From NCBI GenBank assembly GCA_942491115.1, contig CALNZV010000019.1, positions 42,142-106,141 of the forward strand: a stretch of DNA of 64,000 nt, given 5' to 3'. Both the position numbers and the translations under genes were made by a program. Source of the stretch: an uncultured Desulfobacteraceae bacterium. Its GTDB lineage: Bacteria; Desulfobacterota; Desulfobacteria; Desulfobacterales; UBA5852. The notes under the pieces were generated by a model. The model saw only the letters and a list, made by a program, of their open reading frames with translations, did not search any database and had not been told where the DNA came from. Below are positions 1-64,000 of the stretch, one piece after another. Position 1 is the first letter of the stretch. Each line of letters starts with the position of its first letter.

Positions 1-696
1 GCAAAGGACGGCGTCGTCCAAAAAGCGACATCGGCTCTAAAAGCCGCCTATCCCGACCTTTTTGTCATCACGGATGTGTGTTTATGCCAATACACAGATC
101 ACGGCCACTGCGGGGTGGTGGATGCCGGCATCATCAACAATGACGATTCACTGGATCTTCTGGCGAAAACCGCCGTATCCCACGCCCAGGCAGGCGCCGA
201 CATGGTCGCTCCATCGGATATGATGGACGGACGGGTTGCAGAAATTCGGGCGGCCCTCGACGACAACCAGTATTCTCACGTCCCCATCATGGCCTATTCC
301 GCCAAGTATTGCTCCTCTTTTTATGGACCCTTCAGGGATGCCGCCCACTCGGCTCCCCAATTCGGTGACCGGCGGACCTACCAGATGGATCCGGCCAACA
401 GCCTGGAGGCCATCAGGGAAGTGTCCATGGACGTCGAGGAGGGGGCCGACATCATCATGGTCAAACCGGCACTGGCCTATCTGGACATCATCTGTCGGAT
501 AAGGGAGGAGATCGATCTGCCCGTTGCCGCATACAGTGTCAGCGGTGAATACTCCCTCATAAAAGCCGGCGAGCAGATGGGATGGATCGATGGCGAGAAA
601 GTCATGATGGAGACCCTGACAGCCATCAAGCGGGCCGGTGCGGACATGATCCTCACTTACTTTGCTCTAGACGCAGCAAAAATCCTGTCGCGATAA
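1..696 (+). CDS. hemB: Porphobilinogen synthase (delta-aminolevulinate dehydratase), 5'-truncated by the window edge
   Basis: Frame is open from base 1 (AKDGVVQKA...[16 protein letters not shown]). Zn-binding CxCxxxxxxxC, [23 protein letters not shown] (Schiff-base Lys), YSVSGEY. Confidence 0.97.
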
Positions 697-759
697 TCCA
701 TACCGGACGGCGGGCAGCCGGTCGCGAGCCACCGTCCGTCAGCCATAAAAGGAACACCG

Positions 760-1899
760 ATGAAGCCACACGCCACCGCCCACGGACACCCCGGCGGCCA
801 TCCGGCGGGCGCCGGAGCCAAAGATGCCAGGGAGGCCTCTCTAAGGCTGGTCGCCTGGGAAACCACCCGCAACTGCAATCTGTCTTGCCAGCACTGCCGA
901 GCGTCGGCCGACAACGGCCCCTTCGAAGGGGAGCTCGGCACCGAGGCCTCCTTTCGCCTTCTCGACCAGATTGCCGACGTCGGCAAGCCCATCGTTATAC
1001 TCACCGGGGGGGAGCCCCTGTTGAGAGCAGATATTTTTGACATTGCGCGCTACGGCACCGGGCTTGGTCTTCGAATGGTCATGGCTCCCAACGGCACGCT
1101 CATTACAAAGGAGCATGCCCGCAGAATGGTTGAATCCGGCATCCAGCGGATCAGCGTCAGTCTTGACGGCGCGACCCGGGAGACCCACGATCGGTTCCGG
1201 GGTGTGGAGGGCGCTTACGACGGCGCCTTGCGAGGTATTCAACTGGCCAAGGAAGCCGGCATCGACTTTCAGATCAACACCACCATCTCCCAAATCAATC
1301 TCAAGGAGATCCCAAAGATCCAGGAGTTGGCCATCCACCTCGGTGCCGTGGCCCACCATATATTCCTTTTGGTTCCCACGGGCAGAGGCAAGTATCTGAT
1401 CGATAAGGAAATCGACGCCCAAGAGTATGAGGACACCCTCAACTGGTTCTATGACCAGCGGGAGAAGTCCCCCCTTCAGTTGAAGGCAACCTGCGCCCCC
1501 CATTATTACCGAATCCTCCGCCAACGGGCCCGGGAGGAAGGCCGCAAGGTCAGCTTTGAATCCCATGGACTCGATGCCGTCACCCGAGGGTGCCTCGGGG
1601 GGGTCGGTTTCTGCTTCATCAGCCACCGGGGTATCGTTCAGCCCTGCGGCTTTCTTCAGGTCAACAGCGGTGATGTCACCCAGGACTCCTTTGCCGATAT
1701 CTGGAGAGGGTCCAAGGTCTTTACTTCTCTTCGGCAATACGACGAACTCAAGGGAAAATGCGGAGAATGCGAGTACCGGCGGGTGTGCGGCGGTTGCCGG
1801 GCCAGGGCCTACGAAGCCAGCGGCGACTTTATGGACGAAGAGCCTCTCTGCAGTTTTGAGCCGACCGTTAACCGCAAATCAAAGGAAACACCGTCATGA
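760..1899 (+). CDS. ahbD: Radical SAM/SPASM heme b synthase of the siroheme-dependent (Ahb) pathway
   Basis: WETTRNCNLSCQHCRA (CxxxCxxC), LTGGEP, TRGCLGG, C-terminal CGECEYRRVCGGCRARA SPASM motif. Directly follows hemB. Confidence 0.88.
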   Translation: MKPHATAHGHPGGHPAGAGAKDAREASLRLVAWETTRNCNLSCQHCRASADNGPFEGELGTEASFRLLDQIADVGKPIVILTGGEPLLRADIFDIARYGTGLGLRMVMAPNGTLITKEHARRMVESGIQRISVSLDGATRETHDRFRGVEGAYDGALRGIQLAKEAGIDFQINTTISQINLKEIPKIQELAIHLGAVAHHIFLLVPTGRGKYLIDKEIDAQEYEDTLNWFYDQREKSPLQLKATCAPHYYRILRQRAREEGRKVSFESHGLDAVTRGCLGGVGFCFISHRGIVQPCGFLQVNSGDVTQDSFADIWRGSKVFTSLRQYDELKGKCGECEYRRVCGGCRARAYEASGDFMDEEPLCSFEPTVNRKSKETPS

Positions 1900-2501
1900 A
1901 AATCGAAGACCTCATGGTGAAGGATCCGATTACCGTCAGGGAACAGGCCTCTATTCGGGAGGCCATCGACGTCATGAAGTCCAATTCCATTCGCCACCTT
2001 CCGGTCGTCAAGGCAGACCGGACTCTGGTGGGCTTCCTAACCCTGTCGGACCTCAAGCAGGGACTGATTCCTTCCATGGTGGCCGATTTGTCTCTGTCGG
2101 ACCTCATGATTCGCAAACCGGTAACGGTCGGGCCGGAAACGGATGTGGAAATCGCTGCGCAGCTCATCTACAAGCGCAAAATCGGGGGGCTGCCCGTTGT
2201 CGAAAAGGGCTACTTGGTGGGAATCATCACGGTAACCGACATTCTCGGCGCATTTATCAACATGATGGGAATTCTCTCTGCCAGTTCCCGGCTCGATGCC
2301 GCCATCGACGACAAACCCGGTGCCCTGAAAAAGGCCATCCAGATCATTCACGACAACGGCGGGGATATCATCAACGTCGCCATGGCCAGAAAATCCGGCA
2401 AAAAGCGCACCTACTACTTCCGTCTGACCGAGTGCGATACGGCCCCGATTTGTGACGCCCTGAAGAAAGAGGGCGTTGTGGTCTTCAACGCACCGGAATA
2501 G
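1896..2501 (+). CDS. CBS-pair plus ACT domain protein (AcuB-like)
   Basis: Two CBS repeats (IRHLPVV, IGGLPVV..GIITVTD) and C-terminal DKPGAL ACT motif. ATGA overlap with ahbD. Confidence 0.85.
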   Translation: MKIEDLMVKDPITVREQASIREAIDVMKSNSIRHLPVVKADRTLVGFLTLSDLKQGLIPSMVADLSLSDLMIRKPVTVGPETDVEIAAQLIYKRKIGGLPVVEKGYLVGIITVTDILGAFINMMGILSASSRLDAAIDDKPGALKKAIQIIHDNGGDIINVAMARKSGKKRTYYFRLTECDTAPICDALKKEGVVVFNAPE

Positions 2502-2507
2502 GGGCGA

Positions 2508-3530
2508 TCAAGCCGTGTAGTAGGATCGATACCACTCGACAAACCGGGAAATTCCCTCCTCGAGAGGCGTATCCGGGACAAATCCCACGTCTCGAGTCAA
2601 ATCCTCAACGTCCGCATAGGTCGCCGGAACGTCGCCCGGCTGCATATCCAAGAATTCCTTCTTTGCCTCTTTTCCTAGTGCGGTTTCGATGATCCGGATG
2701 AAGTCCAGAAGCTCGACGGGCTTATGGTTTCCGATATTGTAGATACGATAGGAGGTGTAGGAGGAGCCCGGATCCGGACTCTGGCTGGACCAATCCGGGT
2801 TGGGCTGCGGCAGCCGGCTCATGGTTCTCACCACCCCTTCGACGATGTCGTCGATATAGGTAAAGTCCCTTCGCATCTTTCCATGATTGAAAACCTGAAT
2901 GGGTTTGTCCTCGAGGATCGCTTTGACAAAAAGAAAAAGCGCCATGTCCGGCCGGCCCCATGGTCCATAGACGGTAAAGAATCGCAGCCCCGTGCAGTTC
3001 ATCCCGTACAGGTGGCTGTAGGTATGGGCCATCAACTCGTTGGATTTCTTGGAAGCGGCATACAGGGAAACCGGATGGTCTACGTTGTGGTGGACCGAGA
3101 AGGGCATAAGCGTGTTGGCCCCGTAGACGGAACTGGAGGAGGCAAATACCAGATGCCGGGCCTCGAAGTGGCGGCAGCATTCGAGAAGGTTGACGAAGCC
3201 CACGATGTTGGAAGCCACATAGGCATGGGGATTGGTCAGAGAGTATCGAACGCCGGCCTGGGCGGCAAGGTTGACCACCGCATCGAAGGGTCCGGTCTTG
3301 AAAACGGTCTTCAGGGCGTCGAGATCGGCCAGATCCTTCCGGACCAGTGAGAACTGATCAAAATCCATGAGCTGCTTCAGACGATCTTCCTTGATTCGGA
3401 CGTCATAATAGTCGTTGACGTTGTCATAGCCGACCACAGTGACTCCCTCCCGAAGCATTCGAAGGGCCAGATGATATCCAATGAAGCCGGCGGCACCGGT
3501 AACCAGGATACGGTCAAGTGAGTGGGACAT
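2508..3530 (-). CDS. NAD-dependent epimerase, UDP-glucuronate 4-epimerase type
   Basis: ILVTGAAGFIG, NLAAQAGVRYSL, ASSSSVYG, YAASK, RFFTVYGPWGRPDMA, MQPGDV. Confidence 0.93.
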   Translation of the reverse strand: MSHSLDRILVTGAAGFIGYHLALRMLREGVTVVGYDNVNDYYDVRIKEDRLKQLMDFDQFSLVRKDLADLDALKTVFKTGPFDAVVNLAAQAGVRYSLTNPHAYVASNIVGFVNLLECCRHFEARHLVFASSSSVYGANTLMPFSVHHNVDHPVSLYAASKKSNELMAHTYSHLYGMNCTGLRFFTVYGPWGRPDMALFLFVKAILEDKPIQVFNHGKMRRDFTYIDDIVEGVVRTMSRLPQPNPDWSSQSPDPGSSYTSYRIYNIGNHKPVELLDFIRIIETALGKEAKKEFLDMQPGDVPATYADVEDLTRDVGFVPDTPLEEGISRFVEWYRSYYTA

Positions 3531-3599
3531 CGGTATTGGCTCCTGTTATTGTTGTTGGCGACAGATAGACGGTGGTGGCGGGTTGGAAATCATGCGGCA

Positions 3600-4553
3600 T
3601 CAGGCCCCGGCATTGGACCTGAACCAGTCATAGGTCCGTTTCAGTCCGGCTTCGAACGCCACGGCGGGTTCAAAGCCCAAATCACCCCTGGCCCGCGAGG
3701 TATCAGCGACAGAGTGTCGGATATCCCCTTCCCTTGCCGGCATGTAAGATGCCGACACGTCCAGGGCCGCCAGGGCGGCCACCCGATGCCACAGGTCGGT
3801 TACAGTGATCGAGCCGCCGCAGCCGATGTTGTAAATCTTACCGGGAGATCCGGGAGCGACGGCGGCAGCCAGATTGGCAGCAACCACATCCTCAACGAAT
3901 ATGAAATCCCGGCTCTGCTCTCCATCTCCGAAAATGACCGGCGCCTCCCCCTTCGTCGCCCGCTCCATGAAAATGGAAATCACTCCCGAATAAGGGGAGG
4001 AGGGATCCTGCCGAGGTCCAAACACATTAAAATACCTGAGGCACACCGCTTCGAAACCGTATAGGCGATGATATAGATCGGCATAATACTCGTTGACCAG
4101 CTTCTGGAGCGCGTAGGGGCTTAACCACCCCGGGTCCATGGCCTCATGTTTGGGCAGTGTCGGATCGTCGCCGTATACCGCGCTCGAACTGGCCAGGACC
4201 ATGCGTTTGATTCCGTGGCGTCTCGCTGCGTCCATCACTTTCAGGGTACCGATCTCGTTGACCTCCGCAGAACCCGTCGGATCCTTGACGGAAAGGGGCA
4301 CGGACACGACCGCTGCCTGGTGAAAAACAAGGTCCACGCCCCTGACGGCGGTATCGACAGCCTCATCATGACGGATATCGCCTTTGATAAACTCGATACG
4401 TTGACCGAATGGAGCCAGATTCTCCATTTTCCCCGTGATGAGATTGTCGATCACTTTCACTTTGGCGCCGCGTTCCAGAAGTCCTGCCACCAGGTGAGAC
4501 CCGATGAAACCCGCGCCACCGGTGACCAGGGCGCACTGACCGTTGAATGGCAT
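3600..4553 (-). CDS. NAD-dependent UDP-sugar 4-epimerase/dehydratase (extended SDR)
   Basis: LVTGGAGFIG, FHQAA, SSSAVYG, YALQK, RYFNVFGPRQDPSSPYSGVI. Confidence 0.92.
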   Translation of the reverse strand: MPFNGQCALVTGGAGFIGSHLVAGLLERGAKVKVIDNLITGKMENLAPFGQRIEFIKGDIRHDEAVDTAVRGVDLVFHQAAVVSVPLSVKDPTGSAEVNEIGTLKVMDAARRHGIKRMVLASSSAVYGDDPTLPKHEAMDPGWLSPYALQKLVNEYYADLYHRLYGFEAVCLRYFNVFGPRQDPSSPYSGVISIFMERATKGEAPVIFGDGEQSRDFIFVEDVVAANLAAAVAPGSPGKIYNIGCGGSITVTDLWHRVAALAALDVSASYMPAREGDIRHSVADTSRARGDLGFEPAVAFEAGLKRTYDWFRSNAGA

Positions 4554-4868
4554 AAATCGTCGTCCTTGAGTTGGGAGTGTTCGATGCCGGAAACGGTTGA
4601 CCGATTGAGGCGAAAACTGAGGCAGTCGCCATCCCGTAAATGCGGACGTCGACTCCCAAGCGAGGGTGGCGGCAGATCAGGGAGGGTTGACCCGCCATCC
4701 GGACTTGGCGGTCAACCACCGCAGACCGGGCCACCCACGGTACCCGTCTCCTAACAGAATTCCACATTCCGCACAACCGGAAGACGCTGAACGAGTCGCC
4801 GCCGTTGCCGGGAGTCCACCGTGATATGACATTCCGTTGCAATCGGAAGAGGAATCATCGAAATCACC

Positions 4869-4897
4869 TTGACTAAGCGTACGATCATTTTTAGTCT
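4869..4897 (+). promoter_or_regulatory. Candidate sigma70 promoter for the moaD/thiF-like pair
   Basis: TTGACT-N17-TAGTCT upstream of the ORF at 4924/4948. Confidence 0.5.
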
Positions 4898-4923
4898 TCA
4901 GGAGGTAAAGTCCACCGAAACCC

Positions 4924-5181
4924 ATGCCCTCTAGCCCAAGATGCCCTATGAAAACGATTATCGATGTTCGACTATTTGCCACACTGACCCAGTACCTACC
5001 CGTGGATTCCGACAAAACGCCCATCCCTGAGGATGCCACCGTGCTGGACGTCATCCGCTTTCTCGGGATTCCGGAAGCAGACGTCAAACTGGCCTTTGTC
5101 AACAGCGTTCAGGTCTCCTTAGATACGGTTCTCCACAGCGGCGATCGACTCGGGCTCTTCCCTCCTGTCGGAGGCGGATAA
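4924..5181 (+). CDS. MoaD/ThiS ubiquitin-like sulfur carrier (alternative start 4948)
   Basis: VRLFATL...GDRLGLFPPVGGG, C-terminal Gly-Gly. Confidence 0.9.
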   Translation: MPSSPRCPMKTIIDVRLFATLTQYLPVDSDKTPIPEDATVLDVIRFLGIPEADVKLAFVNSVQVSLDTVLHSGDRLGLFPPVGGG

Positions 5182-6051
5182 ATGGCCGATTTGGATCCCG
5201 GCGAGGCCTGCGGCAAAGCAGCGGAGGAAAATCGATTTCCTGACGGCGAGCCCTTTCTCCGACTGAGCACGGTCGAGAGCCAGTTGATTGCCGAAGCCAC
5301 GGGTTGCCATGCACGGGATGTGGATAACGCCGCCCTGGGTCGCGGCATCCTGCCCGAGCGGTATGAACGCAACTTCAAGTCCCTATCGGCCCGGGAGCAG
5401 GCCGGACTTCTCGCCTCCAGGGTTGCCGTGATTGGCCTGGGCGGGCTCGGAGGGACGGTTGTCGAAATTCTTGCCCGGACGGGAGTAGGGTTTCTTCGCC
5501 TGGTCGACGGTGACCGGTTCGAGGGTCACAACCTGAACCGGCAGTTCCTATCCTCGATGAACACGATTGGCCAGCCGAAAGCCGATTCAGCCAGAGACCG
5601 AATTGCATCGATCAATCCCTCGGTCCTCTGCGATGCCCGGCCCATCTTCATGACACCCGAAAACGCCAGCGACCTTGTCAAAGATGTTCACCTCGTCGTG
5701 GACTGCCTCGATACCATCACTGCCCGGTTCCATCTTGAGGCCGCCTGCAAGCAGTGTGGGGTCCCCCTGGTGTCCGGCGCTATCGCAGGCGCCTCCGGTC
5801 ATGTGACGGTGATATTTCCGGAGGATTCGGGTCTCCGGCAAATATATGGTGATCCCCACTCCGCGAACGTTAGAGGGGCTGAAGCCACTCTCGGAACCCT
5901 GGCCATGGCCGCTAGTCTCGCCGCCAGCCTCGAAGCCACAGAAACCATTAAAATCCTCCTCGAACGACATTCCACTCTAAGACACCGCCTGCTGATCTTC
6001 GACCTGATGGCCGGTCTTTTCGAAACGGTTTCCCTGGCCGATACGGACTGA
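5182..6051 (+). CDS. ThiF/MoeB/HesA E1-like adenylyltransferase
   Basis: RYERN, VIGLGGLGG, LVDGD, NLNRQ, DCLD. Starts immediately after the MoaD/ThiS stop. Confidence 0.9.
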   Translation: MADLDPGEACGKAAEENRFPDGEPFLRLSTVESQLIAEATGCHARDVDNAALGRGILPERYERNFKSLSAREQAGLLASRVAVIGLGGLGGTVVEILARTGVGFLRLVDGDRFEGHNLNRQFLSSMNTIGQPKADSARDRIASINPSVLCDARPIFMTPENASDLVKDVHLVVDCLDTITARFHLEAACKQCGVPLVSGAIAGASGHVTVIFPEDSGLRQIYGDPHSANVRGAEATLGTLAMAASLAASLEATETIKILLERHSTLRHRLLIFDLMAGLFETVSLADTD

Positions 6052-6205
6052 TTCGGCACATTCTTAATTATCTCTTTCACAAGGTTTTAGACGACCCCCA
6101 ACGGCTCAAAGGTCTGACAGAGGATCCCAGGATCGTCCGCTAAGGGGGGAACCCCATTATGCGTCGTCATGTCGTCGAACGCCGGTTGCAATCGAAAAAC
6201 AACCG

Positions 6206-6685
6206 TTGATCCTTTTAACGGCAGGAATTGCTGTGCCTGTTCGTGGCAGCGATGGCCACTGTCTACTTTTCTGATCGCCATCTAAGATGGCTACATTCGG
6301 TCCTTCGCCAACCAGGAATGCCCCGTTTCGGAGGTGGCGTTCCTGGACAGCGATCGCCTGATCCACGATGGCACCCAAAACGAATCCTTCTGGCGCATGA
6401 TACCGCTCTTTGCGATTTACGGGAAACCGGGCAGCCAATCCACCCGGGAAATGGAGGTCGTCTCCTGGCGGATAATGGACCCGCTTGATCGGATTTTTGA
6501 ATCCACAGGTGCCGGCGACGATCGACAACGATGGTCCCGTCCGCTGTTTGCATCGATATCGGAAATCCTGGTGGCCTTTGGAAAGGGATCCGGGCAGAAC
6601 CGAAGCAGACGTTGCCGCCCATATGAAAGCCGTTGGCGAGACCATGACTTTCCCATTCGAGGTCTACCCGAAAATCTCCGGGTGA
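6206..6685 (+). pseudogene. Possible frameshifted remnant of a membrane-anchored hypothetical protein
   Basis: Gene-like codon usage appears to hop between + frames: hydrophobic LILLTAGI/LCLFVAAMATVYF, an in-frame TAA at 6283, then DGYIRSFANQECPVSEVAFLDSDRL...PLFASISEILVAFG, then TEADVAAHMKAVGETMTFPFEVYPKISG*. No family recognised. Confidence 0.25.
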
Positions 6686-6818
6686 TGAAGGCCTGGAGAG
6701 CCGATGATCGTTCCCGCAGACATCGAGTCGGGCCTTCGAGAACCGTAACCATCAGTGAGATTGCCCAGAGAAGAAGGCGTAGGGGTTACCGATACCGCGG
6801 TTGACTGTCGGTGGTTGG

Positions 6819-7610
6819 CTATTCCGAAGATGGATGTCTGACGGTTGACCAGCGATCGGACAACCAGCGGGCCCCCCGCTCTATCCATCCCACCGTTTCC
6901 CAAAGAAACCGAGTGAGCCGGTCAGCGGCCGATAGGGGTTCAGGCAGGGTCAGGGATTGTGTTTCCGGGGATGGCGCCGTCACGGCAGACCGAAGGGCAT
7001 GGATCCGCTCGATGTGTTCCGCCCATCCCGGCTGATCCGGATACTGGGAATCAAGCGTCTCCCAGATGGCCAGGCTGTGTCGGGCAAATCCCTTTTCCTC
7101 CAAAGCGATGGCGCATCGTTCGAGAAGACCCGAGCCTATCGACTCTCCGGAAATGCGGTTTGAGAAAAAAGTGTCCACCGACAACGCAATGGTCGACGGG
7201 GGATTCAACCGTGCAAGGCATTCCATTACCGGATCGATGAGCAGCATCGCCGGAAACCGCTTCTCCAGCAATAGGGCAAATTCCTTTAGGGCCTCCTCAT
7301 GACAGCCGATCTGATATAACGCCCCCCCGCAGATCAGATGATCCCTGCTGTTGTGGTGCCCCCCCCAGCCGGATCTTAGGGTTTCCATTTCATCCTCGGT
7401 CATTCGGCAGTAGGGATCGATGTCGGCGGATTCCATGGCAAGGTCGATGCCCGCCATTCGCTGACGGATGCTATCGCGGATCGACTCCGGCAGGCCCGAG
7501 GCCGAATTCAACAGCCCCTCGTACAAGGCCATGGCCTCCTTGTGAAGGCCCTGGGCGAAATAGATTTCAGCCTCTTTTTTGGTCAGCGCAACCGTCAATT
7601 TACTGCTCAT
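6819..7610 (-). CDS. Hypothetical helical-repeat (TPR-like) protein
   Basis: EAEIYFAQGLHKEAMALYE and GGALYQIGCHEEALKEF TPR-like helices. Coherent composition. Confidence 0.6.
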   Translation of the reverse strand: MSSKLTVALTKKEAEIYFAQGLHKEAMALYEGLLNSASGLPESIRDSIRQRMAGIDLAMESADIDPYCRMTEDEMETLRSGWGGHHNSRDHLICGGALYQIGCHEEALKEFALLLEKRFPAMLLIDPVMECLARLNPPSTIALSVDTFFSNRISGESIGSGLLERCAIALEEKGFARHSLAIWETLDSQYPDQPGWAEHIERIHALRSAVTAPSPETQSLTLPEPLSAADRLTRFLWETVGWIERGARWLSDRWSTVRHPSSE

Positions 7611-7764
7611 GGCCGTATCCGATGGAAGTCATATCGATCTGGCTCCCCCTCTGTTGGTTCCAAGGCGTCAGTTTAGGTTATCGGCAGTTTCCCATACCCC
7701 TTAACACCATTGCCGGAACATATTGAGACCCCAAGAACCGCCATAACGGTTCGCTCCAAAGGCC

Positions 7765-9300
7765 TCAGTCGACCTCAAATCGAATGCCCTGGGCCAGAGG
7801 CATGTCTCCCGACCAGTTGACCGTGCAGGTCTGCCGCCTCATGTAACTCTTCCAAACATCGCTTCCCGCTTCCCGGCCGCCTCCGGTCTCCTTCTCGCCA
7901 CCAAAAGCGCCTCCAATCTCAGCACCCGACGTACCGATATTGACGTTGGCGATGCCGCAGTCGCTGCCCCAATGAGACAAAAACCCTTCGGCCTCCCGCA
8001 AATTATCGGTAAATATGGCCGACGACAGTCCCTGTGGCACGTCGTTTTGGTATTGAATGGCCTCCTCGAGTTCATCGTAGGCAATAAGGTAAAGAATCGG
8101 GGCAAAGGTTTCCTCCCTCAAAATGCCCATCTCCGGGTGAGCCATGCACAAGCACGGCGTCACGTATGTACCCGTGTCGTAGATACCGCCCGTCAGCACA
8201 TCACCGCCCCATAGAATCTCCCCGCCCTGTGCTTTGGCGGTTTCGATCGCCGACTGCATGGTGTCGACGGCCTTTTTATCGATCATCGGCCCCATTAGGG
8301 TCCTCGGGTCAAGGGGGTTGCCGACCACAACCTGTCGATAGGCGGCCACGAGGCGATTTGCCAGTTCCGGTAGAATGTCCCGATGGGCGATGACCCGCCG
8401 GGTGCTGGTGCATCGCTGGCCTGCCGTTCCAACGGCACCGAAAACAATCCCGCGCACAGCCAGGTCGAGACCGGCCTCCGGTGTGACAATGATAGCGTTG
8501 TTGCCTCCCAGTTCCAGGATCGTCTTTCCCAGGCGAGCCGCCACGGCTTGAGCCACACGGCGCCCCATGGGAACGCTTCCGGTCGCGGAAACAAGAGGAA
8601 TCCGGCAATCCTGGATCAATGCCTCTCCAACGGAATCGCGCCCGCCGATAACCAGGTTCAGGAGGCCTCTCGGCAGCCCGTTCTTTTCAAGAACCGGCCA
8701 GATGATCTTCATCAAGGCAATTGCCGAGAGTGGGGTTTTTGAGGATGGTTTCCAGATCACCGGATCACCAGCAGCCAGGGCGATCATTGCGTTCCACGCC
8801 CACGGTGCCGCGGGGAAATTGAAGGCGGTAATGACGCCGACCGGCCCCAGGGGGTGCCACTGCTCGTACATGCGGTGGCCAGGCCTTTCGCTGTGCATGG
8901 AGAGCCCGTAGAGCATCCGGGACTGGCCCAAGGCAAAATCGGCGATGTCGATGGCCTCCTGGATCTCTCCTTCTCCCTCGGCACTGATTTTACCTGCCTC
9001 GAGGCTGATGAGAGCGCCAAGGGCTCCTTTGTGATCACGGATCGCCTGGCCGATCTGCCGGATGACATCTCCCCGCTTGGGTGCCGGGGTGACCCGCCAT
9101 TTCAGAAATCCATCACGGGCATCCCTGACGATGGTCTCATAGTCGTCCAGTGATGCGCACTTGATGGTGGCAAGGGTCTTCCCGTCGATGGGACTCTCCA
9201 CATGCAGGGCTTCGCCCCCGCACTTCAGGAAGGTGCCGGATCCCGCGCCGGGCTGAATGCCGCCGAGATCAAAATGATCGATCGGGGTTGTCATGGTCAT
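7765..9300 (-). CDS. Aldehyde dehydrogenase, ALDH7/antiquitin (piperideine-6-carboxylate/aminoadipate semialdehyde dehydrogenase) type
   Basis: ITAFNFP, WKPS, ATGS, LELGGNN (Glu), GQRCT (Cys), EETFAPILY, SGAEIGGAFGGEKETGGGREAGSD. Start placed at 9300 after AAGGAG; the track start at 9399 overlaps the upstream gene. Confidence 0.92.
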   Translation of the reverse strand: MTMTTPIDHFDLGGIQPGAGSGTFLKCGGEALHVESPIDGKTLATIKCASLDDYETIVRDARDGFLKWRVTPAPKRGDVIRQIGQAIRDHKGALGALISLEAGKISAEGEGEIQEAIDIADFALGQSRMLYGLSMHSERPGHRMYEQWHPLGPVGVITAFNFPAAPWAWNAMIALAAGDPVIWKPSSKTPLSAIALMKIIWPVLEKNGLPRGLLNLVIGGRDSVGEALIQDCRIPLVSATGSVPMGRRVAQAVAARLGKTILELGGNNAIIVTPEAGLDLAVRGIVFGAVGTAGQRCTSTRRVIAHRDILPELANRLVAAYRQVVVGNPLDPRTLMGPMIDKKAVDTMQSAIETAKAQGGEILWGGDVLTGGIYDTGTYVTPCLCMAHPEMGILREETFAPILYLIAYDELEEAIQYQNDVPQGLSSAIFTDNLREAEGFLSHWGSDCGIANVNIGTSGAEIGGAFGGEKETGGGREAGSDVWKSYMRRQTCTVNWSGDMPLAQGIRFEVD

Positions 9301-9352
9301 TGTCTCCTTTCTATAGAGTTCTGCACCCGGCCACCACGGGAAGTCCTCCGGC

Positions 9353-10696
9353 TCAGGGCCGGCTCGTCTGGTCCAAGGCCGCCCGGAGAGCCGTGTCAAA
9401 AATGTCTATGGCGGTGTCCACTTCCTCTTGGGTAACCGTCAGGGCCGGGCAGAACCGAATGCTGTTCTCTCCGCACCCAAGCAGCAGAAGGCCCCGTTCA
9501 AATGCGTGAGTGATGATCTCATTTCGAAGGGCTCTCTCCGGAATCTTGGTTTCTCGATCTCGAACGAGTTCCACCGCCACCATCAGGCCCTTTCCCCTCA
9601 CATCGCCCATGCACTCAAATGTCTGCTGGAGAGCATTCAGGTGGTCCATGAGATGGCTGCCCATATCTGCCGCATTGTCCATCAGGCAGGCTTCGACCAT
9701 ATCAATAGTGGCGAGAGAAGCCTCGCAGGACACGGGATTGCCCCCAAAGGTGGACGCATGGGATCCGGCCTCCCAATTCATGATATCCGCCCGGGCCACC
9801 ATGGCGCCTAAGGGCATGCCGGAGGCGATCCCCTTGGCCAGTGCCATGATATCCGGATCGACACCGAAGTGCTCGATGGCGAACATTTTCCCGGTCCTGC
9901 CGATGCCCGACTGAACCTCATCCGCCATAAAGAGAATGCCGTTTCGATCGGCGATGTCTTTGAGCCTCAAATGATAGTCGACGGGCGGCACGATATACCC
10001 GCCCTCCCCTTGGATCGGCTCAACGATGATGGCGGCCACCTCCTCCGGGGGCAATGTGGTCCTGAACAGGGTGTCTTCGATCCACTTAACGCAGTACAGG
10101 TCGCAGCCCGGGTAGGTCATCTGATAGGGACAGCGGTAGCAGTACGCGTATGGGATATGGGTGATGCCGGGCACGAAGGGATGATAGTTCCGTCTCTGAA
10201 CGGTTTTGCTGGCGGTAAGCGACAACGCACCCATGGTGCGTCCGTGAAAGGCGCCGTAAAAAGCGATGTTGAGCTCACGCTTGGTGTGCCAGCGGGCTAG
10301 TTTGAAGCCGGCTTCGACGGCCTCTGCACCGGAATTGCCGAAGTAGACTTTCTTTGGGTTCGTCCCCGGGGCCAGTTCAGCCAGTCGTCGGGAAAGAAGA
10401 ATCTGCGAGGTGTAGTAGAAGTCCGTGCCGGACATGTGAAGAAGGCGGTCGGCCTGACGTTTGATGGCATCCACCACCTGAGGATGGCAGTGGCCGGTAG
10501 CGCAGACCGCGATTCCCGAAGTAAAATCCAGGAATTCGTTTCCATCAACGTCATGGATCCACAACCCGCTGCCGTGGTCCACCACGACGGGATACATACG
10601 CGTGTATGAGGGAGACACGTAAACCTGGTCCAGTTGGATTAGATGGGATGCCTTTGGACCTGGAAGAGGAGTTAGAAGACGGGGGGTTCTGGCCAT
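9353..10696 (-). CDS. Class III PLP aminotransferase (4-aminobutyrate/acetylornithine aminotransferase family)
   Basis: LDFTSGIA, GNSGAEAVE, FHGRT, EPIQGEGG, DEVQSGIGRTG, LAKG (PLP Lys), STFGGNP. Confidence 0.93.
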   Translation of the reverse strand: MARTPRLLTPLPGPKASHLIQLDQVYVSPSYTRMYPVVVDHGSGLWIHDVDGNEFLDFTSGIAVCATGHCHPQVVDAIKRQADRLLHMSGTDFYYTSQILLSRRLAELAPGTNPKKVYFGNSGAEAVEAGFKLARWHTKRELNIAFYGAFHGRTMGALSLTASKTVQRRNYHPFVPGITHIPYAYCYRCPYQMTYPGCDLYCVKWIEDTLFRTTLPPEEVAAIIVEPIQGEGGYIVPPVDYHLRLKDIADRNGILFMADEVQSGIGRTGKMFAIEHFGVDPDIMALAKGIASGMPLGAMVARADIMNWEAGSHASTFGGNPVSCEASLATIDMVEACLMDNAADMGSHLMDHLNALQQTFECMGDVRGKGLMVAVELVRDRETKIPERALRNEIITHAFERGLLLLGCGENSIRFCPALTVTQEEVDTAIDIFDTALRAALDQTSRP

Positions 10697-10979
10697 GAGC
10701 GCCTCGCAGTGTGACAGATTTACGGCAGGCCCATCGAGGCGGTTCCCTGGCAGCAGCGGCGAGCGGAGGGACTCTGGATGAACCGTCCAATGAAAGGCAG
10801 TGCAAATCGATCGGAGAATCGACGGGAACCGGGGACGAGTTTACAGAGCAATGGATTGAAGGTCAAGAAAGGGCCCCAGAAATAGGAACCGGCGCCCCAT
10901 CAGGATCCAGCGATGGTCCACGGATTTCGGGGAGAATGGAATGTCCTCAGGCAGCGGGGGGAAAGACTTTCCCGGAGAG

Positions 10980-11490
10980 CAGATGGCTCGATGTCCAAGA
11001 GGAGGTTAATGCCTCCGTCTGTTTGGACCATGCCGAGAATATGGCGGGAATCACCCCCCGTTCCCAGCCCCGGAATTGACTGGACATCCGAAGACCGGAT
11101 GGCCGGCACGTCAGAGACCGAATCGACGGCAATGCCCATTTTCGGGTGCATGTAGCGATGCATCAACCGCAGGTCGTCCAACTGGGGGAAGAGATCGCCT
11201 GTCTTGATGCCATCCGGCTCAGTCAAGACGTTTTTCAGCACCGGCACCTTCAGACCGACGGTTTTCTTCGGATCCAGGAATGCCATGCCGATCTCCTCGG
11301 CCCACTCGGGATTCTTCTCGATGACCCACCGGCCTCGACCAGAAGACTCACCAGTTCCTGAACCGCCTCCGGATGTGCGTCGATCAATTCCCGCCGCAAT
11401 GCCACGCCGCCACATGGGTGGTTCTCCCGGAGCTCACTGGAGAGACACTGGAGTTCTGCGACGCCGCCGGCAAATACCTTTGCCCCAGGT
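10980..11490 (-). pseudogene. Decayed chimera: C-terminal part of a NitT/TauT (CmpA/NrtA-like) solute-binding protein joined to the C-terminal half of a CheW domain
   Basis: AELQCLSSELRENHPCGGVAL..HPEAVQELVSLLVEAG, frameshift at about 11325, then IEKNPEWAEEIGMAFLDPKKTVGLKVPVLKNVLTEPDGIKTGDLFP..RYM..KMGI, then AVDSVSDVPAIRSSDVQSIPGLG..HILGMVQTDGGINLLLDIE (CheW-like). No credible start codon or N-terminal half. Confidence 0.7.
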
Positions 11491-12145
11491 CTGTGACTCC
11501 AAAGGCTGGGGTGGGCTTGGGGCAATAAAGAAGCAACGCTGCCGCATCAGGCAGAAAAAAACTAAAAATAAAAGACCTGACCCTCATTCACTTTTTACAT
11601 AGCCAGGAAACCAAATAGGGCTCCATTACTGATCGATTGAGAGTATCCCAAGAAAAGTGGGACTGCCAAATCGTGTGTTTACATACCAATCCTCAACGCA
11701 GAGCCAGACGTCTACCGGCTGCTTGTCTATTTAGACTGTCAATTTTTACTATGTGAAATCATGCTCGTCACCGTTCCATGGGCGTGAATGGTTCCTTCCT
11801 CATCCATTAAATTTACCTTCCGGAAATTCCCGACATAGAAAATTGCGGTTATTCAGGATTCTCCAGTACGGGTCTTGGCGGCCTTGGTGGCTCAGACAGT
11901 CGCCCAGCATCCGATCCGACACCCATTGACCGCCGATATGGACCGTCTAAAACTTTTTAGATAACCGAGTAGAAAATAGCTAATGACATCGCCTATGGCT
12001 TTCAGCCTTACACCAAATGGTATTGGTTTCAGCAGTTTTTCAGCGAGTGTCGAACAGGTTTTAAGCTGCCGCCTCAGAAGCAATGATCAAGGACTGTTTG
12101 TAGAAGGATATTCAAAGGATGGAGACCAAACGGAGACCAAAATAG

Positions 12146-12181
12146 ATCAGGGGCTTGCAGCAGACGCCGCAAGCCCCTGAT
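12146..12181. terminator. 13-bp perfect inverted repeat just downstream of tRNA-Phe (terminator and/or att-junction hairpin)
   Basis: ATCAGGGGCTTGC-N10-GCAAGCCCCTGAT. Confidence 0.7.
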
Positions 12182-12186
12182 TTCAG

Positions 12187-12262
12187 TGGTGCCGAGGGAC
12201 AGAATCGAACTGCCGACACGGGGATTTTCAGTCCCCTGCTCTACCGACTGAGCTACCTCGGC
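12187..12262 (-). tRNA. tRNA-Phe (GAA)
   Basis: GCCGAGG acceptor, TAGCTCAGTCGGTAGAGCA D-arm, GGGGA-CTGAAAA-TCCCC anticodon arm, GTTCGATT T-loop, encoded CCA; 76 nt. Confidence 0.98.
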
Positions 12263-12758
12263 AAGCGCAGATAATCACGGGAAGGATCGGGGGAGAATCC
12301 GGTAACGATCTATATCCCCGAAATGTGGGAAGGCTATATGGCATAGGCGTTTCGTTCTGTCAAGCGGTTTTGAGATGACCGGTATCATGGCATTGCCCGG
12401 TGTTGTCGACGGCGGTCGGCCCGGCTCATATCCGCCCTGTTCTCTTCTTTGTGTCCGAATCCATGGCTCGAACAGTGACACCCCCACCGATATATCCAAG
12501 AGAAAATACATGGTTTCCGAACTTGTAATTCCCATATTCGTGCTAAGTATATTGCGCATATGAACAAAACAAGGGACAATCATAGCCGCCGCCCCGTACT
12601 TTCCAACATCAGCGACAGAACGTGACTCCGGTTGCGGTCAACTCAAGCTCTCTCCACTTGCCGGAACCCACTGATGGAGGACAATCTCACCAACGGGGCA
12701 GGCCTTTGATGGTTACCTCGCTTTTCAAGCCCTTAATTCGACTTTTAAAAGGAGGTTT

Positions 12759-13577
12759 TTGATGGAAGACATTATCGCTAGAATTTATGAAATCCTGACC
12801 GTCTATGGCCTAAAGGTTCTGGCCGCTATCGTCATCCTCATTATTGGTCGCATCGTCTCAAAAATGGTTTCCAACATCGTGCACAAATTGATGCAGAAAA
12901 AAGATGTGGATCCCACCATCACCAGCTTTGTCAGCAACCTGACCTATTACGCGCTGTTCACCTTTGTCATTCTTGCGGCGCTGACCCGGTTGGGCATCCA
13001 GACGACCTCCTTCATTGCCGTTATCGGTGCCGCAGGCCTCGCGGTGGGCTTGGCCCTTCAGGGGTCCCTGTCGAATTTTGCAGCCGGCTTCCTGCTAATC
13101 ATTTTTAGACCTTTCAAGGTGGGAGACGTGATCGAAGGAGGGGGCACAACCGGCGCCGTCGAAAAAATCCAGATATTCACGACGACCCTGAGAACGCCCG
13201 ACAACAAAACCATTATCGTTCCCAACACCAAGCTCACCGACGACAACATCGTCAATTACTCAACCCAGGGGACCCGTCGGGTGGATATGGTGATGGGCAT
13301 CGGATACGGCGACGATATCGACAAGGCCCGGCAGATCATCTTTGACGTCATGGCGGCTGACGAACGAATTCTGAAAGACCCGAAACCCTCCGTCGCCGTA
13401 AGCGAGCTTGCGGATTCGAGCGTCAACTTCGTTGTCAGACCCTGGTCCACGGTTGCAGACTACTGGGGGGTGATGTTCGATACCACCGAGAAGGTCAAAA
13501 AGCGATTCGACGAAGAGGGCATCTCCATTCCCTTTCCCCAGCGGGACGTTCACCTCTACGAGCACAAGGCCGATTGA
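12759..13577 (+). CDS. mscS: Small-conductance mechanosensitive channel
   Basis: GLAVGLALQGSLSNFAAG, RPFKVGD, VPNTKL, TRRVD, GISIPFPQRDVH. AGGAGG RBS. Confidence 0.95.
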   Translation: MMEDIIARIYEILTVYGLKVLAAIVILIIGRIVSKMVSNIVHKLMQKKDVDPTITSFVSNLTYYALFTFVILAALTRLGIQTTSFIAVIGAAGLAVGLALQGSLSNFAAGFLLIIFRPFKVGDVIEGGGTTGAVEKIQIFTTTLRTPDNKTIIVPNTKLTDDNIVNYSTQGTRRVDMVMGIGYGDDIDKARQIIFDVMAADERILKDPKPSVAVSELADSSVNFVVRPWSTVADYWGVMFDTTEKVKKRFDEEGISIPFPQRDVHLYEHKAD

Positions 13578-13624
13578 TCTCTGGGTGAATAGCAATACCA
13601 GACATATCGAACCATCGATTTGAG

Positions 13625-13661
13625 AAGGCCTCTTGCCAGGGGGATCTGTGGCGGGAGGCTT
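13625..13661 (+). terminator. Hairpin between convergent mscS and rsmE
   Basis: AAGGCCTCTTGCCA-N9-TGGCGGGAGGCTTT, 14 pairs including 3 G-U. Confidence 0.5.
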
Positions 13662-13708
13662 TCGCTTTGTCTTCGCCGCTCCTGCATCCGCGCCGATAGG
13701 GGCATCCA

Positions 13709-14482
13709 CTAACGCCGTGGGTACCACACCCCCGCAGTTTGCAAATCCCCAAAAAAATACTGGGCCAATGTGCAGGCGGCAATCGTGGCGGTTTCCGCCC
13801 TCATTATCCGGGGGCCAAGGGATACCGGTACAAACCCGCAATCCTGCGCCCGGCCGGCCTCTGCCTCGGAAAAACCGCCTTCCGGCCCTAAAACCAAGAG
13901 CACCCGATGGGGGGCATCCCTGTTTCCGGCCACGATATCCGGTCGTTCAAAGGGTTGACGGGCCTCCTCCCAAAACAGAAATATACGGTCCCAATCGTTT
14001 GATGCCGACAGCAGGGCATCCCAGTCCATGGGATCATGGATCCGAGGAACGGTTGGCCGGCGACATTGTTTCACGGCCTCCCGTGCGATAGACCGCCAAC
14101 GCTCGATCCGACGGTGCCAACGAGCGGCATCCGGCCTGGAGACGGACCGCTCTGAGATAAACGGCAGCCAGTCCGTTATCCCCAGTTCCGTCAGCTGCCG
14201 AACCAGTCCGTCCATTTTTTTGTCCTTCAGCAGCGCCTGGGCAATGCCGATAGTCCCTTCGGGGGGGACTGGGTGCCGGGAGACTCCCAGAATAGTCACC
14301 GTCACCTTTCGGGGAGAGAGGGACCGGATACGGGCGTCATAGGCCATACCGTCCCCGTCCAGCAGACCAATTCGATCGCCCGGCCCGAGCCGCAAAACGT
14401 TTCGGATGTGTTGAACGTCCCCGCCGTATATGGCCGGCTTGGGGCTTTGAAGCTCTTCGGCATCGATGAAAAAGAAACGCAT
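13709..14482 (-). CDS. rsmE: 16S rRNA m3U1498 methyltransferase
   Basis: HIRNVLRL, KMDGLVRQLTELG, EAVKQCRR, LGPEGGFS, SLGPRIMRAETA. Confidence 0.95.
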   Translation of the reverse strand: MRFFFIDAEELQSPKPAIYGGDVQHIRNVLRLGPGDRIGLLDGDGMAYDARIRSLSPRKVTVTILGVSRHPVPPEGTIGIAQALLKDKKMDGLVRQLTELGITDWLPFISERSVSRPDAARWHRRIERWRSIAREAVKQCRRPTVPRIHDPMDWDALLSASNDWDRIFLFWEEARQPFERPDIVAGNRDAPHRVLLVLGPEGGFSEAEAGRAQDCGFVPVSLGPRIMRAETATIAACTLAQYFFGDLQTAGVWYPRR

Positions 14483-14639
14483 ATGGATTTCCTGGTGAAG
14501 AAATATTGGCCTAACTGCCTTTTAATCAAGGAAATTCCAAAAGGCAAACGCCTTGACACTTTTTTATTTAACGTGGTAACGATGTAAATTAAACTGCCAA
14601 TTCGTAATGATCTGACGGCCCTTCCAGGGAGTAGGCAAC

Positions 14640-15377
14640 ATGAGCGAACATTCCCCCTTCTCGGATGAAACCGCTTCCGGCGAAAGCGACAAACACCCCA
14701 TCATCGATCTGACCCAAACGGTCGATTCAATCACTCCGGAAACTGCGGATATCATCGAACTGACCGACCGGATAGACGATTCGGAAGGGATTGTCGAACT
14801 GACCCATGTCATTGGGCCGGACGCTCTGGAACCCGAAGACTTCCCGTCCACGGAACCTCTTTTTTCCGATGACAGGCCGGAGACGGTCAGCGACACGTCC
14901 GTTTCCGATGCCGGACATCCGGCAGATACCGGCGACACCGCTTCAACCCCGGACGTCCCCGGGGAGGAAATCGCCTTTGGCGAACTTGCCTTCTCGGAAG
15001 CCGATTTAACGGACAGCTTCTCGGAAGAAATCTCCAACACCCTGGATTTTAATCTCGATGCCGGTATCATGCCCGACACCGCTGAAGAGGCGGATCCCAT
15101 GGATTTCAACTTCTCAGCAGGCGATTGGACCGAAGCGATTGACAGCGACGAGGCTGCCGTCACCCTCTCCGGCACGGAAACCCCCGGCAACCTTGTCGAG
15201 GTAGCCGGTCATGCCATCGATCCAGACCTGATTGAAGCTGCGGTCGAAAAAGTCATTCGACGACGGTTTGCCGAAAAAATCGATCTGTTGATCGAAGCGG
15301 CCATCGAAAAAACGGTCGCCTCCGAGATCGAACGCCTCAAGAAGCGCCTCCTTGGCGATGGAAATATAGCCGAATAA
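14640..15377 (+). CDS. Highly acidic, low-complexity protein with C-terminal amphipathic helices (PopZ/DUF2497-like architecture)
   Basis: D/E/P/T-rich middle, N-terminal IIDLT/IIELT/IVELT repeats, C-terminal IEAAVEKVIRRRFAEKIDLLIEAAIEKTVASEIERLKKRL. Confidence 0.75.
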   Translation: MSEHSPFSDETASGESDKHPIIDLTQTVDSITPETADIIELTDRIDDSEGIVELTHVIGPDALEPEDFPSTEPLFSDDRPETVSDTSVSDAGHPADTGDTASTPDVPGEEIAFGELAFSEADLTDSFSEEISNTLDFNLDAGIMPDTAEEADPMDFNFSAGDWTEAIDSDEAAVTLSGTETPGNLVEVAGHAIDPDLIEAAVEKVIRRRFAEKIDLLIEAAIEKTVASEIERLKKRLLGDGNIAE

Positions 15378-15493
15378 CGCTGCTGCCGATGCCTTCCATC
15401 CAGTGACCCCTCTGGGACCCAACAAGACGAATCCTATCGCAGGAACACCGGGGATTATTCGCTAATCCCCGGTTCTATTGAGGAGAGACGACG

Positions 15494-18175
15494 ATGACTT
15501 CGATGCTTCTGGATAAAGGGTATGAGCCACAGGACGTGGAAAAACGCTGGTATCGGCACTGGGAGGAGGAGGGGCTCTTTTCCGCAGCGGACCGTGATCC
15601 AAATCCAGCCTATGCCATCGTTATCCCTCCGCCAAACGTTACCGGTGTTCTCCACATGGGCCATGCCCTCAACATCACTCTACAGGACGTGCTGTGTCGC
15701 TACCGACGGCATCGAGGAGACAATGTGCTATGGATGCCGGGAACGGATCACGCGGGCATTGCCACTCAAAACGTTGTCGAACGTAAACTCGCCGAAGAGG
15801 GAAAGGACCGGCACCAATTGGGTCGGGAGGCGTTTATCGACGCCGTTTGGAAATGGCGAGAAACGTACGGCAGCGCCATCATCAACCAGTTGAAACGTCT
15901 CGGCGCCAGTTGCGACTGGCCAAGGGAGCGCTTTACCATGGACGAGGGACTGTCCAAAGCGGTGCGGACGGTCTTCGTAAAACTCTACGAACAGGGGCTC
16001 ATTTACCGGGGCCAGTACATCATCAACTGGTGCCACCGATGCAGCACGGCATTGGCGGATCTTGAAGTAGAGCACGAGGAAATCGACGGGCACCTCTACC
16101 ACATCAGCTATCCGTTTGCCGATGGCAGCGAGGGCCTGGTGGTTGCCACCACCAGACCGGAAACCATGCTTGGAGACACCGCTGTCGCGGTCAATCCCAA
16201 CGACGAACGATACCGCCACTTGACCCAGACCTCGGTTGTGCTTCCCCTCATGAAGCGCGAGATTCCAATTATCCGTGATGATTATGTGGATATGGCCTTC
16301 GGGACCGGCGCCCTTAAGGTGACCCCGGCCCATGACCCCAACGATTTCGAGATCGGAAACCGCCATCATCTCCCACGGGTAAAGGTGATCGGCGACGACG
16401 GACGGATGACCGATGCGTCCGGGCGCTTCGAAGGACTGGACCGCTTCGAATGCCGAAAGGCCGTGATCGAGGCCCTTGAGACTGACGGGCTGCTGCTCCG
16501 TATCGAACCCATTCGCCATGGAGTGGGCCACTGCTACCGGTGCAAAACGGTCATTGAGCCCAACCTGTCCAAGCAGTGGTTTATCAAAGTCAAACCTCTG
16601 GCTGAAAAGGCCATCGAAGCCGTGGAAACCGGGGCCACTCGAATCATTCCCGAGATGTGGACCCAGACCTATTTCGAGTGGATGGTCAACATCCGGGATT
16701 GGTGCATCTCCCGGCAGATCTGGTGGGGGCACCAGATCCCCGCCTGGACCTGCACCGGGTGCGGGCATGTGGTGGTGGCCATGGAGACGCCGGACGGATG
16801 CCCGGAGTGTGCCGGCAAAACGCTTGTACAGGAATCCGACGTTCTGGACACCTGGTTCAGCTCGGCCCTATGGCCGTTTTCGACCATGGGCTGGCCCGAG
16901 CAGACGCCCCTGCTGAAAACGTTCTACCCTACCGCCACCCTTGTCACCGGATTCGATATTCTCTTCTTCTGGGTGGCCCGCATGATGATGATGGGCCTCC
17001 AATTCATGGGCGATGTTCCCTTTCGGGATGTCTATGTCCATGCCCTTGTCCGGGACGAGCACGGGAAGAAAATGAGCAAGTCCAAAGGCAACGTCATCGA
17101 TCCTCTCAGCGTCATCGATACCTACGGCACCGATGCCTTCCGATTCACTTTGGCAGCCTTCGCCGCCCAGGGACGAGACATCAAGATGTCGGAAAGACGG
17201 GTCGAGGGCTATCGCCATTTCGTCAACAAGCTGTGGAATGCAGCACGGTTCTCCCTGATGCATCTGGATACATCTGAGATGTTAGGCCAGGGTGATGCGC
17301 TGTCGGTTCCCGACCGTTGGATTCTCTCCCGCCTCCGGCAGGTCACCGATTCGGTGAGCGACGCCCTGGACCACTACCGGTTCAACGAGGCCGCCGCCGT
17401 CCTTTATCAGTTTGTCTGGCACGAGTTCTGCGACTGGTATCTCGAAACCTCCAAATCGGCCCTTTACGGTGCTGAAGGCGACGGCAGACAGCAGGCCGCC
17501 AAAGCCGTGCTGTGGCGGGTGCTTCGAGATTGCCTCGTACTGCTTCACCCCTTCGTTCCTTTCGTGACGGAGGAAATATGGAGTAAATTGCCCGGAACGG
17601 AAGGATCGATCATGAAGGCCGTCTTTCCCGCCGACGACGACACTCTCCATCCCCTGGCCCATGATCCTGATGCCGAAAAGGCCATGACCCGTCTGGTTGA
17701 CGTGGTAACCGGTATCCGGAACATTAGAGGAGAAATGAATCTGCCTCCCGCCCTCAAGCTCAATGCCCGGGTTCAGTCCGACGATGCAGACCTGCGGCGG
17801 ACGGTTGACAGCTACGGCGATCTCGTAAAGACACTTGCCCGACTGGACCATCTTGCCGTGGAACCCATTGGTGAAAAACCCAAGGCATCGGCGACGTCCA
17901 TTGTGGACGGGGCCATGCTTTTCGTGCCCCTGGAAGGGGTGATCGATCTGGATCAGGAAGCTCAGCGGTTAAGCAAGGAAATCGGCAAAGTGGATGCCGA
18001 ACTGTCGAAGATCTCAAGGAAGCTGGAAAACGCCCAGTTTCTGAGCAAGGCGCCTGCTGATGTGGTGGCCAAGGTCAAGGATCAGCACCGGGGACTCACG
18101 GAAAAACGGGACCGACTGGATGCCAACCTTCAGAAAATCGCCGCCCTTTCCGGGACCAACGGCAGCACGGCATAG
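15494..18175 (+). CDS. valS: Valyl-tRNA synthetase
   Basis: [13 protein letters not shown] (HIGH), [29 protein letters not shown]-terminal coiled coil. Confidence 0.99.
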
Positions 18176-18205
18176 AGGCGTCCGCAGCGGAGGGATGGGG
18201 CACAG

Positions 18206-19057
18206 ATGGACGAACTGAACAGAGAAATACCGTCGGTAACGAAACTGCTTCGGCTCGCATTGGAAGAGGATATCGGCACTGGAGACGTGACCACCGATGC
18301 CATCATTTCGTCCCATGCCCACGGAACGGCAGAAATCGTGGCCAAGGCCCCCCTCGTTCTCGCCGGCGTGACACTGGCCGAGGCCGTCTTCCGGGCGCTG
18401 GACCCCCAAGTGACGTTTTCCCCCCATCACCGGGACGGGGATCGCCTGGTGCCGGGAGATACTGTCTGCCGAATATCCGGGCGGCTGAGGGCATTGCTCA
18501 CGGGGGAGCGGACGGCTCTCAACTTTCTCCAGAGGCTCTCCGGGATCGCCACCCACGTTCACGACTATATGACGTTATTGGGCGACCGGTCGGTTCGCCT
18601 CGTGGACACCCGAAAAACCATTCCCGGCTGGCGGGTACTCGAAAAATACGCGGTTCGGATCGGGGGCGCCTTCAATCACCGAATGAGCCTAAGCGACGGC
18701 ATTCTCATCAAAGACAATCATATTGCCGCGGCCGGCGGAATCAGGGAGGCGGTAGACGCGGTGCGTCGTTTCCGAAGCCATCTCCTTCGCATCGAGATCG
18801 AAGTCACCGACATCGAGGAGGTCGAGGAAGCCGTGGCCGCCGGCGCCGATGTGATCATGCTGGACAACATGTCATTGGAGCAAATCCGCAAATCCGCAGA
18901 CCTGATCAAGGGAAAAGCACTCGTTGAGGTTTCCGGAGGGGTGACCCGCGACCAGTTGGCCGACCTCGTCGACGCGGGCGTAGACATCATCTCCTCGGGC
19001 GCCCTCACCCATTCGGCCGTTTCCGTAGACATCAGCATGTCCGTCAGGGAGGACTGA
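18206..19057 (+). CDS. nadC: Nicotinate-nucleotide pyrophosphorylase (quinolinate phosphoribosyltransferase)
   Basis: GERTALNFLQRLSGIAT, DTRKT, HRMSLSDGILIKDNH, IMLDN, EVSGG. Confidence 0.97.
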   Translation: MDELNREIPSVTKLLRLALEEDIGTGDVTTDAIISSHAHGTAEIVAKAPLVLAGVTLAEAVFRALDPQVTFSPHHRDGDRLVPGDTVCRISGRLRALLTGERTALNFLQRLSGIATHVHDYMTLLGDRSVRLVDTRKTIPGWRVLEKYAVRIGGAFNHRMSLSDGILIKDNHIAAAGGIREAVDAVRRFRSHLLRIEIEVTDIEEVEEAVAAGADVIMLDNMSLEQIRKSADLIKGKALVEVSGGVTRDQLADLVDAGVDIISSGALTHSAVSVDISMSVRED

Positions 19058-19104
19058 CCTCGGACCGGCAGGTCCCAGGGGCACTGCCGCCGGTCGCATC
19101 ATCC

Positions 19105-20082
19105 ATGCTACCCATCCGCGACAACATCACTTCGAAGAATGTCCCCGTTGTCAACCACCTGCTGATCGGCATCAATGTCCTGGTCTTTCTCGTCCAACTG
19201 GCCCAGGGCAGCGGCCCTCACCCGTTCGCCGCCGTCTACGGCCTCGTACCGGGGCGGTTTTTCACACCCGATGGAGTCGCCGACATCGGCTTCTGGCGAC
19301 ATGCGCCGACCCTCGTAACGTTCATGTTTCTCCATGGCGGTTTCTCCCACATCATTGGCAACATGCTCTTCCTTTATATATTCGGGGACAATGTGGAAGA
19401 TCGCCTCGGCCCGCTGCGCTACCTCCTTTTTTACCTGGCCGGCGGCATTCTGTCGGGACTCACCCAAATGGTCATGAATATCCACTCCCAGATACCGATC
19501 ATCGGTGCCAGCGGGGCCGTCTCGGGTGTCATGGGAGCCTATGTGATCCTGCATCCAGGTGCCAAGATCCTCACCCTTGTCCCCATCATCATCATTCCCT
19601 GGATGGTGGACATTCCGGCCGCCTTTTTTGTCGGCATCTGGTTTATTTTTCAGTTCATCAATGCCGCGGGATCCTCCGGTGCCGCCGGCGGAGTGGCGTG
19701 GTGGGCCCATATCGGCGGATTTCTTTTTGGAATGGTTCTGTTAAAAGTGAGCTTGATGTTGCCGGAAACCGGGCTGTCGAAACGTCTCAGGCCCGCAACC
19801 GCCCGGAGAACATCCCACCGCCTCCAAGTGGTTCGGCCCGATGCCCCCGGAGAAAACGACCCCCATCTCTACGGAACGCTTCATTTGACCCCTTTCGAGG
19901 CCCTGACCGGGGCGCGGAAGATGGTCACCGTCTCCCGGGGAATAAATTCCAGGCAGCTCCGGGTCACCGTGCCGGCCGGCATCAAGTCGGGAAGTTCTCT
20001 GAGACTCCGGGGGCAGGGGAAGACGCTCCCGGACGGAACCCGGGGGGACCTGTATCTGAGAATCGAATGGGATCGCTCGTAG
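19105..20082 (+). CDS. Rhomboid intramembrane serine protease fused to a C-terminal DnaJ_C-like domain
   Basis: MFLHGGFSHIIGNM, GASGAVSG (Ser), WWAHIGG (His). Tail LHLTPFEALTG..VTVPAGIKSGSSLRLRGQG..GDLYLRI. Confidence 0.9.
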   Translation: MLPIRDNITSKNVPVVNHLLIGINVLVFLVQLAQGSGPHPFAAVYGLVPGRFFTPDGVADIGFWRHAPTLVTFMFLHGGFSHIIGNMLFLYIFGDNVEDRLGPLRYLLFYLAGGILSGLTQMVMNIHSQIPIIGASGAVSGVMGAYVILHPGAKILTLVPIIIIPWMVDIPAAFFVGIWFIFQFINAAGSSGAAGGVAWWAHIGGFLFGMVLLKVSLMLPETGLSKRLRPATARRTSHRLQVVRPDAPGENDPHLYGTLHLTPFEALTGARKMVTVSRGINSRQLRVTVPAGIKSGSSLRLRGQGKTLPDGTRGDLYLRIEWDRS

Positions 20083-20099
20083 GACCTGCTCTTTTGGGG

Positions 20100-21023
20100 T
20101 TATTCGACCAGTTGGATGGTCACCTGATTTCTGCCTCCCTGTTTGGAGGCATACATGGCAACGTCCGCCCGCCTGATAAACCCTGTCAGTTCCTCGTTGG
20201 AATCGTACTGGGTGGCTCCGATGCTGACGGTCACCTTCACCTCTTCGTCGGGCCTCGGATAAAAGCGCTCGTTTTCGACTGCCGAACGAATACGCTCGGC
20301 AACCGTCTCCGCCTCTTCGGCGGTGGTCTCCGGAAGAATGACGGTGAACTCTTCACCACCGTATCGATAGGCCGTGTCCAGCTTTCTGAGGCAGGATTCG
20401 ATGATCTGAGCCAATCGCATCAGAACCTTGTCACCCTCCAGATGGCCGTAGGTGTCGTTGTAGCGCTTGAAGTGATCGATATCCATCAACATTAAAGACA
20501 GCGGGGGATTGTAGCGAATGGTCCGGTCCACTTCCTGGGCAAGCTGGTTGTAGAAGTGCCGCGAGTTGAAGAGTTTGGTCAGGCCGTCGGTGGTGGCAAG
20601 TCGCTGCAGTTGCTCTAGCATCTTCACCCGCTCCTGGGTGAGCTGCCGCTCTTTCAGTACTCTCCGCAACCGGAGAAGCAGTTCTGCGAACCTAACGGGT
20701 TTGAAAAGGAAGTCGCTCGCCCCCTTGCTGATGGCCTCCTCATATGAATATTCGGCACTGTAACCGGTGATGACGATCACATCCACTTCATATTTTTTCT
20801 TTATCCGGTCGGTCAATTCAAGACCGTCCATACCCGGGAGGGAGATGTCCGTAATGACGACGTCCGGTTCCTGTTCGGCCATCATTGCCAGAGCATCTTC
20901 GGCGCTTGCAGCGGATTGGGCATCAAATCCGGACATGCCGATAAACTCGTGCATGGTGGTCCGTATTCCGGAATCGTCATCCACAATGAGAATACGGCTG
21001 TCAGAGGATGAATCGGCTGTCAT
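20100..21023 (-). CDS. Response regulator diguanylate cyclase (REC-GGDEF)
   Basis: ILIVDDD, TDISLPGMDG, KPV receiver motifs; DIDHFKRYNDTYGH, RYGGEEF. Confidence 0.95.
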   Translation of the reverse strand: MTADSSSDSRILIVDDDSGIRTTMHEFIGMSGFDAQSAASAEDALAMMAEQEPDVVITDISLPGMDGLELTDRIKKKYEVDVIVITGYSAEYSYEEAISKGASDFLFKPVRFAELLLRLRRVLKERQLTQERVKMLEQLQRLATTDGLTKLFNSRHFYNQLAQEVDRTIRYNPPLSLMLMDIDHFKRYNDTYGHLEGDKVLMRLAQIIESCLRKLDTAYRYGGEEFTVILPETTAEEAETVAERIRSAVENERFYPRPDEEVKVTVSIGATQYDSNEELTGFIRRADVAMYASKQGGRNQVTIQLVE

Positions 21024-21336
21024 TGCTGGTTTCCATTCCTAAAGATGCCGCGGATCGGCTTGACATCAATAAAAACAATCTGATAAAAAGTTTTTCTTTA
21101 ATATTAAGGCGTTAATATAATTGAGAAGGGAAATCGTGTCAACCGGCTTTTCGTCCCGTACATCCGCCGGACCACCATCACGCTGCCCGCCGTCACAACC
21201 CGTCACACCCACTTTGCACGCCGGCACCCGAAGTGTCCTCCGGAATCGGCCCGTCGCGCCACCCGCAGATGACAGACGACGGGAAATGGGGGGGTGCAGG
21301 GGAGAAAACCGGCAGCCTTCCAAGAAGCGAGAATCA

Positions 21337-23133
21337 ATGGACCACCTTCGAAATTTCAGCATCATCGCCCACATCGACCATGGGAAATCCACCCTATCGG
21401 ACCGGCTCATCCAATCCAGCGGAATTGTCTCCGATCGGGATTTCAAGGACCAGATCCTTGACTCCATGGATATCGAGCGGGAAAGAGGCATCACCATCAA
21501 AAGCCAGACCGTATGCATCCCATACAGAGCCGAGGACGGCAAGGAATATGTCCTCAACCTCATCGACACCCCCGGCCATGTGGATTTTACCTATGAGGTA
21601 TCCCGCGCCCTGGCCTCCTGTGAGGGGGCGCTGCTACTGATCGATGCCAGCCAGGGAGTGGAAGCCCAAACCCTGGCCAATCTCTACCTGGCCCTGGAGC
21701 ACGACCTTGAGATCATTCCGGTCATCAATAAAATCGATTTGCCCTCGGCGGACATCGAACGGGTAAAAGGAGAAATCGAGGAAGATCTGGGCCTGGACCC
21801 GGAAACGGCAATCCTGGTCTCGGCCAAAGAGGGTACGGGTATCGAGGGGGTCTTCGAAGCTGTCGTCCGCCGCCTGCCGCCACCGAAGGGTGACACGGGC
21901 GCAGAGCTGAAGGCCTTGATTTTTGACTCTCACTACGATGCATATCGGGGAACCATCGTTCATGTGAGAATCTTCCAGGGAACCCTCAAAGTCGGCGACA
22001 CCATCAAATTCATGTCCAACGGGGCCACGTATAAGACCGAGGAGATCGGTGTCTTCCAGATCATCAGAAAACCCCGCAAAACATTATCGGCCGGGGACGT
22101 GGGCTACATCATCGCCGGCATCAAAACCGTCAGCGACACCCGGTGCGGGGACACCGTCACCCACAAAAATCGCCCCTGCGACCGGCCGACGCCCGGTTTC
22201 AAGGAAGCCAAACCGGTCGTATTTTCATCCATTTATCCCGTGGCTTCCGATGAATACGGCGACCTTGCCGTGGCCATGGAAAAGCTGAAGCTAAATGATG
22301 CCTCCCTGATCTATGAAAAGGACTCGTCAGCGGCCCTGGGCTTCGGGTTTCGATGCGGTTTTTTAGGCCTGCTTCACCTGGAAGTGGTTCAGGAGCGGCT
22401 CGAGCGGGAATTTGATCTCTCCTTGATACTCACGGCCCCCTCGGTCCAGTACGAGCTTCTGATGAAGGAAGGATCCGTCGTGATCATCGACAACCCTGCC
22501 CTCTACCCGGATCCGACCATGATCGAGGATGCCAAGGAGCCCTTTATCAAAGCGTCGATTATCATTCCCGAGCGGTACATGGGTGCGGTGATGAAGCTCT
22601 GCCTGGACCGCCGTGGCATCAATAAAAACTACCAATACCTCACCGCCAACCGAATCGAAATGATATTTGAACTGCCCCTGGCGGAAGTGGTCTACGATTT
22701 CTACGACCGACTGAAATCCATTACCCAGGGCTACGGGTCCTTCGATTACGACATGCTCGATTTCCGTCAAACGGACCTTGTCAAGGTGGATATTCTCATC
22801 AACGGCGAGAGAGTGGATGCCCTCTCTCAGTTGGTTCACCGAGAGCGAAGCATCGAGCGGGCGCGGTTCGCCTGCGAGAAGCTTCGCGAAGAAATCCCGC
22901 GGCAGATGTTCAAGATCGCCATCCAGGGAGCCATCGGCGGCACGATTATCGCCAGGAAGACCGTGTCGCCCTTTCGCAAGGATGTTACCGCCAAGTGCTA
23001 CGGGGGGGACATCAGCCGCAAGCGCAAACTCCTTGAAAAGCAGAAAAAAGGAAAAAAGCGGATGAAGATGGTCGGACAGGTACAGATCCCCCAGTCCGCC
23101 TTTCTGTCGGTCCTGAAGTCAGACGCCGATTGA
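21337..23133 (+). CDS. lepA: Translation factor EF4/LepA
   Basis: RNFSIIAHIDHGKSTL, ERERGITIK, DTPGH, NKID, KCYGGDISRKRKLLEKQK. Start moved to the ATG at 21337. Confidence 0.98.
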   Translation: MDHLRNFSIIAHIDHGKSTLSDRLIQSSGIVSDRDFKDQILDSMDIERERGITIKSQTVCIPYRAEDGKEYVLNLIDTPGHVDFTYEVSRALASCEGALLLIDASQGVEAQTLANLYLALEHDLEIIPVINKIDLPSADIERVKGEIEEDLGLDPETAILVSAKEGTGIEGVFEAVVRRLPPPKGDTGAELKALIFDSHYDAYRGTIVHVRIFQGTLKVGDTIKFMSNGATYKTEEIGVFQIIRKPRKTLSAGDVGYIIAGIKTVSDTRCGDTVTHKNRPCDRPTPGFKEAKPVVFSSIYPVASDEYGDLAVAMEKLKLNDASLIYEKDSSAALGFGFRCGFLGLLHLEVVQERLEREFDLSLILTAPSVQYELLMKEGSVVIIDNPALYPDPTMIEDAKEPFIKASIIIPERYMGAVMKLCLDRRGINKNYQYLTANRIEMIFELPLAEVVYDFYDRLKSITQGYGSFDYDMLDFRQTDLVKVDILINGERVDALSQLVHRERSIERARFACEKLREEIPRQMFKIAIQGAIGGTIIARKTVSPFRKDVTAKCYGGDISRKRKLLEKQKKGKKRMKMVGQVQIPQSAFLSVLKSDAD

Positions 23134-23183
23134 ACCCGGCCACCCCCCATGCCGATGGCTGAATATGCTGAGATGGAGGCTCC

Positions 23184-24473
23184 ATGGGTAAAACGATCGC
23201 CGAAAAGATATTCGACCGCCACCGAATCGATCAACCCTCGGAAGATATCCACGTGATCCGCTTGGACGCGGTTTTCTGCCATGAAATTACCACGCCGATC
23301 GCCATTACCGATTTGATGGCCCGGGGAAAAGATCGGGTGTTCGACCCCAACCGCATCAAGGCCGTCATCGATCACGTCACCCCGGCCAAAGACACCAAAA
23401 CCGCCACCCAGGGGAAAATCCTCCGTGATTGGGCCCGCCGGCAGGGAATCAGGGATTTTTTCGACATTGGCCGCAACGGTGTCTGCCACGCCCTTTTCCC
23501 GGAGAAGGGCTTCGTCCGGCCGGGCGATACCATCATCATGGGAGACTCCCACACCTGCACCTACGGGGCTTTCGGGGCATTTGCCGCCGGGGTGGGCACA
23601 ACGGATTTGGAGGTGGGCATCCTGAAGGGGGTGTGTGCGTTTCGAACGCCGGAAACCTTTCGAATCAACCTGACCGGAGATCTTCCTCCCGGGGTGTTTG
23701 CCAAGGATGTGATTCTCTCCGTGATCGGACGCATCGGTGTCGACGGGGCCACGAACGCGGTGATCGAGTTTGCCGGACCGGTAGTGGAGGCCATGTCCAT
23801 GGAGGCCCGGATGACCCTGTGCAACATGGCCATCGAGGCTGGCGGCACCTGCGGCATCTGCGCCCCCGACGGGGTCACGGTGGACTACCTGTGGCCATGG
23901 ATCCGGACGGATTATGAAAGCCGAGATCATGCCCTTAGGGCTTTCATGAAACTCCACCCCGATTCGGACGCCCGGTATGGGAAGGTGATCGACCATGACT
24001 GCAGCCGCCTCGAGCCCCTGGCCAGCTTCGGCTACAGGCCTGATAACGTCAAACCGGTTAGAGAGATGAGCGGGGAGTCAGTGGACCAGGTCTATATCGG
24101 TTCCTGCACCAATGGCCGGATCGAGGATCTGCGGGCGGCAGCGGCGGTCATCGACGGCCGAACCATCCACCCGACGGTTCGCGGCATCGTATCGCCGGCC
24201 ACCCCCTCCGTATTCAAACAGGCCCTCGATGAAGGCTTGATCGCCATTTTCATGGACGCAGGCTTCTGCGTGACCAACCCCACCTGCGGGGCATGCCTCG
24301 GTATGAGCAACGGGGTTCTGGCGAAGGGTGAAGTCTGCGCCGCCACCACCAATCGAAATTTTGTCGGTCGAATGGGAAAGGGCGGGATGGTTCACCTGAT
24401 GAGCCCGGCCTCGGCAGCGGCCACCGCCATTGCCGGCCACATCGCCAGTTCCCCCCTGTTTACCAAGGAGTAG
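23184..24473 (+). CDS. leuC: 3-isopropylmalate dehydratase/homoaconitase family large subunit
   Basis: DSHTCTYGA, IGSCTNGR, CGACLG, TTNRNFVGRMG. Confidence 0.88.
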   Translation: MGKTIAEKIFDRHRIDQPSEDIHVIRLDAVFCHEITTPIAITDLMARGKDRVFDPNRIKAVIDHVTPAKDTKTATQGKILRDWARRQGIRDFFDIGRNGVCHALFPEKGFVRPGDTIIMGDSHTCTYGAFGAFAAGVGTTDLEVGILKGVCAFRTPETFRINLTGDLPPGVFAKDVILSVIGRIGVDGATNAVIEFAGPVVEAMSMEARMTLCNMAIEAGGTCGICAPDGVTVDYLWPWIRTDYESRDHALRAFMKLHPDSDARYGKVIDHDCSRLEPLASFGYRPDNVKPVREMSGESVDQVYIGSCTNGRIEDLRAAAAVIDGRTIHPTVRGIVSPATPSVFKQALDEGLIAIFMDAGFCVTNPTCGACLGMSNGVLAKGEVCAATTNRNFVGRMGKGGMVHLMSPASAAATAIAGHIASSPLFTKE

Positions 24474-24479
24474 GCAGCC

Positions 24480-25004
24480 ATGAAGTCCTTCGACGGCAGC
24501 GTGCTGTTTCTGGATCGTTCGGACATCAACACCGATGAGATCATACCGGCCCGGTATCTGACGGAGATCACCAAGGAGGCTCTGGGTCCTCACCTCCTGG
24601 AGGATCTGACCCTTGACGGGTTCGATCCCTCGACGGCAATAAGGGATCGGCATGTCATCGTTTCCCGTTCCAATTTCGGGTGCGGCTCATCCCGGGAGCA
24701 TGCCCCATGGGCCCTGGAGGTCAACGGAATTCATTTGGTCATAGCGGAAAGCTTTGCGCGGATTTTCCGCCAGAACATGTTCAACGGCGGAATGATGGCC
24801 ATCGAACTGCCGGCGGCCACCATCGAGATGCTGTTTCAAACCTTCGCCGGGAGATCCACCGCGGTCCACACCGATCTGGCGGCCCGCACGCTGGTGTTTT
24901 CAGCGAGACAGGGAGCGTCGACCATTGGCTTCGATCTGGGGGAATTCGATCATGAACTGGTCATGGCCGGCGGCTGGGTCAACTATGCCGACGCTCGCTA
25001 CTGA
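24480..25004 (+). CDS. leuD: 3-isopropylmalate dehydratase family small subunit
   Basis: INTDEIIPARYL, NFGCGSSREHAP, ESFARIFRQN. Confidence 0.88.
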   Translation: MKSFDGSVLFLDRSDINTDEIIPARYLTEITKEALGPHLLEDLTLDGFDPSTAIRDRHVIVSRSNFGCGSSREHAPWALEVNGIHLVIAESFARIFRQNMFNGGMMAIELPAATIEMLFQTFAGRSTAVHTDLAARTLVFSARQGASTIGFDLGEFDHELVMAGGWVNYADARY

Positions 25005-25867
25005 AGCCGACCCTGGAAATCGGCAGACATCCCCCCCGAAATCACGGGATTGACAAGGGTGCCGATGCCCTCGATCTCGCATTCCACAACATTTCCCGCC
25101 TCCAGAACGACAGGCGGATTCCTGAATATTCCTACCCCTGCCGGCGTTCCGGTGGAGATCACATCCCCGGGAGTCAGGGTGATGTCCTCACTGATATCGG
25201 CAATGAGGGTGGGAATATCGAAAATCATGTCGGCGGTGGTGCCGTCCTGCATCGTCTGACCATCCACTTTTGCGGTCAATCTGAGGGCATGGGGATTTGG
25301 AATCTCGTCACCGGTCACGATGGCCGGTCCCATCGGCGCGAACGTGTCGAAGGATTTGCCCCGGAACCACTGGGAATCCCTGAACTGGGCCTCACGGCCG
25401 GAAACATCGTTCATGACCATGTAGCCCGCTACCCAGGCCATGGCCTGATCCCTTGGAATCCTCTTGCCCCCGGCCCCGATCACCACCGCCAGTTCCACTT
25501 CCCAGTCCACCCGACCGGTGCTGCGGGGCATCTCGATGGGGTCGTAGGGCCCATTCAGGGTATTGGGCGTCTTACAGAAAATCAGGGGGCGCTCCGGAGG
25601 ATCGAAATTCCCCTCCCTGGCGTGCTCCGTGTAATTCTTACCCAAGCATATGATTTTTGAGGGGCTGTGGATAGGGCATCCGATCCTCTCGGTCAGGGGG
25701 TGCCCCTCGTCCTTGATGTCACGAATCCTATCCAGCCAGCGGTCCCTGAAAAACGCAAGACCGATGTCCGGCATCTCAGGAAAATGATGCCACAGATCGA
25801 TGACATTGTCCCCGATCCAAATGCCGGGCCGTTCTTCACCCTTGTTGCCGTATCGAATCAGCCTCAC
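24998..25867 (-). CDS. Fumarylacetoacetate hydrolase family protein
   Basis: IICLGKNYTEH, DWEVELAVVIG, NDVSGR, GKSFDTF, GDVISTGTPAGVG. Confidence 0.93.
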   Translation of the reverse strand: MRLIRYGNKGEERPGIWIGDNVIDLWHHFPEMPDIGLAFFRDRWLDRIRDIKDEGHPLTERIGCPIHSPSKIICLGKNYTEHAREGNFDPPERPLIFCKTPNTLNGPYDPIEMPRSTGRVDWEVELAVVIGAGGKRIPRDQAMAWVAGYMVMNDVSGREAQFRDSQWFRGKSFDTFAPMGPAIVTGDEIPNPHALRLTAKVDGQTMQDGTTADMIFDIPTLIADISEDITLTPGDVISTGTPAGVGIFRNPPVVLEAGNVVECEIEGIGTLVNPVISGGMSADFQGRLQ

Positions 25868-26655
25868 CTGATCTCCTTGCCGTTCGGCCGGGGGTTTTCT
25901 TCCAACCCGGCCCTAAATCCGTCCTCATAGTTTTTCCGGGCATACCAATCCACCTGACGGCAGATCCCGCGGATAATACTCACATCCCTTGCCCTGAGCT
26001 GGATCCGGGTAAAGAACTGGCGCAGCCGGTTGAGCCAGTAATCCGGATTCTCCGGGTTGATGTAAGAGATGCGGACCAGAATGTCCCGCAATTGATCGTA
26101 CATGCCGTCGAGTTCGTGACGACTCGCCAATCTCGGCGCATGGGGAATGCCGGATTCGGATGTGGCGCTGGAAATCTCGTAGCAAATCACCATAACCGCC
26201 TGGGCCAGATTCAGGGAGGAAAACGACGCCGTCGGGATGGTGACCAGCTTGTGGCAGCGCCTCAGGTCTTCATTGGTCAGCCCTCTGTCCTCGCTTCCGA
26301 ACACCACCGCCACCTGATTGCTTTTGGAAAAGGACACCACCTCTTTCGCTATCACCGGCGGCGACAGGGTGACCTTTCGCTCTCCTCCAAGTCTGGCCGT
26401 GGTGCCCACAACAAAACCGCAGTCCGCCACCGCATCGGTGAGGGTGTCAAACCGAAGAATACGGTCCACCATGTCGCCTGCGGCGTGGGTCGCCAACATC
26501 CGGATTCGCGGGATATCATAGTTCTCCGGTGCCACCACCGACAGCCGCTCGATTCCCATGTTCAAGGCCGCCCTGGCGGCGGCGCCGATATTTTCGGGAA
26601 AGCGCGGACGGTTCAGTACGATGCGAATCCGCTCCAGATGACCCCCATCGGCCAT
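25864..26655 (-). CDS. SPOUT tRNA methyltransferase, TrmJ/LasT family
   Basis: PENIGAAARA, VGTTAR, VFGSEDRGLTNEDL, SLNLAQAV. Confidence 0.9.
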   Translation of the reverse strand: MADGGHLERIRIVLNRPRFPENIGAAARAALNMGIERLSVVAPENYDIPRIRMLATHAAGDMVDRILRFDTLTDAVADCGFVVGTTARLGGERKVTLSPPVIAKEVVSFSKSNQVAVVFGSEDRGLTNEDLRRCHKLVTIPTASFSSLNLAQAVMVICYEISSATSESGIPHAPRLASRHELDGMYDQLRDILVRISYINPENPDYWLNRLRQFFTRIQLRARDVSIIRGICRQVDWYARKNYEDGFRAGLEENPRPNGKEIR

Positions 26656-27071
26656 CAGCCGATGCGCTCCAGATGATTGAAGAAGTAGCCGGTTTCGAAG
26701 GACGCGGATTCCGTCGAATCGGAACCGTGAACCACATTTTTCTCGATGTCGGTGGCAAACTCCGCACGAATGGTTCCTGGCGCCGCATCCTTATAGTTTG
26801 TGGCTCCCATGAGTTCGCGGTATCGGGCGATGGCATTTTCCCCCTCGAGGATCATGACGACGCAGGGCCCGGACGACATGAAATCGGTCAGACTCGAAAA
26901 AAAAGGCCTCTCCTTGTGTACGGCATAAAACCCTTCGGCCTGGGACTTTGACATGTGAATCATCTTCATGGCAATGATCCCCAAATCGTTGCCTTCCAGT
27001 CGTTTGACAACCTCACCGATTATCCCCCGGGCAACCCCGTCGGGTTTGATGATCGACAATGTGCGCTCCAT
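26655..27071 (-). CDS. ndk: Nucleoside diphosphate kinase
   Basis: [30 protein letters not shown]. Confidence 0.98.
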
Positions 27072-27450
27072 TGCGGGTGCTCTCCTTTCGTGGGTACCGT
27101 TGACCGTCCTGACGTCGCTGACGCGATATGGATAAAATCCGATCGCCGCCCAAGGTCCGATTCCGGACCTGTCCGACCCACCTCATAGAGAATCGGATGC
27201 GGAGGCGGCTGCAGAGCCTGTTGAAGTGCGGCTGCCATAGCAGAAAGGACGAGGGGGCGTCAAGGGATTGCGGGAGGGCGGGACCCACCCTCCGTCCGTA
27301 GAGAAACCGGAAGGTCTCTCCATACCTCACACCCGGTTTATGATGGAAGCACCCCGGGTTCGGAGTCGATTGACAGACATTCGCCTTAGGGTTAAAAACC
27401 GGATGTTTCCGGTCTCAACCCCTATCCTTAGATTTCCGAGGGAGTGACGT

Positions 27451-27942
27451 ATGCCTATCTATGAGTTTTACTGCTCGAGATGCAACACCCTATTCAATTT
27501 CTTTTCTCGAACCGTTGACACCCGAAAGACACCCAATTGCCCGAAATGTAAAATCGAAAAGCTCGACCGCCACATGTCCACTTTCGCGTTCACCGGCCGG
27601 GCGAAAGAGGACGAGGGTCTTGGGGACCTTCCCTTCGATGAGTCCAAAATGGAGCAGGCCATGCACATGCTGGCCGGAGAGGCCGGTAACATCGATGAGG
27701 ACGACCCAAGACAGGCGGCCCAGGTCATGCGAAAATTGAAGGATATGACGGGGATCGATCTTGGAGACGGCATGGAGGAGGCATTGGCCCGGATGGAACG
27801 AGGGGAGGAGCCCGAAAAAATTGAAGAAGAAATGGGCGATCTCCTCGAAGGAGAAGATCCAATCAAGCTGAAGGGCCGGAAAGGCGGGCGGGGCGGCAAG
27901 CGATCGGCTCCCTCCCGAGATGAAACCCTCTACGATTTGTAG
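27451..27942 (+). CDS. FmdB-family zinc-ribbon protein with acidic helical C-terminal domain
   Basis: MPIYEFYCSRC...CPKC. Confidence 0.85.
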   Translation: MPIYEFYCSRCNTLFNFFSRTVDTRKTPNCPKCKIEKLDRHMSTFAFTGRAKEDEGLGDLPFDESKMEQAMHMLAGEAGNIDEDDPRQAAQVMRKLKDMTGIDLGDGMEEALARMERGEEPEKIEEEMGDLLEGEDPIKLKGRKGGRGGKRSAPSRDETLYDL

Positions 27943-27975
27943 GTCCCCGGGACACCATGTGAAAGAAGGCCTGAC

Positions 27976-28503
27976 ATGACCATCAGACCCATCGAGCGAA
28001 TCCGGGTGATTCAGGACGACATCACCCGGGTGGCTGTCGATGCGATCGTGAACGCAGCCAACAGCAGCCTCCGGGGAGGAGGAGGCGTGGACGGTGCCAT
28101 TCACCGGGCAGCAGGTCCGGATCTTCTGGACGAGTGTCGAACCCTCGGCGGATGCCCCACCGGAGAAGCACGCCTCACGGCCGGATACCGTCTGCCGGCC
28201 CGATACGTCATCCACACCGTCGGACCCGTCTACCGAGGGCTTCCAGGGGATCGATCCCTTCTATCGAGTTGCTACCGGAACTGCTTCGCTCTCTCAGCCG
28301 AACATCACATCAGATCGATCGCCTTTCCCGCCATCAGCTGCGGGGTTTACGGCTACCCCATAGCCGATGCCTGCCAAATCGCTGTTTCCGTAGCCCTCGA
28401 CAGTCTTAAGGGTATCGCCGAAAGCATCGAAACGGTGATCTTCGTCCTGTTTTCGCAAAGCGACAAACACGTGTATGAGATGGAAATCGACCGGCACCGT
28501 TGA
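27976..28503 (+). CDS. Macrodomain protein, O-acetyl-ADP-ribose deacetylase (YmdB/MacroD type)
   Basis: DDIT, AIVNAAN..GGGGVDGAIHRAAG, IHTVGP, AFPAISCGVYGYP. Confidence 0.93.
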   Translation: MTIRPIERIRVIQDDITRVAVDAIVNAANSSLRGGGGVDGAIHRAAGPDLLDECRTLGGCPTGEARLTAGYRLPARYVIHTVGPVYRGLPGDRSLLSSCYRNCFALSAEHHIRSIAFPAISCGVYGYPIADACQIAVSVALDSLKGIAESIETVIFVLFSQSDKHVYEMEIDRHR

Positions 28504-28547
28504 CAGGCCAACGGCGGCGTATTTCAGGGCAGAATATTCCGAAGTGG

Positions 28548-28575
28548 TTGACAAATGCCCCCCAATCATTACTGT
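28548..28575 (+). promoter_or_regulatory. Candidate sigma70 promoter for the selenoprotein gene
   Basis: TTGACA-N16-TACTGT. Confidence 0.45.
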
Positions 28576-28651
28576 ACACGACTACCGAATTCGTTACGGA
28601 CCCTGTCGACATGGGTTGATCGACGGGGTCGACGTCCAAAGGAGGATTATC

Positions 28652-28972
28652 ATGATCGAAGTAACCCAGACGGCCACTCAGCAGGTGGCTGAGTATTTCA
28701 AGGATAAGGAGGCAACTCCGATCCGCATCTTTCTCAACTCAGGCGGCTGAGGCGGCCCCTCCTTGGCAATGGCTCTGGATGAGCCAAAGGAAACAGATGA
28801 GGTTTTCGACATCGACGGTTTTAAATACGTTATCGATCGGGAATTCGTTGAAAAGGTGCAGCCCATCAAAGTAGACTTCGTGGATATCGGGTTTCGCCTG
28901 TCTTGCAACGTCGATTTCAGTGCGGGTTCCAGTGCATGCGGCGGTTGCGCCTCTTCGGGCACCTGCGGCTGA
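28652..28972 (+). CDS. IscA/HesB-like selenoprotein, Sec at in-frame TGA 28748-28750 (106 aa)
   Basis: GGAGG RBS, then MIEVTQTA..IRIFLNSGG-TGA-GGPSLAMALDEP..DGFKYVID..CGGC. The frame continues seamlessly through TGA at the position of the family's first conserved Cys; the track splits it into two ORFs. Confidence 0.88.
28761..28790 (+). promoter_or_regulatory. Candidate bacterial SECIS hairpin
   Basis: CCUU-[GGCAA]-UGGCUC-UGGAU-GAGCCA-AAGG, starting 11 nt after the UGA, with G in the apical loop. Confidence 0.55.
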
Positions 28973-28997
28973 CGATTTTATACCAGGACTTTTCCTA

Positions 28998-29037
28998 AAA
29001 CGGGCAATGCGACCGACTCGCATTGCCCGTTTCTTTT
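28998..29037 (+). terminator. Rho-independent terminator
   Basis: AAACGGGCAATGCGA-N5-TCGCATTGCCCGTTT perfect 15-bp stem followed by CTTTT. Confidence 0.8.
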
Positions 29038-29269
29038 CAACGGTTGACGGCGATATCCTGAAATGATATCGCTGCCCCTATTATGTTAGGGTTTTCACTA
29101 AAAAGGGTCCCGAAACCCGGGCACTCGTCAACCCTCTCCAACCCCTCGAGACGCGCATCTATCGTGTCGATAGGCCCCCGCCGTCTCAGGCCTTCCCCGG
29201 CGCCTCGACCGTTGGGGTTTGGATCAATCCGAAACCGCCTGTCATCGATGCTTCAATGGAGACTCCCCC

Positions 29270-29986
29270 ATGGCTGTCGTCGACTACACCCTTAAAAAAC
29301 AGATCGCCGTCATATCTCTCGACTCCGGTGAAAACCGCTTCAACCCCGACTTCATCAAGCGGCTCCTGGACGTTCTGGACGATATCGAACATCGCACCTC
29401 CGCAACGGTTGTCGTGGCTCACTCCACCCACGACAAAATTTTCTCCAACGGTATCGACCTGGAATGGCTCTCCCCTATACTGCAAAACGGTGAGACCCAT
29501 AGGGCCAAAGACTTCTTTCGTCTCCTGAACCGACTTTTCGTCCGAATGCTCAGCTTCCCGGCCATTACTATCGGCGCTATAAACGGCCATGCATTTGCCG
29601 GTGGGGCCATCTTCTCCTCCACCTTTGATTTTCGATTCATGCAGACAGGCCGGGGGTTTTTCTGTCTGCCGGAGATCGATATCAATATTCCCTTCCTGCC
29701 GGGAATGAACGCTATCCTGGGTAAAGCCATACCCCGCTATCAACTCGACCTGATGGAACTCACCGGCGCGCGGCTGACCGCCGAAGAATGCGAGGCCCAT
29801 CACATCATTCTCAAGGCATGCCCGCCAGAAACATTGATAGCGGATGCGATGCGGTTTGCCGAAGCCCTCAACAAAAAGCGGGAAACCATCGCAGAAATGA
29901 AACGCCGACTGAATCGCAAGATCATTCAAACCATCGAAACCGAAGACGAACCTTACATCGCCTCGGGCATCTTTCATATCGGGTAG
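29270..29986 (+). CDS. Enoyl-CoA hydratase/isomerase family protein (track start 29219)
   Basis: GENRFNPDF, FSNGIDL, INGHAFAGG, LPEIDINIPF. Confidence 0.9.
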   Translation: MAVVDYTLKKQIAVISLDSGENRFNPDFIKRLLDVLDDIEHRTSATVVVAHSTHDKIFSNGIDLEWLSPILQNGETHRAKDFFRLLNRLFVRMLSFPAITIGAINGHAFAGGAIFSSTFDFRFMQTGRGFFCLPEIDINIPFLPGMNAILGKAIPRYQLDLMELTGARLTAEECEAHHIILKACPPETLIADAMRFAEALNKKRETIAEMKRRLNRKIIQTIETEDEPYIASGIFHIG

Positions 29987-30019
29987 CACCGCACCTTCTG
30001 ATACGCATCGGAGAGCCAC

Positions 30020-30181
30020 ATGGAAGCCATCGCTGTGGGGATTTCTGTGTTGGGCATTCTCGTCGCCGGGTTTGCCATTGCGGCGCTTCGCCGGCGAACA
30101 GAAAAGCCACCATCGTCAGCCCGCTATGTGTGCAACCAATGCAATCGGGACGATTGCATCTGTGAGGTCAACGAGGACTGA
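30020..30181 (+). CDS. 53-aa single-TM microprotein with C-terminal CxxC-x4-CxC (not in the ORF track)
   Basis: GGAGAG RBS; MEAIAVGISVLGILVAGFAIAALRRRTEKPPSSARYVCNQCNRDDCICEVNED*. Confidence 0.7.
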   Translation: MEAIAVGISVLGILVAGFAIAALRRRTEKPPSSARYVCNQCNRDDCICEVNED

Positions 30182-30260
30182 GACATCCAGCCGGCAGCCA
30201 TTAGATGCACCGCACTGCCGGTGAGAGGCGACGCTCCCAAATCGTTTTCGAAAGGAGGGC

Positions 30261-31097
30261 ATGATGACCACCTCCCGGGTCACCTATCTCACCCCCGACG
30301 ACTTCAGACGCCATATCGAAAATCGTCGAGAAAAGGATTATCTCCTAATCGATGTTCGTCAACCTCACGAATACGCCGACGGCCATCTTCCGGGGTCCCA
30401 ACTGATGCCCCTGATGGAATTCGAGGCCAATCTTTACCATCTGCCCCTGGACAGGGAGCTCATCTTTTACTGCCACTCCGGATCTCGATCGAAGATGGCC
30501 GCTCTACTGGCCGAAGAAGCCGAGGTGACCGAAGGGGCCATCATTCACTTGGAGGGCGGCATGCTGGCGTGGGAGGGCGGCATTGCTTCCGATATGCCAA
30601 AAGTAGAGCTCTTCGATGGCGCCCTGGACGGCGATGCCTATTTGGGTCGTGCCATGGAGCTCGAAAAAGGCGCCTATCGCTTCTACCGAGGCCTGATGGA
30701 ACGCTACCCGGACAGTCCCTTCTCACCGGTGATCGCCAACCTGGTGAAAGCAGAAGAAGCCCATGCTCGAATGGTTTATGGATTTTGGAGACGACAGGTC
30801 CCCGACGCTCCCCCTTTTGAGGTTGTCTTCGATCAAATGGCGGGTGAAATCATGGAGGGCGGGGCCCGTCTCGAGGACGCCCTGGACTACATCGGCAACG
30901 TTTCCGTCAGACAATGCCTGACGGTGCTGGAGTTCTCCCTCGACATCGAGATCGCGGCCTACGACCTGTATCGACGGCTGGCGGATACCGTGTCAGAGAG
31001 CACCGCCAGGGACACCTTCTTTGCCATCGCCCAGGCCGAAAAGCGTCATATGAAGCAGCTGGCCGCGGCCGTCGAGAATTGCGGTTCAAAGGAGTGA
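30261..31097 (+). CDS. Rhodanese domain plus ferritin-like (rubrerythrin-type) domain fusion
   Basis: LIDVRQPHEYADGHLPG, FYCHSGSRS, LEGGMLAW; then AMELEKGAYRFY, EEAH, EIAAYDLY, EKRH. Confidence 0.85.
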   Translation: MMTTSRVTYLTPDDFRRHIENRREKDYLLIDVRQPHEYADGHLPGSQLMPLMEFEANLYHLPLDRELIFYCHSGSRSKMAALLAEEAEVTEGAIIHLEGGMLAWEGGIASDMPKVELFDGALDGDAYLGRAMELEKGAYRFYRGLMERYPDSPFSPVIANLVKAEEAHARMVYGFWRRQVPDAPPFEVVFDQMAGEIMEGGARLEDALDYIGNVSVRQCLTVLEFSLDIEIAAYDLYRRLADTVSESTARDTFFAIAQAEKRHMKQLAAAVENCGSKE

Positions 31098-31130
31098 ACC
31101 GTCAACGACATGCCCGTTGCCGCCTGACCT

Positions 31131-32810
31131 ATGACTCGGGGAAAACGCTCCATGATCGACCGGCAATCCGCGTTTGAGGCAGCGGTTGCATTCCACAACC
31201 GCACCAAACATCATTTCCATCGGTATGCACGGTCCCCGGGTTCTATGGACTGGGAGAACCAGCCCAGTCCATTCCGGTTTCACGAAGGCACCTCAAGGGT
31301 ATCCCTCCCCCTGCTGAAAAGCGACCCCCCGAAAGCGTTCGACGGGCAAACCGGACCCGGTCCACCGGCAGGGTCTCCCCTCGACCTTGCCAGTCTCTCC
31401 GGATTCCTGGAGCTGTCCATGGGGCTTTCTGCTTGGAAGGCCCACGGCGATAGCAAATGGGCCCTTAGAATCAACCCATCCAGCGGTAACCTGCACCCGA
31501 CGGAACTCTATCTGCTGACCCCTACCCTGGCCCATTTGAAAGGCGCTCTTTACCACTATTCACCCTACGACCATTGCCTCGAAACCCGACTCTCAGTGCC
31601 ACCGTCCGTCGCCTCGATCCTCGATGGCCACTTCGGCGGCAGGGGGGTGTTGATCGCCCTTGCCACCATCTATTGGCGAGAGGCCTGGAAGTACGGTGAA
31701 CGGGCCTATCGGTATTGCCATCTTGACATCGGCCACGCCCTGGCGGCTCTGTGCTTTTCCGCCAGGCTCTGGGGGTGGCGCCTGACGGTTCTCGATGGCC
31801 TCGGCGACTCTGAGATGAAACGAATCACGGGTGGGGATCGCATTCAATGGCTGGCAGGCGAAGAAGAATACACAGATCTGATCGGCTGGGTGTCAGCGGC
31901 GTCAACAAAAACGGTCCCGAACGCACTCCCCGACGCGTTTATCACCATGGTTGGCAGTCAACCCCTGCAGGGTCGCCCCGTCCCCCTCGGGGGTAGTCCG
32001 GTTCGATGGAGTCAAATTTACCGGACGGCAGGAATCCTCAAAAAGCCTCCGGCGGTTTCTGACACCCGAACCGGGGATGCAGGAACGTCCCATCGGGTAC
32101 CTCACGCCTCCTTTACTCCGTCGGCCTCCATCATTCGACAGCGCAGGAGCGCTGTCGCATTCGACTCGAAGCGCGGCATCAGCCTTGAACAGATGATCTC
32201 GATTCTCTACCCCACTTTGCCCTTCGACAAATCTCCCCCCTTTGATTCCCGGATCCGAACGGAGATCGACCTGATGGTATTCGTCCATGAAGTGGACGGG
32301 CTCGATAGGGGTCTCTACGGGTGGATACGAAACCCCGACCATATCGACCACCTGAAAGCCGACACACGACAGACGTTTTTCTGGGAAAAGATCGAGAAGG
32401 GTTATCCCCTCTACCGGTTGGCTCACGGTGACTTCAAAACTATTGCCTCCCGGTTGAGCTGCCATCAGGCCATTGCAGGGGACAGTTGTTTTTCACTCAT
32501 GATGGTGGGACGCCTCGAAGAAATCCTCCAGAACCACCCGTGGCGATATCCGCAGCTTTTTTGGGAGGCCGGCATGATCGGACATGTCCTCTATCTGGGC
32601 GCGGAAGCCCAAGGGGTCAGAGGAACCGGTATCGGCTGCTATTTCGACGATCCAGTTCACGAGCTGCTTGGCTTTTCCTCAAACAACTGGCAAAGTTTGT
32701 ATCATTTCACCATCGGACACCCCATTGAAGACCGCCGGATAGAAACCCTGCCGCCATACGGCCACATTGACGCCACCCGATGGGGTCGGTTTCGACAACT
32801 GGAAAAGTGA
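31131..32810 (+). CDS. SagB/ThcOx-family tandem nitroreductase-fold (FMN) oxidoreductase
   Basis: LRINPSSGNLHPTELY, WKYGERAYRY..D.GH, second domain RQRRSA and GTGIGCYFDD. Confidence 0.85.
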   Translation: MTRGKRSMIDRQSAFEAAVAFHNRTKHHFHRYARSPGSMDWENQPSPFRFHEGTSRVSLPLLKSDPPKAFDGQTGPGPPAGSPLDLASLSGFLELSMGLSAWKAHGDSKWALRINPSSGNLHPTELYLLTPTLAHLKGALYHYSPYDHCLETRLSVPPSVASILDGHFGGRGVLIALATIYWREAWKYGERAYRYCHLDIGHALAALCFSARLWGWRLTVLDGLGDSEMKRITGGDRIQWLAGEEEYTDLIGWVSAASTKTVPNALPDAFITMVGSQPLQGRPVPLGGSPVRWSQIYRTAGILKKPPAVSDTRTGDAGTSHRVPHASFTPSASIIRQRRSAVAFDSKRGISLEQMISILYPTLPFDKSPPFDSRIRTEIDLMVFVHEVDGLDRGLYGWIRNPDHIDHLKADTRQTFFWEKIEKGYPLYRLAHGDFKTIASRLSCHQAIAGDSCFSLMMVGRLEEILQNHPWRYPQLFWEAGMIGHVLYLGAEAQGVRGTGIGCYFDDPVHELLGFSSNNWQSLYHFTIGHPIEDRRIETLPPYGHIDATRWGRFRQLEK

Positions 32811-32876
32811 CCGATCCCACGCCTGGGGCCCGTCCGGGCCGTTCGTTCCGCTTAGTTTACCCTTGAAATCATTGAC

Positions 32877-34040
32877 ATGATGGACTATGCCGGACATCAT
32901 TTCACCTGGGACACACCCCCGATGACCCCACAGGATATAGCGAAATTTCATCAACGCCTTCTGTCCTGGTTTCATGACAACCAGCGGCCGCTGCCCTGGC
33001 GGCACACCCGGGACCCATTCCCGATCTGGGTGTCGGAAGTCATGCTTCAACAAACCCAGGTTCAGACCGTCATCCCCTATTATCTCCGGTTTATGGACCG
33101 CTTTCCGACGGTATCCGCATTGGCGGCATCCCACACACAGATGGTGCTAAAACTATGGGAAGGCCTTGGTTACTACAGCAGGGCCAGGCATCTTCACCGG
33201 GCATGCCGGGTATTGGTGGAATCGACCGGCGGTCGGATCCCTGAAAACGTCAATGACTTCAGGAAATTGCCTGGGGTGGGTCCTTACATCGCCAATGCCG
33301 TGATGAGTATGGCCTTCGGCCATCCCCTTGCCGTGGTCGACGGCAACGTCAAGCGGGTTTTAGCCCGGATCCATCTGAAACACTGGCCGGTCAATCACCA
33401 AAGTACCCACAGCGCCTATCAGGCGGCGGCTGATGACCTGTTGGCCCCCGGTGATCCTGGTAACTACAACCAAGCGATCATGGAACTGGGGGCATTGATC
33501 TGCAGGCCCCGGTCTCCCCGCTGCAGGGATTGCCCAGTCAGCGACAACTGTCTGGCGTTTAAAGAAAAAGTGACGGCCACCGTTCCGATACGGATCAAAA
33601 GGAAACCGGTGCCTGAAATCCCGATGATGACCGCTGTGATCTGGCGGCGGAAACGACTGCTGCTGATTCAACGGCCCGATCACGGCCTTTTGGGCGGACT
33701 CTGGGAATTTCCAGGGGGAGCGTTGGATGGGCCCTCCGATGCCGAAGCGGTAAAACGACGCCTCATCCAGGACATCAGTGGGCTTGCGGTCAGGGTATTG
33801 GGCTTTCTGGGGACCGTCCGCCACGCCTACACCCATTTCAGGGTTCGCACAGAAATCGTCGTCTGCAGCGCCCCCAAGGGAAAAGTGAGGCCCAAGAGCG
33901 GGACCTCTTTTCGCTGGTTGCCCATGGAGTCGGCAGACGAGCTTCCGTTGCCAAAAGTCCAGCAGAAAATTCTTGCCCGACTGAGAGCCTCCTCGGGAGC
34001 GTTTCCTTTGGCTGGCCATCCATCGACAGGGCAGTGGTGA
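32877..34040 (+). CDS. mutY: A/G-specific adenine glycosylase
   Basis: WVSEVMLQQTQV, WEGLGYYSRAR, LPGVGPY..VDGNV (HhH-GPD), CRPRSPRCRDCPVSDNC 4Fe-4S motif, GLWEFPG NUDIX-like tail. Confidence 0.96.
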   Translation: MMDYAGHHFTWDTPPMTPQDIAKFHQRLLSWFHDNQRPLPWRHTRDPFPIWVSEVMLQQTQVQTVIPYYLRFMDRFPTVSALAASHTQMVLKLWEGLGYYSRARHLHRACRVLVESTGGRIPENVNDFRKLPGVGPYIANAVMSMAFGHPLAVVDGNVKRVLARIHLKHWPVNHQSTHSAYQAAADDLLAPGDPGNYNQAIMELGALICRPRSPRCRDCPVSDNCLAFKEKVTATVPIRIKRKPVPEIPMMTAVIWRRKRLLLIQRPDHGLLGGLWEFPGGALDGPSDAEAVKRRLIQDISGLAVRVLGFLGTVRHAYTHFRVRTEIVVCSAPKGKVRPKSGTSFRWLPMESADELPLPKVQQKILARLRASSGAFPLAGHPSTGQW

Positions 34041-34166
34041 AGGATTCGATACGGCACTGTATACAATATTGCAGGCATTGTATCATTTTATATCCGAATT
34101 TCATCGACCAATGAAACACTGCCACCGGGGAGGGGACACCGGTATACCGAAGGGATGAGGTGAGGG

Positions 34167-34541
34167 ATGGACCCGGTACTGGTTTTAGGAGCTGGATTGG
34201 GATTGGCGATCGGAAGCATGGGATACGTATTGTTTGCTTTTATGGCTCGCCCGATCATGGGTTACCACCGCATCAAAATCCGCATCGCTCGCTTGTTTCC
34301 GGGTGGAAAACCATCGGAAAACGCCGCCGACTATCGCCGCAGTGCCCTGGACCTTGCGGATCAACTCCGGAACTGCTACGACTCGGATCTTCCATCATGG
34401 TACAAACAAGTGCTTCAAAATCGGAACGAACTCCCCTTGGAAGCGGTTACCAGCCTCCAGAGACTATCGACGACCACGCATCCGGGCACTGCCGCAAGAC
34501 ATGTCGGAAATATATTTAACATTCTGAAATTATTTAAATAA
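34167..34541 (+). CDS. Hypothetical N-terminally membrane-anchored protein
   Basis: Hydrophobic N-terminus; GAGGTGAGGG upstream. Confidence 0.6.
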   Translation: MDPVLVLGAGLGLAIGSMGYVLFAFMARPIMGYHRIKIRIARLFPGGKPSENAADYRRSALDLADQLRNCYDSDLPSWYKQVLQNRNELPLEAVTSLQRLSTTTHPGTAARHVGNIFNILKLFK

Positions 34542-34736
34542 AAAGAAGTAGAGGCAGTCGTTACCATCCCCCCCCCATTGCCGAGCCTTTGGGCACTATA
34601 TCGCCGGCGCACGGTGCCATTTCGGGTGTCTCAAAATTCCTTTTAAGAATTTCCGGTAGATCTGGTATTTATTTTGCTTATATCAACCGTCATTTTGCAG
34701 AATTAACGGACGATCAGGCAAGACCATTGAAAAGGG

Positions 34737-34764
34737 TTGACATGACGGGGATTTGGGATAAGAT
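34737..34764 (+). promoter_or_regulatory. Candidate sigma70 promoter for the ycbK-like gene
   Basis: TTGACA-N16-TAAGAT in an AT-rich intergenic region. Confidence 0.55.
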
Positions 34765-34816
34765 GCGCGACCATCCACAGAATAATAATTTATATAATCA
34801 TTTTAATGTATTGCCT

Positions 34817-35371
34817 ATGAACAACCATCCTTTGTCAAGGCGGCGTTTTCTGAGGGCCAGCCTATTGGCCCTCTCAGGGTTATGCCTTCCGATACCTCCA
34901 GCAGCCCTTGCCGCCATTACCCCCCCCGCCGATCGACGTATACATTTATACAACACCCATACGAATGAACACCTGAGCGTATGCTACTGCCACAACAATC
35001 GATACCACCCCGACGCAATGAATCGCATCAATCATATCCTAAGGGACCACCGAACGGGAGATGTCAGGCCAATATCCCCCAAGCTCATCGATATCGCCCA
35101 TGCCATCGGAGAGCGGTTGGGTGGCTCGCCCCAGATCCATATTATATCGGGTTACCGGTCTCCGGTCACCAATGCGAGGCTTCGTCAAAAGAGTCGGGGC
35201 GTGGCCAAGAAGAGCTACCATATGCAGGGACAAGCCGTCGATATCCGCATCCCTTCGATCCCCACCCATCGGTTGCGGCGGATTGCCAGGGATCTCAGGC
35301 TGGGAGGCGTCGGTTACTATGCCAAATCAGATTTCGTGCATGTGGATACCGGTCCGGTTAGGATCTGGTAG
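34817..35371 (+). CDS. YcbK/DUF882 (MepK-like, peptidase M15) Tat-exported peptidoglycan peptidase
   Basis: Tat signal SRRRFLR, LYNTHTNE, LRDHR, ISGYRSP.TN..LR, SYHMQGQAVD, FVHVDTG. Confidence 0.9.
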   Translation: MNNHPLSRRRFLRASLLALSGLCLPIPPAALAAITPPADRRIHLYNTHTNEHLSVCYCHNNRYHPDAMNRINHILRDHRTGDVRPISPKLIDIAHAIGERLGGSPQIHIISGYRSPVTNARLRQKSRGVAKKSYHMQGQAVDIRIPSIPTHRLRRIARDLRLGGVGYYAKSDFVHVDTGPVRIW

Positions 35372-35380
35372 GCGAGCGGA

Positions 35381-37180
35381 TCAGCCGATAGACAACCGCT
35401 CAGATAATGCGGTCGCCAGTGGTAAATCCCTTCCGTAGATGTCATTTCTGAAATGAAGTATCCCATCATCGCTCACCCATGCGGTCCAATAGAGCAGATG
35501 AATATCGATGGGCCGCTTTAGCTGCACCGTCAGTTTCTCCCCATTGTTCAGCCGGCTTTCGATCTGTCCGACGCTCCATTCATCCTGGCCTTTCAATAGG
35601 TATTCCGCTAGCCACAGGGGGCGCTCCACCCGTATGCAGCCCGAGCTATAACCACGACTGGCGGCCTCGAAAAGCCTACGGGCGGGGGTGTCGTGGAGAT
35701 AGACCGCAAATTTATTGGGAAACATGAACTTGATGCGACCCAGGGCGTTTTGAGGACCCGGATCCTGACGCAGCCGATAGGGAAAATTGCGACGATTGAT
35801 TTGGGGCCAATCGATGGCGAGGGGGTCCAGCTCGACGGCCGTTTCGGACCAGTTGGAAAACACACGAAAACCATTATCCTGAATAAAATGATAATCCCGT
35901 TGAATTTTTGGCAGCAGATCTTGCACGGCAAGTTTGTAAGGAACATTCCAGTAGGGATTCAGCACCAGATAGGTCATGCGACTGCTAAATACCGGCGTCT
36001 TGCGGAAAGGCCTTCCAACGATCACTTTCATTTCAGATGCCGGACGGCCATTTTCCACCACGGTTAAAGAAAAATCGGCAATATTGACCAAAAGATATCG
36101 CTCACCCAGGTCATGGGGTATCCATCTCCATCGCTCCATGTTGATTTCGATTTGCCGGACGCGTTCCTCCACCGTGACATTCAATTGCTCCCGGGTTTTT
36201 TTCCCGACAACACCGTCAGCTTCGATCCCGTGGCGCCGCTGGAAGGCTCTGACCGCCTCCTCGAGGGAGATATCGAAGAGATACCGATTGTCGCTATTCA
36301 CGTCGGTGAGATCACCGGACACGCTCAGCCGAGTTCTCAGAGCCTCCACACCAGGATCGTCGTCACCCAGTTTCAGACTTTCTCCATCAGGAACAAGGGG
36401 CCAACCGCCTGATTCGGCAATGGCTCTGTAGGTCGCCAAAGCCTTTTTCATCCCGACATACCCGACATGGGATGGGTGCAAACCGCTCAGGGCCTCCTTT
36501 ACGCGCTGGGTTTCAATCGCCTCCTCGAGCAAGCGGCTTAAATCCAATTCAACCTGGAAGGCGATCCACTCACTGTGAATCGTTTCAGGGTTCACCCTTC
36601 CGCCGTAGAGATGGGAGCCAAGCAGAAGGAAGGCATCCGTCATGAGAATGTCTGCCTCCCCAAGGATTTTGATATGGATGGGCATTCCCAGTTGAAGCTT
36701 CAAATCGATCTCTTCAACCAACCGTTCAATGGCCGACAGGTGATAAACCGAAGGAACGAGGCCATAGTCTTTTGCGCTGCGGATGCACGTCAACAAGTCA
36801 AATGCCTGGGATGAAATATTTTCAGAGGTTATCCATGCGGGTTCATAATGCCGTCGCTGGTAAAAGCCCGGCAGCAAGCTGGGGCCGCAGATGAGCTCTC
36901 CTGCACAGGAAAACGTGGCACTGGTGCTCCTGCTTTCGATAAGGGTACGGATATGTTCGGATTCGCTCGAAAGGCTGTCGATCGGTCCCGCCCCTTGGTC
37001 GGGGACGGCCCAGCCTTTGGTTGAAAGACACATCAATGTCAATAAAGATAGAACGATCGCCCAGGTGACACATCCCAGAAACGGAAGGGAATTCGAGGGG
37101 AAGTTGGATGTTCCGGGTGCCACGTGTGAGTGCCTCCTTGTGATCACTTTGCTGTGAGGGTGGTAGGAGTCGCCGATCAT
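35381..37180 (-). CDS. YcbB/LdtD-like L,D-transpeptidase with PG-binding domain (true start may lie downstream)
   Basis: AVRAFQRRHGIEADGVVG, NMERWRW, VIVGRPFRKTP, NPYWNVP, LGRIKFMFPN..VYLHDTP, SSGCIRVE. Confidence 0.92.
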   Translation of the reverse strand: MIGDSYHPHSKVITRRHSHVAPGTSNFPSNSLPFLGCVTWAIVLSLLTLMCLSTKGWAVPDQGAGPIDSLSSESEHIRTLIESRSTSATFSCAGELICGPSLLPGFYQRRHYEPAWITSENISSQAFDLLTCIRSAKDYGLVPSVYHLSAIERLVEEIDLKLQLGMPIHIKILGEADILMTDAFLLLGSHLYGGRVNPETIHSEWIAFQVELDLSRLLEEAIETQRVKEALSGLHPSHVGYVGMKKALATYRAIAESGGWPLVPDGESLKLGDDDPGVEALRTRLSVSGDLTDVNSDNRYLFDISLEEAVRAFQRRHGIEADGVVGKKTREQLNVTVEERVRQIEINMERWRWIPHDLGERYLLVNIADFSLTVVENGRPASEMKVIVGRPFRKTPVFSSRMTYLVLNPYWNVPYKLAVQDLLPKIQRDYHFIQDNGFRVFSNWSETAVELDPLAIDWPQINRRNFPYRLRQDPGPQNALGRIKFMFPNKFAVYLHDTPARRLFEAASRGYSSGCIRVERPLWLAEYLLKGQDEWSVGQIESRLNNGEKLTVQLKRPIDIHLLYWTAWVSDDGILHFRNDIYGRDLPLATALSERLSIG

Positions 37181-37238
37181 ATCGGCAGAAAATTATTCAA
37201 CACACCAAAGTTCTTCTGAATATCGATCCAGTCAAGTC

Positions 37239-37754
37239 TTGACAATCGAGACCACAAAACCCTATACCGGCCCCATGCTGAGTGATATCGAAAAGAAGGT
37301 GATCGCCGCCATTCAAGGGGATATCCCGGTCACCGCAAAGCCATACGGAGCGCTCGCCTCTCAAGCGGGCATATCTGAAAAATCGTTCCTATCAGTCCTT
37401 TCCGAACTGTGCAAGGGGGGGGTCGTTCGCCGCTTCGGGGCAACCCTAAAACATCAAAAATCAGGATATGCCGCAAATGCCATGGGCGCGTGGCAGGTGA
37501 ACGAATCCCGAATTGAAGAAGTCGGCGTGATCATGGCGTCCCAACGCCAGATCTCTCATTGCTATCGCAGGGATCCCGCACCGGACTGGCCGTACAATCT
37601 CTACACGATGATTCATGCGGAAAGCAAATCGGCCTGCCGGCAGCTGGCCCGCAACCTTTCCGTAAAAACAGGGGTTGAACGCTACACTCTCCTGTTTAGT
37701 ATCCGGGAACTCAAGAAAACGTCCATGACCTATTTCGCTAATGAAGACGACTGA
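37239..37754 (+). CDS. ahbB: Siroheme decarboxylase beta subunit (Lrp/AsnC-like, NirH type)
   Basis: RRFGATLKHQKSG..ANAM.AW, SHCYRR..DWPYNLYTMIH. Confidence 0.85.
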   Translation: MTIETTKPYTGPMLSDIEKKVIAAIQGDIPVTAKPYGALASQAGISEKSFLSVLSELCKGGVVRRFGATLKHQKSGYAANAMGAWQVNESRIEEVGVIMASQRQISHCYRRDPAPDWPYNLYTMIHAESKSACRQLARNLSVKTGVERYTLLFSIRELKKTSMTYFANEDD

Positions 37755-37766
37755 ACCCGCCTGCTA

Positions 37767-39098
37767 TTGAGCACCACTTCCCCACATATCCTTCTCGTCA
37801 ACCCCTGGATCCATGATTTCGCGGCATACGATGTCTGGGCCAGTCCTCTCGGGCTATTAGGGTTGGCTGCCATCCTGAGAGAAAGCGGATTCACCGTCAC
37901 ATACTACGATTGCCTCAACCGCTTTCATGCCAGGAGCGAACGGCCACCCAGCCACCATCGATGCGGCCGTGGTCCCTATGTAAAGACCGAGGTGCCCAAA
38001 CCTCCGGGACTCGAGGACATTCCACGGCGCTACTGCCGCTATGGGGTAAAAGGAGAATGGTTCAAAGAGGATTTAAAGGCCCTTCCCGCGCCGGATCTGG
38101 TTCTGGTCACTTCGATCATGACTTATTGGTACCCAGGGGTGGCGGAGACCATTCGACGGTTGAGGCGCCAATGGCCCAATACGACCATCGTTCTTGGAGG
38201 CATCTATGCCACGCTTTGCCGAGACCACGCCATGGCTCACTCCGGCGCAGATCGAGTGGTGTCGGGTTTCGTCGGTCGAGACATTGTCCGTCTAGCGGCG
38301 GAAGAGACCGGATGGGCGCCGGATACCGTCCAGCGACCGAATGCCTGCCCAGACGCCTATCCATTCCCGGCGTTCGATCTGCAGACGCGGATTCCCTTCG
38401 TCGCCCTCCTGTCATCGGTGGGCTGCCCATTTTCCTGCGACTATTGCGCCTCGCCACTGCTGAGCCCGGGGAGGTGGGTTCAATCCCCAGGCCGGGTCGA
38501 ATCGGAAATACAGTACTGGCATCATCGACACGGTGTCAGGGATTTCGCGTTTTACGATGATGCATTGCTGGTGGACGAGACCCACGCGCTGCCGTTGCTG
38601 GACCGTCTTGCCCGAATGCCCCAGAAAATCCGTTTCCACACCCCCAACGCCCTTCACATCCGGGCGATTACCTCCCAGATCGCCACGTTGCTCAAACGCG
38701 CCGGTTTTCACACGGTTCGACTGGGGCTTGAAACCACTGGCCGACGGGAACTGGATCGAAAAACAAGCGTCGAGCAATTCGAAACCGCCGTCGAACACCT
38801 CAAGGCCGCGGGCTTTGGGAAAGACGAATTGGGGGCATACCTTCTGGTTGGCCTGCCGAATCAGCCCATCAGAGAAATCGAAGAAGCCATTCTATGGGTC
38901 AAACAAATGGGAGTCAGGCCGATACCGGCCTATTATACGCCAATTCCGGGCACCAAACTGTGGGCAGAGGCTGTTCGCTCCTCCCGATATGACCTTGATT
39001 CCGATCCTGTTTTTTCTAATAACACGCTTCTACCTTGCCGTAGAGACCCTTTTTCCTGGGATGTCGTTCAGCGAATCAAGCGATGTTTGGCAAAATAG
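37767..39098 (+). CDS. Cobalamin-binding-domain radical SAM protein
   Basis: LLVNPWIHDF..PLGLL, VTSIMTYWY, LGGIYAT; GCPFSCDYC, FYDDALL, RLGLET. TTG start. Confidence 0.85.
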   Translation: MSTTSPHILLVNPWIHDFAAYDVWASPLGLLGLAAILRESGFTVTYYDCLNRFHARSERPPSHHRCGRGPYVKTEVPKPPGLEDIPRRYCRYGVKGEWFKEDLKALPAPDLVLVTSIMTYWYPGVAETIRRLRRQWPNTTIVLGGIYATLCRDHAMAHSGADRVVSGFVGRDIVRLAAEETGWAPDTVQRPNACPDAYPFPAFDLQTRIPFVALLSSVGCPFSCDYCASPLLSPGRWVQSPGRVESEIQYWHHRHGVRDFAFYDDALLVDETHALPLLDRLARMPQKIRFHTPNALHIRAITSQIATLLKRAGFHTVRLGLETTGRRELDRKTSVEQFETAVEHLKAAGFGKDELGAYLLVGLPNQPIREIEEAILWVKQMGVRPIPAYYTPIPGTKLWAEAVRSSRYDLDSDPVFSNNTLLPCRRDPFSWDVVQRIKRCLAK

Positions 39099-39322
39099 AT
39101 ATCCCTAAGCCCGACTCCAAATCGATAGATGGGAATGATTGACGAAAATTTGGGGCTTTGTTAAATCCCCATTATTGATCAGTGACCCAACCGTCATTGT
39201 GTATATCGACAACCTTGCCCCTTATCCGTTCATCCGGAAAGCCCGCTGGCGGGCTCCCGTTGCCGGTTTTTTCGAATGATTCATCGAGAGGCGTGGATAA
39301 CCATCCATGAAACGCCACGGTT

Positions 39323-42300
39323 GTGCACCGTTGTCTATCACTCAAACCGGGTCCGAAGCCAATGATTCGCCATAACCAAGACGACCCCGGTGGGTTAACA
39401 GTACCCCACGCCGGTGGAGTACCGATGGTATTTCCGAGTGACCAGCGGATACACCGGGCCTCCGGGAGCGGGACCTCCCGAGAGACTCCCCATGGAGTGT
39501 CGACTAGAACAACGCCGGTCTACAACAGCCAGATCTTTCACATCTATGTTCGATATATGGAAAGCCATCACCCTGACGTGAACATCGACGATCTGTTGTC
39601 CCAAGCGGGAATGACCCGATTCGAAATCGAAGATCCGGCCCACTGGTTTAATCAGCACCAGGCCAACCGGTTCCACGCTGAATTAAAACGGCTCATACCC
39701 GGTGCGGATCTCCCACGGCAGGTCGGTCGTTTCACGGTTGAATCGGACAGCATGAGTGCGATCAAACGCTACCTGATCGGGATGGTCAGCCCCGCAATCG
39801 CCTACCAGTTGATCGGCAGATATTCCAAGATAGTCAGCCGGGCCACGACGGTTCAGGCCAGGAGTGAATCCAGCCATTCCGCTGAATTGACATTCACTCC
39901 GCTGCCGGGGGTTCAGGAGCAGCGAGGGCAGTGCGAAAATCGCAAAGGCCTTCTTGAATCCATCGGCAAAATACTCACCGGTCGATACGCCCAGTTGAAC
40001 CACCCGGAATGTGTTCACCAGGGGGATACCCAATGCCGTTATTTGGTCAGCTGGGAGTTCAGTCCGTCCTTTCGATTCCGGCTCTGGGCCAAACGGCTGC
40101 TTCTGGCGGTGGCCGTATCACCAATCGCATGGCTTTTCAGCCCCCTGTGGCTGTCGGTTATTGTAACGGTCCTGCCCGCTGTCGCCGCTTGTATGACCGG
40201 TGCCGTGGCCATTGTCCTTGAAGCAAGGGAGCTCAAACTACTACTGCGACAGCAGGGCCATTCGGCAAGCACCGAGATTGAAGAGGTGACCCTGCGCTAC
40301 AACGCCGCATTGCTTGCCCAGGAAATCGGACAAATCACCACCCAAATCCTGAGCAGCCGGGAAACCGCGCGCCAGGTGATGACCACAGTGAGAAAACGGT
40401 TGGATATCAGAAAAGGAGCCCTGTTTCTGACAACAACCGACGGAGATGGTTTTGAGCTGGCCTATGGATATGGGCTTCCCGATGCCGAAAGAGGGTCTGA
40501 ATCGTTCTTAGAAATGGGCGGTTTCGACACTATAGAAGCCCCTCTTCCGGAATCCCCCGAGGGAAAATCCACACTGTTGAGACCTGACGATCCCTTCTGC
40601 CGTCGGCTATCCGAGCGACTCGATATGGCCTCGCCGCTGCTCTTCCCGATCGCTCACGACAGGGAGATTCTGGGCCTGCTGGTGCTGGACGTTGGCAGCC
40701 CCAGTCGCACCGTTTCCCAAAGCGATCTGAACGTTTTGACGGCTGTCTCTACCCAATTAGGCGTTACCATCAGAAATATCCGGTATATGGAGGAGTTGAA
40801 AACCCGTGAAGCGCAACTCCGAATGGTAACGGACAATGTCGATGATATCATCTGGCAGCTCAATCCGCTGGACCGAACCTTCGAGTATGTCAGCCCATCC
40901 ATTGAACCCGTTCTGGGCTACCGGCCCGAGGAAGTGATTGGCACCGCCATTTCAGGGTATTTTTCTGATGAATCCCTCGCCTTGATAACCGATATCCTGG
41001 GGAGGCGTTCAAAGGATGATAATGATAAAAATATCCCGACCCCTATAGAGGTTGAACTGATCCAAAAAAATGGGGCCCCTCTCTGGGCCGAGGTCAATTT
41101 CGGCACCATTCGATCCCGTCGGGGGCCAGGCCCCCGGTATCTGGGAATCGCACGGGATATCACCGAAAGAAAAAAAGCAGACGCCGAGAGGCAACGACTG
41201 GAAGAGCGTCTTCAGAGAGCTGAGCGGATGGAGGCAATCGGTACCCTCGCCGGCGGCGTGGCCCACGATCTGAACAATGTGCTTTCCGGGATCGTCGGGT
41301 ATCCCGAGATGCTGCTGCTGGAGCTGCCCCCATCCAGCCCTCTGAGAGAGCCCATCGAAACCATTATGGCCTCCGGCAACAAGGCCGCTGCCATTGTTCA
41401 GGACCTTCTGACCCTGGCCCGCAGGGGGGTGGTTACCCGCCAGCAGGTCAATCTAAACCAGGTGATTCAAGATTATTTGGAAAGCCCACAGTTTCAAAAA
41501 CTCATCTCTTTCCACGACAGGGTCGTTGTCGAGACCAATCTGACTGAACCGCTTCCCGACATTTCGGGATCACCCTTTCACTTGTTCAAAGTGCTGATGA
41601 ACCTGGTGTCGAATGCCGCCGAGGCCATGCCGGAGGGCGGAAAAATCGTTATCGCCACCAATACTCACCACGGAAATGTTCCGGTTGACCGCGGAGACCG
41701 CCAGATTGGAAGGGAGTGGGTGGTGGTAAAGGTAGTAGACAACGGCATCGGTATCGCCACCGCAGATTTAAAGCGCATATTCGAGCCGTTCTATACCAAA
41801 AAAGTCATGGGCCGAAGTGGAACCGGACTGGGTATGGCAGTGGTCTGGGGAACGGTCAAAGACCACAATGGCCATATCGATGTTCGGTCCAAGGAAAATG
41901 AATACACGGAATTCACCCTCTTCCTCCCGTCGGAGAAGTCATCGACCAGCGACGCCCAGAAAAAAAGTGCCCCGACAAATTCCCAGGGTTCTGGAGAAAT
42001 GATCCTGGTGGTCGACGATCTCAAGGATCAACTGGTTCTCGCCGAAAAGATGCTCACCCTTCTTGGCTACGAGGTCCATACCGCAGGCAGCGGGGAGGAG
42101 GCTATCGAATTCGTCCGATCCCACGCACCGGACCTCCTGGTTCTTGATATGTTGATGGAACCGGGAATTGACGGCCTGGAGACCTACCGCCGCATCCTGA
42201 CCGACCGCCCAGGTCAAAAGGCCATGATTGCCAGTGGCTACGCCGCAAGCGATCGGGTGCAGGAAGCGTTGAAACTCGGGGCGGGCGGCTACATCCGAAA

Positions 42301-42370
42301 ACCCTATCGGCTGGAAACACTTGGAACGGCCGTCAAAAAAGCCCTCTCCGCACCTGGACCCGTGGCTTGA
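39323..42370 (+). CDS. Hybrid sensor histidine kinase: V4R-like N-terminal domain, TM pair, GAF, PAS, HisKA, HATPase, REC (start uncertain)
   Basis: CENRKG..HPECVHQGDTQCRY, GVAHDLNN, NLVSNA, DNGIGI, FEPFYTKK, GTGLG, LVVDD, LDMLMEPG, KPY. Confidence 0.92.
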   Translation: MHRCLSLKPGPKPMIRHNQDDPGGLTVPHAGGVPMVFPSDQRIHRASGSGTSRETPHGVSTRTTPVYNSQIFHIYVRYMESHHPDVNIDDLLSQAGMTRFEIEDPAHWFNQHQANRFHAELKRLIPGADLPRQVGRFTVESDSMSAIKRYLIGMVSPAIAYQLIGRYSKIVSRATTVQARSESSHSAELTFTPLPGVQEQRGQCENRKGLLESIGKILTGRYAQLNHPECVHQGDTQCRYLVSWEFSPSFRFRLWAKRLLLAVAVSPIAWLFSPLWLSVIVTVLPAVAACMTGAVAIVLEARELKLLLRQQGHSASTEIEEVTLRYNAALLAQEIGQITTQILSSRETARQVMTTVRKRLDIRKGALFLTTTDGDGFELAYGYGLPDAERGSESFLEMGGFDTIEAPLPESPEGKSTLLRPDDPFCRRLSERLDMASPLLFPIAHDREILGLLVLDVGSPSRTVSQSDLNVLTAVSTQLGVTIRNIRYMEELKTREAQLRMVTDNVDDIIWQLNPLDRTFEYVSPSIEPVLGYRPEEVIGTAISGYFSDESLALITDILGRRSKDDNDKNIPTPIEVELIQKNGAPLWAEVNFGTIRSRRGPGPRYLGIARDITERKKADAERQRLEERLQRAERMEAIGTLAGGVAHDLNNVLSGIVGYPEMLLLELPPSSPLREPIETIMASGNKAAAIVQDLLTLARRGVVTRQQVNLNQVIQDYLESPQFQKLISFHDRVVVETNLTEPLPDISGSPFHLFKVLMNLVSNAAEAMPEGGKIVIATNTHHGNVPVDRGDRQIGREWVVVKVVDNGIGIATADLKRIFEPFYTKKVMGRSGTGLGMAVVWGTVKDHNGHIDVRSKENEYTEFTLFLPSEKSSTSDAQKKSAPTNSQGSGEMILVVDDLKDQLVLAEKMLTLLGYEVHTAGSGEEAIEFVRSHAPDLLVLDMLMEPGIDGLETYRRILTDRPGQKAMIASGYAASDRVQEALKLGAGGYIRKPYRLETLGTAVKKALSAPGPVA

Positions 42371-42453
42371 AATGAGGGGCTCTTGCATGACAGTGATGAC
42401 CCATTGACACCTCCGACCTCGATGCTGCAACTACCGCAAGGAGATCCACCAAC

Positions 42454-43938
42454 ATGATCACGCTGACATCAGCATCAGTTCATCGATTACAGACCGATCT
42501 AATGATCATACCGGTTTGGGAGTCCCCGGTCGGTCACTGGAATCCACAGATTACCGACTGGATCCAGCGGGCAGTGGCACTCTCGGAATTTACTGCAAAA
42601 CCCGGCGATACCCAGATTCGCTTCGATATCGATGGGACTCGAACGCCCCGTGTCGCCTTTTTGGGACTGGGAAAACCCGACGCGTCCCCAACCGAAAGTC
42701 TAAGACGGATGGCCGGCAAGGGGGTAAAAGAGGGGATCGACCGGCGATTGTCTGATCTGGTCATCGTCATGCCGGACATGGAATCGGTCGGGATTTCGGA
42801 AACCCTTGTTGTGGAAGCCATCGCCGAAGGGGCACTTCTGTCCAATACCGTTTCGGATCGATATAAAACCGCTACCGACGGACCGGCACCGGTTAAATCC
42901 ATTCGAATCCTGCTCCAATCCACAAAACGATCCGCCTATAAACCGATCGTCGCCCGGGTTCAAAACATTTGTGCCGCGACGCTTCACGCCAGGGACTGGG
43001 TCAATACGCCCTCCAATCATAAACGGCCGAAATCTCTGGCAGACATCATCTGCCGTACCGCTGAAGGCAGCGGTCTAAAGACCGCGATTCTGACCCGGGA
43101 GCAGCTTCGCCGGCAGAAAATGGGGGCCCTGTTAGCCGTCGGGGCCGGCAGCGACAGTCAGCCGGTGCTCGTCACGATGGAGCATCGCCCGAAGAAGGCC
43201 ACCAAGACCGTTGCCCTTATTGGCAAAGGAATCACTTTCGACACGGGTGGCTATAATATCAAGCCGACCGGCTCCATGGAATCGATGAAAGTCGATATGG
43301 CCGGGGCCGCCGCCGTTGCCGCCACGATGTTGGCAGCGCCGGCGTTAAAGCTCAATGTTCGCCTTGTCGGGTTGCTGCCCATCGCCGAGAACATGGTGTC
43401 CGGTCAGGCCTACCGACCCGGTGACGTCGTGAATACCCACTCGGGGAAAACGGTTGAAATCGGCAATACCGATGCCGAAGGGCGGTTGATTCTTGCGGAT
43501 GCCATTTCCTTCGCCGTCAAACGGTTTTCACCGGACCTGATCATCGATGTGGCGACATTGACGGGTGCATGCGTCGTGGCATTGGGAGAATCCATTGCCG
43601 GCGTTTTTTCACCGGACGATAGGCTTAGGGATGCCATTCGGAAGGCCGGAGAGGCCGTCAACGAACCCTGCTGGCCCTTGCCGATGCCCGATGAGTACCG
43701 GGAATTGTTGAAAAGCGAAATTGCGGACCTCAGAAACATCGGATCCACGCGCTGGGGAGGGGCCATCCTGGCGGCCATTTTCCTTTCCGAATTCGTCGGA
43801 ACCACCCGGTGGGCCCACATCGACATTGCCGGACCGGCCTCAGCCAAAAAAGCCTCGGCCTATTGCGAATCGGGAGCCACCGGTTTCGGCGTCCGACTGC
43901 TGTGCCGAATGTTGGAAGACATGGCCGATGGGATCTAA
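42454..43938 (+). CDS. pepA: Leucyl aminopeptidase (M17)
   Basis: IGKGITFDTGG, MKVDMAGAA, NTDAEGRLILADA, ATLTGA, WAHIDIAG. Confidence 0.96.
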   Translation: MITLTSASVHRLQTDLMIIPVWESPVGHWNPQITDWIQRAVALSEFTAKPGDTQIRFDIDGTRTPRVAFLGLGKPDASPTESLRRMAGKGVKEGIDRRLSDLVIVMPDMESVGISETLVVEAIAEGALLSNTVSDRYKTATDGPAPVKSIRILLQSTKRSAYKPIVARVQNICAATLHARDWVNTPSNHKRPKSLADIICRTAEGSGLKTAILTREQLRRQKMGALLAVGAGSDSQPVLVTMEHRPKKATKTVALIGKGITFDTGGYNIKPTGSMESMKVDMAGAAAVAATMLAAPALKLNVRLVGLLPIAENMVSGQAYRPGDVVNTHSGKTVEIGNTDAEGRLILADAISFAVKRFSPDLIIDVATLTGACVVALGESIAGVFSPDDRLRDAIRKAGEAVNEPCWPLPMPDEYRELLKSEIADLRNIGSTRWGGAILAAIFLSEFVGTTRWAHIDIAGPASAKKASAYCESGATGFGVRLLCRMLEDMADGI

Positions 43939-44248
43939 CCCGGATATGTCAGGTGTTGGCGGCGTTCATCGGCCAGGCATTCAAGGGCGCCGCCGACCGT
44001 TGGTACAGAAAGCCCTTGATGACGCCGCATATGGAAGCCTCCGACGCGCCCCCAGGGGGACTATTTTTGGGGGTTTTTGCCATTCCGCCGGGGGACAAAC
44101 GGCTTCCGGGGTCCTGCTACCGAAACAGGCGCTAACCATAAGATATCATATATCATTTTGACATTTAGAAAAAATTTTCATGACATATTCGGGCTAAAGG
44201 GGCGGATTCAAGCGGTCATGCATCAATACCGGGGAGAACGCACCCGCT

Positions 44249-44797
44249 TTACCTCAGAAGGTAGGATTTGGGGCCGAAGGGAACCGGATGATAGTCCTCT
44301 TCGGTGATCTCTGGCTCGACCTCAGGCGTCATCAAAACCACCTCCGGTTCAATATCCGCAATGGACTCAACGACGGATTCGGGCCCCTTCGACTGACGGG
44401 ACGACGGCTCCTGCCGCTGGTATCTGGCCAGAAACGTTTTGGGCAAAGGGGATCGATTGGTGACCAGACGGACGGGAATCAGCACTTTGTCTCCCACGAC
44501 GACCCGCGAATTCACCAGCCACGGGGTCGCCTCGACCAGAGCCGGCCAGTTCCGATAATCCCCTGTATACCATTTGGCAATAATGGAGAGGGTTTCACCT
44601 GGCCACCGTATCTGGTGGATCAAGTGGGGGCTATTTTTCGTCGACGATTTACCGGTCGTGGTGCCAGCAAGGGGAGCCGCAGGTACCGCCTCCGGCGGCG
44701 AGAGTTTTGGTTTGAGCATCGAACAGCCGACCATCACCGATAGGAGCGCAGCGGTGACAAGAAGACGGCACGTTCGGATCTCTGCTTTCCCGGTCAT
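44249..44797 (-). CDS. Small lipoprotein with LysM-like domain and Pro/Glu-rich tail
   Basis: Lipobox MVGC; PGETLSIIAKWYTGDYRNW..VVVGDKVLIP. Confidence 0.8.
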   Translation of the reverse strand: MTGKAEIRTCRLLVTAALLSVMVGCSMLKPKLSPPEAVPAAPLAGTTTGKSSTKNSPHLIHQIRWPGETLSIIAKWYTGDYRNWPALVEATPWLVNSRVVVGDKVLIPVRLVTNRSPLPKTFLARYQRQEPSSRQSKGPESVVESIADIEPEVVLMTPEVEPEITEEDYHPVPFGPKSYLLR

Positions 44798-46560
44798 TTG
44801 GGCGCCTTATCCTCGCCGCGAAGCCGGTGAAGGTAGGTCACGGCTTGACGATTATTCGGATTGACCTCGACGGCGAGGGCCAACTGACGGATGGCCATTT
44901 CTCGCTTTCCACGTTTTTCCTGCACCATTGCCAAGTTATACAGGGCTTCGTCCAGATAGGGAGGTGCCATCTCCACCACCTGGAGATAGCGCTTCTCTGC
45001 TTCGGGGAGTTGCCCGGATTCCGCATATGCATAGGCCAAATTGAAAACAGCGTTATGCAGGCTGGGATGATTATCGACAACTTGAGAAAAAACCTCAATA
45101 GCTTGAGGGTAGGACTCCAGACGAACGTAGGCATAGCCGAGATTGAAAAGCAGTTGTGGGTCGTCGGGCGCCATCAACAGGCCTTGCTTCAAGATATCGA
45201 CCGCTGCGGAGGGATTCGATTCCAGAAGCTCCGAGGCCTGCTCCAGAACAAGTGAAATGCTTGCCTTCTCTTGATCACTTGCGGTTTCTTGGGACTCTGA
45301 AAGGGTCTGTCTGCGGTCGCCAGCAGGCTTGATGTCTTCCACTGTACCCCGGATCGCATAGGCGCTGGGGCTATCACCTACAGAATAACTGGTTAGCCGT
45401 TTCGACACGACCATGAACAATCCGATACCGATCGCCAGGCAAACCACCATCACCGGCAGATAGCGACCCCTAAACCGACGGTGCCACTCCTCGACAACAC
45501 CCGGCGACACCATGGTCACCGTACGACCGGCCTCGTCGCGAGCCCTGTCCGACATCAGGGCGATGGAGGCGGCGGTATCGGAACTGACAGACGTTTTTAG
45601 GGGCATCATCAGCGAGAGCGCGCGGTCTTCCTCTCGCTTCGTTTCGTCGAACTGGCTTCGAACGAACTGCCCCAACTGACGGGTGTCGGAGCGCTCCGGC
45701 AGCGCTTCGATACAGTTTTCCAAATCGGAAAGCATCTCTCCACAGTCCGGATAACGGTCCTCCGGGTTCCGGGCCAGAGCCCGATCCATCACTGGGTGGA
45801 GCCCCGGGGGCAATCCGGGTGTCGTAACCGCCGCCGACACATACCGAGCGGTTCTGACCTGCTCAAGGATCTCCAGAGGATTGCCCTGGAACATCCGTTT
45901 TCCCGTCACCAGTTCATAAAGCAGGACCCCCAGGGCAAAAACATCCGACCGCCTGTCCACCGGTTTCCCCGTGGCCTGCTCCGGTGACATATAGGCTGCC
46001 TTGCCCTTGATGACACCGGATTGGGTACAGGAACTCCTGCCGGCGGCCTTGGCGATACCGAAATCCAGAATTTTTACCAACCCTGAATAGCCAATGAACA
46101 CATTTTGAGGGTTCACGTCCCGGTGGACGATTTGCAAACCCTGCCCCTTGTAGTCGGTCAGGTTGTGGGCGTAGTCGAGGCCTGCACAGATCCGTGAAAT
46201 CACGTGAAGGGCGTGCTTCAGCGCCAGAGGCATGCCGTTTTGACGACAGCAGTCCATGACCTGTCGAAGATCTTTGCCAACCAGATATTCCATGGCCATA
46301 AAGTACCGGTTCCCCATGCAGCCGAAATCATAAATCTGAACAATATTTTCATGCTGAAGAAATGCGGCCAGTTTGGCCTCGTCGATGAACGACTCGACCA
46401 CTTCCGGTTGGGCACAGAACTGGGGAAGAATGCACTTGATGGCCACCAGCTTTTCAAACCCCTGGTCGCCGGTAATTTTCCCTAAGAACAACTCTGCCAT
46501 ACCGCCGACGGCAATCCGTTCCAACAACTGGTATTTCCCGAACTGGGTGATTTGATCCAT
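44794..46560 (-). CDS. Hanks-type Ser/Thr protein kinase with TM helix and C-terminal TPR repeats
   Basis: IAVGGMAELF, VAIK, HRDVNPQN, DFG, GKAAYMSPE, DVFALG; TM YLPVMVVCLAIGIGLFMVVS; TPRs FNLGYAY, FNLAYAY, YNLAMVQ. Confidence 0.95.
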   Translation of the reverse strand: MDQITQFGKYQLLERIAVGGMAELFLGKITGDQGFEKLVAIKCILPQFCAQPEVVESFIDEAKLAAFLQHENIVQIYDFGCMGNRYFMAMEYLVGKDLRQVMDCCRQNGMPLALKHALHVISRICAGLDYAHNLTDYKGQGLQIVHRDVNPQNVFIGYSGLVKILDFGIAKAAGRSSCTQSGVIKGKAAYMSPEQATGKPVDRRSDVFALGVLLYELVTGKRMFQGNPLEILEQVRTARYVSAAVTTPGLPPGLHPVMDRALARNPEDRYPDCGEMLSDLENCIEALPERSDTRQLGQFVRSQFDETKREEDRALSLMMPLKTSVSSDTAASIALMSDRARDEAGRTVTMVSPGVVEEWHRRFRGRYLPVMVVCLAIGIGLFMVVSKRLTSYSVGDSPSAYAIRGTVEDIKPAGDRRQTLSESQETASDQEKASISLVLEQASELLESNPSAAVDILKQGLLMAPDDPQLLFNLGYAYVRLESYPQAIEVFSQVVDNHPSLHNAVFNLAYAYAESGQLPEAEKRYLQVVEMAPPYLDEALYNLAMVQEKRGKREMAIRQLALAVEVNPNNRQAVTYLHRLRGEDKAPK

Positions 46561-46759
46561 AATCAGGCACCGGATCCGTCGAAGGCAGTTTGCGAAAATT
46601 TAAAGTATATCAGAGGGGTTAAAGCACGTCAAGCCGACGGCGCCCGCCATTGGTTCGACATCGGCCGGGAGCGACGATTCTCCGGTAGAATGGCCTTTTC
46701 AGCGCTGATACGGGTTTAAAAAAGCAGGCGGGCGGGCCGGGGGGATGTCATCGGGCCGG

Positions 46760-47869
46760 TCACGGAACCGGGGCGGCAGGTTGTTTTTTCTTCAGCGCCC
46801 TTAAGAGCTCTTTGGCTTCCCTGATGCTGGAGGCGGCTTTGGAATGGTCCGGATTGTAAACCATTGCTTTTTCCCATTCCTGAATCGCCAATTCCAGCTC
46901 TTCGTCAATAAAGTACTTGACCCCCAACCGATAGAACTCCTCGGCCATGCCATCCATCATCGTCTCGAGACTGTCCATGGAAGACTTGAGATCGGGCCAA
47001 CCGGCATCGATTTTTCTTAACAGCGACATGGCCTCTGGGTAACGTTTTTGAAACCGCAAGCGCTTGGCCTCTTCAAAAAGCGAAGCGTGGTAGATCCATG
47101 CGGCCTCGGTATTCAAAGGGCTCGCCTCCAATAGATGACCCGCAGCCTCGGCTGCGGCCTCATAGCTGCCGTCCTCAAAGAGCCGGCGAGCGCTTTGGAG
47201 GTCATCCTCAGTAACGGTTTTCTTTGGGGATTTCGGTAATGTAGGTATCCGACGGGTCCTTGGGACCCGAGGTGGCGTCTCAGGGGACGACGGCAGTTCC
47301 ATTCTCGGGATCCGAAGCAGGGTACCCGGTGTCGGTTGCACCGATGGATCCAAATCATTGAATCTGGCGATAAGGACGGCCTTCTTTCCGTCACCATAGT
47401 AGCGTTGCGCCAAAGACTCGAGGGTTTCCGCGGAACCGATGACATGATCGTCATAACGCGGTTCTTCGGCGATTCGATACAAATATGACAAGGCTTGCTT
47501 GTGCTCTGAGTTGATGCGCAGCGCCGTCAGAAATTCACGACGGGCAGTGGTTGTATCTCCCTTTTCCGATGCCAAGACCCCACGTTGGAAGTGCCGGTCG
47601 GACTGCAGGAGAACTTGATCCTTCAAACGACCGATGTTGGCGGAGGAATCGGGATCGACCGGATCGAGAGACCCGATGACACTCCAGGTCAGCAAGGCTG
47701 CCTCCAAATCGCCTTCGCGCTCGAATGCAGCAGCGTTCTCGCGGTATGCGGTGAGGGTCTCCGGATCCGCATGCCATGACGATACCGGTACGTTTTGGAG
47801 ATTCGCACATCCGGCCCAAAGGAGGCCCGCAAGGGTGGCTGCAGCTATAAGGCGCAGTGGAAGACTCAT
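46760..47869 (-). CDS. Lipoprotein with TPR - LysM - TPR architecture
   Basis: Lipobox WAGC; TPRs HFQRGVLA, FYRLGVKYF; LysM AETLESLAQRYYGD..IARFN..PGTLLRIP. Confidence 0.88.
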   Translation of the reverse strand: MSLPLRLIAAATLAGLLWAGCANLQNVPVSSWHADPETLTAYRENAAAFEREGDLEAALLTWSVIGSLDPVDPDSSANIGRLKDQVLLQSDRHFQRGVLASEKGDTTTARREFLTALRINSEHKQALSYLYRIAEEPRYDDHVIGSAETLESLAQRYYGDGKKAVLIARFNDLDPSVQPTPGTLLRIPRMELPSSPETPPRVPRTRRIPTLPKSPKKTVTEDDLQSARRLFEDGSYEAAAEAAGHLLEASPLNTEAAWIYHASLFEEAKRLRFQKRYPEAMSLLRKIDAGWPDLKSSMDSLETMMDGMAEEFYRLGVKYFIDEELELAIQEWEKAMVYNPDHSKAASSIREAKELLRALKKKQPAAPVP

Positions 47870-48888
47870 TCAGAATCGATCGGTTTGAATGTCTTGATCA
47901 GGTTAAGAAATTCACCGACCTCCATGGTGGGTGTCACGATGGTTCGTCCCAGTCGATACCGGTCTCTGAAAAACGGGGGTGGCCTGCCGTCGGTCGTGAA
48001 AGCGGCCTCGTACCCGGTTTTTTCGGCAAAAGCCGCCGATAACGATGACCCGGCACCGGACGGGTAGGACAGAAAACGACACGGCCTGCCGATGTTCTCC
48101 TCGATGGCGGTTTTGGATCCAACCAACTCCAGTTCAAGGTTGACCAGATACGTCTCAAATGCTTCGCCCGGTTCCGGATTGGCGAATGTCAAACGGCTCC
48201 GACCCCGACTTTGAATGTCAACCCCATTGGCCGACAGTTCTGAGAGCTGTTCCCAGGTCAGATGACCTTCCGAACCGACGCGATCGGTCTGAACGAACAA
48301 GGAAACAGGATAGCCGAACTGCCGAATGACAGGATAGGTATGCATAAAAAAACCAGCGTGGGGATCATCGAAGGTAATGACGAGTGACCGGCTGGGAAGC
48401 CTGGTTTCGAATTCTAGAAATTTCAGCAACTGGGGAAGAGAAATGACCGTGTAGTCAAAGGTTCGAAGGGCGGACATCTGCCGTCGAAATTGGTCTTTCA
48501 GACGGCTGTCAGCCAGCGGATCCGACACCTCCGGCCATGAATAGACAAATATGGGCACCAACTGATAGCCGTTTTCTACCACCCCGCCCATTCGGTAGGG
48601 TCTGAGAGGAATCAAAAGGGTCTGTCCCGGCGTCAGTACCTGTGCCCGATTGAACTCTTTGACAAACCATGACAGGGACGGGTCTTTCAGGTAGCGAAGG
48701 GCAATGGAGGAGAAGGTGTCGCCCTCCTCCACCTTGGCGATCAGAAAATCAGACGGCGGTGTCACTTCCCGGGGCATCATGCAGGCCGTCAGCCAGATGC
48801 ACGCCCCCAGAATTGTTGCCGTCATTAGTGGACGATAGAGCAATCTCCACCTCTCTGCCGGCAGGCGATCATCGCAGGGTGAGGGCAC
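47866..48888 (-). CDS. Lipoprotein with LysM and a NodB/PgaB-like polysaccharide deacetylase domain lacking the metal-binding His residues
   Basis: Lipobox LTAC; GDTFSSIALRYLKD..FN..PGQTLLIP; ITFDDP, LTWEQLSEL, IQSRGRSR, LSYPSG. Confidence 0.88.
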   Translation of the reverse strand: MPSPCDDRLPAERWRLLYRPLMTATILGACIWLTACMMPREVTPPSDFLIAKVEEGDTFSSIALRYLKDPSLSWFVKEFNRAQVLTPGQTLLIPLRPYRMGGVVENGYQLVPIFVYSWPEVSDPLADSRLKDQFRRQMSALRTFDYTVISLPQLLKFLEFETRLPSRSLVITFDDPHAGFFMHTYPVIRQFGYPVSLFVQTDRVGSEGHLTWEQLSELSANGVDIQSRGRSRLTFANPEPGEAFETYLVNLELELVGSKTAIEENIGRPCRFLSYPSGAGSSLSAAFAEKTGYEAAFTTDGRPPPFFRDRYRLGRTIVTPTMEVGEFLNLIKTFKPIDSE

Positions 48889-50533
48889 GGTAGATGGCGA
48901 CCGGTTCCGACCGCCCCCTTAGTTCCTGAAGCGGCATGGCCTCCACATTGACCAACGCCTTTACCCCGTCATAAACCGATTTTGAAATGATGGTATCTCC
49001 GGATCCAGCCATGGCATTTATTCGGGAGGCAACATTGACGGCATCACCGATGACGGTATATTCCATTTTGCTTGCTGAGCCGATATTGCCTGCAACGACG
49101 ACTCCGCTGTGAACACTGATGCCCACGGATCTGAGAAGATCCTTTTCACTTCCGACTGTTGAAAGGGAGCGTTGAATTTCGATGGCTGCCACGACCCCTT
49201 TTGCCCTGTGGTCGGCACTATAAACCGGCACCCCGAAAACCCCCAGAACCGCGTCTCCGATGAACTTATCCACATAGCCGCCGTTTTCAATGATGACACG
49301 AGTGGCAATTTCAAAGTATTCGTTGAGTTCCTCGACGAGAGCCGCAGGATCTTTTCCCTCTGAATAGCTGGTAAACCCTCTGATGTCAGCAAAAAGAATA
49401 GTGGCCTCGCACAAACGACCCTTTAACCACGCACTGCCCGGGCTGGCAAGGATCATGTCGGCCACCTGACTGCCAACGTATTTGCCGAAGGATTTCTGCA
49501 TGAGTTGGTTTCTGAACAGCTCCTCACTCATGCGGTTGAAAGCAGATGCCAAATCGCCGAACTCGTCATTTCGTCCGAGCTCGATCCGATGACGGTAATT
49601 ACCCCTTCCGATTTCCTGGGTAGCGTTGACGAGGCGGAACAACGGGTCGGAGAACCAAAACCCCATTACAAAGGTAATAATGAGGCCGGCGAATATGACC
49701 GGAAGCGTCATCATGAGAAGGGAATCCCGTTCCTGGCGAATACTCGTTTCGATGGAGTCAATGGACACCCCCACATGGGCAAAGCCCATTAACTTGTCTT
49801 TGAAACGGACCGGTTTTTCCAGGTTGAGAATGCCGGCACCTGAAGGGAGGCGGTATGTGAAAAAGGACACTTCCCCCAACTCCTGCCGGGAAACCGTCGG
49901 CGCCACCGGATCATACCGGTTTCCCAAGCGATCCAGATCGCTATGGGCCCGAATGATGCCGTCGGAATCGATAATCAAGGCGTAGGCAAGGCCTTCGACC
50001 GCCTTGACGTCGTTGATGAGCGAATTAAGCTTGAGCTCATTCCCTTCCAGTAAATGAATTCTCGCCGCATTGGCAAAGTAGTTCAGGCTGATGGCACCAA
50101 TCATCACCGACTGGTTGTAAAGACGCTCTTTTTGATGCTTCAATATAAAATAGCTCGACACCAGCACCACCGTCGCCATCATCACCGCTGCGGTGGTGGT
50201 CAGCTGCACCCAAATGGGAATACGGGGCCGGCGCCGGAACCCCAAACCAGCCCCTTTATCGGTCCGGAAATAATCACGATTGATCGTCGGCAGCTGTGTA
50301 CCGTCATATCCGCAAAACGTCCGTAAAATGGATAAGGCCGCGCTTTTCGATATCCACCCTTTGTCCACCGCGTGTTGGCTCAGCGCCTTGGCCTTTGGCC
50401 CGGACTCGCCATGGCGCTCTTCCTTCAATGCCTTGAGCTGGTCCTCCGAGACGAGGCCGGTCATCAGCAGTCCGTTTTCAAAGGCGATTTCGATCTTATT
50501 CACGTCGCCCGCGCCGGAGCTTCCATCAGACAT
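48869..50533 (-). CDS. Membrane class III adenylate cyclase (N-terminal helical domain, TM-sensor-TM, HAMP, cyclase)
   Basis: HAMP PLFRLVNATQEIGRG..DEFGDLASAFNRM; FADIRGFT, DKFIGDAV, EYTVIGDAVNVASRI. Confidence 0.93.
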   Translation of the reverse strand: MSDGSSGAGDVNKIEIAFENGLLMTGLVSEDQLKALKEERHGESGPKAKALSQHAVDKGWISKSAALSILRTFCGYDGTQLPTINRDYFRTDKGAGLGFRRRPRIPIWVQLTTTAAVMMATVVLVSSYFILKHQKERLYNQSVMIGAISLNYFANAARIHLLEGNELKLNSLINDVKAVEGLAYALIIDSDGIIRAHSDLDRLGNRYDPVAPTVSRQELGEVSFFTYRLPSGAGILNLEKPVRFKDKLMGFAHVGVSIDSIETSIRQERDSLLMMTLPVIFAGLIITFVMGFWFSDPLFRLVNATQEIGRGNYRHRIELGRNDEFGDLASAFNRMSEELFRNQLMQKSFGKYVGSQVADMILASPGSAWLKGRLCEATILFADIRGFTSYSEGKDPAALVEELNEYFEIATRVIIENGGYVDKFIGDAVLGVFGVPVYSADHRAKGVVAAIEIQRSLSTVGSEKDLLRSVGISVHSGVVVAGNIGSASKMEYTVIGDAVNVASRINAMAGSGDTIISKSVYDGVKALVNVEAMPLQELRGRSEPVAIYRALTLR

Positions 50534-50865
50534 ACCATTCGCTCTCTATCATCATTGAGGGTACGACGTTATTCCTTGGGCCGATCGGTGACGTATCGCA
50601 CGGGCGGTCGAGCCATTAGCGCAGGCGCCGGGGGGTTGATGATCGACACCAGCAGCAATGCGGGTCGGCCGGGGACCGGGAGATGGACCGAACGGTTGAC
50701 GGTCATCCCGAAATCGATCAGGTGCGCGGCGTCGACATCGATATTGGAGCAAATGAGGTGCCCCCTGTCCTTATCCAACCTAGTTTTACTATCGGATGGC
50801 CGATGGGCTGTCAACGGACAAAGGCCCAGGTAATCTCCCGGTTCGTCGACTGACGGGGGACCGGT

Positions 50866-51738
50866 TTATTCGGATTCATGGGGCTGTATTCCCGTTTCGA
50901 TAGTGCTGAGGCATCGACTCAGGCAAAGGAATTCCTCCACGGAAAGGGTTTCCGCCCGCCGGGTGGGGGAAATCTGCGCCATGGAAAGGGCATCCGTTAT
51001 ATGATCCTGCCATTCGGGGTGACCGGCGCCGGCGAGGGCATTCTTCAGGGTTTTCCGTCGCTTGGAAAAGGCCGATCGAACGACCTCGAAGAAATGGTTT
51101 TCTTGGGATTCCGTCATCCTTTCGGTATCAGCGAATTGTATGTCAAGGACGGTGGAGTTCACCTGGGGTCTTGGAAAAAACCGCGATGCATCAACGCCCA
51201 TCAGCTTTGAAACCTGGGAGCAGTATTGAAGTATTACCGAAATTCGGCCATAATCTTTGCCACCCGGCGCTGCCAGGAGGCGGTCTGCGAGTTCCCTCTG
51301 GAACATGAACACCGCCTTTCTGAACCGACGACGATAGGCGATCAAGCGAAGGACAATCTGGGTGGAAATGCTGTAGGGAAGATTGCCGACCGCTACCCAT
51401 TGCCCGCCTTCCGGCTCCGGCAGGTCGTCCATCGATAACTTCAAAAAGTCGGCCTGCCGGATATCCACATTGTCCAGACCGGCCAGGGTCAGTTCCGCGC
51501 TCAACAGGCTGATAAAACGAGCGTCCTTTTCAATGGCAACAACAGAGTGGACAGCGGTTGCAAGGGGAACGGTCAGCGCCCCCAAACCCGGTCCGATTTC
51601 TAGCACGCGATCGGTCTCAGACAAGCGTGCTTTCTTCACAATGGTTTCTGCGACGGCGGTGTCGCACAGGAAATTCTGCCCCCATCGCTTTTTGGCTTTG
51701 AGGTCCCAGGCTTTGAGCAACACTCGAGGCGAAGTCAT
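50866..51738 (-). CDS. rsmA: 16S rRNA m6,2A dimethyltransferase KsgA
   Basis: KKRWGQNFL, LEIGPGLG, EKD, GNLPYSIST, FQRE, FFPRPQVNS, RRAETLS. Start set at the ATG at 51738. Confidence 0.96.
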   Translation of the reverse strand: MTSPRVLLKAWDLKAKKRWGQNFLCDTAVAETIVKKARLSETDRVLEIGPGLGALTVPLATAVHSVVAIEKDARFISLLSAELTLAGLDNVDIRQADFLKLSMDDLPEPEGGQWVAVGNLPYSISTQIVLRLIAYRRRFRKAVFMFQRELADRLLAAPGGKDYGRISVILQYCSQVSKLMGVDASRFFPRPQVNSTVLDIQFADTERMTESQENHFFEVVRSAFSKRRKTLKNALAGAGHPEWQDHITDALSMAQISPTRRAETLSVEEFLCLSRCLSTIETGIQPHESE

Positions 51739-52237
51739 CGGCAGCGATCCTTGGAAGCAGAGGGGAGCAGCATCAGGGGCTTTCCGCTGGCGGACCCAGG
51801 GGCGCATTGGGGGTCTTCGGGTGCATCATCCGTTAATCAACCTCTCGCAACAGCGACAAGGGAGTTGTCACCCGGATTGCCGGACGGGGTTGCTTCATCT
51901 TCAATCGGCTCCAATCCGTTATTCATATCGGTTAAGTCAATAGGATGCAAGAACTACTCATCGAATCTCATCGGAATCATTTTATATATTCTCCATGCCG
52001 CCTTGACTTTGATCCCCGTATTAAGTAATCAACGTCAATACCGGCATCGCCGACTAGAATACTCGTACAGCCGTCTCCGAAGTCATATGCGTGGCTGCCA
52101 AGGACCAGCGGAAGTACCTTTTTTCTATCCAGAGCTGCCAATTCAACCGGTAATTGATACCATGGCGGATAAGCCATCGACAGAATGCGGCAGCACGATC
52201 CCCTAAAGGATGAAATTCACTACAAGGAGGAAATTGG

Positions 52238-52615
52238 ATGCCTGCCAGGAAAAAAGAGAAAAAAGTCAGCTTCGACGCCATGGTCAAGTTTTTCATCCAC
52301 CACTATGGCATACCGACCCGGAAAGACGTCGAGAAGCTGGTGCTCAAGATCGACAATCTCGAAAAACTCGTCAAGGCTACCGCTGCCAAAGGTTCCGGCG
52401 GCCGGGGACGACGCTCCGGCAAGGGCGGAGTTGCGGAGACAGCCTTGGACCAGGTGTTCAACGTCATCAAAAAGGCCAAAAACGGCGCGACGTTTTCGGA
52501 TATCCAGTCGAAGACGGGATTCGAGGACAAGAAAATCCGAAATATCATCTTCCGGCTTAACAAACTGGGTAAAATCGCTCGCAAACGCCGAGGTGTTTAT
52601 ATCTTGGCAGGCTGA
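52238..52615 (+). CDS. Small basic protein with C-terminal winged-helix; candidate DNA-binding protein
   Basis: AAGGAGG RBS; K/R-rich; VFNVIKKAKNGATFSDIQSKTGFEDKKIRNIIFRLNKLGKIARKRRGVY. Confidence 0.8.
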   Translation: MPARKKEKKVSFDAMVKFFIHHYGIPTRKDVEKLVLKIDNLEKLVKATAAKGSGGRGRRSGKGGVAETALDQVFNVIKKAKNGATFSDIQSKTGFEDKKIRNIIFRLNKLGKIARKRRGVYILAG

Positions 52616-52966
52616 TCGACGATCGACGACAGGGCAGCCGCCGTCGAGGGATCATCAAGAACGCCGCCCAGAGGCCATGACCCGGGGCCAGGGTTGACAT
52701 TCGGTTCAAAAGCAGAACGTTAGCTTTACGCCGGCAGTCTGCGACGGTGGCGGGCCTCGACGATGCCAGACCTCAAGGGCCGTCTTAGCAAGACAGCTAC
52801 CATTGGCGTCGGGAATCGTGGCGCCCAAAGCGCCCCGTCTTCGATCTGGCCAACCGTCCCCCGTTATCGAAATCGAACCGGCACCCACGCCTGGGGCTGC
52901 CGGTTTTTACCATTGTCCGATATACGGCGGTGCCATATAACAGGGCCTGAGAGGACCGAGAGAACC

Positions 52967-55942
52967 ATGACGTCGTCACCACATTCCCCAGCCAAAAGAA
53001 CTTCGGATGTCAACCCCGGCACCGCCGGGTTTACAGTGATTCATCGCGCCGATCTCCACCATATCAATGGGGTCCTTTTCCGCCTTCGTCATGAGGCCAC
53101 GGGGGCCAACCACCTTCATATCGCCACAGATGATGTTGAGAATGCCTTCAGCGTCGCATTCAAAACCGTGCCCGGAGACTCCTCCGGCGTTGCCCACATA
53201 TTGGAGCACACGGTCCTCTGCGGCTCCAAACGATATCCGGTAAGAGACCCGTTCTTCTCGATGCTGAAAAGAAGCCTGAGTTCCTTTATGAATGCGTTTA
53301 CGGCATCGGACTGGACGATGTATCCTTTTTGCACCCCGAATCGCAAGGACTTCTACAACCTGTTGGATGTCTATCTCGATGCCACGTTCTTTCCGAATTT
53401 AGATCCACTGAGTTTCAAGCAGGAAGGGCATCGGCTGGATATCGAAACCGACGAAAACGGAAACAACCGGCTCGTGATAAAGGGGGTCGTTTACAATGAG
53501 ATGAAGGGCGCCATGTCCTCTCCTGACCAGGTTCTGGCCCGATCCCTTCTGGAGGCGATCTATCCCGACACTCCATACCGCTTCAACTCCGGGGGAGACC
53601 CGGCCGTCATTCCCGAGCTGACCGTTGAATCCCTCCAGGCCTTTCATCGGATTCACTACCACCCCAGCAATGCCTATTTTTACACCTACGGAAATCTCCC
53701 ATTGGAAGATCACCTGACCTTTCTTCAGGAAAAAGTGCTTCGCCACTTCACCGCTATCGATCCACAGACGGTGGTACCCAGTCAGCCGCGCTGGACAGTC
53801 CCCAGATCCGCATTCTACACCTATCCAGAGGCTCCCGGGGAAGATATCGCCAACAAAAGCCAGGTCTGCATCAGCTGGATGACAGCGGATATCCAGAACC
53901 CATTTGAAGTGCTGACCCTGTCTCTCATCGAGCAGATACTTCTCGGAAACGCGGCTTCCCCTCTGCGCAAGGCTCTCATTGATTCGGGAATCGGATCAAC
54001 CCTCTGCGATACGGCCGGATTCGACGGCGACAACCGCGACACGATTTTCTGCTGCGGACTGAAAGGGGTCGACCCCGAAGATGCCGACCCCATAGAACGT
54101 CTGGTATTCAGCACGCTCCGAGACCTCGTGGGAAATGGCATCGACCCAGAAATGATCGACGCCGCCATTCATCAGGTCGAATTCCACCAGAAGGAAATCA
54201 CCAACACTCCGTATCCTTATGGGCTCAAGCTTTTGCTGACCCTTGCGGGCACTTGGTTCCACGGTGGGGAGCCGGAGCAAGCCATTCAACCCGACAGAAA
54301 CCTCGAACGAATCCGTCGGGAGGCCGGCAACGGCTTTCTGGAAGAGCGGATACGCCACTACCTGATCGACAATCCTCACCGGGTCCGGCTGGTATTGTCC
54401 CCGGAGCCGGGGAAAAACCAGGCGCAGGAGGCCGAAACCGCTCAAAAACTAGAGGCCCAAATGGGCCTCATGACCGACGAGGACCTGGCGGCCATCACCA
54501 CCGACAGCCAAAAACTGGCCGCACTACAAGAGGCTTCGGAAGATGTTTCCGTTCTTCCGACCCTTGCCCTCGGAGATATTCCTCCCTCGGTTCGCCGCAC
54601 ACCGGCCACCGCCACCCTGCCGTCCGAAAGCACGGTCAGCTACGAGGCGGCCACCAACGGCATCTTCTACTTCGCCGGCACCCTGAAGCTCCACCGAATG
54701 GATCCGGACGACCTCTTGCTGGTGCCCTTCTTTTGCCATGCCTTTTCGAGATCAGGGACCCAGAGGCGCGATTTTGCGGAGCTCTCCCAGACCATCAGCC
54801 GATATACGGGGGGACTGGGCATCTCCCTCCAGGCCCGTACCCGGTTCGACGCCGATGAGACACCCCTTCCACTGCTGACCATTACCGGTAAAAGCCTGTC
54901 CCGACACGAAAGTCAGTTGTTCGATCTGCTGAACGAACTCTTTCTGGAAGTGTCCTTTTCCAATCTGGAGCGCCTCAAGCAACTGGCCCTGGAATACCGG
55001 GCGGCATTGGAGGCCATGGTGGTCCAGGGAGGGCACCGATTGGCCATGTCCCTGGCGTCCAGGAAGTTGACCCCGTCGGCTGGAATCAATGAAGACTGGA
55101 GCGGCGTCCACCAGCTTCGATTCATCAAAACCATGACCGCGGATCTCTCCCAGGAACACCTGGGCGAGCTCTCTAACCGGCTGGACACATTGAAGCGACG
55201 CCTGATCGGCCGAAATGGACTGGACATCGCGGCCATCGGTTCACCGGAAGACGTCGAAACGGCCATCGGTCATATCCGCGGTCTCCGAGACCGCCTTCCG
55301 AATCACAGTGAGAAACCGTTCGAAGTTCCTACCCCCGTCTATCCTCTCCCTGCCATGGAAGCGTGGACAACGGCCACCGCTGTATCCTTCGTGGCCCAGG
55401 CCTTTCGCGTATCGCGCTATTTGGACGAGGATTCGCCGGCCCTTGCCGTCATGGCCAAGTTGATGCGCTCCTTATATCTCCATCGGGAAATCCGTGAGAA
55501 AGGAGGGGCCTATGGAGGGTTTGCCGCTTACAACCCCGAAGAAGGCATATTTGCATTCGGCTCCTACCGGGATCCCCATGTCCTTGCCACAATAGAGGTC
55601 TACCGGAAAGCGGCGGCGTTCATCCGCGGGGGCGAGTATGGGGTCGAGGATGTGAAGGAGGCGGTTCTTCAGGTTTGCTCGGAAATCGACAAACCGGATC
55701 CTCCGGGGTCGAGCGCCCGAAAGGCCTTCTTTCGTCGGCAGGTTGGACTGACGGACGACATGCGCGACGCCTTCAAGGGTCGGCTGCTCCATCTGGCGGA
55801 AAAAGACATTCGTAACGCCGCCGAGGCCCACTTCAGCCACCTGGAGTCCAGGTCGTCCATCGCCGTCATCACGTCGACATCCAAGCTGGAGACGGTCAAA
55901 GGGGCTCCGGGATACGACACTCTCGACGCCCACGAGATATAG
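52967..55942 (+). CDS. M16C Zn-metallopeptidase (PreP/presequence protease-like insulinase)
   Basis: GVAHILEH (HxxEH), RDPFFSML, MNAFT, KGVVYNEMKG, IREKGGAYGG, SYRDP. Start placed at the ATG at 52967. Confidence 0.93.
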   Translation: MTSSPHSPAKRTSDVNPGTAGFTVIHRADLHHINGVLFRLRHEATGANHLHIATDDVENAFSVAFKTVPGDSSGVAHILEHTVLCGSKRYPVRDPFFSMLKRSLSSFMNAFTASDWTMYPFCTPNRKDFYNLLDVYLDATFFPNLDPLSFKQEGHRLDIETDENGNNRLVIKGVVYNEMKGAMSSPDQVLARSLLEAIYPDTPYRFNSGGDPAVIPELTVESLQAFHRIHYHPSNAYFYTYGNLPLEDHLTFLQEKVLRHFTAIDPQTVVPSQPRWTVPRSAFYTYPEAPGEDIANKSQVCISWMTADIQNPFEVLTLSLIEQILLGNAASPLRKALIDSGIGSTLCDTAGFDGDNRDTIFCCGLKGVDPEDADPIERLVFSTLRDLVGNGIDPEMIDAAIHQVEFHQKEITNTPYPYGLKLLLTLAGTWFHGGEPEQAIQPDRNLERIRREAGNGFLEERIRHYLIDNPHRVRLVLSPEPGKNQAQEAETAQKLEAQMGLMTDEDLAAITTDSQKLAALQEASEDVSVLPTLALGDIPPSVRRTPATATLPSESTVSYEAATNGIFYFAGTLKLHRMDPDDLLLVPFFCHAFSRSGTQRRDFAELSQTISRYTGGLGISLQARTRFDADETPLPLLTITGKSLSRHESQLFDLLNELFLEVSFSNLERLKQLALEYRAALEAMVVQGGHRLAMSLASRKLTPSAGINEDWSGVHQLRFIKTMTADLSQEHLGELSNRLDTLKRRLIGRNGLDIAAIGSPEDVETAIGHIRGLRDRLPNHSEKPFEVPTPVYPLPAMEAWTTATAVSFVAQAFRVSRYLDEDSPALAVMAKLMRSLYLHREIREKGGAYGGFAAYNPEEGIFAFGSYRDPHVLATIEVYRKAAAFIRGGEYGVEDVKEAVLQVCSEIDKPDPPGSSARKAFFRRQVGLTDDMRDAFKGRLLHLAEKDIRNAAEAHFSHLESRSSIAVITSTSKLETVKGAPGYDTLDAHEI

Positions 55943-56150
55943 AGGGCAGACGTCGGGATGGCGTCCCCACCCCACGGGTGGCACGACCGGTCCTGCCGGT
56001 CGAGAAACCGGCGTGGGTTGGGGTAACCTGACGGCACGCCGGATCCGGCCCATCTTCACAGGGATACAGAAGCATTAACCCCGTTCTTTCAATGCCCAAT
56101 CCATGGGCACCGCTCCCCTCCCCGGGGAGGGGGCTTCGGAAGGATTCCTG

Positions 56151-56178
56151 TTGACTCCAGTGGGTTTGATACTATAAC
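56151..56178 (+). promoter_or_regulatory. Candidate sigma70 promoter for hisS-aspS
   Basis: TTGACT-N16-TATAAC. Confidence 0.6.
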
Positions 56179-56246
56179 AGTCCTTATTTTTGCCACCGTC
56201 GACAGGTTGGCCCGGCAACGATTCGGGACCATCGCATTGGGACATC

Positions 56247-57506
56247 ATGATACAGGCCGTCAGAGGATTCAGAGACATTTTGCCTGGTGACGTTGCGCTC
56301 TGGCAGTATGTAGAGCGAACGGCAGTGGATCTTTTTACTCGATTTGGATTTCGAGAAATCAGACCGCCCATCCTCGAGAAGACGGAGCTGTTCGCCAGAA
56401 GCATCGGGGAGAGCACGGACATCGTCGAAAAGGAGATGTACACCTTTCCGGATCGGAAAGGCGACCCCATCACTATGCGACCCGAAGCCACGGCGAGCGT
56501 GGTCAGGGCCTACGTTCAGCACAACATGTATGCCCAACGCCCCGTTCAAAAACTCTTCACTATCGGCCCGATGTTCCGGCGTGAACGTCCCCAGCGGGGC
56601 CGCTACCGGCAGTTCTACCAGATCAATGCAGAGGTCTTCGGTGTGGCCGCCCCCCAGATCGACGCCCAGTTGATCCTCATGCTGGTCGAGCTCCTGTCCC
56701 ATCTGTCGGTGACCGACGCCTCCGTCCACATCAATTCCCTCGGCTGCCCGGTATGCCGGCCGGCATTTCGAAGCGCTCTCGTAGCGTTTCTGGAGAATCG
56801 GGCCGACGTCCTCTGCAGTGACTGCAACCGCCGAACGGCCACCAACCCCCTGAGGGTACTGGACTGCAAGGTACCCACCTGCCGGGAGGCGTTGACGGGC
56901 GCTCCGGCATTGAAAGACTATCTGTGCGGAGAGTGCCGCAGTCACTTCAACGCCGTCACGACCATCCTCGGCCGATTCAAGGTCGATTACCGCATCGACG
57001 ATCGCCTGGTTCGCGGGCTGGACTATTACACCCGAACGACGTTTGAAATTCAAACGTCCGCCCTCGGGGCCCAAAGCGCGGTCTGCGGCGGAGGCCGCTA
57101 CGACGGTCTGGTCGAAGCCCTCGGAGGGCCGGACACGCCAGGGATCGGTTTTGCCATCGGGTTGGACCGACTGGTGGATATTGTCGGGCTATCCAAGGAC
57201 TCGCTGGAACCGTCGCCTGAAGTGTTTATCGCAGCACTTGGGGACACGGCCATAGATCAGGCCTTCGACTGGATGACCCGGCTTTGCCGAAACGGCATTC
57301 CGGCAGAAATGGATTTCAACGGCAGAAGCCTCAAAAGTCAAATGAAACTCGCCAACCGCCTGAAGGCCCGCCATGTGCTCATCGTCGGAGAAGACGAATT
57401 GTCCCAGGGCGCATTCCCCTTACGAAACATGGCGACCAAGGAGCAGGAAGCCATCCCCGCCGATCGCCTGGTGGAGGATCTGACCTCACGGCTCAAGGGC
57501 GCCTAA
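56247..57506 (+). CDS. hisS: Histidyl-tRNA synthetase
   Basis: VRGFRD, EKEMYTF, RPEATA, FRRERPQRGRYRQFYQ, RGLDYYT, GGGRYDGL, GFAIGLDR. Confidence 0.98.
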   Translation: MIQAVRGFRDILPGDVALWQYVERTAVDLFTRFGFREIRPPILEKTELFARSIGESTDIVEKEMYTFPDRKGDPITMRPEATASVVRAYVQHNMYAQRPVQKLFTIGPMFRRERPQRGRYRQFYQINAEVFGVAAPQIDAQLILMLVELLSHLSVTDASVHINSLGCPVCRPAFRSALVAFLENRADVLCSDCNRRTATNPLRVLDCKVPTCREALTGAPALKDYLCGECRSHFNAVTTILGRFKVDYRIDDRLVRGLDYYTRTTFEIQTSALGAQSAVCGGGRYDGLVEALGGPDTPGIGFAIGLDRLVDIVGLSKDSLEPSPEVFIAALGDTAIDQAFDWMTRLCRNGIPAEMDFNGRSLKSQMKLANRLKARHVLIVGEDELSQGAFPLRNMATKEQEAIPADRLVEDLTSRLKGA

Positions 57507-57544
57507 CGCCCAGACGGGCGCTGCCATCATCGGAGGTAAGGATT

Positions 57545-59341
57545 TTGACGACAGACCCACTTGGAAAGATGCGCCGGACCCACCATTGCTGCCAACTGAC
57601 CACGGAAGACGTCGGCAGGGAAGTGGTGTTGATGGGTTGGGTGCAACGGCGCAGGGACCATGGCGGCGTCATCTTCGTGGACCTGAGGGACCGGGAAGGC
57701 ATCACCCAGGTGGTGTTCAACCCGGAAGTCGATGCAGCGGTTCACGAAAAAGCCCAGGCCATCCGAAGCGAATTCGTTCTGGGCGTGAAGGGGACCGTCG
57801 ACCCCAGGCCGGAGGGCATGGTCAATCCCAAATTAAAGACCGGCGGCATCGAGGTCATGGTCTCCAAGCTGAAAATTTTAAATCCCGCCAAGACCCCCCC
57901 GTTTTTAATCGAAGACGGCGTGGACGCCTCGGAAACCATCCGGCTGAAATACCGCCACCTGGACCTCAGACGCCCCGAGATCCAGAGGAGCCTGGTTGTG
58001 CGCCACCGGACGGCGACGGCGGTAAGACGGTATCTGAACGATGCCGGATTTCTGGACGTCGAAACCCCCATACTCACCCGAAGCACGCCCGAAGGGGCCA
58101 GAGACTACCTGGTTCCGAGCCGTGTGACTCCCGGAACCTTCTACGCTCTCCCCCAGTCCCCCCAGCTCTTCAAGCAGCTGCTCATGATCGCCGGTTTCGA
58201 CCGGTACTATCAGATCGTCAAGTGTTTCAGGGACGAAGACCTTCGAGCCGATCGTCAGCCGGAATTCACCCAGATCGATATCGAAATGGCCTTTGTGAGC
58301 GAAGCGGATGTCATGGACATGGCCGAAGGGCTCATGACTGCCATTTTCAAAGATGTCCTCCATCACGATCTCCCGAGGCCCTTTCCCCGATTGACCTATG
58401 AAGACGCGATCGGGTGCTACGGTCTGGACAAACCCGACACCCGGTTCGGTCTCGAATTGGTCGACGTGTCGGACATCGTGGGAGGGTCGGACTTCAAGGT
58501 GTTTGCTTCCGCGGTTCAGAAAGGAGGGATCGTCAAAGCCCTCAACGCCAAGGGCTGCGCCGGTTTTTCCCGAAAGGAAATCGACGATCTCACGGATTTC
58601 GTGGCCGTCTACCGGGCCAAGGGCATGGCCTGGATCAAGGTCAAACCCGATGGCGAGTGGCAGTCCCCCATCGCCAAGTTTTTCACCGAAGACGAGAAGG
58701 CCGCACTGGCGGCGGCCATCGACATGGCCCCCGGGGACATCGTATTCTTCCTGGCCGACATCCCCCGGATCGTCAACGACGGTCTAGGCTACCTGCGGAA
58801 CCATCTGGGACGAAAATTGAATCTGATCGACGACAGCCGCTTCGACTTCGTCTGGGTGGATCGCTTTCCCATGATGGAATACGATGAGAGCGAAAAGCGC
58901 TATCAGGCCCTTCACCACCCGTTTACCGCCCCCCTCGACGAAGATGTTGACACCCTCTCGACCGATCCACTGGCGGCCTTATCCCGGGCCTACGATCTGG
59001 TGTTGAACGGCTCTGAAGTGGGTGGGGGCAGCATCCGTATCCACGACCCCGGGGTTCAGCGACGGGTATTCGAATCCCTGGGCATGGCGCCGGAGGACTA
59101 TGAGGAGAAATTCGGCTTTCTGCTCTCCGCTCTGGAATCCGGTGCCCCGCCCCATGGAGGGATCGCCTTCGGCCTCGATCGCCTGGTGACCATCCTCTGC
59201 GGCCGCCAGTCCATCCGGGACGTGATCGCTTTTCCCAAAACCCAGCGGGCCGCTTGTCTGCTTACCAATGCGCCGGCGGAAACCGGCAAGGTTCAACTCG
59301 ACGAGCTCTGCCTGAGGATTCGCAAAATCGACCCCCAGTGA
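57545..59341 (+). CDS. aspS: Aspartyl-tRNA synthetase, probably non-discriminating
   Basis: MRRTHHC, GWVQRRRDHGG, TPEGARDY, LPQSPQLFKQ, FRDEDLRADRQPEFTQ, PPHGGIAFGLDR. TTG start after GGAGGT. Confidence 0.97.
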   Translation: MTTDPLGKMRRTHHCCQLTTEDVGREVVLMGWVQRRRDHGGVIFVDLRDREGITQVVFNPEVDAAVHEKAQAIRSEFVLGVKGTVDPRPEGMVNPKLKTGGIEVMVSKLKILNPAKTPPFLIEDGVDASETIRLKYRHLDLRRPEIQRSLVVRHRTATAVRRYLNDAGFLDVETPILTRSTPEGARDYLVPSRVTPGTFYALPQSPQLFKQLLMIAGFDRYYQIVKCFRDEDLRADRQPEFTQIDIEMAFVSEADVMDMAEGLMTAIFKDVLHHDLPRPFPRLTYEDAIGCYGLDKPDTRFGLELVDVSDIVGGSDFKVFASAVQKGGIVKALNAKGCAGFSRKEIDDLTDFVAVYRAKGMAWIKVKPDGEWQSPIAKFFTEDEKAALAAAIDMAPGDIVFFLADIPRIVNDGLGYLRNHLGRKLNLIDDSRFDFVWVDRFPMMEYDESEKRYQALHHPFTAPLDEDVDTLSTDPLAALSRAYDLVLNGSEVGGGSIRIHDPGVQRRVFESLGMAPEDYEEKFGFLLSALESGAPPHGGIAFGLDRLVTILCGRQSIRDVIAFPKTQRAACLLTNAPAETGKVQLDELCLRIRKIDPQ

Positions 59342-59355
59342 TATCAAAAAAGCTG

Positions 59356-59382
59356 TTGACTTCGCCCCGAACAGCGTATAAT
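59356..59382 (+). promoter_or_regulatory. Candidate promoter for tRNA-Asn
   Basis: TTGACT-N15-TATAAT (short spacer), ending 18 nt before the tRNA. Confidence 0.5.
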
Positions 59383-59400
59383 TAGATTTGCTTTAGTTGA

Positions 59401-59476
59401 TCCCCAGTAGCTCAGTTGGCAGAGCAGATGGCTGTTAACCATCGGGTCCGCGGTTCGAGTCCGTGCTGGGGAGCCA
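59401..59476 (+). tRNA. tRNA-Asn (GTT)
   Basis: TCCCCAG acceptor, GATGG-CTGTTAA-CCATC anticodon arm, GTTCGAGT T-loop, encoded CCA; 76 nt. Confidence 0.97.
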
Positions 59477-59484
59477 TAAAAATT

Positions 59485-59520
59485 AAGGGATTGGCCGCAA
59501 TTGGCCAGTCCCTTTTCTTT
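59485..59520 (+). terminator. Rho-independent terminator after tRNA-Asn
   Basis: AAGGGATTGGCC-GCAATT-GGCCAGTCCCTT followed by a T-run. Confidence 0.8.
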
Positions 59521-60460
59521 TATGTGCAAGAATCCAAGTGAGAAACCTTCCGATTCGTTTCAACGACCGTTGCTTCCGGAGAAGTCTTTTTTCCGCCCTG
59601 ATTCTTTTCTGACAAGGATATCGCCATCACCGCCTATCCATCCCGTTCCGAGGGGGTGGCCGCTTCAATGGTTTCGGCCGATCCTTCGGGGAGAGACGAT
59701 TAAGAGGGGCCGGAGGGCGATGGCAACCATGGGCGTCGTCGATACCCAACGTTCCCGTGATTAGTCCGATACCCAGGTTATCTTTGAGCAATGCCCCGAT
59801 GATGTGGCACCGTTGCGTGTAAACGAACACGGCCGGGTCGCCTATCAACGACGCCTTCTTTGCGTAGCAGTCTCCGGCGCCGTTTCAAGGCGACACTCGA
59901 GTCATGCAGCTCGACTCCATGGGCTGCAGCGACACGCCTCGCTTTACGGAGGTTCATAGGGAATTTCTGCGCATCGATATCGTCGACCCGTCTTTAGAGA
60001 GCCGTGCCCCCCGTCCCATCAAAGACCGGTCCCAAATGAATGCTATTGCACTGCAGGGCCTCACCGACGAGCCGAACAAACGCCGTCAGTGTCAAACTGC
60101 CTGCTACCGTTACGGTCGGTGGGATATCACATGTCCGGCCGCGACGCCCCAGCCCCCCTCAAGGTGGCAGCGATGGGGTCAAAGGAGCTGCTGCCGTTCG
60201 GCAGCACCCGATTCCCATCGGGGGAGCGCATCCGTTTGTCAGGGATTAGGCCTCCTTTTCAATGGGATGCATTGTCGGGTTTCCTTTGAGTTGCCATAGA
60301 TTTTCCAGGTGAATGGGTGTGGAAAGGTAATCCCCATAAGAAGATAGATGGGTTTAGCCATAAAAATCAAGGTGTTTTCATTGTTATCGTTTTAGTCTAT
60401 CATGGTCATCTGACTTGTGGTTGGAGAACTGCATCAACTGGAATGGCTTTGGAGAATGGA

Positions 60461-61579
60461 ATGACCCTTCGGTTCCTCCATACATCGGACTGGCAGATCG
60501 GCATGAGGGCGGAGTCGGCAGGCCCGGCGGCCCGGCGGGTGCGTGCCGAACGGCTGGCGGCGGCGGAACGCGTCGTCGAGGCGGCCAGTGCCCACGGTTG
60601 CCGAATGATCATGATCACCGGGGACATTTTTGAAGACAATGCCGTGGACCGGCTCCTCGTCCGAAAGGTGGGAGACATTCTTGGGGGCTTCGAAGCGCCC
60701 ATTTTCATCATCCCGGGCAATCACGATCCCCTGACCCCGGGGTCGGTCTGGGAGCACCATGTCTGGCGTGAGAAAAAAAACGTCACGGTCCTCACCACGC
60801 CGGAACCTGTCGAACTGGATGACTGCATTCTCTACCCCTGCCCTCTCAGGGAAAAATACGCCTCGAAAGACCCCACGACATGGATCGATGCGCGTGGCGC
60901 TGTCAAGCTTGCCATCGGTATGGCCCACGGCAACGTCGACGGTTTGCCCACCGAAGAACCCGACTATCCGATTCCCCGCGACGCCCCCGCCCGCAGCGGT
61001 CTGGACTACCTGGCACTGGGCCACTGGCATTCCCTCTCCCGGTTCGACGATGAGGAGGGTGCGTGCCGCATGGCCTATTCTGGGACTCACGAAACCACCA
61101 AATTCGGAGAGCGCGACAGCGGCAAGGCGCTTCTGGTGGACATCGCCGGACGCGGCGCGGCCCCGCATCTGACCGCTATCACCACAGGGCGGCTGGCCTG
61201 GGAGACCCTTCGACGATCCATCGATCAGCCCGGAGCAATGGATGCCCTGGCCAATGCGGTAGACGCGGTGGAGGTACCCGGCGACACCCTGATGCGAATT
61301 CAACTCGAGGGTATCCTGTTCATGGAAGACCGGGAGACCCTGAGCGGGATCGAAGAGATGTTGTCCGCCCGATTCCTGTTCGGTTCGATGGATGCGGGCC
61401 GACTCACTCCCGCCCCGGACGACGACCACTGGATCGACGCTCTGCCGGCGGGGCCTCTCAGGGAAGCCGCGTCACGGCTTAAAGCCATAGCGTCCCAATC
61501 CGCATCCGAGGAGGAACGGGCAGTGGCCACCCAGGCGCTGCTCCAGCTCTTCGATCTCCAGGAAAAGAGCCGCCCATGA
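60461..61579 (+). CDS. SbcD/Mre11/YhaO-like metallophosphoesterase (DNA nuclease)
   Basis: FLHTSDWQIG, ITGDIFED, IPGNHD, MAHG, LALGHWH, YSGTHE. Start at the ATG at 60461 after GGAG. Confidence 0.9.
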   Translation: MTLRFLHTSDWQIGMRAESAGPAARRVRAERLAAAERVVEAASAHGCRMIMITGDIFEDNAVDRLLVRKVGDILGGFEAPIFIIPGNHDPLTPGSVWEHHVWREKKNVTVLTTPEPVELDDCILYPCPLREKYASKDPTTWIDARGAVKLAIGMAHGNVDGLPTEEPDYPIPRDAPARSGLDYLALGHWHSLSRFDDEEGACRMAYSGTHETTKFGERDSGKALLVDIAGRGAAPHLTAITTGRLAWETLRRSIDQPGAMDALANAVDAVEVPGDTLMRIQLEGILFMEDRETLSGIEEMLSARFLFGSMDAGRLTPAPDDDHWIDALPAGPLREAASRLKAIASQSASEEERAVATQALLQLFDLQEKSRP

Positions 61580-64000
61580 TGCTTCACGCCCTTCGGGTAT
61601 CCCACTGGCGAAGCCTTCTTGACACCGTGGCCATCGGGCCTTTCAGCGACCGCCTGAACGTGGTTCACGCGCCCAACGGAACCGGCAAGTCCTCCCTTTT
61701 CGAGGCGATGCGCCGTGGGCTGTTCGACGCCCACCAGGTCAAGGGAAAGGACATCGAAGCCGTTCGACCCTGGGGTCGGCGCCTGGCACCCGGCGTCCGG
61801 ATCGACTTCTCTCAATCCGGTGTCACCTACCGGATGGAAAAAACCTTTCTCGACACCCCCCGGTCGCGGCTATCGAGATTCGAGGAGGGACATTGTCGAC
61901 CCCTCGCCGATGGCCGGAACGCCGACACCATGATCCGGGAGATTCTCTCCGCTCAGGAAGGGCCTGGCCGGGGGCTTTCCAGGCAGGAACACTGGGGGAT
62001 GGCCCAGGCGCTGTGGGTACCCCAGGGGGCGTTGCATTTGGAGTCCCTCTCGGAGATGGTCACTGGGCAAATCCGATCTGCCCTGGGCGTTCAGATCAGC
62101 GGAGAGGGGGGAAGCCGCCTCGAGGAATTGCTTGCCGAGCTCTACCTCGACCACTTCACCAAGGGCGGGAGAATGAAAACCGGCAAGCAGGCCCCACCCC
62201 TCACTGGCTTGTTGGGTCAGCGCGATGCCGCTGCCCACACCCATCGACGGTGTCTGGTTCAACAACAGCAGTTTGAGGAAGCCTCGCGGGCGGTGGAAGA
62301 TGCCCGCCTGAAGCGAAGGCAACTGAGGATACAGGCTGACGCCCTTCGGGAGACGGTCAACCAAACCCGCCGGCAGGTGGAGGCCTGGCAGGCGCTCCAG
62401 GATGCCCTTGAACACAAACGCCGGGAGGAAAAAGCCGCGCGAGAGCGCTACGATGCCTTGCACCGGTCATTGGAGATGATCCGAAAGACCAGTGAGGAAA
62501 TCGACAGCTCAGGGATATCGGTTGAATCCGGACTCCAGACCCAAAGCGGGCTCGCGGCGGATCAAAAAGCCTCGGCCAGAGCAGTGGATGACGCCAGAGC
62601 AGCCCTTGAACATGCCCGACGCCGACGCTCCGACCTGGAAACCCTTTCCTCCGAGGTCGACACCGCCCGCCGGTACGTATCGGACTCCAAAGACCGCCAA
62701 ACCCTTTCGGCGCAGGTTGAAAAGCTCCGTCAGCTGGAATCCGATCTGAAACAGTGCGGCGACCGTCGCGCCGAGGTGGTGGCGCCCGAGGAGAACACCA
62801 TCCGTCAGGTCCGTCAAACCCACAGGGCCATGGACAAAGCGGAAGCCGCCCTTCAAGCCTCCCTGATCCACCTGACACTGCGAACCGACCAATCCACGAC
62901 CGTGCGCCGGCGCGGGGCCGAAACCCAGCAAACGGTTGAAAGGGGAAGCGAAACCACCTTTTCAGGGTCCCCCGAGGTCGAAGTGGTGGTCGACGGGTTC
63001 GGGGTCATCCGCGCCTCCGGCCCCGAAGGCAATGCCGAGAGTCATCAGCAGATGCTCCAGGACTCCAGGCGGCAACTCGACACGCTCACCCGCCCCTATG
63101 GCACCCAGGATGCCGAGGGGCTTCAGCTTCTGCGGGACAGAGCAGGGGATCTTGACCGCCAGAGACAGCATTTGAATGAGCAGATAGAGATCCTCCTCGA
63201 CGGAACCACCAGAGATGAACTCATCCAGGGCCTGGCGGAACTGGATATTCGCTGCCGCTCCGCACTAGAGCGGTTTCCGGACTGGGGGAAGACCCCACCG
63301 GCTCTCAGCCAGCTTCAGAGCGCCTTCGACCGACAGCGCAAAACCGTTGAAGAGGCCGTTGACAGCGCTGAAAATGACTGGGAGACTGCACGCGCATCCC
63401 TTCTAACCATCGAAAGGCGGCTGACGGAAACCACCGCCGCCCTGAAAAACGACCGCCTGAACCTCGACAGGGCAAAGGCGCGCCTCAAGGACCTGACGGA
63501 TGGACAGCAGTCTATCGACGCGATGACGTCGGCCAGAACGGAGGCCCTCATGGCGTGGGAGGCCTCGAAAACCAGGGCCGATCAATGTGAAAGGAGACTG
63601 AAGGCATTCACTGCCGATCCCGGGAAATCGCTTCAAGCACTCGAAAAACAATTGGACGCACTGGAAACCGACGAACTGGCCTCCCGGGACGAGGAAAACG
63701 CCGCTGCCGGCCGTCTCTCGACCCTTGCCGCCGAGGGAACCTACTCCAAGCTGTCCGAATCCCAGGAGAACCTGGCGATTCTCGATGAATCGATCCGCCG
63801 CGAGACCCTGCGCTCGGAGGCCATCAACCTTCTCTACGGCACGGTCACGGCCTGCAAGGCGGAAATGCTTTCTGCCGTTGCGGAGCCGGTAGAGCGCGCC
63901 GCTACCCGAATGCTGTCCCGCATCGTGGGTCCCCGCCTGGGCTCTGTCCGCCTCACCGAATCCTTCGTTCCCGCCGGGGTCCACCCCGAGATCACCCCGG
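61576..64000 (+). CDS. SbcC/Rad50/YhaN-like SMC-family ATPase, 3'-truncated by the window edge (absent from the ORF track)
   Basis: ATGA overlap with the nuclease. MMLHALRVSHWRSL, Walker A APNGTGKSS, WVPQG Q-loop, long coiled coil. I read the frame open to base 64000. Confidence 0.9.
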   Translation, partial: MMLHALRVSHWRSLLDTVAIGPFSDRLNVVHAPNGTGKSSLFEAMRRGLFDAHQVKGKDIEAVRPWGRRLAPGVRIDFSQSGVTYRMEKTFLDTPRSRLSRFEEGHCRPLADGRNADTMIREILSAQEGPGRGLSRQEHWGMAQALWVPQGALHLESLSEMVTGQIRSALGVQISGEGGSRLEELLAELYLDHFTKGGRMKTGKQAPPLTGLLGQRDAAAHTHRRCLVQQQQFEEASRAVEDARLKRRQLRIQADALRETVNQTRRQVEAWQALQDALEHKRREEKAARERYDALHRSLEMIRKTSEEIDSSGISVESGLQTQSGLAADQKASARAVDDARAALEHARRRRSDLETLSSEVDTARRYVSDSKDRQTLSAQVEKLRQLESDLKQCGDRRAEVVAPEENTIRQVRQTHRAMDKAEAALQASLIHLTLRTDQSTTVRRRGAETQQTVERGSETTFSGSPEVEVVVDGFGVIRASGPEGNAESHQQMLQDSRRQLDTLTRPYGTQDAEGLQLLRDRAGDLDRQRQHLNEQIEILLDGTTRDELIQGLAELDIRCRSALERFPDWGKTPPALSQLQSAFDRQRKTVEEAVDSAENDWETARASLLTIERRLTETTAALKNDRLNLDRAKARLKDLTDGQQSIDAMTSARTEALMAWEASKTRADQCERRLKAFTADPGKSLQALEKQLDALETDELASRDEENAAAGRLSTLAAEGTYSKLSESQENLAILDESIRRETLRSEAINLLYGTVTACKAEMLSAVAEPVERAATRMLSRIVGPRLGSVRLTESFVPAGVHPEITP

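Follow-up and report, generated by a model that had tools for sequence, protein, structure and literature searches.

Whether five neighbouring genes that pair two membrane-bound signal transmitters with three LysM lipoproteins form a single envelope-surveillance system is the question raised by one locus of the window (the whole 64-kb stretch of DNA analysed here, from a Desulfobacterales-type bacterium). The five ORFs all lie on the reverse (-) strand, as do all the features given below, and span positions 44249-50533. The original prediction treated them as one unit; the analysis resolves them instead into two modules, one made up of a receptor-type class III adenylate cyclase and two LysM lipoproteins, the other of a Hanks-type Ser/Thr kinase and a third LysM lipoprotein, and both of these are widespread and unstudied. 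It is about as likely as not that these two conserved modules work together as one composite signalling system of the periplasm, associated with the cell wall, and the evidence points to an undescribed cell-wall monitoring route in double-membraned bacteria. No literature description of this gene combination was found, in keeping with the earlier statement that no characterised system has such a composition.

The co-oriented genes and their domains, as first described, were borne out by the ORFs, Pfam matches and structure models. Module 1 comprises the cyclase (554 aa, 48869-50533), a lipoprotein with LysM and CE4 domains (340 aa, 47866-48888) and a TPR-LysM-TPR lipoprotein (369 aa, 46760-47869), which serves as the family marker; module 2 comprises the kinase (588 aa, 44794-46560) and a 182-aa lipoprotein designated SMALL (44249-44797). 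Of the three overlapping junctions originally predicted, two are present as ATGA start/stop overlaps, at 47866-47869 and at 44794-44797, where the start of SMALL overlaps the stop of the kinase. The third, at 48869-48888, appears only with the longest ORF of the CE4 lipoprotein, which has a GTG start. Alternative starts at TTG 48843, with GAGAGG 6 nt upstream, or at ATG 48825, the position called in the orthologue from locus L002, are at least as plausible, and with either of them the cyclase and CE4 genes are separated by 25-43 nt and do not overlap. The predicted gap of some 200 bp between the TPR-LysM-TPR and kinase genes is real and 199 bp long (46561-46759).

The transmitter of module 1 contains Pfam domains sCache_3_2 (residues 163-267, 49733-50047), HAMP (residues 293-339, 49517-49657) and the catalytic Guanylate_cyc (residues 376-541, 48911-49408), preceded by a cytoplasmic N-terminal extension (residues 1-100). 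Hydropathy places transmembrane helices at residues 107-131 and 272-290, so that the sCache domain lies outside the cytoplasm. As had been claimed, all six class III positions are kept (D383, K423, D427, T493, N500 and R504), with Lys and Thr at the purine-type positions; judged by these residues, the enzyme is catalytically complete. The closest solved catalytic domains are CyaB1-type, Pseudomonas aeruginosa CyaB (3r5g) and those of PAC cyclases.

The 340-aa lipoprotein has an LTAC lipobox (C36, 48781-48792), a weak Pfam match to LysM (residues 52-94, 48607-48735) and a Polysacc_deac_1 match marking the CE4 domain (residues ~113-331). It had been called a LysM-deacetylase, a name that the family alignment corrects: S117 replaces the catalytic His, and R228 and R232 replace both metal-binding His, D174/D175 being kept. 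Because the catalytic and both metal-binding His residues are lost, the protein is probably a glycan-binding pseudoenzyme. The same three replacements are found throughout the clade to which the window belongs (the window and L002-L004), in which the gene, LysM domain included, has nevertheless persisted along with the rest of the cluster. Most members of the family have the complete PgaB/IcaB-type catalytic set (YH, DD, HxxxH, YPYG), and the profile of the active members aligns to PgaB/IcaB. The third protein of the module, with TPR and weak LysM matches in Pfam, has a WAGC lipobox (C21, 47807-47818), and in its AF2 model (mean pLDDT 76) helical repeats at residues 36-133 and 221-362 flank a LysM domain (residues 139-188, 47306-47455) and a disordered Pro-rich linker (residues 191-217). 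Its family numbers about 850 representatives (50% identity clusters) at E<=1e-30. Family-wide, the lipobox is kept in 45/48 N-termini of the CE4 lipoprotein and 67/73 of the TPR-LysM protein.

Co-occurrence in other genomes had been proposed as the prediction's own refutation test, and the genes were found to co-occur far beyond close relatives. The TPR-LysM protein was used to find, at 26-35% identity, 80 metagenome loci, partly redundant, which have otherwise unrelated flanks. The order cyclase, CE4 lipoprotein, TPR-LysM protein is kept, together with strand, in nearly all 80. The CE4 lipoprotein gene is present in 56 of the 56 loci having at least 900 bp upstream, and an intact sCache-cyclase ORF in 36 of the 40 having at least 2.8 kb upstream, two further ones being frameshifted; no other conserved neighbour was detected in the flanks of the 80 loci. 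Repetition of the arrangement across dozens of loci whose flanks are unrelated goes beyond chance. Most loci have the homologous sCache domain and a cyclase in a single fusion protein; L005 has a fusion of the sensor (28% identical, E 5e-11) with a Hanks kinase domain 42% identical to that of the window, and L020 a fusion with a hybrid histidine kinase, both module 1 lipoproteins adjoining the sensor gene in each case. The architectures show a constant module 1 sensor with an interchangeable output domain.

In module 2 the kinase has a cytoplasmic Pkinase domain (residues 14-269, 45754-46521), a single transmembrane helix by hydropathy (residues 368-386), which places the TPRs outside the cytoplasm, and a periplasmic TPR domain (residues ~446-575, 44836-45225). 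The helices in both transmitters uphold the prediction of inner-membrane proteins, with extracytoplasmic TPRs on the kinase. The VAIK (K42), HRD (146-148) and DFG (166-168) motifs are intact, as foreseen, as is SPE (192-194), and on these motifs the kinase is likewise catalytically complete. SMALL has an MVGC lipobox (C25, 44723-44734) followed by a Pro-rich linker, so that all three predicted lipoboxes are in place. No Pfam match was obtained for SMALL, and its LysM fold is recognised only through the structure model, in which residues 58-108 (44474-44626) form a beta-alpha-alpha-beta core with pLDDT ~90; nearly all of the best Foldseek matches (ranks 1-27) are LysM-containing proteins, and relatives of SMALL do score on Pfam LysM. 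Together, weak Pfam matches and the models confirm a predicted LysM fold in each of the three lipoproteins. SMALL also carries a conserved LLKTxxPMPKxFV-type segment and, near its C-terminus, a PFGPK motif (residues 173-177, 44267-44281) in which, among 34 homologues, F174, P176 and K177 never vary and G175 hardly does; 526 homologues were found. A kinase-TPR gene directly precedes a SMALL homologue in five of six contexts looked up, and the same pair occurs in L003, L004, L017, L021, L052 and L087; the kinases preceding SMALL homologues form one coherent orthologous group with that of the window.

The relation between the two modules is less simple than that within each. Inside the 199-bp gap lies a sigma-70-type promoter (46604-46632; TTGACG, a 17-nt spacer and the extended -10 element TGATATACT), scoring 10/12 with the TG extension present. 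Its -35 hexamer and the TTAACCCCTCTGATA block (spacer/extended -10) are invariant among the window, L002, L003 and L004, the -10 hexamer differs at two positions (TATACT/TATATT/AAACTC), and the gap outside the promoter elements is not conserved. Separate transcription of the kinase pair is therefore possible. The pair adjoins only three of 18 well-flanked triads, no kinase being found near the other 15, and it often stands without the triad, as in L090, L093 and L094. It is accordingly possible, though unlikely, that the modules are independent, uncoupled neighbours in this lineage, the triad acting through cAMP alone and the kinase and SMALL forming a separate cell-wall kinase system; the housekeeping genes flanking the cluster in the window clade are syntenic as well, so that conservation there is partly plain ancestry. 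Against such independence, at least two separate clades in NJ trees, themselves crude, have the modules next to each other, and the gene orders differ: in the window clade the triad precedes the kinase-SMALL pair, whereas in L017, L021, L087, L091 and L092 it follows the pair, and in L052 the two are adjacent in divergent orientation. Moreover, L005 joins the module 1 sensor to a module 2-type kinase domain beside module 1 lipoproteins, and the cyclase domain of the other clade with all five genes is degenerate (G/K/S at three catalytic positions, and no HAMP in this protein), as if output had moved to the kinase. Functional linkage of the cluster genes is well supported, by evidence that is all genomic.

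If the two modules do form a composite system, its sensing parts would all be periplasmic, the predicted topology placing the sCache domain, the TPRs and every LysM domain there. The +2 residue of the window lipoproteins is never Asp (Met, Ala and Ser), and is Ala in most family members; under the E. coli sorting rule a +2 residue other than Asp directs a lipoprotein to the outer membrane, and the three would consequently be expected to go there. The ligand of the LysM lipoproteins would be a GlcNAc-containing glycan of the envelope; peptidoglycan, the most probable one, is assumed here in preference to another GlcNAc polymer. The lipoproteins of module 1, with the TPR-LysM-TPR protein as scaffold and the catalytically dead CE4 domain confined to binding the glycan or a partner, would pass the state of the glycan to the sCache domain; in module 2 it would be passed to the kinase TPR domain, perhaps relayed by the acidic-FGPK tail of SMALL, and the resulting signal would become cAMP and Ser/Thr phosphorylation. 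The glycan ligand, the direction of signalling and the physical contacts, including the TPR docking originally envisaged, are what we infer from these features. The dual output also proposed then is plausible only for the clade of the window; the degenerate cyclase of the other five-gene clade means that it is not general to the five-gene set.

Since most CE4 enzymes of the family appear active, the reverse reading is allowed, with the lipoproteins as effectors rather than sensors. The triad might then be mainly a glycan-modifying machine in which CE4 deacetylates peptidoglycan or exopolysaccharide on a TPR-LysM scaffold (like NlpI or the TPRs of PgaA), the lipoproteins being effectors or signal generators and the Cache-cyclase either sensing what the reaction yields (acetate, say, or some deacetylated fragment) or doing no more than regulate expression. 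The DcuS/CitA-type small-molecule-binding fold of sCache_3_2, with weak NCBIfam DcuS/MalK matches to the cyclase, and the NlpI adaptor complexes among the generic TPR Foldseek matches of the TPR-LysM model would suit this idea, which we hold to be improbable: retention of the cluster in a clade that has lost the three His residues implies that catalysis is dispensable for what holds the module together, and genes for glycosyltransferases or export are not conserved beside the triad. A role in anti-phage defence or T6SS control (a Pycsar-like cyclase, a PD-T4-6-like kinase or a threonine-phosphorylation pathway of the PpkA/Fha/PppA type) is very improbable. In its favour, the PADLOC models PycC and PD-T4-6 match the cyclase and kinase, the five genes of L091 have VgrG and PAAR genes as neighbours, and FHA and PP2C genes follow the five in L091 and L092. 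On the other side, the matches are confined to generic catalytic domains, the cyclase is built as a receptor in the membrane and has Lys and Thr at its purine-type positions, genes for a cNMP-binding effector, FHA or PP2C are absent from the 64-kb window, no defence or T6SS genes are conserved in the flanks of the 80 loci, and there is no GC anomaly across the five-gene region.

Among known systems, FimV-FimL-CyaB of P. aeruginosa similarly pairs an envelope LysM (peptidoglycan-binding) and TPRs with a membrane class III adenylate cyclase, CyaB being one of the closest solved structures to the catalytic domain in the window. FimV, however, combines a periplasmic LysM with cytoplasmic TPRs in a single large protein of the inner membrane and works through FimL and the Chp system. 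In the cluster LysM and TPR reside on separate lipoproteins that lie entirely in the periplasm, the cyclase brings a periplasmic sCache sensor of its own together with HAMP, and no pilus genes are conserved nearby. FimV is described as modulating cAMP by activating CyaB (bioRxiv 10.1101/116954). PASTA kinases (PknB/PrkC/Stk1), to which an analogy had been proposed, likewise attach an extracytoplasmic domain to a Hanks kinase, and the best NCBIfam model for the window kinase domain is PknB_PASTA_kin, at a score (269.8) under the cut-off of 450. PASTA kinases are believed to sense the condition of the cell wall. The window kinase bears TPRs in place of PASTA domains, its putative glycan binder is a separate LysM lipoprotein, and its host is a diderm. 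The periplasmic domain of the P. aeruginosa kinase PpkA is of the von Willebrand factor A (vWA) type, again unlike the TPRs here. In the threonine-phosphorylation pathway TagQRST-PpkA-PppA-Fha1 of the H1-T6SS, likewise in a diderm, the outer-membrane lipoprotein TagQ and the periplasmic protein TagR are placed upstream of a Hanks kinase of the inner membrane, which responds to envelope stress (PMC7817224). The FHA and PP2C genes of L091 and L092 recall this pathway, which differs in having neither LysM nor cyclase, as the window does in lacking FHA, PP2C and T6SS genes.

The CE4 family profile aligns with PgaB (4u10, 3vus, 4f9d), BpsB (5bu6) and IcaB (4wcj) at E 1e-23 to 1e-30, and shares with PgaB/IcaB the permuted motif order YH...DD...HxxxH...YPYG. 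PgaB is also a lipoprotein and partners the TPR protein PgaA. The cluster protein differs in its extra N-terminal LysM, in lacking the C-terminal glycoside-hydrolase-like domain and, in the window copy, in the loss of the three His residues; nor are pgaC/pgaD/pgaA-type synthase or porin genes found near the triad. A CE4 lipoprotein that binds the wall without catalysis, as proposed for the window, has a precedent in BA0330 and BA0331 of Bacillus anthracis, CE4-fold lipoproteins that have no deacetylase activity and aid cell-wall stability and shape (PMC4505593), albeit in a Gram-positive host, from another CE4 subfamily, with a fibronectin-type accessory domain instead of LysM and unlinked to signalling genes. 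In concept, finally, the cluster resembles RcsF, NlpE, NlpI and LpoA/B of E. coli, lipoproteins that span the periplasm or touch peptidoglycan and steer inner-membrane signalling proteins or wall enzymes; sequence kinship extends only to generic TPRs, and where the E. coli lipoproteins act on a phosphorelay, Cpx or PBPs, the partners in the cluster are a cyclase and a Hanks kinase.

The cluster comprises five genes on the minus strand, and the ORF listing and Pfam together bear out most of the domains originally ascribed to them. Three form what is here called module 1, or the triad: a class III cyclase of 554 aa (48869-50533; sCache_3_2, HAMP and Guanylate_cyc), a LysM-CE4 lipoprotein of 340 aa (47866-48888; a weak LysM and Polysacc_deac_1, CE4 denoting a PgaB/IcaB-like polysaccharide deacetylase fold) and a TPR-LysM lipoprotein of 369 aa (46760-47869; TPR and a weak LysM). 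The other two form module 2, the kinase pair: a Hanks kinase of 588 aa (44794-46560; Pkinase and multiple TPR families) and a 182-aa lipoprotein, SMALL (44249-44797), for which Pfam gave no match. None of the five proteins scored above any curated cut-off of NCBIfam. On hydropathy, transmembrane helices 107-131 and 272-290 of the cyclase flank its sCache domain, and the single helix of the kinase (368-386) separates the kinase domain from the TPRs. The signal peptides of the three smaller proteins have a hydrophobic stretch followed by a lipobox (LTAC, WAGC, MVGC), so that all three are predicted lipoproteins; the lipobox is kept in 67/73 N-termini of the TPR-LysM family and 45/48 of the CE4 family, and Ala predominates at position +2. 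Under the sorting rule of E. coli, which may not hold in these organisms, this would direct them to the outer membrane.

Two ATGA overlaps and a 199-bp gap join the genes as first described, and the third overlap reported at the same time exists only if the CE4 gene begins at a GTG. A start at TTG 48843, preceded by GAGAGG, or at ATG 48825, the position called in the orthologue of the related locus L002, is at least as likely. An Rfam scan of 43900-51000 returned one sub-threshold chance match only, and no terminator stronger than those of shuffled sequences (z -0.08) was found 3' of the TPR-LysM gene. The promoter of module 1 is presumably held in the 332-nt non-coding stretch (50534-50865) between two minus-strand genes, rsmA and that of the cyclase. 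An independent assembly, a Logan contig from ERR9669538 (L001), carries the same sequence as 44.2-50.6 kb of the window; its TPR-LysM, kinase and SMALL genes match, and the cyclase and CE4 genes are each split into two called genes, probably through assembly or sequencing frameshifts rather than biology.

The assignment of a LysM domain to all three lipoproteins stands, on evidence that differs from one to the next. The LysM of the CE4 protein scores 19.5 bits, just below the Pfam cut-off of 20.9. The AF2 model of the TPR-LysM protein has helical repeats at 36-133, a LysM at 139-188 (E139-143, H150-158, H161-170, E184-188), a disordered Pro-rich linker and further helical repeats at 221-362. 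For SMALL, AF2 run on 34 homologues gave a confident beta-alpha-alpha-beta core at 58-108 (E58-62, H70-78, H81-90, E104-108), for which nearly all Foldseek matches of ranks 1-27 were LysM-containing proteins, with probabilities up to 1.0, among them Kbp, Thermus NlpC/P60 LysM, plant LysM receptors and phage baseplate LysM subunits; a profile built from seven SMALL relatives retrieved 526 homologues, most of them with Pfam LysM or LysM2_NFP.

The nearest relatives of the TPR-LysM protein lie in three Desulfobacterales-type loci (80, 51 and 46% identity) with the same five genes. These loci also share the housekeeping flanks (rsmA, M16 and M17 peptidases and a hybrid histidine kinase), so that their conservation alone is little informative. 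Word-indexed searches, whether started from the TPR-LysM protein or from a 15-sequence profile, found only 8-12 relatives, a misleadingly tiny yield, because TPR words swamp the candidates; this was corrected by a pattern scan and an exhaustive HMM search. Metagenome contigs, when scanned by pattern, contributed 80 loci (26-35% identity), and the domains of the five window proteins were mapped by phmmer onto six-frame ORFs of all loci. A LysM-CE4 gene lies directly upstream of the TPR-LysM gene in every one of the 56 loci with at least 900 bp upstream, and an intact sCache-cyclase ORF precedes the CE4 gene in 36 of the 40 with at least 2.8 kb; in the remaining four the cyclase is split by a frameshift (L025, L088), replaced by another transmitter (L020) or missing (L086). 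All-against-all clustering of flanking ORFs from the 80 loci disclosed no further conserved neighbour. The exhaustive profile search (E<=1e-30) put the TPR-LysM family at about 850 representatives of 50%-identity clusters, mostly full-length at 330-460 aa, and the members examined are annotated only as 'TPR repeat protein'. The triad thus emerges as a module that is both widespread and strict in its gene order, and the conservation of gene neighbourhood proposed as a check on the original prediction is borne out for these three genes. Its taxonomic breadth is poorly defined, because the scan of genome collections with narrow peptide patterns gave only 4 loci; labelled homologues come from Desulfobacterales, Desulfobulbaceae, 'Thermodesulfobacteriota bacterium', Syntrophorhabdales, Syntrophobacterales and 'Deltaproteobacteria bacterium'.

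In the window, a Peptidase_M15_2/DUF882 peptidase (34589-35371, plus strand) and a YcbB-like L,D-transpeptidase (35381-37180, minus strand; Scaffold, PG_binding_1 and YkuD) are encoded 7-10 kb from the cluster, so that peptidoglycan-remodelling genes are present in the wider neighbourhood; syntenic counterparts are the L,D-transpeptidase gene of a 35.8-kb L002-type contig and the M15 peptidase gene of L004. Between rsmA and a PreP-like M16 peptidase gene lies a 125-aa ORF with no Pfam match (52238-52615, plus strand), and a gene of equal length (125 aa) is called at the equivalent position in L002, L003 and L004.

The five genes had been taken as a single unit, and on this point the prediction gives way to a description as two modules. 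Kinase-TPR genes occur in the flanks of only three of the 18 loci with at least 2.5 kb on either side of the triad, and the pair is found with no triad nearby in L090 (a complete 'Deltaproteobacteria bacterium' genome), L093 and L094; all five genes are present in L091 and L092. In five of six contexts examined, a SMALL homologue lies directly 3' of the kinase-TPR gene, usually overlapping it. Features common to the SMALL homologues are a lipobox, a linker rich in Pro, the LysM core, a segment of the type LLKTxxPMPKxFV and an acidic stretch followed by FGPK at or near the C-terminus. Many of the proteins stop precisely at FGPK; in alignment A7 of 34 sequences the F, P and K are invariant and the G is kept in >90%. 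TPR domains classically bind short C-terminal peptides, and the acidic-FGPK tail (44261-44284 in the window) is for this reason a candidate ligand of the periplasmic TPR domain of the kinase. The kinase pair very likely has its own promoter: in the window and L002-L004 (the window clade) the 199-bp gap is not conserved apart from a block consisting of TTGACG, a 17-nt spacer and TGATATACT, in which neither the -35 hexamer nor the TTAACCCCTCTGATA stretch varies across the four lineages, and this predicted promoter would serve the pair separately.

Given this separability, the two modules might be unrelated neighbours. This alternative has to accommodate a second clade of five-gene loci, in which the order is kinase-SMALL-cyclase-CE4-TPR/LysM (L017/L021, L087/L091, L092) or the kinase pair is divergent (L052), and which crude NJ trees, one for the CE4 domain and one for the cyclase domain, place as a group nested among kinase-less triads, apart from the window clade. 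L052 has, besides the SMALL copy that follows its kinase, a second copy without the FGPK tail (9167-9658, minus strand), which lies 3' of the TPR-LysM gene and is opposite to it in strand. FHA and PP2C genes follow the five-gene clusters of L091 (10841-12526) and L092 (11412-13139), and no FHA, PP2C or CRP-like gene was found in the 64-kb window. The cluster is preceded in L091 by VgrG and PAAR-peptidase (T6SS spike) genes (1-4993), and in L092 by genes for an FHA-SLT lytic transglycosylase and an FHA-GAF-HisKA protein (2059-5114).

The sensor of module 1 is coupled to more than one kind of output. In L005 the gene ahead of those for CE4 and TPR-LysM encodes a single protein (2087-3784) in which a TM-sCache-TM region, 28% identical to the cyclase sensor (E 5e-11), is followed by a Hanks kinase domain that shares 42% identity with the window kinase. 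This domain has IV-VG at the expected position of DFG, and may thus be a pseudokinase or reflect an assembly error. In L020 the same sCache sensor with HAMP, fused to HisKA-HATPase-REC (1364-3442, minus strand), lies beside the CE4 and TPR-LysM genes. Since the sensor is joined variously to a cyclase, a Hanks kinase and a histidine kinase, the periplasmic sensor and two lipoproteins are the constant part of the module and the cytoplasmic output is interchangeable, which is what one would expect of an input module with inward signalling.

Class III cyclases are diagnosed by two metal-binding Asp, a substrate-specifying Lys with Asp or Thr, and a transition-state Asn and Arg. As first reported, the window cyclase has the complete set with Lys/Thr at the specifying positions (D383, K423, D427, T493, N500, R504; Guanylate_cyc E 1.5e-22). 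The kinase likewise retains the VAIK, HRD and DFG motifs noted before, and SPE as well (K42, H146-R-D148, D166-F-G168, S192-P-E194; Pkinase E 1.2e-35), and it falls in one coherent orthologous group with the other kinases that precede SMALL, motifs intact. Its description as PASTA-free also holds: Pfam found TPR and no PASTA repeats in the extracytoplasmic part, and the NCBIfam model PknB_PASTA_kin scored 269.8, under its cut-off of 450, over residues 8-388 only. In the second five-gene clade (L017, L021, L052, L087, L091:7582-8955 and L092:7583-8842), G, K and S replace the first metal-binding Asp, the Asn and the Arg of the cyclase domain, HAMP is absent, and the CE4 domain is intact. These proteins have the look of pseudo-cyclase receptors, the mirror image of the window clade, and may signal via the neighbouring kinase; judged by their motifs, cyclase and kinase both appear catalytically complete in the window clade only. 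Residues 1-100 of the window cyclase (50234-50533) form a cytoplasmic extension with two 'G(L/W)(V/I)S..(Q/A)L' repeats, confined on phmmer mapping to the window clade; no Pfam family matched it even at E 10, and an apparent T2SSE_N/MshEN-like motif found no support.

The NodB domain of the CE4 protein is recognisable (Polysacc_deac_1 E 2.2e-12; PDB matches to IcaB, 4wcj, at 2.4e-11, and to PgaB), and the family profile matches PgaB, BpsB and IcaB with E values of 1e-23 to 1e-30, with motifs YH, DD, HxxxH and YPYG kept. The two His of the PgaB motif HxxxxH are metal ligands that complete an Asp-His-His triad. The active-site residues of E. coli PgaB are His55, Asp114 and Asp115 (PMC7112194). 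The window protein keeps the Asp pair (D174/D175) but carries S117 at a column that is His in 94% of the relatives outside its clade, and R228 and R232 at both His columns of the family motif QCHTKTHR, the second of which is His in 96% of those relatives. L002-L004 show the same losses, the catalytic His being S, Q or R across the window clade and the metal-binding His being replaced in these three orthologues by Leu, Arg or Thr. With the catalytic His and both metal-binding His replaced, the supposed deacetylase is very probably a pseudoenzyme. Precedent is provided by BA0330 and BA0331 of B. anthracis, CE4 lipoproteins that stabilise the wall and lack activity (PMC4505593). This bears on a second alternative, in which the CE4 enzyme is itself the effector, or the source of a signal (acetate or deacetylated glycan) for a DcuS-like sCache domain; such a role would suit the family members that keep the motifs better than the window protein. 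No pga/ica operon for PNAG (GT2 synthase PgaC/IcaA, export parts) was found in the window flanks, or as a conserved neighbour among the 80 loci.

The most economical reading, inferential as to mechanism, is that the LysM lipoproteins would bind a GlcNAc-containing envelope polymer, peptidoglycan being the obvious candidate because no polysaccharide synthesis genes travel with the module; TPR surfaces would supply protein contacts; the sCache domain and the TPR-kinase would act as inner-membrane receivers; and the outputs would be cAMP and Ser/Thr phosphorylation. The interpretation first offered holds in part, and is revised to two modules with a degenerate CE4 domain. A fuller proposal is advanced tentatively, and we think it rather more apt to fail in some part than to hold throughout: that this is a tripartite periplasmic receptor, widespread in sediment Desulfobacterota, in which two LysM lipoproteins, a CE4 enzyme or pseudoenzyme and a TPR scaffold, read peptidoglycan and signal to sCache_3, with an output swapped among adenylate cyclase, Hanks kinase and histidine kinase, and wired in some lineages, that of the window among them, to a TPR-kinase/LysM pair that docks by the C-terminal FGPK, the whole being a diderm counterpart of wall sensing by PASTA kinases. 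Least likely is a defence or T6SS-control system, as the PADLOC matches to the cyclase and kinase and the VgrG/PAAR genes beside the L091 cluster might suggest, since those matches are to generic catalytic domains only (that to PycC covering the cyclase catalytic domain alone) and since Pycsar consists of a cytosolic pyrimidine cyclase and an adjacent gene for a cNMP-binding effector, whereas the window cyclase is a two-TM receptor with purine-type Lys/Thr positions and no CRP-type cNMP-binding gene was found in the 64-kb window.

Sensing of the state of peptidoglycan is far less understood in diderms than PASTA-kinase sensing in Gram-positives. The present analysis defines a conserved module with separable parts, namely a sensor domain, two putative glycan-binding lipoproteins and interchangeable outputs, that is represented by hundreds of sequence clusters in environmental Desulfobacterota with no functional annotation past 'TPR repeat protein'. 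Natural experiments are at hand in active and dead CE4 domains, active and dead cyclase domains, and fusions of the sensor to a kinase or a histidine kinase, and the system would connect the cell envelope with cAMP signalling, on which little work has been done in these anaerobes.

Full-text searches of the literature on this domain combination yielded no description, in keeping with the original remark that no characterised system was recognised. The parts are already known, and so in general terms is envelope sensing with the help of lipoproteins; what appears to be undescribed is this particular conserved module, with its interchangeable outputs and its link to a TPR-kinase/LysM pair. Among the nearest functional analogues is the FimV-FimL-CyaB system of P. 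aeruginosa, in which a LysM/TPR hub controls a class III cyclase, and CyaB is among the closest solved relatives of the window cyclase catalytic domain. FimV/HubP is a single TM protein with periplasmic LysM and cytoplasmic TPR, whereas the window TPR-LysM protein lacks a TM helix, carries the signal peptide of a lipoprotein and has its LysM and both TPR blocks on one and the same side. Another near analogue is the diderm pathway TagQRST-PpkA, whose Hanks kinase stands downstream of a lipoprotein and a periplasmic protein, and further ones are the PASTA kinases, PgaB with the TPR of PgaA, and TPR lipoprotein adaptors such as NlpI. The cluster lies outside all of these systems, because their defining features fail in it.

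Follow-up and report, generated by a model that had tools for sequence, protein, structure and literature searches.

A LysM-CE4 lipoprotein with a replaced metal site, encoded next to a predicted adenylate cyclase, as a candidate non-catalytic cell-wall co-sensor

Active CE4 enzymes hold their metal with an Asp-His-His triad, formed by the second Asp of the TFDD motif together with the two His of H-x-x-x-H. In the permuted, or NodB2, type of the fold the catalytic-acid motif 'VLxYH' (MT5) lies on the N-terminal strand (PMC10967932), and the N-terminal domain of PgaB, IcaB and PplD are active de-N-acetylases of this type. Three NodB2 lipoproteins, BA0330 and BA0331 of B. anthracis and BC0361 of B. 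cereus, are without detectable deacetylase activity; they keep the Asp-His-His zinc site as well as the catalytic His and Asp, and BA0330 binds zinc (PMC4505593). For BA0330 and BA0331 a non-catalytic role together with peptidoglycan binding has been reported (PMC4505593), which makes them a precedent for a non-catalytic peptidoglycan-binding NodB2 lipoprotein. A precedent for domains that persist although residues are lost is given by the CE4 pseudoenzymes BA3943 (7bkf, deposited as 'a CE4 family pseudoenzyme'), BA0150 (4m1b) and E. cuniculi EcCDA (2vyo), all three classed with the classical non-permuted NodB type, the last of them without both MT2 His (PMC10967932). As for signalling, RcsF with the Rcs phosphorelay and QseG with QseE are outer-membrane lipoprotein co-sensors in envelope signalling (PMC11709261, PMC6075780).

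Here we describe a NodB2 lipoprotein with a LysM domain. The window, that is the whole stretch of DNA analysed, comprises 64,000 nucleotides of contig CALNZV010000019.1 from an uncultured Desulfobacteraceae bacterium, and the features discussed below are the following.

48869-50533, minus strand: membrane protein of the sCache_3_2-HAMP-class III cyclase type (Pfam)
47866-48888, minus strand: LysM-NodB2 (CE4-like) lipoprotein, 340 aa, GTG start
48781-48888, minus strand: signal peptide and lipobox L-T-A-C (Cys36), WLTAC at residues 32-36, read from the sequence
48607-48735, minus strand: LysM domain, residues 52-94 (Pfam, borderline)
48538-48543, minus strand: Y116-S117, replacing the 'YH' catalytic-acid motif (MT5) (alignment)
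48361-48375, minus strand: TFDDP (MT1), D174 and D175 kept and Gly replaced by Pro (translation and alignment)
48193-48207, minus strand: R228-G-R-S-R232, in place of the H-T-K-S-H metal motif (MT2) (alignment)
48055-48069, minus strand: SYPSG for AYPYG (MT3) (translation and alignment)
47944-47946, minus strand: R315, present in 94-100% of rows in intact and degenerate groups (alignment)
46760-47869, minus strand: TPR-LysM-TPR lipoprotein (Pfam), its ATG overlapping the stop codon of the CE4 gene (ATGA, 47866-47869)
44794-46560, minus strand: Ser/Thr protein kinase with a C-terminal TPR region after a hydrophobic stretch (Pfam and NCBIfam)
44249-44797, minus strand: 182-aa lipoprotein with a LysM-like segment (ORF), its start overlapping the kinase stop

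The lipobox of the 340-aa protein is unchanged if translation begins at one of the alternative starts (TTG 48843, ATG 48825), and relatives carry equivalent lipoboxes of the form L(T/A)(G/S/A)C, so that by this motif it is predicted to be a bacterial lipoprotein. The LysM domain (PF01476) scores just below the Pfam cut-off (19.5 bits against 20.9, 9.6e-4), while the relatives P0122 and P0145 pass it with 28.7 and 32.1 bits; the LysM columns D57, A63, L67, N80, G88 and P94 are kept in degenerate and intact members alike. The Polysacc_deac_1 domain (PF01522) scores 47.5 bits over residues 165-295 (cut-off 23.1; 2.2e-12). The AF2 model (pLDDT 84.8) found the N-terminal domain of PgaB, PplD, IcaB, BC0361 and BA0330 as its top Foldseek matches (3vus, 6dq3, 4wcj, 4hd5, 4v33; E ~1e-15), and the family consensus VPxLxYH is N-terminal to TFDD. 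By fold and motif order the protein thus belongs to the circularly permuted PgaB/IcaB-type NodB2 subgroup. We considered whether it is an orthologue of PgaB or IcaB from an exopolysaccharide locus and rejected this, as its scores are far short of the curated cut-offs of the NCBIfam equivalogs (PgaB, TIGR03938, 60.6 against 321.9; IcaB, TIGR03933, 39.2 against 248.35); no pgaA/pgaC/pgaD-type genes are found among the ORFs examined at 44249-51807.

PgaB, IcaB and PplD are the best matches in both fold and sequence, and the protein shares with them the N-terminal position of the catalytic-acid motif, the TFDD pair, (A/S)YPxG and the late Arg. Unlike them it has lost the acid His and both metal His and has gained a LysM domain and a lipoprotein anchor, and it is encoded in a cyclase operon rather than, as for PgaB and IcaB, one for exopolysaccharide synthesis. 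The Bacillus lipoproteins differ in that they retain these His, carry an Fn3 accessory domain where LysM is found here, come from Gram-positive organisms and have no linkage to a cyclase. BA3943, BA0150 and EcCDA are distant matches (Foldseek E ~1e-4) without the LysM-lipoprotein architecture or the signalling-gene context.

The sequence-only reading had called the domain a pseudoenzyme with both metal-binding His replaced by Arg, and had read TFDDP for TFDDG and SYPSG for AYPYG. Translation confirms the coordinates (ITFDDP at 48361-48378; QSRGRSRL at 48190-48213, with R228 at 48205-48207 and R232 at 48193-48195), and when the protein is aligned with 41 full-length relatives, R228 and R232 stand where the family's H-T-K-S-H motif has its two His. 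In BA0330 these positions are His264 and His268, which are Zn ligands in that protein (PMC4505593). The case for a pseudoenzyme is in fact stronger than was claimed, because the catalytic-acid His, overlooked earlier, is also gone: the 'VLxYH' motif reads FVYSW, with Ser117 in a column that is His in 117/117 rows carrying the full catalytic set and S, Q or R in the clade of the query. Of the five residues that serve catalysis or metal binding, the alignment shows three replaced, and both Asp of TFDD are kept. The catalytic-base Asp (D174, the first Asp of TFDD) and the conserved R315 are both retained, their pairing being read from the alignment; a last-strand Arg contacts the catalytic Asp in BA0330 (PMC4505593), and R315 is likely its counterpart. 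With Ser for the acid His and Arg for the metal His, the best explanation is that the CE4 barrel can presumably no longer carry out metal-dependent deacetylation.

Upstream, the cyclase stop and the CE4 GTG start overlap by 20 nt (48869-48888). The closest solved relative of the cyclase, 2w01, was deposited as 'adenylate cyclase'; aligned to it, the protein shows the Lys in DKFIGD and the Thr, which predict an adenylate cyclase, and with the metal Asp, the Asn and the Arg present it looks catalytically competent. We define the module as a Cache-cyclase, a LysM-CE4 and a LysM-TPR gene, in this order, that share a strand and either overlap or lie a short distance apart, as found in the window at 48869-48888 and 47866-47869. 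The order cyclase, LysM-CE4, LysM-TPR recurs in about 75 of 80 related loci, which were picked with a profile built from cyclase-type members, and the stop and start codons often overlap, pointing to translational coupling. Within this strict gene order the cyclase is a Cache-(HAMP)-class III protein, the CE4 gene is followed by one for a LysM-TPR lipoprotein at nearly all loci, and the position of the CE4 gene directly after the cyclase is kept across several phyla. In some species the CE4 protein is naturally fused to its TPR partner. One locus, L009, contains an apparent cyclase-CE4 fusion ORF; since a frameshift in the metagenome-assembled genome may account for it, we have set it aside as evidence.

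At least one catalytic substitution is present in 57/95 cyclase-adjacent copies vs 2/24 non-adjacent ones, a comparison made by a Fisher test that ignores phylogenetic non-independence, and this suggests that catalysis is dispensable specifically in the cyclase-adjacent context. In about 40% of the cyclase-adjacent copies the catalytic set is complete, so an active enzyme may well be used in the ancestral module. What the pocket does could vary from lineage to lineage. The Ser/Thr kinase is found in the same cluster in three related loci (L001-L003) and near the module in 26/85 loci scanned. The 182-aa lipoprotein gave no Pfam match, and L001-L003 have an ORF of 169-183 aa at its position.

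Since the three-gene module is headed by a predicted adenylate cyclase, a non-enzymatic sensor partner seems most likely, and we favor the view that the LysM-CE4 protein is probably a non-catalytic, peptidoglycan- or glycan-binding co-sensor for that cyclase. It would be a periplasmic lipoprotein in which LysM is joined to a CE4 barrel of the PgaB/IcaB type, with a conserved, Arg-rich R-G-R-S(R) loop where the metal site used to be. Together with the downstream LysM-TPR lipoprotein it would form an accessory sensor pair bound to peptidoglycan or glycan. By touching the Cache domain that the HAMP adenylate cyclase encoded upstream has in the periplasm, the pair would adjust cAMP output to cell-wall state, and the TPR Ser/Thr kinase encoded nearby may take part as well. 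Such a protein would be analogous to RcsF and QseG, as a periplasmic lipoprotein reporting envelope state to an inner-membrane signalling protein; it is unrelated to them in sequence and fold, and the output would be a class III adenylate cyclase where theirs is a histidine kinase. A sensor role next to the cyclase had been suggested from the sequence alone. This idea now has strong comparative support from the recurrent gene order, the CE4-TPR fusions and the concentration of catalytic loss in cyclase-adjacent copies, though the sensing itself is inferred. Binding of GlcNAc polymers, also part of the earlier suggestion, is an assumption that rests on the LysM domain and the CE4 fold.

The lipobox, LysM domain and NodB2 fold would also suit a purely structural envelope lipoprotein, one that tethers or stabilises peptidoglycan and is co-transcribed with the cyclase without any input to it, and BA0330 and BA0331 do bind peptidoglycan and stabilise the wall without detectable activity (PMC4505593). 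We consider this unlikely in view of the place directly after the cyclase, often translationally coupled and kept in several phyla, and of a paralogous subfamily whose genes are clustered with those for kinases, PP2C and FHA proteins (one or more of these clusters adjoins a type VI secretion sheath gene). Gene adjacency shows a functional linkage, albeit one whose direction it does not give; a structural role leaves unexplained why the linkage to signal transducers is invariable and why catalytic loss tracks adjacency to the cyclase.

The phylogeny bears on the age of the degenerate state. The query falls in a 6-row clade (support 100) nested in a 14-row all-degenerate clade (support 96) in the IQ-TREE tree, and within a 36-row all-degenerate clade (support 98) in the FastTree tree. 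R-G-R-S is conserved across the 14-row clade, whose sub-clades are deeply diverged, and the degenerate clade holding the query is best explained as an old one. The tree needs at least 13 catalytic state changes, of which 7 are forced by starred branches, which places the number of losses of catalytic residues across the family at a minimum of 7-13. Relaxation is limited to catalytic and pocket columns; LysM, GYQ, NPFF, D174 and R315 stay conserved.

Catalysis is not strictly excluded by the loss of metal ligands, because a NodB-fold protein described as non-metal-dependent, 3CL6, exists (PMC10967932), and the conserved RGRS loop could support another chemistry. The pocket (D174, D175, R315 and the R-G-R-S-R loop) would then have been rebuilt for a metal-independent reaction or for a new, probably anionic, substrate, in keeping with a replacement motif conserved over such divergence and with the first Asp and R315 being kept in about 90% of degenerate members. 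We nevertheless regard a new enzyme as distinctly unlikely: the general-acid His is replaced variously (S, Q, R, T, A, P) within one clade, the pocket columns are variable and not re-fixed over the wider degenerate clade, and the sister Desulfosarcina clade has lost the second Asp. For the co-sensor that we favor, the conservation of R-G-R-S lends partial support to the earlier idea that the Arg residues may favour anionic ligands.

Orthologues that keep the His had been named beforehand as one finding that would refute the pseudoenzyme reading. The close orthologues P0001-P0005 (49-89% identity) lack these His and carry the same substitutions as the 340-aa protein, as do two same-genus genomes and P0121, a fragment from another assembly that is 100% identical to it. 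The gene has a dN/dS of 0.17 at a dS of 0.33, and it is therefore under purifying selection. That the changes reflect decay in one strain, a pseudogene, or a fault of sequencing or assembly is a reading for which we found no support, and it is so improbable given the intact frame, the low dN/dS, the identical fragment and the matching orthologues and same-genus genomes that we reject it. We likewise rejected relaxed selection through a live paralogue in the same genome: the protein is encoded by a single copy and no second family member is present in the source genome.

A broader interpretation, which we put forward tentatively and as somewhat less probable than not, is that the LysM-NodB2 and LysM-TPR proteins form a modular periplasmic cell-wall sensor that plugs into different transducers, with the cyclase subfamily on the one hand and the kinase/PP2C/FHA paralogues on the other. 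In the cyclase-coupled lineage the deacetylase pocket would repeatedly have been turned into a receptor, here one with the conserved R-G-R-S-R loop. Among the loci sampled the pair occurs mainly in Thermodesulfobacteriota and also in Nitrospirota. If this interpretation is true, there would be an envelope-to-cAMP pathway of a kind absent from the literature searched.

CE4 pseudoenzymes are already known. In the literature searched we found descriptions of such pseudoenzymes and none of a cyclase/LysM-CE4/LysM-TPR module, which is widespread and apparently undescribed. To our knowledge, the ligands for periplasmic sensor domains of bacterial class III adenylate cyclases are largely unknown, and reporting of peptidoglycan state to the cytoplasm in diderms outside the enterobacteria is poorly understood. 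The module is a concrete and widely conserved candidate for such reporting. It also offers a clade-scale case of an enzyme fold that appears to have been repurposed for binding or regulation, with repeated loss tied to a specific genomic context, and a natural experiment, in that the partner protein encoded at closely related loci may be catalytically intact, half-degenerate or fully degenerate. The cultured Desulfosarcina alkanivorans PL12 has a cyclase-coupled copy that is degenerate and also a paralogue that is intact, and the hypothesis is therefore testable. The source genome of the window contains, elsewhere, two canonical CE4 genes that are unrelated to the LysM-CE4 family.

The protein under study, encoded on the minus strand, carries the following features:

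47866..48888, minus strand: focal ORF, 340 aa
N-terminus: signal peptide with the lipobox LTAC at its end (Cys36), read from the sequence
Residues 52-94: LysM domain, Pfam 19.5 bits, slightly below the cut-off of 20.9
Residues 165-295: Polysacc_deac_1 (CE4/NodB) domain, Pfam 47.5 bits against a cut-off of 23.1

The NCBIfam models for PgaB and IcaB gave partial, weak matches, far under their equivalog cut-offs. An AlphaFold2 model (mean pLDDT 84.8, from a 42-sequence family alignment) has its best PDB matches in the PgaB N-terminal domain, PplD, IcaB, BC0361 and BA0330 (E ~1e-15 to 1e-14), all of them CE4 proteins of the circularly permuted 'NodB2' type. Several start codons are possible (48825-48888), each leading to the same lipobox Cys: a GTG at 48888 overlaps the stop of the cyclase gene, a TTG at 48843 has GAGAGGTGGAGA before it and would yield a signal peptide about as long as those of relatives, and the ATG at 48825 is chosen in another annotation (the homologue P0001).

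In NodB2 enzymes the N-terminal motif MT5 ('VLMYH') bears the catalytic-acid His, MT1 ('TFDD') the catalytic base and the metal Asp, and MT2 ('HTxxH' or 'H(T/S)xxxH') both metal His, in addition to MT3 ('AYPYG') and an Arg from another part of the chain (PMC10967932); the equivalents in BA0330 are His150, Asp205/Asp206, His264/His268 and Arg343 (PMC4505593). When the query was aligned with 41 full-length relatives, the family consensus read VPxLxYH / T(F/I)DDG / QCHTKSH / AYPYG / YRxNR and the query, in the same order, FVYSW / TFDDP / QSRGRSR / SYPSG / YRLGR. R228 and R232 occupy the two MT2 His columns and Ser117 replaces the catalytic-acid His; the MT1 Asp pair and the conserved late Arg (R315) are retained. 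The sequence-only reading had called this an apparently dead deacetylase domain, with motif coordinates that all proved correct, and the observation can be extended to a third lost His, the catalytic acid, which had been overlooked. Judged from these residues, metal-dependent deacetylase activity is very unlikely.

The His losses are neither an error nor recent decay. None of the three His is present in the five nearest homologues (P0001-P0005, at 49-89% identity), which carry Y(S/Q/R)W, DDP, (R/L)G(R/L)(S/A)R and YPSG; a 159-aa fragment from another assembly (P0121) is 100% identical to query residues 182-340, and two genomes of the same genus read SRGRSR and SRGLAR at MT2. Against the 89%-identical orthologue dN/dS is 0.17 at dS 0.33 (Nei-Gojobori), and for orthologues further away, with dS at saturation, it is 0.13-0.18. 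In a column-by-column comparison of a 36-row all-degenerate clade with 117 rows having the full catalytic set, conservation was lost solely at catalytic or pocket columns (H117, D175, G176, S179, T196, Y200, H228, H232, Y277), and the LysM residues, the GYQxVP linker motif, the NPFF motif, D174 and R315 are still conserved in the degenerate clade. These patterns indicate that selection maintains the protein along with its LysM domain.

The neighboring genes in the window, in order of transcription, are:

48869-50533, minus strand: sCache_3_2-HAMP-class III cyclase, first in order; 20-nt overlap with the focal gene if the latter starts at GTG
46760-47869, minus strand: TPR-LysM-TPR lipoprotein, after the focal gene with an ATGA overlap
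44794-46560, minus strand: Ser/Thr kinase with a C-terminal TPR region
44249-44797, minus strand: small lipoprotein of 182 aa with a LysM-like segment, its start overlapping the kinase stop

The small lipoprotein had no match in a Pfam search, and a 169-183-aa ORF lies in the same position in the orthologous loci L001-L003, which share the five-gene order. Among solved structures the cyclase is closest to 2w01. It retains the metal Asp residues as well as Asn and Arg at the transition-state positions; its base-specifying positions are Lys (DKFIGD) and Thr, from which we take it to be an adenylate cyclase.

An exhaustive HMMER search gave 142 representative clusters at E <= 1e-30, and a scan of species-representative genomes gave 562 relatives, from which 80 loci were retained, chiefly in Thermodesulfobacteriota (Desulfobacterales above all), with some in Nitrospirota and others. 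The order cyclase, LysM-CE4, LysM-TPR is found in about 75 of these 80, frequently with overlapping coordinates (85 loci scanned), and a kinase is nearby in 26/85. Distant members also have a Cache-cyclase before and a TPR protein after them, including P0036, which has an intact site, and P0010, in which the first His is Gln as the sole change. In several species CE4 and TPR-LysM(-TPR) form a single polypeptide of 580-930 aa (L007, L012, L030, L076; P0124, P0135, P0145, P0159, P0174); gene fusion is a classical sign of physical or functional partnership. One ORF in L009 (3534-5315) has matches to the CE4 domain as well as to the catalytic domain of the cyclase; either the two proteins are truly fused there, or the metagenome-assembled genome contains a frameshift.

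The catalytic set (H|DD|HH) is kept in 117/220 aligned near-complete family members and has at least one substitution in the other 103. With the five catalytic columns removed from the alignment, FastTree nests the query clade (6 rows, support 99) in the 36-row clade (support 98), which is degenerate throughout; on this tree the intact/degenerate label requires at least 13 changes, 7 of them forced by starred branches. A second tree (IQ-TREE, PMSF, 90 rows) recovered the 6-row query clade (support 100) and joined it to a Desulfosarcina clade in a 14-row all-degenerate clade (support 96). In these 14 rows the positions of the replaced MT2 are R (13/14), G (13/14), R (11/14) and S (11/14), then R or G-R; as R-G-R-S is kept, the old metal site is a conserved Arg-rich loop and not random sequence.

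Pooling all loci with readable upstream context, at least one catalytic substitution was found in 57/95 cyclase-adjacent copies (two or more in 43), whereas only 2/24 copies without an adjacent cyclase had one (Fisher p ~5e-6, without phylogenetic correction). Within the window organism's own family, cyclase-adjacent copies are all degenerate and non-adjacent paralogues ('GSHTxTHS' type) all intact. It is thus precisely in the cyclase-linked lineage that the catalytic residues are repeatedly dispensable. The window genome has a single member of the LysM-CE4 family, the degenerate copy, and two canonical CE4 genes elsewhere that are unrelated to it. The cultured Desulfosarcina alkanivorans PL12 has both kinds: its degenerate copy (T|DT|RG, 'ACRGRSGR') is cyclase-coupled, and its intact paralogue lies in a cluster of PP2C, Ser/Thr kinase, Cache-like protein, CE4, TPR-LysM and FHA. 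Intact paralogues lie at:

L098, 6928-8022: CE4, D. alkanivorans PL12
L099, 6976-7995: CE4, Desulfatitalea

This intact-site subfamily (LysM-CE4 plus TPR-LysM) is clustered with a Ser/Thr kinase, PP2C and a double-FHA protein; a VipA/VipB-like type VI sheath gene adjoins the cluster in L099. These clusters resemble a type VI threonine-phosphorylation regulatory cluster, in which the CE4/TPR pair would be the periplasmic input. The pair is always tied to signalling, to a cyclase in one subfamily and to kinase/PP2C/FHA in the other.

Translational coupling links the focal gene with a LysM-TPR lipoprotein and with a sensor cyclase that looks competent; the most economical reading, with its mechanism inferred, is that its product is a wall-bound, non-catalytic co-sensor. 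It could modulate the cyclase via the latter's periplasmic Cache domain, with the former active-site pocket, Arg-lined in the focal protein, kept as a binding site. The pseudoenzyme and sensor interpretation proposed from sequence is thereby supported at the comparative level. Alternatively, the protein could be a structural tether only, like BA0330/BA0331, which are inactive CE4 lipoproteins (PMC4505593), or else a rebuilt, metal-independent enzyme. A dead CE4 domain by itself is not new in kind, since both pseudoenzymes and inactive lipoproteins of the CE4 type are already established (BA3943, BA0150, EcCDA, BA0330/BA0331). In the literature searched, we found no description of a LysM-NodB2 lipoprotein family obligately flanked by a Cache-HAMP cyclase and a LysM-TPR lipoprotein, of repeated, clade-scale, context-specific loss of the catalytic set, or of the conserved RGRS replacement loop. 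The module offers a testable candidate for a pathway from envelope sensing to cAMP.

A large cyclase-coupled subclade (L004, L006, L009-L012, L015, L024, L028, L042, L044, L055 and others) has Gln for the first metal His alone (QTKTH) and keeps the rest of the catalytic set, a change that may alter metal binding instead of causing full inactivation; its sister group additionally has His-to-Tyr at the catalytic acid. In L005 (650-12533) a cyclase/intact-CE4/TPR module is surrounded by two cNMP-binding proteins, a PP2C phosphatase, an FHA-cyclase and a class II-type phosphodiesterase, a neighborhood dense in cyclic-nucleotide signalling genes. A module of nearly the same type as that of the Desulfosarcina clade (A|DT|RG) also occurs on a contig labelled Christensenellaceae (Bacillota; L079); the contig is probably mis-binned and not a true Bacillota occurrence.
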